Below are positions 1-25,406 of a DNA stretch of 25,406 bases, piece after piece. Position 1 is the first letter of the stretch; the number at the start of each line of letters is the position of its first letter. This DNA is from a virus. Its lineage: Duplodnaviria > Caudoviricetes. The position numbers and the translations under genes are program-made. Under the pieces are notes generated by a model. The model had not been told where the DNA came from and did no database searches. It worked only from the letters and a program-made list of their open reading frames with translations. The stretch is taken from IMG/VR virus record IMGVR_UViG_3300025676_000071, positions 1 to 25,406 of that record; one strand, 5' to 3'.

Positions 1-73
1 TCCTAAGCTTTGGCCCTAATTGCCGAGAAATAGAACTACGAAGCTGGCGACGATTTATTCCTGGCCGAACCAT
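1..73 (-). CDS. 5' end of a virion/neck-region gene (runs off the window edge)
   Basis: ATG at 73-71 overlaps the stop of the upstream ORF (TAATG); open frame MVRPGINRRQLRSSISRQLGPKLR to the edge. Confidence 0.6.
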   Translation of the reverse strand, partial: MVRPGINRRQLRSSISRQLGPKLR

Positions 74-537
74 TATTCATCCCTCTCTAAATATAAAACA
101 TAATATTGAGGCCCGAATAACCCGGCCCGCGAAGCATCCGTCACAATTCGCCACACGATTCCATCAATTTCAATCTTCGTTGCAAACTTAAAAGCCTTAT
201 AAGCTACCTCGTCCAACTTTAGTCGTAATTCTCCCATTCCCCACTGGACATTAACCTGCGCCCCAATACCTCCCTCGTCTTGCTCTTCCTGGACGGGTCT
301 ATATTGCACCCTCGCAGAAACAACCGTGCGCGTTACTACCGTCTTAGATGAGCTGGTTTGTGCATTTTTAAGTTTTTGATATAATGCATTATAGCTACTC
401 TCAAATACTGGATTGGTGGCTACTAGGATTTCAGTCTTATTCTGATAAATGGTTATATCCCGCGCAAAAGTGTCATGGACATCCACAATGGCCAATTCCA
501 TATCAGCTTTATCTGCGGCTGAGATTAAATCGGCCAT
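73..537 (-). CDS. Putative head-closure/stopper protein, 154 aa
   Basis: Position downstream of MCP; beta-rich C-terminus (KIEIDGIVWRIV...YYVLYLER) typical of head-closure proteins. Confidence 0.5.
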   Translation of the reverse strand: MADLISAADKADMELAIVDVHDTFARDITIYQNKTEILVATNPVFESSYNALYQKLKNAQTSSSKTVVTRTVVSARVQYRPVQEEQDEGGIGAQVNVQWGMGELRLKLDEVAYKAFKFATKIEIDGIVWRIVTDASRAGLFGPQYYVLYLERDE

Positions 538-539
538 GC

Positions 540-1067
540 TTAATTCCCGTCACTACCGGCGACTTGGCGGGGTGCACCCTGGTAATAATTATAGCGATAA
601 ACTAAATCTTGAAGTTTAGCTTCTGCGGCAGCGGCTAAATTCTTAAAGGTACGGGAAGCTTCCGTACGAGCGGATGCGGTCACCTTAATGGCGTCTCGCT
701 GAATTGTTGTATCTCCTTCTCTTAAGGTGGTCCAAGGGGTCATTTCCACACTAGAGGTAGATGATGTAGAAGTGTTAACGAAACTACGAAGGCTTAGTCG
801 CGCTTGCTTGTTATAATAATCTTGTAGATATACTTGGGTGTAAATAGCCTTCTCTTCTTGCTGTAGGTGGTTTCCAGTAGCATAACCTGTTTCTAAATTC
901 AATGTACCACTATAAAAGGTGGTGTAAATCAGGGTGTTCAGCTGTCCTAAATTAGTCAGAAGCCAGCCTGAGACTTTCTGAACCTCCGTCGCAGCTTCTA
1001 CCCCGGTGATATAATCGAAATCCCATTGGACTATACCCGAGGCAAGTTGTCCTATTTGGTTAGCCAT
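540..1067 (-). CDS. Putative head-tail adaptor, 175 aa
   Basis: Tightly coupled ORF after the MCP cluster; helical with a 'REGDTTI' hairpin; function inferred from synteny. Confidence 0.45.
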   Translation of the reverse strand: MANQIGQLASGIVQWDFDYITGVEAATEVQKVSGWLLTNLGQLNTLIYTTFYSGTLNLETGYATGNHLQQEEKAIYTQVYLQDYYNKQARLSLRSFVNTSTSSTSSVEMTPWTTLREGDTTIQRDAIKVTASARTEASRTFKNLAAAAEAKLQDLVYRYNYYQGAPRQVAGSDGN

Positions 1068-1540
1068 TACAGGCCCTCTTTCATCAGCTCAAGAGCAGCC
1101 TTAAACTTGGGATCGCTAGGGTCTCTGCCTCCACAAACAGACAATTGGGTGGGGTTTACGAAAGAGCCGGACCCTCGCTGGTAATCTCTAAATGACTTTT
1201 TAAGCTTATTGCGAAGGGAGGTTGCGGTGCCGCTGGGAAATACTCCTACCGTTACAGCTAATTCCTGCAAATCGACCAGAGCCATCTCGGTTAACTTTTG
1301 TTCCAAAACGGAAGTTATAGTAGTGCCATAAGGGTTCACTTCATTAAGTCCTACGAGCTGCTCCAGCTCTTGGGCTTTGCGAATTTTTTCATCCTGCTTT
1401 CCGTCGGCAAAGGAAAGTGAGTCTAGTTGGGTTTTCTTGGGAGAAGCCGTCGAGCCTTTGCTTTTTGTGGTCTTGCGAGCTTTTGATTGTTTTCCGGTAG
1501 CGGTTTTAAGAGTGTCGAGTTTAGTTTTCTTTGTGGTCAT
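1067..1540 (-). CDS. Hypothetical protein with Lys-rich N-terminus, 157 aa
   Basis: ORF track; TAATG coupling to the next gene; GTGTA motif upstream at 1578-1582. Confidence 0.75.
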   Translation of the reverse strand: MTTKKTKLDTLKTATGKQSKARKTTKSKGSTASPKKTQLDSLSFADGKQDEKIRKAQELEQLVGLNEVNPYGTTITSVLEQKLTEMALVDLQELAVTVGVFPSGTATSLRNKLKKSFRDYQRGSGSFVNPTQLSVCGGRDPSDPKFKAALELMKEGL

Positions 1541-1606
1541 GGTGGTATAAGGTTTAATAAATTATTATATAAAATTTTACACAAAACTCAATTTTATGTG
1601 AACAAA

Positions 1607-1636
1607 AGAAAACCCGCCACAATGGGCGGGTTTTCT
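1607..1636 (-). terminator. Intrinsic terminator after the major capsid gene (possibly bidirectional)
   Basis: AGAAAACCCGCC-N6-GGCGGGTTTTCT inverted repeat followed by a T-run on the minus strand. Confidence 0.85.
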
Positions 1637-1661
1637 AGGTAGATTAGAGTAGAAGGTAAAC

Positions 1662-2744
1662 TTAAGAAAGTTCCGTTCCCAAAATCACACGACTGTCGAG
1701 TACTACCCGACCCTCTTCAAGAGAGCCATAGTAACCGATCTTTTGTTGACGAATGCTGTATTGATCATCAGCCATGAGACTGAATTCCGAACCGCTTTCG
1801 CTGTCCGTAGCAATCACCTTAAGAAGGGAATCACGATTCGTGTTAAGGGCAACCACAAGGTCAGTGACGGCAGTGCCAGCCAATCCGTTATAGATATTAG
1901 TGAATTGACGACCCGGGCCAAACTGCCAGATCTCATGAAGCTGCACACCGAAGAAATTCGGCATTTCACCACTTGAGTTGAAGAGTTTGTTTCGGATATC
2001 GTCCGTAGCATAGCCGGCTAGACTAGCAACTCCTGCTGGGGAACCCTTAGTATCAATCGGATTGTACGCCATTCCGCGCATATCTTCAATAACTTCAGGA
2101 CTAAGCAAGAGAACGTTCAAGCCATCATGACGAGCGTCGGGCGTTCCACCACTCCAGGAAGCATGAAGCCTCTTGGATGCGGTAAGCAGCTTATTCAAGT
2201 CTGCAAGCAAGAACTGGCCACCATTGGCGGAAATCTGTCCGAACACATTTCCATCATTGCGTCTGTCGGCCAAAGTGCCAAGTACTAAATTAGCACTTGT
2301 CTTCTCTTGCTTGAGAAGAATTTCTTGCGCCATACGGGTAAAGGTCTTACCAACGACATCGAGACGACTTTTAGCCGCATAACGACGATCAAAGCTAACA
2401 GCACTATCAAGGGTGTATGTGGCCACCTTGAGTTCTGCAGCAGTCGGTGCTACTTGGTTAGTAGGAAGTCCACCAGGCATCGACTGACTATAGACGGTGA
2501 TGTAATCCTCGGCGGTTATATCGTAGTAAAGATCCAGGGGCAAACTAGGATTGTCATCAGCATTATACTGCAGAGGACGAAACATGTTGCTAAGCACAGG
2601 CGCATTGTTAATGACTTCTGCTAGGACGGGGCCTATAAAGTTAGCCAGGAGTGCTTGGGCTTCATACGCGATATCGCGATTCTTGGAAGCCATCGCCTTG
2701 ATGAGCTCGACTTGTTCTTCGGTTCGTTTTAGAGTAATATTCAT
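1662..2744 (-). CDS. Major capsid protein (probably HK97 fold), 360 aa
   Basis: Size; order portal-protease/scaffold-decoration-MCP; strong terminator directly after; 'LLLSPE' and 'FFGVQL' segments at positions typical of the HK97 A/P domains. Confidence 0.75.
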   Translation of the reverse strand: MNITLKRTEEQVELIKAMASKNRDIAYEAQALLANFIGPVLAEVINNAPVLSNMFRPLQYNADDNPSLPLDLYYDITAEDYITVYSQSMPGGLPTNQVAPTAAELKVATYTLDSAVSFDRRYAAKSRLDVVGKTFTRMAQEILLKQEKTSANLVLGTLADRRNDGNVFGQISANGGQFLLADLNKLLTASKRLHASWSGGTPDARHDGLNVLLLSPEVIEDMRGMAYNPIDTKGSPAGVASLAGYATDDIRNKLFNSSGEMPNFFGVQLHEIWQFGPGRQFTNIYNGLAGTAVTDLVVALNTNRDSLLKVIATDSESGSEFSLMADDQYSIRQQKIGYYGSLEEGRVVLDSRVILGTELS

Positions 2745-2764
2745 TTTAAATTATCTCCTTAGAG

Positions 2765-3559
2765 TTAGCGAGTAAGATTATTCGTATCAAATTGGATTAT
2801 AGCGTAATAACCAGTACCGGCGCCAGCGTTGGCGTTGCTTGGATTACCTGCGAATTGGTCCATATTTTGACCAGATTGATTTACTACTCGGGATCCTGTA
2901 GCGAGTACACGGCCAAAACTTGAGGGGTCATCCCCTACCGCGCCATTCACTCCGAATCCAGAAGCATAGAGTTGCCCCTTATCAAAAGCCGCTCCCTGGT
3001 CAGGTCGAAGACCTACGTTAAAGCCAACGATATCTGCCGTAGGATTGCCTAGACCGGCATCAATATATTCGGTAATGTCCAAACTGCCAGCAGAATTAAC
3101 TGCTCCAGAGGCAAAAGGTCCTCCGCAAGCTACGCTGATAATGCCTCGGCTCAAAACAGGAACTGACTCGCCCGGCAGAATCGATTGGGTTTCCAATTTC
3201 TTTTGAGGGTAATAGAGGAGTTTCTGTCCGTTTTCGTCCTGTTGACAGGTTTGATAAAGAGTAACACCAATGGCATTGTCGCCACTGTTCGCCACCCCAA
3301 CCTCCGTAGTCACGCGAGGATATTGATCTCTCCCGACATAAGGAACATTACTAGGATTCATTCCTAGATACGTTTGGTATTGGTCATCGTAGGTGGTAGG
3401 ACCGTCATTGAGACCGCCTTGGGTTACTTTAACCCAGACGCCCGCATCTCCGGAGCCCACATCCATGGTGCCTACGTTGAGATCAGCTTCTTGAAGAGCA
3501 AACATATTAATAACGTCTGTCTCCGCGTACTGTCTAAATGGTAATAGTCTTAGTGCCAT
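2765..3559 (-). CDS. Putative capsid decoration/cement protein, 264 aa
   Basis: Gly/Ala/Asn-rich beta protein immediately upstream of MCP. Confidence 0.5.
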   Translation of the reverse strand: MALRLLPFRQYAETDVINMFALQEADLNVGTMDVGSGDAGVWVKVTQGGLNDGPTTYDDQYQTYLGMNPSNVPYVGRDQYPRVTTEVGVANSGDNAIGVTLYQTCQQDENGQKLLYYPQKKLETQSILPGESVPVLSRGIISVACGGPFASGAVNSAGSLDITEYIDAGLGNPTADIVGFNVGLRPDQGAAFDKGQLYASGFGVNGAVGDDPSSFGRVLATGSRVVNQSGQNMDQFAGNPSNANAGAGTGYYAIIQFDTNNLTR

Positions 3560-3578
3560 TGTATTTGATAGTTAGTTG

Positions 3579-5915
3579 TTAAGTGATAATTAAATTTTCT
3601 TTGGAAAAAGCTTTCTGAAATCTGTCTGCTAGAGTAACCTCTTCTTCAGTAGAAGCTTCGCTATTATTGGGAAGAGCGCTTTTTTCTTCTTCCATGTTTT
3701 CCATGGCAGTTTCTACGGTAGCATCGGAATTCTCTACTTCTTTGTCGGAGGCAGTTCCAATTTGAGCCACGCGCTTTTCTACTTCAGCCTGGATCCGAGC
3801 ATCAAACTCTTCCTTCTTGGCCTGGATAAAATCTTTGTCCTTGTGTTGCCAAAAAACAGCAACCTTCTCTTGGTATTCAGCAAATGATTCATCCGAGAGA
3901 TCCAGCGCTCCAAGCTCTGAAGCCAGGAGTTCGCGATCTGCTTCTTCAAGCTCGTACATTTCATCCACGACACCCATGCGGGCATTAAAGGCTTCCTTGG
4001 CGTCTCGTTCTGCATTTTCAGCTACAAGAGCGGTAATTTTTTCTTCAGCAGCAGTAAGTTTTTCCTCTACTTCTGCAACCGTTTTCTTAAAGTTGTCTTG
4101 GGCTTCTTCAAGGTCTTTTTCTGCATTCGCCGCCTTTTCCTTTTCAGCGACATACTCGTCACTTCTTTGGCGGATAGCTTCTTCTACAACCTCTCCGATA
4201 CTTGCCACGGCTTCTTTTGAGAATTCTTTGGCGAAGTCATGTTCCTTAAGAGCTCGTTCTAGTTTTTCTAGGATTTCGTTTTCCATAGCTTTAGTTAAAT
4301 AGTTAGTTCGATTATAATTTACATTCTTTTCATCTACTTGTGAAATTTTATTTTCTAAGGTTTTTAAATTTTTAATAAAATTAGAGCTCTTTACGGTAAT
4401 AACCGTTGCACATGAATCCGGAGCTAAACACACCTCCGTCCTTACCTTTTCATCGTCTTCTTCGGGAGCAAGGGAAATTTCAGTGTCGACGTCTTCGACC
4501 CCTTTTCTTTGTGTTATAAGACCCTCCACATCCGCAGCGGGATTAGTAGTAAACCCTATTCCTAGTGGGTAAATATCTCCCACGACTAATCTATAAACCT
4601 TCGTACCGTCATCCATCTGGCCGGGACCTTCGTTGGCTCTCAGGTAGGTAGAAAGTTCCTCCACTTGCGCTGGATCGGTTACAACATCAGCCTCATCGAG
4701 ATTATCCGAACCTAATGCAATATGGTATTTGTTAAATCCTATTTCCCAGCTGGCGGATATCTTTTTTTCAAACTCCCCGTTATTATTTTCCAGTAAGTCA
4801 GCAAACCCCGGATGAACCGTTCTATATATAACAGCCGCACAAGCTATATTAAAAGGGCTGCGCAAATCCTTTACAGCTAAGTCTTCTAAAATTTGATTAT
4901 TGCCAAACCTACTAAAGGCGCTAGACACAATGTGACCCACGACTTTTTGCTTCTGATGTTCTATGTTTGCAGGCTTATTGACGAAGTAGTCTTTAATCGC
5001 CAAGGCCGTAGGAGTATCGATACCGTCATCATTGCGATTGAATTTATTAACTACTGCGGCATTAAAGGCAACGCCCAAGAGATCAATGTTTTTTTCAAAA
5101 TCAATATCTTTGGGAATAAGAGGGCGCAATTGTTGCAGAGACGCTTCACTAAGCTGCCACTCCCCGCTTTCAATCTTGCTGGTTGCAATAATTTGCTCTT
5201 GAAAACGAGTAGTATACTTATAGGGTAAGGAGGACATATTAGCACTAGAAGATTTAGGAGTTGTTTTAAAATACACTTTTTTTTGTAAAGAGGGTAAGAT
5301 ATAATTACGAACTAGCGCTTTGGCAAATTCATTATCACTAGGAAAATGCACTCCTTCTTTTATCCTCGCCAACGCAACACGCTCGGCTATTTCCATTAGA
5401 CCCTCTCTGTGATCCGGATTGTCTTGGGCCAATAACTCCGCCGCAAGATAAGCTTGAGTAGCATGACCGCTAGGGTAAGAGGGGGTTTTGGCGGTCCCCG
5501 AAAGGCCTGATTGTACATCTTTATTATAACTTAAACTAACCCCGTGGTAATCCGCCAGCTGATAAGGCCTTGGCCGGTTGTAGGCCTTCTTTAGCCTAAG
5601 TATTAGTGCTTTAGAATCATTAACTAGATCTTTTATTCGTTGCTTATCATAGCGCAACTGGTGCTCCTCGGCGTAAGCGAGTATTACTTTTACGAATTTC
5701 TTATCAAGCTTTTCCCTCTCGCTTTCAGGAAACTCAGCATTATCTACTACTTGAGCAATATACTCCAACTCTCCACGAACCTCTAGGGAGCTGTTCAGTG
5801 GAGGGCTTGCATAATCTATATCCCCAACATCTAGAGGAATAAGTTTACTGGGAGCCTTAGAGGTCTCTTCCGCTTTCGTCGACAACTCCCCAAACTGGAG
5901 GTCATCAATATGCAT
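3579..5915 (-). CDS. PAP2-superfamily phosphatase/haloperoxidase domain fused to a putative prohead protease + coiled-coil scaffold, about 778 aa
   Basis: PAP2 motifs KKAYNRPRP, SYPSGH, ARIKEGVHFPSD; the central domain has H...SWEIGF...GIGFTTNPAA (protease-like); acidic coiled-coil C-terminus. Start moved to ATG 5915, adjacent to the upstream stop; internal ATG at 5237. Confidence 0.7.
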   Translation of the reverse strand: MHIDDLQFGELSTKAEETSKAPSKLIPLDVGDIDYASPPLNSSLEVRGELEYIAQVVDNAEFPESEREKLDKKFVKVILAYAEEHQLRYDKQRIKDLVNDSKALILRLKKAYNRPRPYQLADYHGVSLSYNKDVQSGLSGTAKTPSYPSGHATQAYLAAELLAQDNPDHREGLMEIAERVALARIKEGVHFPSDNEFAKALVRNYILPSLQKKVYFKTTPKSSSANMSSLPYKYTTRFQEQIIATSKIESGEWQLSEASLQQLRPLIPKDIDFEKNIDLLGVAFNAAVVNKFNRNDDGIDTPTALAIKDYFVNKPANIEHQKQKVVGHIVSSAFSRFGNNQILEDLAVKDLRSPFNIACAAVIYRTVHPGFADLLENNNGEFEKKISASWEIGFNKYHIALGSDNLDEADVVTDPAQVEELSTYLRANEGPGQMDDGTKVYRLVVGDIYPLGIGFTTNPAADVEGLITQRKGVEDVDTEISLAPEEDDEKVRTEVCLAPDSCATVITVKSSNFIKNLKTLENKISQVDEKNVNYNRTNYLTKAMENEILEKLERALKEHDFAKEFSKEAVASIGEVVEEAIRQRSDEYVAEKEKAANAEKDLEEAQDNFKKTVAEVEEKLTAAEEKITALVAENAERDAKEAFNARMGVVDEMYELEEADRELLASELGALDLSDESFAEYQEKVAVFWQHKDKDFIQAKKEEFDARIQAEVEKRVAQIGTASDKEVENSDATVETAMENMEEEKSALPNNSEASTEEEVTLADRFQKAFSKENLIIT

Positions 5916-5916
5916 T

Positions 5917-6741
5917 TTACTTCTCGCCCCAGTCTTTTGGTAGAGATCCTTCACAGCCCAGCTTTTTAGCTCTCGCCTTAAGCTTGCTCTTGAAGCTTGC
6001 AAAACTCATATCGCCCTTATACATACCCCATGTACTGACGGCGGCTTTTACATTTTTGCAAGATACGACTGGAAAGGACCTCCGCGCTGGATCCAAAAAG
6101 TCACTATCCTTGAGCTTGCTTCTTTTTTCCCCGCCAAAACGTTCGGCTGCATGATGCCAGTATTCACTGTAGTCTGACCCCTTAGCCTTCTTGTCTTTTT
6201 TTTCGTCCTTCTCGTCTTCCTTTTCGTCCTTCTTTAAATCCTTAACTTGCTTCTTGTCATCTTTTACCGCATCTTTTTCATGATCTTCCTTTTCCTTTTT
6301 GTCATCGTCCTTGAGCTCTTTCTTGTCCTTATTTAGCCATGGAGGCATCTCGCCCTTTTTAGCCTTCGTCATCGCCTTAGAATCTTTGACTTTATTTTCC
6401 TTGTCAAAGCGCTCGTCCTTCTTGAGGTCATGCTCTTCGACCTGTTTCTTTTCTGTCTGTTTGCCCTTCTTGTCTTTCTTGATTCGGGACTGGTCGTCCT
6501 TGACGGCATCCTTCTCGTGCTCTTCCTTTTCCTTCTTGTCGTCCTTCTTAAGTTCTTTCTTGTCAATTTGGTCCCATTCCTTTTTAGTTTTTGCGTGCTT
6601 TACAAGAGCTTCGCTGTACTCTTCACGGTGGGGGGCAGGAACCTTTTCCCAGTCAACGGTGTTGACGATTTCTACCTCAGTGGTGGAACCGTCAATTTTT
6701 ACTTTGCTAATTAATGGTTGATTTATAATATTGTCTTTCAT
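5917..6741 (-). CDS. Highly charged K/D/E-rich protein with a C-terminal RSKLKDSDF...RRSFPV domain (resembles DUF6582, from memory)
   Basis: ORF track; ATG at 6741 preferred to GTG at 6768; internal 24-aa duplication. Confidence 0.7.
   Translation of the reverse strand: MKDNIINQPLISKVKIDGSTTEVEIVNTVDWEKVPAPHREEYSEALVKHAKTKKEWDQIDKKELKKDDKKEKEEHEKDAVKDDQSRIKKDKKGKQTEKKQVEEHDLKKDERFDKENKVKDSKAMTKAKKGEMPPWLNKDKKELKDDDKKEKEDHEKDAVKDDKKQVKDLKKDEKEDEKDEKKDKKAKGSDYSEYWHHAAERFGGEKRSKLKDSDFLDPARRSFPVVSCKNVKAAVSTWGMYKGDMSFASFKSKLKARAKKLGCEGSLPKDWGEK
6256..6564 (-). repeat. Intragenic 72-bp duplication (6256-6327 and 6493-6564)
   Basis: DKKELKKDDKKEKEEHEKDAVKDD versus DKKELKDDDKKEKEDHEKDAVKDD. Confidence 0.85.
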
Positions 6742-6772
6742 AATAAAAAGGGTTAAATGAGTATACACTAAA

Positions 6773-8875
6773 TTATTCTTTTTTATCTTTACTGTTTTTG
6801 CTGTGATACAAGAGAGCCGCCGGATAAAATCCTAAATTATGTTCGGCAGCGATCTCTCCAATGGCGGGCAGTGCGGCTAGAGCAGTCATCTTTTCCATGT
6901 CCTCTACACATTCCACCGCGCAGGGTTCCCATTCATGTCGCTCCTTGGAGGTGATAATATTTTCGCAGAATTTATCTACCAGCTCTTTTTTCTGCTTTGA
7001 CATTCTTTTTACTTTATAATGCTTCTTAACCTTCTCCTCTACAAAACTATGTAAAGCTTCTGTGGCGTACACCGTCTCTTGAATCCCTTTTTTACTATAA
7101 AGGTCCTCTGCAGTGGCTCCAGCTGGACGTCCCACGTTTTGCGTAGGAGAGCTAATCTTGGGAGGTGTGCCGCCCGGAATAGGCCCTTCTCGCCGGTCTA
7201 ACACTTGTTCTTCGGCGATCTTTTCCTTCATATTTCTTTCGAGAGGAGCTCCAGGAGACTCCACCTGCGGGACTCCCCCCACTAATGGATTATAGTACCC
7301 TTTTTCTCGATCCGCTACAAACCCCTCTTGAGCCTCATCCAAGTCGCCCGCCCGGGGCAAAATCCCGGTTGCCATAGACTCAACACCTTGGGATGGAGTA
7401 ATGACTCCGAGTTCTATGAGGCGAGTGGTAATGCGCTGAAATTGAACTTCGTCCTTAATATCCTTATCTGTAAACTTGGCTTTGGGAAACTTGCGAAATC
7501 CCATGGCCTGGCAGACCATCTTTATCTGGGGTTGGAGGAAATCGCTCAGAAAGGACTCCCTAGCTTCTCGCAGTCTCTCGAAGAATATTTCTGCTTTAAT
7601 TTGTTTGTTGGAGAACTTTTCTTCTCCTACAATAATATTCTGCAGTCCCTCTCGGATATCATTGTTGACTATCTCGTACTTTGCAGGCCCTAGTACTTTA
7701 TTCAAATCAGGAATAACGAAATCCGCCTTAGTCGTATAATCGGAGATTAAAACTCTTCCAACGCTTTCATTTTGAAACAAGGACTGCATTGCCTGAAAAT
7801 TAACAGGATTAATGCCTCCCTTATCTGGCTCGTTCCCCATTGTGATAAGTAAGACTACATTCTCTACAGTCCGGGTTATGGCCTGATCCATTTTTTTTAA
7901 TTCTATTTTCCAGTTGATATCGTCCAATACGGGAAACCCAAAAGGAATGGCAAATGGTTCGTAGTCTTGCTTCTTATAAAAAGAAAAGATTAATTTTCCG
8001 GGATCGAGTAAGATTTGGATGCCGTCTTCGCTCCAGAGATTTTCTTTTATTCTTTTCCTTACTTCAGGAGGCAAGCTTTCGAAAATTTCTTTGTCGTGCT
8101 CCGTTTTGGGATCCTTCAGTGACTCAATCTCATATTCACTTAAGATTTTGAAATATCTCCCATAGTAAAAAGTGAGTGCGCGCGTAGCAATGATGTCATA
8201 AGGATTCATCATTACGTATTTAATGGGAATAGTCCCCGGCTTTAATCCGAAGGTCCGAAAGTTTTTTGTGTTCCACGGATATCTATCTTCCGCAGCTCCA
8301 TAAACAGTGGTTATCTTCGCAAAGTCCTTACTGCTGAATTTCCCATCCAGCCGATACATGAAAACATTACCACTACGGTAATACTCTCTAAAATATTGAT
8401 CTTTTAAGTCCCAGAGCTTAAACTTCTCAAACCACTTGTAGAGAAATTCTCTAGATTTCTCAGAACCTCCCTCTAAATAGATGTCGGAATTTGCGAACTC
8501 TGCCATAACGTCGAGAGCGTTTCGGAAAATAGCTATATTAGCATAAGCTTTCTGACATAAGAGGATTGAGTCTTTAACGGTAATATAAGATCCTGTATGT
8601 GCCCAGGGGAGCATACCGGCGGAGATATTGGCAAAGCGAGAGGCGTACTCTGACGTGGCCGCTTTATTAAAGCGACTCTCTGTCTTACCCGTCCTCCCAG
8701 CAGTCTGATGTCGAGTGTAGGCGCCGGCGACGGCTTCGTAATAAGATTCTCCAGCCGAAGCTACAACTTCATGCAGTTTATGTCCATCGGTGGTAAAAAT
8801 CTCGCTCAAGTCTTTCTTCTGGGGATCAAACTTATTCCAATAGTCTGCCTTCTTGGTATACTTTCTCTTTGCCAT
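6773..8875 (-). CDS. Portal protein, 700 aa
   Basis: Directly follows TerL; 'YYRSGNVFMY' and 'FAIPFGFPVLDDI' match the usual portal GN-x-F and G-x-P-x-L segments. Confidence 0.75.
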   Translation of the reverse strand: MAKRKYTKKADYWNKFDPQKKDLSEIFTTDGHKLHEVVASAGESYYEAVAGAYTRHQTAGRTGKTESRFNKAATSEYASRFANISAGMLPWAHTGSYITVKDSILLCQKAYANIAIFRNALDVMAEFANSDIYLEGGSEKSREFLYKWFEKFKLWDLKDQYFREYYRSGNVFMYRLDGKFSSKDFAKITTVYGAAEDRYPWNTKNFRTFGLKPGTIPIKYVMMNPYDIIATRALTFYYGRYFKILSEYEIESLKDPKTEHDKEIFESLPPEVRKRIKENLWSEDGIQILLDPGKLIFSFYKKQDYEPFAIPFGFPVLDDINWKIELKKMDQAITRTVENVVLLITMGNEPDKGGINPVNFQAMQSLFQNESVGRVLISDYTTKADFVIPDLNKVLGPAKYEIVNNDIREGLQNIIVGEEKFSNKQIKAEIFFERLREARESFLSDFLQPQIKMVCQAMGFRKFPKAKFTDKDIKDEVQFQRITTRLIELGVITPSQGVESMATGILPRAGDLDEAQEGFVADREKGYYNPLVGGVPQVESPGAPLERNMKEKIAEEQVLDRREGPIPGGTPPKISSPTQNVGRPAGATAEDLYSKKGIQETVYATEALHSFVEEKVKKHYKVKRMSKQKKELVDKFCENIITSKERHEWEPCAVECVEDMEKMTALAALPAIGEIAAEHNLGFYPAALLYHSKNSKDKKE

Positions 8876-8893
8876 GTCCCCTAATTCTACACC

Positions 8894-8944
8894 AAAGTCT
8901 ATTAAAAGTCTATTAAAAGTCTAAGTAAAGTGCAAAGAGACTTT
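8894..8944. repeat. Phased 11-bp tandem repeat AAAGTCTATTA plus an inverted AGACTTT between terL and portal
   Basis: AAAGT at 8894, 8905, 8916 and 8927; AGACTTT at 8938-8944. Confidence 0.8.
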
Positions 8945-8947
8945 CAG

Positions 8948-10810
8948 TTATATCATGAAGGGGACAAAAGTGGCGGGCGCCTGCTGGCCTTGTGTTTTTT
9001 GCATATCATAATATATTTTAATCATCCAATTTCCCAAAACCAGCGCCGAGTAGCAATCCTTTCTAGCCTTTTCCCTTCCAGTTTGTTTTCGTAACTCAGG
9101 AGGAAGATCGAAGGTTTGGGTGCCGTGAGCAGACGAAGTGATTTGAATAAGAGCGCATTGGTTTTTGGTTACGTTTATCATATCCTCCTGGTGCTCAACA
9201 AAGTCGATCATTTTGGCCGCATTACTTTCTTTTTCCTGATATGCTTCGTGTACTATAAACTGCAACTTCTCGATAGGTATCTTTTTCCTTGTTTGCTTAG
9301 AATAGTTATCTCCGGAAGCCCTCGAGGCGAACCAGATACGCCTGTGATCAAAATTAGATTGGAGGAGTTCGTTGGCCTGCCTGATCCATTGAGAAGTAGG
9401 CTTGCGAAGAAGGCAATACCTGCGATCTTCTACGGCGTATTCTTTTTTAAGTTCCCGGAGGTCTTCTTCATAACTTTCAGGCTTACAGAGGTCCGCCTCT
9501 ATATATTTTATGTTTATGTGAGCACCCTTAAAGAGAGAGCTTTCATTGGCGGCATTGATGAATTGGACCCCGCCATTATAGTCTCCGACAATGCCCACTA
9601 TATTGAAATTAGTAAGAAGATAATAAAAATAATAAATGTGATCTTTTAGTTTTGCTCCCGGAACTGCATAGGCATGAACCAGGGCTCCTACCTGGGCGTT
9701 ATCGTTTAGTTTAAAAACCTGCATCGCAAAATCATCAGAGCTTTCACTTTCAGCCCAACTCGGATCGAAGGAGAGTATATATTTATCTTCAGGGGCTCCC
9801 TTTACTTCGACGCAAGGCTCGTGTCCTTCACTAATAGTGCATTTAGCCATAGTGGAAATCTTAAAATATCCACTACTGTCATCTGTGAATATAGCTCCGA
9901 ACTCTCTTCCGAATTGAGATTCGCTCATGCTCGCTTTAGCCTGGTTAATTAGATTCAGGTCGTATAAGTGCTCGGGAGCGCAGTCGTAGCTAAATCTCAT
10001 GATGGCTCGCCGAGCCGTATCGTCCTTAATGGGAGTCGATCCATCTATGAGACCCTCAAATTGAGCGTAGAGCTTATATAAATATTCGAATTTATAACTC
10101 GCGGACGAGAGCATGATGAGTTTATTATTGGGCCACACAAAACGATCCGCCTCCTTCATCTTTCCCGTGGAAATCAAGAGGTCTTCGGCTCGAGAGAGAT
10201 CTTCTCTTTCGGTAGGATTCTCCACGACTGAAAGGAAGGGGACGATAACCTCATTATAAATTCTTTCTGGCATCAAGAGCATTTCGTCAATAATTATTCT
10301 TTGGAATCTAAACCCCCTAAGCTTTTCTCCATCGCCCAGAGGAAGAGCAATAATCCTAGAACGACCAATTTCCATGGTCCATTGGTCGTTAGTTTTAGAT
10401 GTTTTGGTGATACATTGAGCTAAATACCTCGCGGCAGGTTTACGAGCAATATCTTCAATTTTTTTAAAAATAAGCTTGGACTGCCTGAAAGATTTTGAAA
10501 GTATACCAATCTCAACTCCTTGGTTAAGAATTGCATCCATATATGCATAAATGCCTGTAGTAAAAGACTTAGACATACCACGAGACCAAATGCCTAAAAA
10601 ATAATCTACTTCAAACATAGACTTAATAGCCATATGCTGAAAAGGAAATAATTTAACTCCACTTATTAAATCTACTGCAAAAGTTATATTGTTTCTTAGA
10701 AACTTATACAATAATAGCTTTGCTTCCTGGTCTTCGAGGAAACCTTTCTTACCTAGGATAATATCATTGATATCCTCCTTGGAGGGGTAGTCACAGGGTT
10801 CCCAGGTCAT
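8948..10810 (-). CDS. terL: Terminase large subunit, 620 aa
   Basis: Q motif LFPFQ, Walker A SRGMSKS, LRG, Walker B IIIDE, coupling motif LSSA, RNase H-like FDPS...DD and C-terminal KDCYSA. Confidence 0.9.
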   Translation of the reverse strand: MTWEPCDYPSKEDINDIILGKKGFLEDQEAKLLLYKFLRNNITFAVDLISGVKLFPFQHMAIKSMFEVDYFLGIWSRGMSKSFTTGIYAYMDAILNQGVEIGILSKSFRQSKLIFKKIEDIARKPAARYLAQCITKTSKTNDQWTMEIGRSRIIALPLGDGEKLRGFRFQRIIIDEMLLMPERIYNEVIVPFLSVVENPTEREDLSRAEDLLISTGKMKEADRFVWPNNKLIMLSSASYKFEYLYKLYAQFEGLIDGSTPIKDDTARRAIMRFSYDCAPEHLYDLNLINQAKASMSESQFGREFGAIFTDDSSGYFKISTMAKCTISEGHEPCVEVKGAPEDKYILSFDPSWAESESSDDFAMQVFKLNDNAQVGALVHAYAVPGAKLKDHIYYFYYLLTNFNIVGIVGDYNGGVQFINAANESSLFKGAHINIKYIEADLCKPESYEEDLRELKKEYAVEDRRYCLLRKPTSQWIRQANELLQSNFDHRRIWFASRASGDNYSKQTRKKIPIEKLQFIVHEAYQEKESNAAKMIDFVEHQEDMINVTKNQCALIQITSSAHGTQTFDLPPELRKQTGREKARKDCYSALVLGNWMIKIYYDMQKTQGQQAPATFVPFMI

Positions 10811-11013
10811 TATTCTTTCTCATCCCCCGCTTTCCATTTCATGGACCATTTAAAGCTAGGAGTCTCAACCTCTTTTTTCTCTTTCTCACCAAGACAGGAA
10901 ACAGCGCTCCGTAGATTAGTCTGCAGAGTATCTATTACTACATATAGCTCAGATATGCGCTTGTCCTTTTGGAGGGACTGATCCACTATATATTGATAGT
11001 TATGATTCTTCAT
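10810..11013 (-). CDS. Hypothetical protein, 67 aa
   Basis: Fills the gap and is translationally coupled (TAATG) to terL. Confidence 0.6.
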   Translation of the reverse strand: MKNHNYQYIVDQSLQKDKRISELYVVIDTLQTNLRSAVSCLGEKEKKEVETPSFKWSMKWKAGDEKE

Positions 11014-11953
11014 ATTCGCGAGTATCTAAAAAATATTGTAAATCTGTTTTCCATAATTTCTTTCCATAATATAGAAGCTTTGGTATTAGTTCCTCGGATT
11101 TCTTTCTGCTCCCCGTAAAAACAAATTGACACCGCCTGGGATAGTCTTGAATGATTCTGCGCATATTATAAAAGATATAAGTTAAGTTTGATTTGTGTGG
11201 GCCAAAATGATTATTCTTGTATATTTTCTTTATGTCGCTTTCTATTATTATATATAAATAACTATTAAATTCTCTACATCTTTCAATTTCTTTTTTAAAT
11301 CTCTCATAGCCTGCTCCCAGCGTTCCCTTGAAGTCGCTCTCGCTTTTTCTATCAACATAAGTATAATCATAGTAATCACCACCAATTGTATAATCCCCGA
11401 AATCTAATTTCATTTCGGTAGAGTTTTTAAACTTTAATGGCTTTTGTTCTCTTGTATCTATAAATATGTCTAGACTGCTTATTTCTTCATTCTCTTCCCA
11501 GAAGGCTTCTGGTAAGTCTTGGTTATATAAAGCCTCCACTCCATACTGGGCGCATGCCGTAGAATAAGACCCATAGGTTTTCTTATAAAAAGATAGAGGT
11601 GGCAACTTCTTAGTCCGCATGTCTAAATGGCACGGGCCAAATTCTAAACCCTTGGATTTTATTCTCTGCTTTAGTTGATGTCCCAAATACTCTTTTACTT
11701 CTACTGGGTCAGATGCATTGCACCATTTTATCATTTGCTGATAGGTGGAGAAGTCATTATTAAAATAGTCTTCTTTATTTTTAAAGGGAAGAGGCTCTCC
11801 GTTTAATTTATTATACCTAGGGTAAAAAGATGTATAGTACTCCGCTACAGTCAGATTATGTTTCTTGAAGTGCGCATGCAGGGCCCGCTCTGTTTTAAAA
11901 GCCTGATTGCATTCCTTGCATTCAAATTCATTTTCCGCCGCCATTGTATTCAA
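11000..11953 (-). CDS. C2H2 zinc finger + ERCC4/XPF-like nuclease
   Basis: CKEC-x12-HFKKH; IDTREQ...GDY...DRKSESD...IIE matches the ERCC4 GDxnERKxxD pattern with D for E; start TTG 11953 or ATG 11944. Confidence 0.75.
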   Translation of the reverse strand: MNTMAAENEFECKECNQAFKTERALHAHFKKHNLTVAEYYTSFYPRYNKLNGEPLPFKNKEDYFNNDFSTYQQMIKWCNASDPVEVKEYLGHQLKQRIKSKGLEFGPCHLDMRTKKLPPLSFYKKTYGSYSTACAQYGVEALYNQDLPEAFWEENEEISSLDIFIDTREQKPLKFKNSTEMKLDFGDYTIGGDYYDYTYVDRKSESDFKGTLGAGYERFKKEIERCREFNSYLYIIIESDIKKIYKNNHFGPHKSNLTYIFYNMRRIIQDYPRRCQFVFTGSRKKSEELIPKLLYYGKKLWKTDLQYFLDTREYEES

Positions 11954-12987
11954 TCATTGCACTGTAGGGCGTAGTCGTTTTTATACATCTTTTCTACGAG
12001 TCCACGGAAGTTCGTTTTTCTCTTCCATTTAAGTTCCTTTTCTGCTAACCCCGGGTCTCCGCATAATTTATGCACTTCCGCTGGACGGTAGAACGCAGGA
12101 TTTATTTCGAAAATAAGATGCCCGGACGACGCATGGTAAAACTTTTCGTTTTCCTTCTCTCCTTCACCGTACCACTCAATTCCTGCCGCTTTTAAGGACT
12201 CTTCCAGAAAGTCTCGAACCGAATACATCTCCCCACTAGCTAAAACATAATTCTTGGCCCCCTCCTGATTAAGCATTAGCCATACCCCCTCCATGAAATC
12301 TTCTGCATCACTCCAGTCTCTTCGAGCCTCTATATTTCCCAGCTTTAATACGGGGATTTCTCTCCCGTTCTCTATAGCATGCTTTATTTGCGCCACCCCG
12401 TCGCTTATTTTACGAGTCACAAAATCCAACCCCCTTCGGGCCCCTTCGTGATTAAAGAGCCAGCCTTGTATGGCAAAAATACCGTAAGACTTTTTGTACA
12501 CCCTTACAATGTGCCTTGCTGCGCATTTAGCAGCCCCATAGGGCGATTGAGGGCAAAGAGGATGATTCTCATCTTGAGGGGTATACTGGACATCTCCAAA
12601 CTCCTCTGAAGAACCTGCATTATAAAATCGACAATGAGGGGCAAAGCGCCGAATGGACTCTAGTATATGTAATACGGCATTCGCATCAGTTTCCCAGGTC
12701 TGTATAGGATATTTCCAGCTCCCAGCCACAAAGGACTGCGCGGCAAAATTAATGAAGTATTCCGGCTGGATATCTATAATAACGTCCCTTATGCTATGCC
12801 CATCATTCAAGTCCATGTCAATTAAATGAAATCGAGGTTCGTTTTCTAAATGCAATATGTTCTCGTGATTTTTAACACTCAAACGTCGGACCGAACCGTA
12901 AATTTCATGGCTTGTATTCTTTAATAAGAAATCCACCATATGGCTCCCGTCTTGACCTGTTACCCCTGTTACTATTATTTTTTTCAT
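11950..12987 (-). CDS. gmd: GDP-mannose 4,6-dehydratase
   Basis: TGVTGQDGS, AAQSFV, SSEEFG, SPYGAAK (YxxxK), FNHE, FVTRKI, LGN..ARRDW, YRPAEV; start at MKKIIV (12987). Confidence 0.95.
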   Translation of the reverse strand: MKKIIVTGVTGQDGSHMVDFLLKNTSHEIYGSVRRLSVKNHENILHLENEPRFHLIDMDLNDGHSIRDVIIDIQPEYFINFAAQSFVAGSWKYPIQTWETDANAVLHILESIRRFAPHCRFYNAGSSEEFGDVQYTPQDENHPLCPQSPYGAAKCAARHIVRVYKKSYGIFAIQGWLFNHEGARRGLDFVTRKISDGVAQIKHAIENGREIPVLKLGNIEARRDWSDAEDFMEGVWLMLNQEGAKNYVLASGEMYSVRDFLEESLKAAGIEWYGEGEKENEKFYHASSGHLIFEINPAFYRPAEVHKLCGDPGLAEKELKWKRKTNFRGLVEKMYKNDYALQCND

Positions 12988-12989
12988 GA

Positions 12990-14036
12990 TTATATGACCT
13001 CCGAGGGTCCAATTCCTAAAATTCTCGCCTTCCACTCTGGCATGCTTTCCAGTTTGTCCGCCTCTCTCTTTACGGCCTCCTTATGCATTTCTGCGATCAG
13101 CACCATGCGCTTGCGCTCATCTTCATCCTGGAAGACCTGAACTAAAGACAGAATATTAGCGTATTGGTCTTGCTTGGCATTGATTCTTTTTGCGCGATCT
13201 CCTTGCAGTTTTTGAATAAGGGACTCCATTCTTTTTTCACATTGATTATATTCGTCGCTTTTAGTTTTTAGTAGCTCGGCCAAGCGCACGGTCATTTCTT
13301 GTTGACTCTCAGCCTCATCAAACATTTTGTCTAGTTTGTTCATGGCCTTCTGAACGTGCTTTAGATTAATATAGTCTATGCAGACATTGATATAGAGATT
13401 TACTTCGTCTGTCGTTAAGTCAGACTTGTCGTGGATAGCTCGAATAAATTCTGCCTCGAAAAGAGTGCGATCACTAACTTCAAGATAAGCGCTAATTGTC
13501 TGAACGAAACGGGGGGAGGATAAGTATCTTCTCAAGGAATCGATGCAATCTCTTTGAGCAATGCTTAGTTTGTTGGGCTGCCAGGAGGCTCCAGCAACAT
13601 CGTTTACTTTATTAACTATTACTGTGGAGGTCCGGGGCGGTACATATTGGAAATTCTCCCCTTTTTCCCCATGATCGCCATGTGGGCCATGCTTATCTAG
13701 ATAATCCGCCACAACTAAAGTCTCCTTACTTAAGGGAGAAATAGAATCATCAGGAAAGAGGATGGACGCAATTTGATAAGGGTTCATGCCATCTCGGGCA
13801 TATTCCTCAGAGGACTCTTGTTGCTCCTCGGTGAGGTTGACGTTTTTTACTTTTTTATGTTTAGTTGTTTGAAAGTCCAGCTTCTCGGACACGCAAAAAG
13901 CACGCACTGCTCTCCCCTCTTTGCTTCTCCCGTCTATGGTGTCGTCCGTAAAGGTGGCCTTCGTCAATTCTATTAGATCGGGCATCTCTGCATGGTTGGC
14001 CCTAATGAAATCTTTTTGCTCTGCCGTTAAATTCAT
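12990..14036 (-). CDS. Hypothetical protein, HTH-like N-terminus and coiled-coil C-terminus (possible small terminase)
   Basis: ATGA overlap with the sigma gene; lies upstream of terL; the TerS role is inference only. Confidence 0.55.
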   Translation of the reverse strand: MNLTAEQKDFIRANHAEMPDLIELTKATFTDDTIDGRSKEGRAVRAFCVSEKLDFQTTKHKKVKNVNLTEEQQESSEEYARDGMNPYQIASILFPDDSISPLSKETLVVADYLDKHGPHGDHGEKGENFQYVPPRTSTVIVNKVNDVAGASWQPNKLSIAQRDCIDSLRRYLSSPRFVQTISAYLEVSDRTLFEAEFIRAIHDKSDLTTDEVNLYINVCIDYINLKHVQKAMNKLDKMFDEAESQQEMTVRLAELLKTKSDEYNQCEKRMESLIQKLQGDRAKRINAKQDQYANILSLVQVFQDEDERKRMVLIAEMHKEAVKREADKLESMPEWKARILGIGPSEVI

Positions 14037-14749
14037 TCGCAAATATCCTTTTCCTTTAATAGTCGTATAGCTTGTTGTTTAAACTTTTTACGCAGATTCT
14101 TTATTTGCTTGTATCCCGCCTTCCTTCCTCTCTCATTGCTTTTATAACCCAGTAGCTCCGCCACCTCTTCTTCGTCTTTATTTTTTATAAATAAGAGGTC
14201 ATATATGTAAAATTGCTTTGGAGGCAATGCCCGCTCCATTTCCATGTGGAGCTTTTTCTCGGCACGATCAATGTCAAAAGTATCCCCGTGCAATTTAAAG
14301 ATTTGGCCCGTTTCAGACTCCAAGGCAACGGCCATTTTTATATCGTACGCGGATTTTTTGGTTTGTTCCCATTTGGCGTAAAGAGGGCATTCCGAACACT
14401 GATTGCCGCTAGGAGTAAAGGCGCAGAGGGATCCTATTTTATCCCCGCCTCCCGGCACTCCTTGATTAAAAGGACAGTTTAGGCAGGGGCGCACAAAATT
14501 ACTATAGTGGTTGCGGAGAATATTCTTCATTTGGTTAGTAATGATTTTATTCACCCAGGGCTCTAACGGGCGCACTTGATCCCAGTGGTCCCATTTCTGG
14601 TGGATATGAGTCCTTATTATTTGGCAGACGTCATCAAAGTCAAACCACGCTACCGAGGTCAAGAACCACTTAGACCTCCTCTTGAGTAATTCGTGATCTA
14701 TCTGCTCCGCCTTGTCGGCGTATGTTGCTTTTTCAACCTTCGCTGACAT
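14033..14749 (-). CDS. Phage sigma70-family (ECF-like) factor with a Cys-rich insertion
   Basis: Region 2-like DFDDVCQ...WDHWD..RPLEPWVNKIITNQMKNILR; region 4-like LPPKQ...EEEVAELLGY. Confidence 0.75.
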   Translation of the reverse strand: MSAKVEKATYADKAEQIDHELLKRRSKWFLTSVAWFDFDDVCQIIRTHIHQKWDHWDQVRPLEPWVNKIITNQMKNILRNHYSNFVRPCLNCPFNQGVPGGGDKIGSLCAFTPSGNQCSECPLYAKWEQTKKSAYDIKMAVALESETGQIFKLHGDTFDIDRAEKKLHMEMERALPPKQFYIYDLLFIKNKDEEEVAELLGYKSNERGRKAGYKQIKNLRKKFKQQAIRLLKEKDICE

Positions 14750-15173
14750 CTCCCGATTGATCCGCTGAACTTTTGCATTCGTTTAAGGTCTCCTTGACTG
14801 CCTCGAATTTTGCGGCTGTATCGGGAGGTTGGGATTTGGCAGAGGCTTTCTTAGTTTTCTTCTTGGGTCTTGAGCCCTGTTTTCCTTTAGAGGGGGGCGC
14901 CCCTACTAAATCCGACAGGGACCCATAGGACCTTCCAACACCCCCATAGTCTCCATCTAGTTCATATTGGAGAGCATGTATGGTGGGAAGATGAGAGATA
15001 TCTGTTCCCTCCGGATCTTCCTCGTGGGTCTGCGCGGTAGCTAGACCCTGCTTGGGTATAGGAGCTTTAACTCCCTCTTTCCCTCTCTGGATGCCGCAAG
15101 AGGGGCAAAAGTTAGGTTGCTTTAGTAAGTACTCTATTTTACTCCCGCAGGTACTGCAATATTCAAAATTCAT
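14733..15173 (-). CDS. Zinc-ribbon protein, 146 aa
   Basis: CSTCG-x-PNFCPSCG N-terminal zinc ribbon. Confidence 0.75.
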   Translation of the reverse strand: MNFEYCSTCGSKIEYLLKQPNFCPSCGIQRGKEGVKAPIPKQGLATAQTHEEDPEGTDISHLPTIHALQYELDGDYGGVGRSYGSLSDLVGAPPSKGKQGSRPKKKTKKASAKSQPPDTAAKFEAVKETLNECKSSADQSGDVSEG

Positions 15174-15211
15174 AGTATATATAATATATACTGCAAGTCC
15201 TTATTATTCAA

Positions 15212-15841
15212 TTATAAAAGATAGCCCGCGATAACCCTCGCCTGCCTTTTCATGAAAACTAAGGTATCTGCTTCGAATTTAGAAGTTTGAGATTCCCCGG
15301 TTTGGAACCCTATCACATTTTGAACGGCGTAGTCCTTTATGTAATCCACTCCTAATATTCCAATGATTTTCCCATTAAGGGTTTTGATGGGGACATTATA
15401 AATACTCTTCACTCCTTTTAGCGCCAACAGTCCCGCAAAAGCATGATCGTCCATGTTCTCTACGTCAGTGTAATCAAACCGCTCTTTCTCGACGAGCTCA
15501 CTAATATAATGATGATAATTAGACACCCTGTGGTCTTGCGAATTCTGACACTCCGCACTAATTCCCTCTTGAACTATTTCGTAGGAGCAGCTAAACTTTT
15601 GCTGGCCTCGTCCGGAGAAATAACTGTGGCCATTATGGAACTCTAGAACATATGCCCGATCCGCATCCATCTCACACATAGTGTAATTGAGGGCTGTATA
15701 AACATTCTCGTTCTGCTTTGTCTCGGATTCAATAGTGGTACACTCTTTTGACACCAACCTATGACGCAGATATACAGCTCCCAACGTGGCCACACACGAC
15801 AGGATAGAGGCAGAAATGTAAGTGACGAGCTCCCACTCCAT
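15212..15841 (-). CDS. Single-TM + GAF-domain protein (holin T-like architecture)
   Basis: N-terminal hydrophobic helix then ADRAYVLEFHNG...GVKSIYNVPI...IIGILGVDY, a GAF pattern. Confidence 0.65.
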   Translation of the reverse strand: MEWELVTYISASILSCVATLGAVYLRHRLVSKECTTIESETKQNENVYTALNYTMCEMDADRAYVLEFHNGHSYFSGRGQQKFSCSYEIVQEGISAECQNSQDHRVSNYHHYISELVEKERFDYTDVENMDDHAFAGLLALKGVKSIYNVPIKTLNGKIIGILGVDYIKDYAVQNVIGFQTGESQTSKFEADTLVFMKRQARVIAGYLL

Positions 15842-16032
15842 TACCTAAAAGAATCGTAATCCTCTTTCTTGCAAAACTTAAGCATTTTAGTCCCATCTTC
15901 GTCAATGGCTGCAAAGGCGTATCTCAGTCGAATGTCTCCACTTTTGGTTTTGTTCTCTAAGAGCCTTTTTGTGACCTGATCGGTAGAAATCTGGACCTTC
16001 TTGCGCTTGCGGACATTATAGAATTCTATCAT
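15841..16032 (-). CDS. Small basic beta protein, 63 aa (Cc1/Cren7-like DNA binder?)
   Basis: FYNVRKRKKV...YAFAAIDEDGTKMLKF; coupled to the next gene; GTGTA upstream. Confidence 0.6.
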   Translation of the reverse strand: MIEFYNVRKRKKVQISTDQVTKRLLENKTKSGDIRLRYAFAAIDEDGTKMLKFCKKEDYDSFR

Positions 16033-16041
16033 GCTCTTTAA

Positions 16042-16758
16042 TTACACGTATTTTGTCCTCGAATTGAGGCGAGAAACGATAAATTTCAAAATTACGCTCC
16101 GCTTAATGTCATTTTCATCAAACTCAAAGCATTCTATCCCCTTGGACTGACTCTGGGCATCATTGAATAACTGATACATTCCCTGGAATCCAGTCTTCCC
16201 GTTGATATCGCTTTGCATGGTGTCTCCACAAATAAAGAGTTTGGTGTTGTGCCCTATTCTTGTAATAAGGGTAGTAAGCTCCTTAAAGGTAAAATTCTGT
16301 GCCTCGTCCGCAATAACGACTTTATCTATCCAATTTGCTCCCCGCAAGAAATTAATGGGCATAGATTGAATTCGCCCTTTTTCCAAAAGCTCTCTTTTGA
16401 GAGTATTGGTCTTGGGGAGCATCTCTTCCAGCTTATCATTCAAGGGTGCCATATAGGGATTGAATTTTTCTTCCACATCTCCCGGTAATGCCCCCATCCC
16501 TTTCTCTGCGCTTTCGATAATGGTTCGAACGTATAAGAGATCTAATTCCTCTCTCGCACTTAATAACCTTAGGGCGGAGTAGACCGCCATATACGTCTTG
16601 GTAGAACCGGCAGGACCGTTGATAAAGATAATCTTAGTCTTGGGGTCCAGCGCTGTAGAGAGTAGGCGTAATTGCTTTTCGTCCAGCTTCTTACACTGAA
16701 CGCTTATCTTTTGCGGTAACTGAGGAATGCGGAGTTTGGAACCTTTTTTTGCAGCCAT
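16042..16758 (-). CDS. phoH: PhoH-family ATPase
   Basis: GPAGSTKT, GALPGD..EK..PY..P..D, FLRG, IADEAQN, TRIG, GD..QSD, DIKRS. Confidence 0.92.
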   Translation of the reverse strand: MAAKKGSKLRIPQLPQKISVQCKKLDEKQLRLLSTALDPKTKIIFINGPAGSTKTYMAVYSALRLLSAREELDLLYVRTIIESAEKGMGALPGDVEEKFNPYMAPLNDKLEEMLPKTNTLKRELLEKGRIQSMPINFLRGANWIDKVVIADEAQNFTFKELTTLITRIGHNTKLFICGDTMQSDINGKTGFQGMYQLFNDAQSQSKGIECFEFDENDIKRSVILKFIVSRLNSRTKYV

Positions 16759-16767
16759 GTACTTTCT

Positions 16768-16800
16768 ATATTACACTCGTATCTCGTTTTAGTGTAATAT
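16768..16800. promoter_or_regulatory. Divergent pair of GTGTAAT motifs (putative late promoters)
   Basis: Perfect 10-bp inverted repeat ATATTACACT (16768-77) / AGTGTAATAT (16791-800), each 7-11 nt from a start codon. Confidence 0.6.
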
Positions 16801-16805
16801 TTAGT

Positions 16806-17003
16806 GTGAGTTTTTCGGAAATAATGACGGCTTTGTCTAGAATGTACAATAGTTACGACGCCACGTGCTGGTTAAATAAGCCTCGACGAGTCCTAAAGGG
16901 TGGATCCGTCGCCGATGCATTAAAGGACGGAAAGACAGGGGACGCTACTCTAATTCTCCAGAAAGAAGGGCGTTATAAAAAACTTTTCGGCGAGCGCCTC
17001 TGA
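16806..17003 (+). CDS. Hypothetical protein, about 65 aa (only plausible plus-strand gene)
   Basis: GTG start 7 nt after GTGTAAT; occupies otherwise empty space. Confidence 0.5.
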   Translation: MSFSEIMTALSRMYNSYDATCWLNKPRRVLKGGSVADALKDGKTGDATLILQKEGRYKKLFGERL

Positions 17004-17195
17004 TTTTACGAAGGGGCTCTGTTTTTTTTTAATCCGGCCATTTATTCCTAATAAACCGTTTCCAGGGGAGATTGAGAAATACCCCCCCACCGCCATGACC
17101 GAGTGACCACCCCAATTGAAATCCAAAAAATGGGGCTGGGAGTCACTTAACCCCCCCCTCCCCTCATTTTGTTGAACCATTTGTGTTTAAAATGT

Positions 17196-17429
17196 TTAAT
17201 GCCATGACGGGACTTGATCGCCGTGCAAGTCGATTTCTAGCTCTTCCAATTCATCCCAGATCTTTTCTTGCTCAAGATGGGCGTTGACGACTAACTGCTT
17301 CGCCGATTGGCAACCTGCATCAGCAAGCGGGGTTTCTCTAACTATAACAGCAAGAGCTTTATCCATTCGGATCTCTAGATCTGGATTGCGTTGAAAAGAT
17401 TGGTCGGCGTTTTGTGTGATACTGCTCAT
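17196..17429 (-). CDS. Small hypothetical early protein, 77 aa
   Basis: ORF track; 3 nt from the upstream stop. Confidence 0.7.
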   Translation of the reverse strand: MSSITQNADQSFQRNPDLEIRMDKALAVIVRETPLADAGCQSAKQLVVNAHLEQEKIWDELEELEIDLHGDQVPSWH

Positions 17430-17432
17430 GGT

Positions 17433-17639
17433 TTATGCTCTCCTATCTAGGTGGATTACTTCGGTTTTGACTTTGCCAAATCCTGGGTGAAATTCAATGT
17501 CCTCTTCTCGCATAATGCGATTGAGACTGGGCTTGCTCATGGCAGTCCGAACGCGAGGCGAACCGCCTATGCGTAGATTGAAAATTGCGACATTCCAAAA
17601 CTTGTGGAATCTCCGTACTTCTATTCTTTTTTCTAACAT
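17433..17639 (-). CDS. Small hypothetical early protein, 68 aa (leaderless)
   Basis: ATG 6 nt below the -10 of a TTGACA-N17-TAGATT promoter. Confidence 0.75.
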   Translation of the reverse strand: MLEKRIEVRRFHKFWNVAIFNLRIGGSPRVRTAMSKPSLNRIMREEDIEFHPGFGKVKTEVIHLDRRA

Positions 17640-17645
17640 AATATA

Positions 17646-17674
17646 AATCTAGTTTAGTTTTGAGGTTTTGTCAA
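17646..17674 (-). promoter_or_regulatory. sigma70-type promoter, class A
   Basis: TTGACA-N17-TAGATT-N6-ATG. Confidence 0.85.
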
Positions 17675-17682
17675 ATTGTTTT

Positions 17683-17853
17683 TTAGTCATTCAACCAAGA
17701 GTGACGGCGAAGCGAATCGGTTGGAATCGCCAAACGCTTTTGCGAGCGATAAACCCGAAGCAAAGCGTAAGTGACAACGCCATCTTTATGGAAACCCTCG
17801 ACAACGCCAACGACATTCCGAGGAGTGAGGACTACATCTTTAATTTTAATCAT
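17683..17853 (-). CDS. Small hypothetical protein MIKIKDVV..., 56 aa
   Basis: Start reassigned to ATG 17853, 5 nt below the -10. Confidence 0.65.
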   Translation of the reverse strand: MIKIKDVVLTPRNVVGVVEGFHKDGVVTYALLRVYRSQKRLAIPTDSLRRHSWLND

Positions 17854-17858
17854 GCTAT

Positions 17859-17887
17859 AATATCGCACCAAAACGCCCAAAAGTCAA
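17859..17887 (-). promoter_or_regulatory. sigma70-type promoter, class A
   Basis: TTGACT-N17-GATATT with extended TG. Confidence 0.7.
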
Positions 17888-17968
17888 GCCCATAGGCGAA
17901 AACAATTCTACTTTTGTTTTTGTCCTATTCTACTGCCCGTGGTTGCGTTGAACACACAAGGCGCAAGC

Positions 17969-18177
17969 GGTGCGTTTGTGTTCAGCTGGGATATGTGGTG
18001 CGCTTGTGTTCATCTGGTGCGTTTGTGCAAAACGCTTGCGTAAGTGCTTGACTATCAAGGACTTGGGCGGCGCCGGCAGGGCCCGAGGTGCAAGTCGTTG
18101 ATACTCAACAAGTTACGCCTTAAAGGGGGTGTGTTTAAGTTCGTCTGGTGCGTTTGTGTTTAAATGGTGCGTTTGCG
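17969..18177 (+). repeat. GGTGCGTTTGTGTT direct repeats
   Basis: Copies at 17969, 17997, 18016, 18147 and 18166 (degenerate at 18128). Confidence 0.85.
18042..18114. repeat. Paired-palindrome element 1
   Basis: AAGTGCTTGA-cta-TCAAGGACTT / 27-bp GC-rich linker / AAGTCGTTGA-tac-TCAACAAGTT; centres 18053 and 18103. Confidence 0.95.
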
Positions 18178-18179
18178 TA

Positions 18180-18211
18180 CAAAAAAACCCCCTGAGTCAT
18201 CAGGAGGTTTT
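18180..18211 (-). terminator. Intrinsic terminator
   Basis: Minus strand AAAACCTCCTGA-tgac-TCAGGGGGTTTTTTT. Confidence 0.75.
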
Positions 18212-18284
18212 GGTTGGAAAATGTTTTTTAGGTTATAGACTTATAAACTGCAATCGTTGCGACTAATATAATAATTTCCATTTT

Positions 18285-18638
18285 TCACCAGTTGCTTGGC
18301 ATTGTGCCGTGGTCAAGAAATTGTTCTGCCTCACGAACCGAGCAACGCATATCATCGCAAATGTCCGCGAGCTTTTCGTCTCGTGCTTCCAGAGCGGATT
18401 GACGATGGCGAGCGACCTTGCAAAATCTTGGGTCGCCTTGAGCAATTGCCATTTCCTTGAGCTGGGCAAACAAATCCCAAGAAACGAGATCTTGCTTGCA
18501 AAAGTTAAAAGCACATTGCTTGCGGGAAACGCCTTCGGTTTCCAAAATGCACCGAGCTTTTTTGTCGTTGCGTAGGCTTAAACTTGCTTTGATCAGTTTT
18601 TCTGATACTTTCGAGAATGTGATAAATAATAATTCCAT
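18285..18638 (-). CDS. Hypothetical protein, 117 aa
   Basis: ORF track; A-rich leader; followed by a terminator. Confidence 0.7.
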   Translation of the reverse strand: MELLFITFSKVSEKLIKASLSLRNDKKARCILETEGVSRKQCAFNFCKQDLVSWDLFAQLKEMAIAQGDPRFCKVARHRQSALEARDEKLADICDDMRCSVREAEQFLDHGTMPSNW

Positions 18639-18663
18639 AATGTTTTTTGTGTTCTTTCTGTTT

Positions 18664-18924
18664 TTACTTGGTTGTTTCAGTCTTTACAATACTGGCAAGC
18701 CTATCGTTGGCAAGGTGAAAAATGTTTTCTAAACGCTCGGCAACTTGCTCTGCAAAGAGTTTTGCGAATACGCCATCTGAAGCCATTTTTGAATTTGCGA
18801 GATTGTGCATCGGCTCAACAGCCTCGATGATGTCCCGAAGGGATTGGGCAGTTCTAAAAGTCTCCGAATCAGTTTTCCCGATCAGAGGCATGAGAGATGT
18901 TTTTTCTTTTCTAATTGTTATCAT
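18664..18924 (-). CDS. Hypothetical protein MITIRKEK..., 86 aa (leaderless)
   Basis: Start reassigned to ATG 18924, 6 nt below the -10. Confidence 0.75.
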   Translation of the reverse strand: MITIRKEKTSLMPLIGKTDSETFRTAQSLRDIIEAVEPMHNLANSKMASDGVFAKLFAEQVAERLENIFHLANDRLASIVKTETTK

Positions 18925-18930
18925 ACTATA

Positions 18931-18959
18931 AATATAGACCCGAAATGGCATAAAGTCAA
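18931..18959 (-). promoter_or_regulatory. sigma70-type promoter, class A
   Basis: TTGACT-N17-TATATT-N6-ATG. Confidence 0.85.
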
Positions 18960-19040
18960 GCGATTTGGCAAAAATAATTCAACTTTTGTTTGTGCACAAT
19001 TCTCCTGCGTTTGGTTGCATTAAACACAAATGGTGCAAGT

Positions 19041-19099
19041 GGTGCGTTTGTGTTCGTGTGGGGTATGTGGTGAGTTTGTGTTCAAGTGGTGAGTTTGTG
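19041..19099 (+). repeat. GGTG(C/A)GTTTGTG direct repeats
   Basis: Copies at 19041, 19069 and 19088; same spacing as 17969/17997/18016. Confidence 0.85.
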
Positions 19100-19113
19100 C
19101 AAAATGCTTACGC

Positions 19114-19186
19114 AAGTGCTTGACTATCAAGGACTTGGGCGGCGCCGGCAGCGCCCGTCCCCCAAGTAGTTGACTATCAACTACTT
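19114..19186. repeat. Paired-palindrome element 2
   Basis: AAGTGCTTGA-cta-TCAAGGACTT / 27 bp / perfect AAGTAGTTGA-cta-TCAACTACTT; centres 19125 and 19175. Confidence 0.95.
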
Positions 19187-19299
19187 ACGAAGCGAATCCA
19201 GTCCATTAGCACGATGCTCACGATGTATAAGCTGACCGAATACGCAACCGCATTGATGGGGTTGGCGTACTTCTCAAGATAGTATTGAAATGATTTCAT
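19177..19299 (-). CDS. Tiny hydrophobic peptide, 40 aa
   Basis: Hand-translated MKSFQYYLEKYANPINAVAYSVSLYIVSIVLMDWIRFVSS; TGA stop inside the palindrome. Confidence 0.55.
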   Translation of the reverse strand: MKSFQYYLEKYANPINAVAYSVSLYIVSIVLMDWIRFVSS

Positions 19300-19334
19300 T
19301 GTGTTTTTTGTGTTTTTGTGGTGAGATTATGTTT

Positions 19335-19505
19335 TTACCAAGCGTAAGAATGCTTGTGGTAAAGTCGTTTGTGGTCAATGCTGTAAACCGCACTTGCGAA
19401 ATAACAGGAATCCGCAAGGGCTTTCGCTGTTTCAAATTTCCAAAAGAATTTGCCTTCGCAAATAAACTTGGCTCGGCAAAGGTGTTTTAAGAAAAAGTGT
19501 TTCAT
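19335..19505 (-). CDS. Small hypothetical protein, 56 aa
   Basis: Hand-translated MKHFFLKHLCRAKFICEGKFFWKF...; 4 nt after the upstream stop. Confidence 0.55.
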   Translation of the reverse strand: MKHFFLKHLCRAKFICEGKFFWKFETAKALADSCYFASAVYSIDHKRLYHKHSYAW

Positions 19506-19509
19506 GGTC

Positions 19510-19686
19510 TTACCCTAAAGCAACTGCAAGAAACTTGGAGCGGTTAAACCCTGCGTTGAATTTCTCAAACTCATTCGCAAGGTCAACGGCGATTTGCTCA
19601 ATCTCTCGACTGGCGGATTCGTCAACTGCTGAGTTGAAGCGGTGAAAAAGTGCGTTGGCAATAGCGGTAAAATGTTTTCTTGTCAT
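19510..19686 (-). CDS. Small phage protein MTRKHF...FNRSKFL, 58 aa
   Basis: MTRKHF-x-x-IA...N-x-x-F-x-x-x-(R/K)FL pattern recalled from uncharacterised phage proteins; start at ATG 19686. Confidence 0.75.
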   Translation of the reverse strand: MTRKHFTAIANALFHRFNSAVDESASREIEQIAVDLANEFEKFNAGFNRSKFLAVALG

Positions 19687-19752
19687 AATGTTTTTTTTAG
19701 GTTGTGATGGTTTTGAATAAAAGTAAAATTGCAAATAAAATTATCGCTTCCA

Positions 19753-20049
19753 TTACTCGAAAATGCCTCGCATTTCTTCGCTTACTGCGTCCATGTCAAC
19801 GAGGTTTTCGTCTTGGTCAAAATCTTCCTCCTCTTTGTCGTTCTCGACTGCATCTAGGGAAACGAACTCTTGCTCGATTTCTTGCTTGGAAGCGTTTTGC
19901 ACGCCATGCTCGACAACGAGCTTTTCGGCGAGTGCCTCGCTTTTGAGGTTCTCGACCAGTCCCTTAAACTGGGAAGGAACGGCGTTGCCGTTGGCGTTAG
20001 CCAATGCGATTGCTTGGCGAATGTGGTTGAAGTCTTTCTCAATTATCAT
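19753..20049 (-). CDS. Acidic hypothetical protein, 98 aa (paralog of 21963-22190)
   Basis: ATG 6 nt below a class B promoter; shared C-terminus DFDxDENxxDMxxVSxxMRGxF. Confidence 0.8.
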   Translation of the reverse strand: MIIEKDFNHIRQAIALANANGNAVPSQFKGLVENLKSEALAEKLVVEHGVQNASKQEIEQEFVSLDAVENDKEEEDFDQDENLVDMDAVSEEMRGIFE

Positions 20050-20055
20050 AACTAC

Positions 20056-20083
20056 ATAATGACAGAATTTGACTAAACCGCAA
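20056..20083 (-). promoter_or_regulatory. Promoter, class B
   Basis: TTGCGG-N16-CATTAT with TGT before the -10, N6-ATG. Confidence 0.7.
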
Positions 20084-20116
20084 ACTAATTCGCATGGAGT
20101 AGCGCGTTTTGTTCAT

Positions 20117-20139
20117 AAGTGCCTGACTGTCAGAAAGAT
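20117..20139. repeat. Solitary degenerate palindrome box
   Basis: AAGTGCCTGA-ctg-TCAGAAAGAT. Confidence 0.55.
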
Positions 20140-20293
20140 AAAAATATTCTTTTTTCTGATCTTTTTTTCAAAACTTCGGAGCTTTTTGCATTCTCGACTT
20201 TTTTTGTGGCACAACTCTTTGACGCTCAATGGGTTACGCTAAAAAAATCCCTTCTAAAAACAGATTGGCACGCCATCTGTACGCCGCTTTTGT

Positions 20294-20366
20294 AACTTGT
20301 TGCCCGTCAAGGACTTGCGCCTCCGGCGCAGGGGCCGGTCCGCAAGTCGTTGATAACCAACGGCTT
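20294..20366. repeat. Paired-palindrome element 3
   Basis: AACTTGTTGC-ccg-TCAAGGACTT / 27 bp / AAGTCGTTGA-taa-CCAACGGCTT; centres 20305 and 20355. Confidence 0.95.
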
Positions 20367-20450
20367 AGGGAGGAGGTGGTGAGATTGTGTTTTTTTGGTG
20401 AGATTGTGCTTATTTGATGTTATTGGGTATTTCCATGTGCTGGGGCGCGC

Positions 20451-20473
20451 AAGTCATTGATATACAGTAACTT
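20451..20473. repeat. Solitary palindrome box
   Basis: AAGTCATTGA-tat-ACAGTAACTT. Confidence 0.7.
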
Positions 20474-20555
20474 AGAGAACTAAGTTAACTACAGCTATTA
20501 GCACACAAAAAATTACAAAAATTACAAAAAACATTATTTGCCCTATTAGATTACT

Positions 20556-20777
20556 TTATGCTTGTAATTCAAATACTCCTTGATCTGGTGATAGTCCAAG
20601 TTCCTCGGTTATCTCGATAAGCCTATTCTCATTTGCCATGACGCAATCCACGGAGACAATGCGATCATTGGGCTTAGTTCTATATAGTGGATTATGCTTA
20701 TTCATAAAGACGGGTCGCCCGTCCATAGTGGTAAGCACATAGGGATTTGATTTTTGCAACTCCTCTGTGATTTTCAT
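20556..20777 (-). CDS. Small hypothetical protein, 73 aa
   Basis: ORF track; 4 nt after the upstream stop. Confidence 0.7.
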   Translation of the reverse strand: MKITEELQKSNPYVLTTMDGRPVFMNKHNPLYRTKPNDRIVSVDCVMANENRLIEITEELGLSPDQGVFELQA

Positions 20778-20781
20778 TACT

Positions 20782-20934
20782 CTATTGTACCTTTATAAGT
20801 CGGAAACGACGAACTCCCGTAGCGTGAGCAAAGCGAGACTTTATAAGCCTATCTGCTTTGGGTAGCGGAAGCGGAAGGGATTCAGTCACCCAGACTGCTC
20901 CCGCTTTGTTGAGAATGCTTTGTAGTATATACAT
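20782..20934 (-). CDS. Small hypothetical protein MYILQS..., 50 aa
   Basis: Start reassigned to ATG 20934 after an A-rich leader, removing the overlap. Confidence 0.6.
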   Translation of the reverse strand: MYILQSILNKAGAVWVTESLPLPLPKADRLIKSRFAHATGVRRFRLIKVQ

Positions 20935-20951
20935 AGTTTGTGTTTTTTTGG

Positions 20952-21230
20952 TTAGCTTGAATGGTTCAAGGGTTTTTCGATTGCAGGAATTAAATTCCAT
21001 GCAGGGTGACCCTTTGGGACTTTAGCAGACTGGACACCGAAGTCCCGAAAGGTAATGTCTACCACATCCCAAACATCGGAGACTTGAGCCATCCATTGGT
21101 CTTTTGTTGGTGCATCGACTTGATAGGGTAAAGTCTGGTAAGTGCCGAGCTTGTCACCATTGGTGAGCGTCATGTCAATGCGAGCTTGACGGAAGTTAAT
21201 ATAGGGAATGTTCTTTTTAATCTTAATCAT
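20952..21230 (-). CDS. Hypothetical protein, 92 aa (leaderless)
   Basis: ATG 6 nt below the -10. Confidence 0.75.
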   Translation of the reverse strand: MIKIKKNIPYINFRQARIDMTLTNGDKLGTYQTLPYQVDAPTKDQWMAQVSDVWDVVDITFRDFGVQSAKVPKGHPAWNLIPAIEKPLNHSS

Positions 21231-21236
21231 GGTTTA

Positions 21237-21265
21237 ATTCTCTCAAATTTTGGATGAAATGTCAA
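21237..21265 (-). promoter_or_regulatory. sigma70-type promoter, class A
   Basis: TTGACA-N17-GAGAAT-N6-ATG. Confidence 0.8.
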
Positions 21266-21426
21266 CCCCTAATTACAATCCAATCGGACTGCATATCTGC
21301 CACGAAATCGTCAGCGTCTGCTTGAGACGGAGCAGAAATCGTAGCGAATTGTGGTTTGCCCGTCACACGATGGACTGCCACGACATTGAAGTTGAGAAGC
21401 GGAAGGAGTTCTATTGAATGTGTCAT
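21262..21426 (-). CDS. Small hypothetical protein MTHSIELL..., 54 aa (leaderless)
   Basis: Start reassigned to ATG 21426. Confidence 0.7.
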   Translation of the reverse strand: MTHSIELLPLLNFNVVAVHRVTGKPQFATISAPSQADADDFVADMQSDWIVIRG

Positions 21427-21432
21427 GTAATA

Positions 21433-21461
21433 AAGATACGCCCATTTGCCCACAAAGTCAA
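21433..21461 (-). promoter_or_regulatory. sigma70-type promoter, class A
   Basis: TTGACT-N17-TATCTT-N6-ATG. Confidence 0.8.
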
Positions 21462-21518
21462 GCCTACAGAGCAAAAAAATAAAAAAGATTTGGCACGCTA
21501 TCTGTACCCCGCATTTGT

Positions 21519-21591
21519 AACTTGTTGTCTGTCAAGGACTTGCGCCTCCGGCGCAGGGCCCGGCCCACAAGTCGTTGATAGATAACGACTT
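21519..21591. repeat. Paired-palindrome element 4
   Basis: AACTTGTTGT-ctg-TCAAGGACTT / 27 bp / AAGTCGTTGA-tag-ATAACGACTT; centres 21530 and 21580. Confidence 0.95.
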
Positions 21592-21603
21592 ACAGAGGTA
21601 AAA

Positions 21604-21687
21604 TCAGGATAAGGCAAACTGAATGTTCATTATAAGCTGGACGAATAGCAAAACCGCTATTGCATAAAGAATGTATTTATTTTTCAT
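21604..21687 (-). CDS. Tiny hydrophobic peptide, 27 aa
   Basis: Hand-translated MKNKYILYAIAVLLFVQLIMNIQFALS. Confidence 0.55.
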   Translation of the reverse strand: MKNKYILYAIAVLLFVQLIMNIQFALS

Positions 21688-21710
21688 TATTTGGTTATTT
21701 TGTGTTTTTT

Positions 21711-21911
21711 CTAAAGTTCCTCGGTTGACATGATGAATCCGTCAACATCAACATTTTGGATTTTTTCCTTTTTAGCTAGTTTTTTTGCGATTCTCATTGC
21801 CCTTGCTTTTCCCTTTACTTCGTCAATAACATCAAAGAAGCCCAAAGCGTCTGTGAAAACAATTTGAAACCATTGTGGAAAGTTTGCGTTTTTTGCGATT
21901 TTAATAATCAT
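21711..21911 (-). CDS. Small hypothetical protein, 66 aa
   Basis: ORF track; TATATT 7 nt upstream of the ATG. Confidence 0.75.
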   Translation of the reverse strand: MIIKIAKNANFPQWFQIVFTDALGFFDVIDEVKGKARAMRIAKKLAKKEKIQNVDVDGFIMSTEEL

Positions 21912-21962
21912 TTGTAATAATATAGTAAATTGCTAGAATTGAGAGGAATATAATAATCTCCA

Positions 21963-22190
21963 TTATGCAAACGCCCCACGCATTTGGGGCGAAACATTTT
22001 CCATGTCCGTTTCGTTTTCGTCATTATCGAAATCGACTTTTCCCTCATGGTCGAGAGCGTCAAGATGGTCTGCTTCATCACGAACATCTTCTTGCGTTGG
22101 CGGTAAAAGCTCTTCAATGAAAGCACCTTGTTGAGCAAGGACTGCTTGGTGAGCTTGGCGAATGAGTTCTATTCTTTCTGATTGTGTCAT
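21963..22190 (-). CDS. Acidic hypothetical protein, 75 aa (paralog of 19753-20049; leaderless)
   Basis: ATG 6 nt below the -10; shared C-terminal motif. Confidence 0.8.
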   Translation of the reverse strand: MTQSERIELIRQAHQAVLAQQGAFIEELLPPTQEDVRDEADHLDALDHEGKVDFDNDENETDMENVSPQMRGAFA

Positions 22191-22196
22191 AATATA

Positions 22197-22225
22197 AATC
22201 TAGTCGAGTTTAAGGAAAATGTCAA
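22197..22225 (-). promoter_or_regulatory. sigma70-type promoter, class A
   Basis: TTGACA-N17-TAGATT-N6-ATG; -10 to ATG identical to the 17646 promoter. Confidence 0.85.
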
Positions 22226-22250
22226 GTTTTATGTGAACCTTTTTCTCTCT

Positions 22251-22355
22251 CCCTTTCGGGTTGTAGGCGTGTGCTGACGCCTCGTTGTTCGATGCATTGG
22301 ATGGTCTTACGAATGCCTTATACGGACTTACATCTGCCATTCTTCGCAATGCATC
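22251..22355 (-). ncRNA. Candidate structured RNA downstream of the tRNA-like element
   Basis: GATGCATTG/CAATGCATC 9-bp stem, GGCGT-N6-ACGCC hairpin, CCC-GAAA-GGG GNRA hairpin. Confidence 0.45.
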
Positions 22356-22367
22356 TACAGAAAAAGC

Positions 22368-22490
22368 AGGGCTTAGAGGGAATTGAACCCCCATCTCTCG
22401 CTTATCTCCACAGTTGATCAAACCGCCCACTACTTTATCTAGAATTTCGTGGTGAAGGAGGGCGAGGCTTTACCATTAAGCTATAAGCCC
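22368..22490 (-). tRNA. tRNA-like RNA (123 nt) with an insert of about 50 nt in the anticodon arm; anticodon not assignable
   Basis: Acceptor GGGCTTA/TAAGCCC; D-arm TA-GCTT-AATGGTA-AAGC; anticodon stem CTCGC/GCGAG; T-arm GGGGG-TTCAATT-CCCTC; no encoded CCA. Confidence 0.75.
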
Positions 22491-22516
22491 ACAATAAATT
22501 TTAAAGAACAGACTCC

Positions 22517-22544
22517 ATTATGACACCTCCTGCCAGAAGTGCAA
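22517..22544 (-). promoter_or_regulatory. Promoter, class B, driving the tRNA-like RNA
   Basis: TTGCAC-N16-CATAAT with TGT before the -10; no ATG at +1. Confidence 0.75.
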
Positions 22545-22576
22545 GATAAAAAATGCCCATTTAGGAAAATAGTTAT

Positions 22577-22649
22577 AACTCGCTGGCTGTCAAGGACTTG
22601 CGCCTCCGGCGCAGGGCCCGGCCCACAAGTCGTTGATGTTTAAGGACTT
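22577..22649. repeat. Paired-palindrome element 5
   Basis: AACTCGCTGG-ctg-TCAAGGACTT / 27 bp / AAGTCGTTGA-tgt-TTAAGGACTT; centres 22588 and 22638. Confidence 0.95.
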
Positions 22650-22681
22650 ACAACGGAATTGGCGTGCCAAAATCAAGACAC

Positions 22682-22713
22682 AAAAAACCCCCACCTTTCC
22701 GAAGGGTGGGGGT
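22682..22713 (-). terminator. Intrinsic terminator
   Basis: ACCCCCACC...TTCG...GGTGGGGGT followed by a T-run on the minus strand. Confidence 0.85.
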
Positions 22714-22729
22714 CTATTTGAACTTCAAC

Positions 22730-22801
22730 CTAACCGCAAAATACTATTGAGTACATTATCACCCAAGGCAGAAGGATAAGTAAATCCCAATACTCACTCA
22801 C
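22730..22801 (-). CDS. Tiny hydrophobic peptide, 23 aa
   Basis: Hand-translated from GTG: MSEYWDLLILLPWVIMYSIVFCG; overlaps the upstream stop by 8 nt. Confidence 0.4.
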   Translation of the reverse strand: MSEYWDLLILLPWVIMYSIVFCG

Positions 22802-23048
22802 CTAATGCCCCTTCTATTACTGGACGAGCAACGAGATTACGAACGGCATAACCGCTCTTTCCGTATTGCTTGCCACGCACGACTGACTTAAAGGTACGAC
22901 TTGAAAAGTCATAATAAGCCGAGACGGCAGAACCTGCCTTGTTTATATAAGTGAACCAAAGCTTTTCGCCTACTCGCTCAACACCTTGAGGTTCGTACTT
23001 GGCAACTGCGAGTGCCTTGTCTGTTATGAATGAGAACATTGATTGCAT
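22794..23048 (-). CDS. Hypothetical protein, 84 aa
   Basis: ORF track; AGAGG RBS-like sequence upstream. Confidence 0.75.
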   Translation of the reverse strand: MQSMFSFITDKALAVAKYEPQGVERVGEKLWFTYINKAGSAVSAYYDFSSRTFKSVVRGKQYGKSGYAVRNLVARPVIEGALGE

Positions 23049-23069
23049 TGTTTTTTTCCTCTGTTTAGT

Positions 23070-23297
23070 TTATAGTTCAGTAAGTAATTCGTCAAGACGC
23101 TCAACATCAAGAGCGGAGTCATTATAGGCAACCCTATCGGGGGTTTCGGTATATCCGACTTCTCGCATGGCATCAACAAAAACTTGATAGCTTCCGCATT
23201 CTTTTGCGAACTCGTACATCCCTTCATCGTTGCCTATCCACAAGGCGACATTCCAAGTTGCGTGGTTTTTCCATCCGTTGTAAGTGGTATCAGTCAT
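23070..23297 (-). CDS. Small phage protein of the YNGW-x-N-x-x-TWNVALW type, 75 aa
   Basis: YNGWKNHATWNVALWIGNDEG...ETPD motif recalled from uncharacterised aquatic phage proteins. Confidence 0.8.
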   Translation of the reverse strand: MTDTTYNGWKNHATWNVALWIGNDEGMYEFAKECGSYQVFVDAMREVGYTETPDRVAYNDSALDVERLDELLTEL

Positions 23298-23451
23298 TGT
23301 TCTTGCCTATGGTATAAGGTGAGTGGTGGAGAAGTCGGTCAATCTTCTGTTCGAGAATCCTAACCGCTTGAACGCATTTCTCAAGAGTCATGGCAGGAGA
23401 GATTTTCGTGCCGTTCTTGAGAACGATATAGTTGTTTAATTGAGTATCCAT
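23290..23451 (-). CDS. Small hypothetical protein, 53 aa (leaderless)
   Basis: Hand-translated MDTQLNNYIVLKNGTKISPAMTLEKCVQAVRILEQKIDRLL...; ATG 6 nt below the -10. Confidence 0.65.
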   Translation of the reverse strand: MDTQLNNYIVLKNGTKISPAMTLEKCVQAVRILEQKIDRLLHHSPYTIGKNND

Positions 23452-23457
23452 TTTAGT

Positions 23458-23486
23458 ATTCTCCCAAATTATGCCTGATTTGTCAA
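23458..23486 (-). promoter_or_regulatory. sigma70-type promoter, class A
   Basis: TTGACA-N17-GAGAAT-N6-ATG. Confidence 0.8.
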
Positions 23487-23825
23487 CCCTAATTCGTTGT
23501 TTTTTTCATCTCTTCCAATATAGAGATTGGCAATGAATTGTGCCCGAAAGTCTCCTTGAAGGTTAGCCATAAGCTCGGTTAGTTGCTCCTCGGTTTGGTG
23601 TCCTAGAACATCATCGTATGTCGCGAGGGGAATCATGTTGTCATTATGGAAAACGGCAACTTCATAAGTGCCTTCCGAAACATTTCCATAGAGTCCGCTT
23701 CCCTCTCCTATGTTGGAGACGACGGAAATCTCCGTGTTGTTGCCCAAGTCGAGCTTGGCTTGAACGCCATTCGGGTGGTTGGCGTGTGAGTTGAAAACTA
23801 AGTCATTGAAGTTTTTGATTGTCAT
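23469..23825 (-). CDS. Hypothetical protein MTIKNFNDLVF..., 118 aa (leaderless)
   Basis: Start reassigned to ATG 23825; ISVV...YG...YEVAV...DDVLG pattern recalled from phage proteins. Confidence 0.8.
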   Translation of the reverse strand: MTIKNFNDLVFNSHANHPNGVQAKLDLGNNTEISVVSNIGEGSGLYGNVSEGTYEVAVFHNDNMIPLATYDDVLGHQTEEQLTELMANLQGDFRAQFIANLYIGRDEKNNELGLTNQA

Positions 23826-23831
23826 AACTAT

Positions 23832-23859
23832 ATAGTGACAGAATTTGAGCATAACGCAA
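23832..23859 (-). promoter_or_regulatory. Promoter, class B
   Basis: TTGCGT-N16-CACTAT with TGT before the -10, N6-ATG; near-copy of 20047-20083. Confidence 0.7.
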
Positions 23860-23890
23860 GCTTTTTCTTTGCTAATGCAAAAATAGTCCT

Positions 23891-23963
23891 AAATCGTTGA
23901 CTGTCAACGACTTGGGGGCCGGCGCCAGCGCCGGCTGTGCAACTCCTTGATTCTCAAGGACTT
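23891..23963. repeat. Paired-palindrome element 6
   Basis: AAATCGTTGA-ctg-TCAACGACTT / 27 bp / AACTCCTTGA-ttc-TCAAGGACTT; centres 23902 and 23952. Confidence 0.95.
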
Positions 23964-24078
23964 ACAAAACCTCTACCCACCAATAACCTTCTGACTCTGT
24001 GACGATGGTGTCCCAGCCATTTTGCCCTTTCTGATAAGCAAAAGTCCTGGCGGCGTGTTCGTATACAAACTTATACAT
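23962..24078 (-). CDS. Tiny protein, 38 aa
   Basis: Hand-translated MYKFVYEHAARTFAYQKGQNGWDTIVTESEGYWWVEVL; AGGAGG upstream, TAATG coupling, TAA overlaps the palindrome edge. Confidence 0.6.
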   Translation of the reverse strand: MYKFVYEHAARTFAYQKGQNGWDTIVTESEGYWWVEVL

Positions 24079-24506
24079 TATATGTTTCCTCCTAATCCAA
24101 GTCGTTCCTTCATGCTCGTTAAGTCATTAAGAATATCAAGCAAGATGTCCTCGGCAGATTCAAGAGAATACGGAGGCGTACCATACAAGATATTATTGCG
24201 AACTATTTGCTCGATCTCTCCTAGAATGTTAAGTTGCTCCTCACTCCTCTCATAGTCTCCGTCGGGATTGGAATATCTTTCCAAAAAAGAACTCCAGTCG
24301 TTTTGAGCTTTCATGTGACGCTCGGCATTCTCTAGATTGCGTTGCTCAAAGCGATGTTCCATGATTTCATCCATTGTAACCACAGGCTTTTCTTCGTCAA
24401 GTAGTGTTTTATTGAATCTTGCCTCTTCTAATTTTTCCTCAGCGAATTCCCTTTTCAACTCGGCGTATTCCCTGGCGTCTTGTTCGTTTTCTGCGTAACT
24501 GCTCAT
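24078..24506 (-). CDS. Acidic helical hypothetical protein, 142 aa
   Basis: ORF track; 3 nt after the upstream stop. Confidence 0.8.
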   Translation of the reverse strand: MSSYAENEQDAREYAELKREFAEEKLEEARFNKTLLDEEKPVVTMDEIMEHRFEQRNLENAERHMKAQNDWSSFLERYSNPDGDYERSEEQLNILGEIEQIVRNNILYGTPPYSLESAEDILLDILNDLTSMKERLGLGGNI

Positions 24507-24509
24507 AGT

Positions 24510-24740
24510 TTATAATCCTTGATTTTCGTAATAGTTAAGTGTGCGTTGCCATTCCTCCTCATAAGCCTCGTAGTCTTCGCCAAATCCTGCTTCTTGCACT
24601 CTGTGCATATACTCATAATGCTCTTGCTCGGATTGTGCGAACATCTCTAAGTCCCGAATCTCGGAAGCGTAGCGTTCTCGTACATCATCGTACTGAGCCC
24701 CGAATACATGGTCTGCGTGTTCTCTTGCTGTATCAAACAT
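24510..24740 (-). CDS. Very acidic Tyr/Glu-rich protein, 76 aa
   Basis: ORF track; 4 nt after the upstream stop. Confidence 0.75.
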   Translation of the reverse strand: MFDTAREHADHVFGAQYDDVRERYASEIRDLEMFAQSEQEHYEYMHRVQEAGFGEDYEAYEEEWQRTLNYYENQGL

Positions 24741-24744
24741 AATT

Positions 24745-24951
24745 TTAGAATCTTAGGTTTTTGAGTGATGTGTTTTTCTTGAGCCATCTGCGGAGTGGAT
24801 GAAATGCTTTGGCTGAGAAGTGAGCAAGATACTGCTGTCCGTTCTTGGCGAGAATCATGTGACCACTTGCCGTTGCTCGAATCTCCTCGATGTCGGGACA
24901 TTTCTTCAGTTGTTTCATTACTTTTCGATTACCGCTTTCTGAATGTTTCAT
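24745..24951 (-). CDS. Small basic protein, possible HicA-like fold, 68 aa (leaderless)
   Basis: Start reassigned to ATG 24951; helix-EIRATASGHMIL-KNG-YLAH-helix layout. Confidence 0.6.
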   Translation of the reverse strand: MKHSESGNRKVMKQLKKCPDIEEIRATASGHMILAKNGQQYLAHFSAKAFHPLRRWLKKNTSLKNLRF

Positions 24952-24957
24952 GGTTCC

Positions 24958-24985
24958 AGTATGACAGACTGGGCATGGAATGCAA
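24958..24985 (-). promoter_or_regulatory. Promoter, class B
   Basis: TTGCAT-N16-CATACT with TGT before the -10, N6-ATG. Confidence 0.75.
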
Positions 24986-25016
24986 CAAAAAAAAAGACCA
25001 ATTAGAAGATAGTCAT

Positions 25017-25089
25017 AACTCGTTGTCTTACAACAAGTTGGGAGGCGGCTCCTGGCGCCCGCGCCCAAGTCGTTGACTGAGAGGGACTT
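25017..25089. repeat. Paired-palindrome element 7
   Basis: AACTCGTTGT-ctt-ACAACAAGTT / 27 bp / AAGTCGTTGA-ctg-AGAGGGACTT; centres 25028 and 25078. Confidence 0.95.
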
Positions 25090-25162
25090 ACGCCGGCCAG
25101 AACCAGACCACAAGAAACAAAATCACAAACGGCAACGCAATAGCTGTTATTAGTTCAAACAT
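25088..25162 (-). CDS. Tiny hydrophobic peptide, 24 aa
   Basis: Hand-translated MFELITAIALPFVILFLVVWFWPA; TAA overlaps the palindrome edge. Confidence 0.6.
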   Translation of the reverse strand: MFELITAIALPFVILFLVVWFWPA

Positions 25163-25182
25163 TTTTTGTTATTAGTTAAAGT

Positions 25183-25362
25183 TTAGTAGCCTAACCAGTC
25201 TAAAACATCTTGGGCAAGGTAAGTTTCCTTGTCTCCTAATTCATCAAAGAATTCTTTTAAGTCTACAAGCCCATGGGCTTTTAGCTCTTGGCAAGTTCTT
25301 TCCCTGGAAATCATTATGCCCTCGGCTGAGTCGTAGTATTCGCTAAAATTGTCGCCCCTCAC
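25183..25362 (-). CDS. Small acidic hypothetical protein, about 59 aa (frame is open to the window edge)
   Basis: Hand-translated (V)RGDNFSEYYDSAEGIMISRE...AQDVLDWLGY; GAGGGGG upstream of the GTG. Confidence 0.6.
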   Translation of the reverse strand: MRGDNFSEYYDSAEGIMISRERTCQELKAHGLVDLKEFFDELGDKETYLAQDVLDWLGY

Positions 25363-25406
25363 GAATTTACCCCCTCTTGAACGAAACCCGTTTCGTCTTT
25401 CTTGGC

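Follow-up and report, generated by a model that had tools for sequence, protein, structure and literature searches.

Integrons are arrays of small unrelated genes split by imperfect palindromic repeats (attC); their cassettes are mostly single promoterless genes, served by a cognate tyrosine recombinase and a hairpin of the attC bottom strand. Among phages, the Mu Pe and lambda pL promoters are activated by an upstream IHF site, and SPO1, as well as T5, has a long terminal repeat that carries pre-early, host-takeover genes. According to the available part of 10.1101/382655, IHF binds the consensus WATCARnnnnTTR, the DNA being kinked at two points 9 bp apart, and the A-tract of the opposite half-site is optional, present in some sites only. 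The accessible part of PMC6524683 defines the UP element and indicates that IHF can counteract H-NS silencing. PMC2839356 describes the PeSL cassettes of T4-type phages, also the subject of PMC4122927, as shuffling units made of a promoter plus a terminator stem-loop; IHF has 0 occurrences in PMC2839356.

The DNA analysed here (the window: 25,406 nt of a Caudoviricetes record, IMGVR_UViG_3300025676_000071) comes from an uncultured marine phage whose small accessory gene units are separated by twin sites (Table 1), and it is mostly at these sites that gene order differs in related phages. A repeat search returned one family with 7 copies in the window, the number given in the original prediction; start-to-start intervals of 1072, 1180, 1225, 1058, 1314 and 1126 bp agreed exactly with it, as did the 50 bp separating the box centres in all seven pairs. 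The element, first described as 73 bp long, is real, but a 25-bp outline (YAA...TTR) suits its boxes better and brings its length to 75 bp. The spacers are 80% GC. Element 2 sits in a 259-bp block sharing 80% identity with the one that surrounds element 1, and a PWM scan of the window gave extra single boxes beside element 3 (centres 20224 and 20462). The 14 boxes scored 25.8 to 33.9, compared with 15.8 for the next site and 20.1 for the best in 200 shuffles. Since the PWM was trained on the 14 boxes that it scored, the independent check is its scan of relatives: of 80 loci retrieved through homology of the terminase, 14 had twin arrays, many of the loci without an array being also without upstream DNA. 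A strict box pattern matched 4 to 30 times in 9 of 10 long records, and 0 to 1 times in the reversed control.

Table 1. Features of the window (strand given where assigned; promoters are predictions).
Feature	Position	Strand	Remarks
Context	8948..16758	-	terminase large subunit (8948-10810), ERCC4-type nuclease, GDP-mannose dehydratase, sigma-70-like factor, PhoH
Contig-depth step-up zone	16500..17400		putative left edge (long direct terminal repeat)
~21 small ORFs, 53-142 aa	17196..25362	-	in units between elements; mostly without family matches
Twin element 1	18041..18115		centres 18053, 18103; 25-bp boxes flanking a 25-bp GC-rich spacer
Predicted promoter	18922..18959	-	166 bp from element 2
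Twin element 2	19113..19187		centres 19125, 19175
Predicted promoter	20047..20083	-	222 bp from element 3
Twin element 3	20293..20367		centres 20305, 20355
Predicted promoter	21424..21461	-	69 bp from element 4
Twin element 4	21518..21592		centres 21530, 21580
Predicted internal promoter	22188..22225	-	consensus TTGACA; no element adjoining
tRNA-like gene	22368..22490	-	~50-nt insertion in anticodon arm
Twin element 5	22576..22650		centres 22588, 22638
Intrinsic-terminator-like hairpin, T tract	22688..22705	-	just upstream of element 5 (gene direction)
DUF7249/phrog_871 ORF	23070-23297	-	
Predicted leaderless sigma-70-type promoter	23823..23859	-	43 bp from element 6
Twin element 6	23890..23964		centres 23902, 23952
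Predicted leaderless sigma-70-type promoter	24949..24985	-	43 bp from element 7; TTGC-type -35, T-tract upstream, ATG 6 nt past -10
Twin element 7	25016..25090		centres 25028, 25078
phrog_25588 ORF	25183-25362	-	

Twin arrays mark a large uncultured phage clade; our literature searches found no paper on this twin-array family. The array runs past the window, since a near-identical contig (G006/L003) has 10 elements, with later intervals of 1128, 1631 and 2612 bp. Over 30 arrays, unit length has a median of 1083 bp and a 10-90% range of 336 to 1559 bp. Because of this variation, the period of ~1.2 kb is not strict. Support is lacking for a special meaning of this period, as it is for one of 50 bp: twin spacing is fixed inside one genome, and lies anywhere from 40 to 60 bp between lineages. 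Spacer sequence drifts (mean identity 0.5-0.9), while spacer length stays fixed. About 20 boxes are present per array, confined to one block of 10-15 kb per genome, and the box is kept in phages whose terminases are only 38 to 68% identical to that of the window. The genes had been thought to share a single orientation. This holds for the window, where they are on the minus strand, but in 10 of 31 arrays each strand has two or more clustered genes, mostly converging.

Each box is the IHF consensus WATCARnnnnTTR, mirror-doubled around its W, so the claim that the motif matches nothing known falls. In 272 half-sites from 136 distinct boxes, the well-kept positions were C (88%), A (100%), R (100%), T (98%), T (99%) and R (99%); these six, together with the 4-nt gap, are exactly CARnnnnTTR. 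The W, A and T of WATCAR were kept in only 76, 52 and 78% of the halves, and the nnnn gap, of lower information, yet shows a preference (IC 0.4-0.9), meaning that another dimeric protein is a possible binder. One half with at most one mismatch to the consensus was found in 117 of the 136 boxes. The dyad of the box sits on W; with the right kink of the IHF-DNA structure at the A|R step, W would also be the pseudo-dyad of that structure. The half consensus is the one of known IHF sites, such as H' and H1 of lambda attP. Unlike these sites, the boxes are fully two-fold symmetric, with TTR on both sides: the A-tract was not found, and a mirror copy of the consensus stands in its place. They also differ in being always paired, at a lineage-fixed distance with a GC-rich spacer between, and, unlike lambda attP, ~10 elements stand in one block of the phage genome and no integrase was found. 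Complementarity of the two halves was 7.81 out of 12, with no excess over shuffled halves (7.98) or shuffling within lineages (8.10). As the halves do not covary, we take the boxes for sites read by a protein on duplex DNA and not for hairpins, which lends support to the paired sites for a dimeric protein that had been predicted. The DNABII family (PF00216) was not found in 5 + 21 phage records, 5 of them called complete.

A link between elements and early promoters had also been proposed, and the register and direction of predicted promoters across arrays argue for it. Around 280 distinct twins, 154 promoter-plus-ATG motifs read away from the twin and 15 toward it. Among those reading away, 28 start, with their -35, at 43/44 bp from the nearer box, compared with a mean of 0.76 at other positions. 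This register holds over five twin spacings (41, 42, 48, 50 and 53), and flips with gene direction: in the convergent array of G020, the left arm has it on the + side, the right arm on the - side. The 30 register cases occur in 11 of 30 genomes, with a linker identity between genomes of only 0.51. Register promoters carry a TTGC -35 in 11 of 13 cases, against 15 of 49 for distant promoters (p=0.0009), and their upstream AT content is 0.81, against 0.68. This p-value, like the one given below for gene order, is optimistic because shared phylogeny makes the promoters, adjacencies and boxes non-independent. The arrangement resembles that of IHF-activated sigma-70 promoters, in which the site is upstream of an AT-rich, UP-element-type tract at -40 to -60. 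A downstream promoter was present at 134 of 214 elements, 26 of them in the 43/44 register, and other lineages place promoters at other distances. In the window, the register is found at 3 of 7 elements (at element 5, a -35-like hexamer that precedes the tRNA-like gene begins 44 bp away from the centre of the nearer box), and element-linked promoters sit outside the 75-bp repeat, at 43 to 222 bp. No convincing 10.5-bp periodicity emerged overall (R 0.16-0.22, near the 5% threshold and at most equal to the value at an 8-bp period). A duplicate of the promoter at 18922..18959 precedes element 1, starting at 17887, and internal promoters resembling the one at 22188..22225 begin at 23486, 21265 and 17674. 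TTGACA matches inside boxes, at 23907 and 22593, may be due to chance.

The elements had been considered module boundaries, and comparing cassette order across relatives bears this out. Gene adjacency was kept in 85 of 382 element gaps (22%), 102 of 200 promoter-only gaps (51%) and 279 of 477 operonic gaps (58%). Counting distinct adjacencies, 7 of 70 were kept at elements versus 17 of 37 at promoter-only gaps (p=5e-5). By comparison with PMC2839356, both systems have repeated elements between genes in ORFan-rich regions. In both, these are tied to sigma-70 promoters and are places where gain, loss or shuffling of gene units occurs, probably by homologous recombination. The differences are that the conserved core here is a twin protein-type site without hairpin covariation, that the promoter is outside the 75-bp repeat, that no terminator stem-loop is inside the elements, hairpins being separate, and that the phage is not T4-type (GenBank terminase matches at most 26% identical). 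The best reading is that the elements double as PeSL-like shuffling seams, and that the array is not an integron. The 75-bp elements would provide patches of homology to ordinary, RecA-type recombination, and this would move, delete or invert gene units and homogenise spacing inside a lineage; a RecA-family gene was found in 4 of 5 complete records.

Contig depth to the right of about 17 kb, relative to the left, was 1.58, 1.86, 2.48 and 2.26 in the four runs, all four showing the rise; this depth is taken from contigs and is no copy number. It suggests a long terminal repeat, of which only the left edge is seen. In the consulted part of 10.1101/866236, the T5 long terminal repeat similarly has small genes of unknown function and host-type promoters beside a structural module; the apparent depth doubling here, and convergent transcription in many relatives, add to the likeness. 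The repeat region of T5 differs in having DnaA boxes and palindromes in a few non-coding blocks, and no twin IHF-type module per gene unit.

On balance we lean towards a role of the twin boxes in docking two host IHF/HU-family dimers, which would bend the DNA and help early promoters to fire. The element would be a rigid pair of mirror-symmetric IHF-consensus sites around a GC-rich spacer, the bend would lie upstream of predicted early promoters, and host RNA polymerase would fire them more readily. The binder would be a host DNABII protein, none being found in the phages. The nearer of the two boxes, whose centre is some 78-79 bp upstream of the start, may activate or de-silence the promoter, through UP-element delivery or a block on silencer spread, and the array block would be a long terminal repeat, first into the cell. 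In the part of 10.1101/2023.05.26.542337 available, type I-F CRISPR leaders likewise have two IHF sites that fold a short DNA into a scaffold for a second protein; here, in contrast, the module is repeated before gene units, and the window showed neither CRISPR repeats nor Cas genes. Two features are unaccounted for by IHF acting on promoters: the need for two boxes, and a spacer of fixed length and drifting sequence.

Confinement of ~20 boxes to one block, probably in a terminal repeat, could also mean that IHF-type boxes mainly fold, protect or pull in the first-entering end, or titrate host IHF, the register being a by-product of block duplication. That 80 of 214 elements have no promoter detected within 220 bp, and that twin spacings of 40-60 bp impose no single helical phase, would fit, and so would the T5 terminal repeat, with conserved host-protein sites and a hypothesised role in injection (10.1101/866236, consulted in part). 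We hold this to be unlikely, given the one-sidedness of the promoters, a register kept over five spacings and diverged linkers and flipping with gene direction, and the irregular intervals over the clade. A similarly low probability goes to the boxes being operators, with a convergent likeness to IHF sites. Their dimeric regulator, encoded by the phage (or a non-DNABII protein of the host), would repress early units or set their timing. Perfect two-fold symmetry is typical of homodimer operators, E. coli IHF being a heterodimer on an asymmetric site; self-symmetry of the spacers exceeds that of shuffles (0.53 vs 0.37); L196 has a small sigma-70-region-4 HTH gene immediately past its array; and lineage-specific rigid spacing suggests a co-evolving phage partner, which perhaps reads the GC-rich spacer. 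However, the exact CARnnnnTTR match, the persistence of the box across such divergent terminases and the position of the boxes, mostly upstream of promoters and not over them, speak against such operators, and no candidate protein was identified.

Site-specific recombination, integron-like or invertase-like, would explain why gene order breaks preferentially at elements and why the strand of one gene, relative to the terminase, is opposite in the window and G020, and one contig joint in run X7 does lead from 23917, inside element 6, back to 20938. We consider it highly improbable all the same. As in integrons, small unrelated genes are arrayed between imperfect palindromic repeats, but the search for a recombinase gave no tyrosine enzyme (PF00589) in 5 + 21 records, 5 called complete, and no serine enzyme (PF00239) in the 5 complete records. 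The units are multi-gene, have promoter motifs of their own and also change internally, as the operonic figure above indicates, and the repeats, unlike attC, lack hairpin covariation. The X7 joint has a 31-nt side, a depth of 2.45 and 88% likeness, with its other end not at an element, and no element-to-element joint, of the kind expected from PeSL-type mini-circles, is among the 8 listed for 4 runs, contigs dropping rare variants. Most improbable, and disfavoured, is an action of the elements as hairpins, either in RNA or in single-stranded DNA (as terminators, processing sites or cruciforms): every box is palindromic and the GC-rich spacer partly self-complementary, but the box halves have no compensatory pairing, no Rfam family was found at the elements in the window, and hairpins of terminator type stand apart from the elements, 50 of 214 having one upstream (16 on the control strand).

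Docking of host IHF-type dimers can be extended into a bolder proposal, which we regard as doubtful: that this clade programs its own chromatin on entry, the first-injected terminal repeat recruiting ~20 IHF-type dimers of the host, arranged as rigid pairs. A scaffold built by each pair would at the same time activate the promoter that follows, stop silencers from spreading and fold the end that is entering; a phage protein might read the GC-rich spacer and set lineage-specific spacing; and the symmetric modules would be portable, orientation-free sockets for swapping early gene units. IHF sites, repeat-mediated shuffling and terminal-repeat early modules are each already known singly. If the IHF reading is true, an abundant clade of large aquatic phages would use a host nucleoid protein as a general enhancer and boundary of the earliest genes, in a fixed twin geometry absent from the literature searched. 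It would offer naturally evolved symmetric IHF-type sites and a directly testable case of incoming phage DNA escaping silencing before any phage protein exists. In uncultured phages, the twin motif would be a sequence tag by which to locate an accessory (possibly anti-defence) island and the probable end of the genome, and PeSLs would be joined by a second case of modular evolution with regulatory repeats as its seams.

The units had been described as a promoter, small genes and sometimes a terminator. Promoter and small genes, on the minus strand, were indeed found; terminator-like hairpins stand only before some elements. The portal/capsid region lies further left of the terminase-to-PhoH block, and the best GenBank matches of the terminase are from Bacillus/Clostridium phages. 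The tRNA-like gene, which ARAGORN did not detect, is the first feature of the unit following element 5.

A repeat search recovered seven copies of the element in the window at the intervals originally noted, and the distance between the paired boxes is exactly 50 bp in each. Every box spans 25 bp, with the consensus YAAGTCGTTGAT-W-ATCAACGACTTR, and the two boxes of a twin enclose a GC-rich spacer of 25 bp. On a near-identical contig (G006), the array reaches ten elements, all at 50 bp, and the later intervals are longer. Arrays were found again in relatives: a PWM made from the window boxes detected twins in 14 of 80 terminase-anchored loci, and a variable-gap scan of viral contigs yielded 96 stretches, with arrays in most of the longer ones. 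A relative of the window terminase was encoded by 19 of the 21 longer array-bearing records searched, one of the 21 having come from terminase homology in the first place. In long records, nearly all boxes are confined to a single block some 10-15 kb long. One element, searched with BLASTN in 50,697 GenBank phage records, had zero matches at E≤1, and Rfam recognised no family at the elements, its sole match being a tRNA. We conclude that the twin element is a real, clade-wide feature.

Genomes keep a constant twin spacing (the genome's modal value is seen in 198 of 225 elements), which ranges from 40 to 60 bp across lineages, with peaks at 41-42, 45-48, 50-53 and 58 bp. This means that 50 bp is a lineage trait and no universal geometry, and a fixed 50-bp distance is rejected as the function. 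The 1.2-kb period had to be abandoned as the function as well: it is loose, with a median unit length of 1083 bp and a 10-90% range of 336-1559 bp. For unit length, within-genome spacing, promoter distance and register, 9 of 39 loci were excluded as duplicates or for unclear orientation. The spacer is constant in length and variable in sequence (mean identity 0.5-0.9 inside genomes), and spacers are more self-symmetric than their shuffles. Some arrays, in the compared records L079, L034 and L202, carry three or four consecutive boxes in 38-60 bp steps instead of simple pairs.

The motif had at first been matched to neither integron cassettes nor the regulatory cassettes of T4-type phages. Each box half matches the IHF consensus WATCARnnnnTTR, which 10.1101/382655 gives together with a 9-bp spacing of the IHF kinks (for IHF properties, see also PMC6907758). 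A set of 272 half-sites was drawn from terminase-related loci, where they belong to 136 distinct boxes. Their most conserved positions are exactly C-A-R and T-T-R plus the four-base gap (88-100%), conservation is weaker at W, A and T (76, 52 and 78%), and in 117 of the 136 boxes at least one half departs from the consensus at no more than one position. The centre of the palindrome is the W. If the right kink sits at the A|R step, as in the IHF-H' structure, the 9-bp kink spacing places the protein pseudo-dyad on the W, and the box then resembles a DNABII site made symmetric. Among DNABII proteins, Hbb is a homodimer precedent. Pairing from half to half amounted to 7.81 of 12 positions, compared to 7.98 expected (8.10 within lineages), i.e. 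no covariation, which favours a site on duplex DNA over a hairpin. A gene of the DNABII family (IHF/HU, PF00216) was present in 0 of 26 phage records, five of them called complete. This makes a host protein the simplest binder, and the one that we predict from the sequences; binding of the symmetric boxes by a different dimeric regulator is possible.

Promoter motifs of sigma-70 type precede the genes of the array. The ATG mostly follows 6-7 nt past the -10, so their transcripts are predicted to be leaderless; this apparent leaderlessness, found in the window and in related arrays, may help narrow the host. Around 280 distinct twins, 154 motifs are directed away from the element versus 15 toward it, and 28 begin 43 or 44 bp away from the centre of the nearer box, versus 0.76 per other position. 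This register was found in 11 of 30 genomes, at twin spacings of 41, 42, 48, 50 and 53 bp, with linkers that are 51% identical between genomes and have a T- or A-tract at their end. The centre of the nearer box is predicted to lie about 78-79 bp ahead of the start. A TTGC -35 is present in 11 of 13 register promoters versus 15 of 49 distant ones, and the AT content of the upstream tract is 0.81 versus 0.68, a pattern that fits promoters with UP elements and the help of an activator (PMC6524683 defines UP elements and describes anti-silencing by IHF). In the convergent array of contig G020, the register is found on the plus side for the left arm and switches to the minus side for the right arm. 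It concerns just 26 of 134 promoter-bearing elements, out of 214 (3 of 7 in the window), and no convincing helical periodicity of box-to-promoter distances was seen over all distances. A 259-bp block is duplicated in the window, at 80% identity; besides an element and a promoter, it contains short repeats of GGTG(C/A)GTTTGTG type.

Summed contig depth, which is no copy number, rose by factors of 1.58, 1.86, 2.48 and 2.26 from the part left of 16 kb to the part right of about 17 kb in four of four runs (three of them from named studies and one from an unnamed study; one of the runs may be the source of the window DNA), and ratios inside the stretch used for finding the runs were 1.7-2.0. This step, seen at the left edge of the array only, suggests that a long direct terminal repeat, adjoining the PhoH-terminase module, contains the array. 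A non-coding segment with G/C runs and A/T tracts coincides with the step, and is a candidate packaging or genome-end site. In SPO1, early genes likewise lie in a long direct terminal repeat. The pre-early genes of T5 are also located in its terminal repeat, according to 10.1101/866236, and CtrA sites in terminal repeats are described in PMC9437464.

As the original prediction implied, gene order across relatives is lost more at the elements. Adjacency was retained at 85 of 382 element gaps (22%), 102 of 200 promoter-only gaps (51%) and 279 of 477 operonic gaps (58%). Gene calling covered both strands of 31 arrays, and the comparisons are phylogenetically non-independent. Counted as distinct adjacencies, retention was 7/70, 17/37 and 37/79 respectively, and the trend persisted when redundancy was cut more strictly and when one strand was tested. 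At least two clustered genes were present on each strand in 10 of the 31 arrays, and one window gene has, with respect to the terminase, the reverse orientation in G020. The co-occurring recombinase that had been envisaged did not turn up, neither of tyrosine type (0 of 26 records) nor of serine type (0 of 5 complete records); a RecA-family gene is encoded by 4 of the 5 complete records. Element-to-element joints were also absent among the contig joints listed for the four runs, where one weak joint begins inside element 6 and has its other end away from any element. The lack of an integrase in these records and of a hairpin signal speaks against an integron-like system, and the arrays do not belong with integrons. 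Compared to PeSL, the promoter and terminator stem-loop cassettes of T4-type phages, the elements would act as a similar seam, but the repeat itself has no promoter or terminator and falls outside that class. By analogy with the homologous shuffling described in PMC2839356, we infer that gene units are exchanged by PeSL-like homologous shuffling rather than in the integron manner.

The element would thus work both like an IHF-assisted promoter module and, by analogy, like a PeSL seam. We lean slightly towards a reading in which a host IHF-type protein would bend the DNA at the boxes, this bending would shape and activate the early promoters of the probable terminal repeat, and shuffling of gene units would be a second effect. 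Searches of the open-licence PMC and bioRxiv literature brought up no account of phage early regions with arrays of twin IHF-type sites; the Matilda preprint (10.64898/2026.10.21.760668) deals with kb-scale inverted repeats and mentions IHF 0 times.

The window is a 25.4-kb piece of a large uncultured tailed phage, known from a virus record, and encodes on its minus strand the terminase large subunit, a capsid-like protein, an ERCC4-type nuclease, GDP-mannose dehydratase, a sigma-70-like factor and PhoH. The DNA-labelled runs containing its DNA are marine or seawater metagenomes, and no RNA run is listed with it. Terminase relatives at 60-84% identity are frequent in IMG/VR (264 stretches, the largest records being of 211 kb). 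A terminase tblastn against GenBank phage records returned 95 records, all remote and none reaching 80% query coverage; cultured phages are remote from this one. Neither 740 sigma-factor homolog matches nor an Atlas search with the capsid pointed to a host, and a PVC-group host would be a guess at most. A perfect-palindrome scan of GTDB genomes, too strict to be informative on the host, gave 4 loci (L192-L195) on 3 short Bacteroidota MAG contigs, with ~1 kb between boxes in one; these contigs may come from a phage of another group with single boxes. Two terminase homologs, with open frames of 1033 (G013) and 1061 aa (G029), were each matched in two pieces and probably carry inteins. The 807-aa head-module protein of the window has a PAP2 phosphatase-like domain (residues 137-224), fused to a probable protease/scaffold region.

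Coordinates of individual features in the window and in compared records
Feature	Location	Strand	Remark
807-aa head-module protein	window 3579-6002	-	
Non-coding segment	window 16760-17200		
Apparent leaderless early genes	window 17000-25400		
Duplicated block	window 17859-18117 and 18931-19189		
Gene in opposite orientation in G020	window 18285-18638		
tRNA-like gene	window 22368-22490	-	Rfam RF00005, 50.2 bits; missed by ARAGORN
Terminase homolog, G013	19349-22396		
Terminase homolog, G029	35817-38987		
Cargo examples, L196	9533-11435 and 14784-15233	-	
75-aa HTH protein, L196	18888-19115	-	

The commonest cargo clade-wide consists of GP88 (PF17338), DUF932 (PF06067) and L5 gp82-like (PF25735) proteins. 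For 22 array proteins, NCBIfam gave zero matches and PADLOC a single weak one, of GP88 to PDC-M19B (E 4e-4). Directly past the array of record L196 is encoded a 75-aa protein with a sigma-70 region-4 HTH, a candidate anti-sigma factor or regulator. The tRNA-like gene sits behind the 44-bp promoter motif of element 5; its anticodon arm has an insertion of ~50 nt, which forms an extended arm in the fold (whole-sequence z -0.89), and the gene is possibly an intron-containing or decoy tRNA.

Follow-up and report, generated by a model that had tools for sequence, protein, structure and literature searches.

A conserved two-part phage RNA with a tRNA-shaped body and a folded 3' domain

A tRNA-like gene whose anticodon loop is replaced by a branched insert raises the question of whether its transcript is a tRNA that has yet to be spliced, a mimic of a tRNA, or the remnant of one. 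Such an element lies in the stretch of viral DNA analyzed here (the window, 25,406 nt), and an earlier note on this DNA had suggested either a spliced tRNA or a tRNA mimic acting as a decoy. We find that the element is the 5' part of a real, conserved, two-part phage RNA that has no Rfam family beyond that of its tRNA body. The features of the locus are collected in Table 1.

Table 1. Features of the RNA locus and its upstream context (window coordinates)
Feature	Position	Strand	Remarks
Module-boundary repeat (family D1)	22566..22653		one of 7 copies at 17-25 kb; upstream context, outside the RNA
Promoter-like site	22517..22544	minus	TTGCAC, 16 nt, CATAAT; putative, from sequence and position in homolog leaders
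Leader	22491..22516	minus	last bases and G1 complementary to end of 3' domain (4 bp here)
tRNA-shaped body	22368..22490	minus	acceptor 22490-22484/22375-22369; D arm 22481-22467; T arm 22392-22376; U73 at 22368
Branched anticodon-arm domain	22397..22466	minus	outer stem 22466-22462/22401-22397; inner helix 22460-22457/22409-22406; two hairpins
Hairpin 1	22427..22452	minus	loop hexamer UCUAGA, self-complementary, 22443-22438
Hairpin 2	22410..22426	minus	5-bp stem, 7-nt anticodon-loop-like loop; self-complementary UGAUCA 22420-22415
3' domain (tail)	22232..22367	minus	folded, conserved
P1	22366-22359/22246-22239	minus	closing stem; GUA next
P3	22355-22291	minus	variable hairpin
GAACAACG	22290-22283	minus	between P3 and P4
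P4	22282-22277/22270-22265	minus	variable loop 22276-22271; then ACAA
P5	22260-22251	minus	variable hairpin; then AGAG; tail end 22238-22232
Predicted knot Ta	22274..22369	minus	P4 loop 22276-22274 with C72, U73, G+1 (22369-22367)
Predicted knot Tb	22237..22272	minus	P4 loop end 22272-22271 with 22238-22237 behind P1

Genomic setting of the element

The 25.4-kb virus record encodes a terminase, PhoH, a sigma-70-like gene, and a nucleotide-sugar dehydratase. From approximately 17 kb onward it carries small genes divided by an 88-nt repeat, the seven copies of which lie at 18031-25093 with a spacing of about 1.1 to 1.3 kb; related phages carry the repeat too. Beside the capsid-like genes, an 807-amino-acid ORF (3579-6002, minus strand) joins an N-terminal PAP2 domain to a charged C-terminus, an unusual fusion. 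At least half of the sampled words were present in 19 of the 24 sequencing runs listed, which were mostly marine or seawater metagenomes and of which nine are possible sources of this DNA. RNA run X20 covers only positions 23023-23234 of the window, and RNA run X24 covers none of it.

The tRNA-shaped element follows one copy of the repeat (22566-22653). It had been described as the first cargo of a module with a promoter of its own. A promoter-like TTGCAC-16-CATAAT sequence occupies 22544-22517, and the consensus promoter scan did not flag that site. TTGAC/TTGCG...CATAAT-like sites occupied the same position in the homologs (12 leaders inspected). The leader string at 22496-22512 (minus strand) is also conserved among homolog leaders, and we take it to resemble boxA.

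The body retains the tRNA shape but not the anticodon

The element was confirmed on the minus strand with its exact ends and with intact acceptor, D, and T arms. Rfam model RF00005 matched it at 50.2 bits (E value of 3.4e-8) while passing over some 60 nt of the anticodon arm, and ARAGORN at default settings found no gene for it. The minimum free energy (MFE) fold comprised an acceptor stem of 7 bp, a D stem of 4 bp, and a T stem of 5 bp, then CUCGC/GCGAG, CUCC/GGAG, and two hairpins, which reproduces the branched arrangement proposed earlier (CTCC/GGAG enclosing the hairpins CCAC/GTGG and GCGGTT/AACTGT). The three arms and the conserved tertiary core are thus those of an RF00005 tRNA; the 5-bp stem with a 7-nt anticodon loop, U33, and a purine at position 37 is absent, and the 60-nt branched insert takes its place. 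Nucleotide 26 is missing in the 5-bp stem register, CUCGC/GCGAG coming straight after the D stem. CCA is not encoded at the 3' end of the element, where position 73 is U, and ACCA was found at positions 73 to 76 in one of 52 bodies of the family. A tmRNA carries a tag and G3-U70; the 60-nt insert, the G3-C70 pair, and the presence of a D stem bear out the earlier view that the element is too short for a group I intron or a tmRNA, and neither was called on it by Rfam or by ARAGORN at default settings.

Since the folding z-score of the body was weak (-1.4), folding energy alone proves nothing. In a hand-chosen set of 22 sequences (the window and 21 of the 35 main-subgroup candidates), 98.2% of 504 cells were paired, versus 74.4% after shuffling, and slid partners reached at most 51%. 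Position pair 15:48 of the tertiary core was Watson-Crick in 38 of 43 bodies (AU 14, GC 11, UA 8, CG 5; shuffle 12), L284, whose body call is doubtful, being excluded from this count and from the excision and leader-tail counts below. The family uses all four combinations at 15:48, whereas AU or GC occupied it in 166 of the 204 normal phage tRNAs parsed. Acceptor-end sequences and N73 vary freely across the family, indicating that no synthetase identity is kept. As judged from these patterns of covariation, the tRNA L-shape is under selection and decoding is not selected; with no anticodon retained, the term "tRNA mimic" is borne out as far as form is concerned.

A T-arm/acceptor pattern was matched 4 times in viral and 51 times in metagenome sequences. 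Among these 55, the 123-nt form occurred in 14 loci, 8 of them identical and 6 falling into four variants. The variants are islands of 89 to 97% identity within related phages whose flanks are unalignable, and the insert core is almost invariant among them; changes on both sides affected 2 of the 35 predicted pairs (in the anticodon-position stem and the T stem). The variants in L238 and L246 follow a normal tRNA-Asp. A second conserved block just downstream of the variants proved to be part of the 3' domain described below. The weak z-scores of the body and the 3' domain (-1.4 and -1.8) and the missing nucleotide 26 would suit a decayed tRNA with a random insertion, the outcome that the earlier note had held against its own proposal. 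Decay is contradicted by the covariation, with compensatory changes throughout, by a conserved island in unrelated flanks, and by the 62 distinct copies of the family, and we consider it exceedingly improbable.

The insert is probably not spliced out

We then considered a pre-tRNA from which the insert is removed, a fate also proposed for tRNA introns of Lak phages, either by a cut resembling an archaeal bulge-helix-bulge (BHB) at 37/38, which would yield Arg-CCU, or so as to give an Ile-GAU product. ARAGORN with introns allowed did return calls, namely, Arg(CCU) in five of the six variant loci, Val(GAC) in L237, and, with a relaxed score, Ile(GAU) in the window, and phage tRNAs often carry a short insert next to an intact anticodon loop; but the calls disagree on the anticodon. 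Exhaustive single excisions produced no canonical anticodon arm for the window, L224, or L237, so the spliced tRNA of the earlier note is not supported. Across the family, a single excision gave some canonical product in 16 of 45 members, with no anticodon common to them. The string GAT-AA-GCGAG, which had been likened to tRNA-Ile(GAU), is present in the window, but its GAU is replaced by GAC in L237 and is lacking from L259, L272, and L306.

In the register that includes nucleotide 26, CUCC forms positions 32 to 35, so that anticodon bases 34 and 35 lie inside the central helix. The likeness to archaeal BHB introns is that a 4-bp helix holds positions 32 to 35 with single-stranded stretches 3' to it on both strands, and the BHB motif, according to the available text of the source, requires two 3-nt bulges (PMC4090602). 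The helix and the 3'-side bulges that had prompted the comparison are real, but the bulges are 4 nt each in the window, measure 4 and 3 nt in L259, L272, and L306, and are absent in most members. After a cut of this kind, the loop would be 9 nt long in the window and 8 nt in L259, and the spliced RNA would carry U37 and oppose C31 to A39 as a mismatch.

The 55 pattern matches included no insert-free allele of this body. In run X19, two variant contigs retained the whole insert (among the differences listed), and no joint across the insert was seen in four runs, only two of which cover the insert, neither on record as RNA. The RtcB-type ligase that would go with splicing was found in none of 11 related phage records, nor was a tRNA endonuclease (PF01974), 8 of these records being less than 90% complete and host enzymes, ligases included, lying outside the search. 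An Rnl2-type ligase was present in 3 of the 11, none of them G001 to G004, G010, or G011. The element is probably unspliced, and we regard the pre-tRNA as very unlikely.

Two loops of the insert are self-complementary

The loops of both hairpins contain self-complementary hexamers, which the earlier reading had overlooked. In the 22 sequences, the self-pairs of the hairpin 1 hexamer were AU 11, UA 9, and CG 1 and UA 20 and AU 2, and those of the hairpin 2 hexamer were GC 17, AU 4, and GU 1 and AU 20, GC 1, and GU 1. The adjacent central positions of the hexamers covary, changing from UA to AU, and because these bases are adjacent they cannot pair within one molecule. Kissing between molecules is therefore the likely and simplest reading of the covarying palindromes. 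In a modeled dimer, two molecules joined through UCUAGA of loop 1 (-85.0 versus 2 x -37.6 kcal/mol).

In 23 insert clusters, 42 self-complementary hexamers were counted versus 26.3 after shuffling, and 17 hexamer palindromes lay in predicted hairpin loops versus 3.6; a palindrome was missing in 2 of the 23 clusters and lay in an MFE loop for only 10. The control, 46 clusters of insert-bearing tRNAs without a tail, had 39 hexamers versus 52.8, with 14 in loops versus 7.5, and thus also exceeded the shuffles for loop palindromes.

Hairpin 2 could instead act in a monomeric decoy that imitates an anticodon stem-loop and absorbs host anticodon nucleases, the palindromes being incidental. Its 5-bp stem and 7-nt Y-U-G-A-U-C-A loop, present in most of the main subgroup, would suit such a role, as would the location of the gene among the small genes of the module region. 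However, the triplet shifts to AGC, CGC, GUA, or UAA while self-complementarity is mostly retained, position 37 is a pyrimidine, and loop 1 and the 3' domain are left unexplained, which makes this decoy unlikely. The loop of hairpin 2 presumably resembles a U-turn.

A second conserved domain follows the body

Directly behind the body, at 22232-22367, lies a second conserved RNA domain (the tail), also overlooked in the earlier reading, which is the most conserved part of the element. It is ordered P1, GUA, P3, GAACAACG, P4, ACAA, P5, AGAG, and tail end. P1 encloses the domain in full, with a four-way junction inside it, and the core amounts to about 70 nt. Where the search pattern left the letters free, GAGAG was conserved in 39 of 42 cases; for the P4 sequence, the figure was 44 of 48. 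The folding z-score was weak (-1.8), and Rfam gave no family for the domain at an E value of ≤1 in the window, 14 family loci, and L396. L305, which has a body of another subtype, shares the long P3 hairpin of the window tail (22291-22355) letter for letter, and close variants have a short hairpin in the place of P3, suggesting that modules are exchanged between phages.

Two pseudoknots are predicted, both starting from the P4 loop. Since the sequences are related, the shuffle contrasts that follow are inflated and the shuffle counts are not probabilities. For Ta, 69 of 81 cells were paired versus 50.1 after shuffling (0 of 5,000 shuffles), with GC, AU, and UA at +1 and UA, AU, and GC at 73; for Tb, 49 of 54 were paired versus 38.2 (0 of 5,000). 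For L259, L274, L298, L305, L285, and L378, the automatic register was off by one and was left uncorrected in these counts. When the parse was run without its bonus for tRNA-end spacing, the counts were 72 of 81 and 51 of 54, with the same register in nearly all rows. In 19 noncoding copies collected later and sorted by eye, the Ta complement was present in 18 (shuffle, 9.4; 0 of 5,000) and the Tb complement in 14 (shuffle, 9.9; 159 of 5,000), and eleven chance matches in coding DNA showed no excess (6 versus 5.9). A subgroup with longer loops (L261, L266, L271, L289, L303, L315, L323, and L377) had only one or two of the three Ta pairs. In the isolated Tetrasphaera phage TJE1 both knots are present in different letters (GGG/CCC for Tb).

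The tail end is also complementary to the leader and G1. A perfect 5-bp match was found in 25 of 42 combinations (shuffle mean, 9.4; maximum, 18) in the versions TTGTG/CACAA, TTATG/CATAA, and TTACG/CGTAA, and the window has 4 of the 5 pairs. This pairing was strong only with a flexible offset, being weak at a fixed one (109 of 185 versus 101.9).

Distribution of the body and the tail

Patterns built on the tail core, which thus fixed part of it in the family collected, gave overlapping sets of 57, 71, and 91 viral stretches. They also matched 17 genome contigs, of which 9 resemble chance matches in coding DNA. Among 62 distinct tail copies parsed, a T arm lay ahead at a fixed spacing in 58, a spacing that the parse favored, and a full tRNA body in 52. 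The anticodon region was enlarged in 51 of these bodies (48 to 161 nt versus 23) and normal in one, L344, where the tail stands behind a normal tRNA-Phe. In L250, L396, and L404 the tail has no tRNA body, and in L449 (653-788, minus strand) and L478 the core hairpin of the tail replaces the anticodon arm inside a tRNA-like scaffold. The tail is thus not specific to the insert-bearing body. The copy in L396 (1480-1570) is that of TJE1 (HQ225832, about 37770-37860), a shorter tail in an unannotated stretch with no tRNA ahead. A distant member on a metagenome contig (L200, 1190-1440, minus strand) has a longer insert, a UGAUCA loop, and a variant tail core. Copies in assembled genomes of unrelated taxa (L378, L379, L381, L384, and L389 to L392) probably reflect phage contigs in bins.

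Other searches returned little. When the body was compared by BLAST with 50,697 phage records, four short matches resulted, none above 20% coverage. Two patterns based on the Ile-like string recovered nothing but copies of the same phage, and among 71 loci of PhoH relatives, none contained a variant of the element. No protein family lay beside all copies within flanks of 0.6 to 1.5 kb, the largest accompanying 13 loci.

Insert-bearing tRNAs of other kinds are common in phages and heterogeneous, with 60 distinct single scaffolds among 120 matches. Many have inserts of 35 to 60 nt in the 5' strand of the anticodon stem, followed by an intact anticodon loop and no tail (for example, L003, L005, L006, L023, L026, L043, L065, L079, L090, L093, and L097); ACAGCAA, GGTTA, and GTTCCTA are common to these inserts, which appear to be true intron candidates. 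A local tail profile detected no tail behind other insert-bearing tRNAs in L001 to L249 at an E value below 0.01 (best, L031; E value of 0.1), indicating that such tRNAs do not generally carry the tail.

Proposed mechanism and its main rival

We tentatively propose, with nearly even confidence, that the body is a non-decoding tRNA scaffold, likely oligomerizing through its loops, and that the tail is likely a 3'-processing ribozyme. The module promoter would drive a precursor of about 280 nt. The 5' part, as its covariation shows, keeps the L-shape without an anticodon or synthetase identity; RNase P may trim the leader, and the tRNA shape may confer stability. The loop hexamers, which by their covariation change letters while remaining self-complementary, would kiss between molecules to form dimers, rings, or chains. 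The central loop of the tail is predicted from covariation to pair both with nucleotides 72, 73, and +1 and with those that follow P1; a further pairing, of the tail end with the leader and G1, is predicted likewise for the main marine subgroup. The tRNA end would then be docked on a conserved junction that may cleave at or near the discriminator, a role with a precedent in the theta ribozymes, which, in the available text of their description, cut at the 3' ends of phage tRNAs (PMC10879173). Most speculatively, the oligomer could serve early in infection as a multivalent decoy for host tRNA-binding proteins.

The main rival, which we rate as rather unlikely, is that body and tail stay joined as a noncoding RNA of about 260 nt, in which the loops oligomerize and the tail is a noncatalytic cap or a protein binder; as a cap, it would keep the tRNA end from being trimmed, extended by CCA, or charged. 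C72, N73, and G1, exactly the nucleotides that 3'-processing enzymes need, are covered by the knots, the invariant P4 sequence would suit protein binding as well as catalysis, and the leader-tail helix would close the whole RNA. GOLLD RNAs can also embed a tRNA, and the available text of the source proposes that they protect it from maturation (PMC12990946). On the other hand, the tail also occurs behind the normal tRNA-Phe of L344 and behind tRNA-free hairpins, which suits a portable processing element, and no family of partner proteins accompanies all copies in the short flanks searched. A bolder form of our preferred reading, in which the tail is a new class of self-cleaving ribozyme with a guide loop on the last bases of the tRNA and the scaffold polymerizes into cages or condensates that sequester host defense enzymes targeting tRNA, is also rather unlikely.

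Comparison with known RNAs

No HDV-type match was found in Rfam at an E value of ≤1, nor any match to twister, twister-sister, pistol, hatchet, or hammerhead ribozymes, in the window, 14 family loci, and L396. The consensus motifs of the latter five classes do not occur in the tail, and its P4 loop, which is variable and pairs outside P1, was counted against all five. The closest parallel in position is with the theta ribozymes, which, as far as the available text describes them, are likewise small structured RNAs right behind the discriminator of phage tRNAs (58 of 62 copies here), mostly with G at +1 and with two pseudoknots (PMC10879173). In contrast to these, P1 here closes the whole domain, one knot reaches tRNA nucleotides 72 and 73, and the nested double pseudoknot P1-P4 with the catalytic C first in J4/2, as defined in that text, does not occur; the partners here are mostly non-decoding tRNA bodies, and the tail is a predicted ribozyme only.

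The "enigmatic" tRNA introns of Lak megaphages also concern overlong phage tRNAs with conserved inserts that tRNA-finding programs label introns, and for a Lak tRNA-Thr the available text aligns alleles with and without the insert (PMC6784885, 10.1101/356790). The present family differs in having no insert-free allele, no canonical product, and a 3' domain attached. From archaeal BHB introns, as the same partial source cited above presents them, it differs in its unconserved 4-nt bulges, and no endonuclease was found in the 11 related records, most of them incomplete.

GOLLD and ROOL are phage- and tRNA-associated noncoding RNAs of unknown function that form oligomers through kissing loops; in the available text their solved structures measure 550 to 830 nt, whereas the present element is about 260 nt, is built on a tRNA body, and has only predicted oligomers (PMC12990946). 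Their Rfam models matched neither the window nor the family loci. T4 RNAC and RNAD are, in the available parts of the sources, stable RNAs of 119 to 139 nt in a tRNA cluster, with unknown function (NC_000866, PMC9697503). RNAC ends in a T-arm-like hairpin, but by eye neither RNA has a standard D arm or such a tail, and T4 was absent from the BLAST matches to either body or tail. No description of the RNA was found in the literature searched, which largely excluded subscription journals. Six supplementary files of PMC10690425 held no motif match; its files 1, 2, and 4, outside that search, may include the RNA among 10,006 candidates.

Implications for phage tRNA-like RNAs

Few classes of small self-cleaving ribozymes are known in nature, and the tail is a compact candidate with a covariation-supported fold and a predicted docking site, for which the copy in the isolated phage TJE1 offers a ready test system. 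As a natural tRNA scaffold that displays self-pairing loops, the body would be far smaller than the oligomeric RNAs known so far. Calls of "intron-containing" phage tRNAs can be non-decoding RNAs, and they need caution because ARAGORN gives three different anticodons for near-identical copies of this element. The family also offers a way to address by experiment a long-standing question, the function of the tRNA-like stable RNAs of phages.
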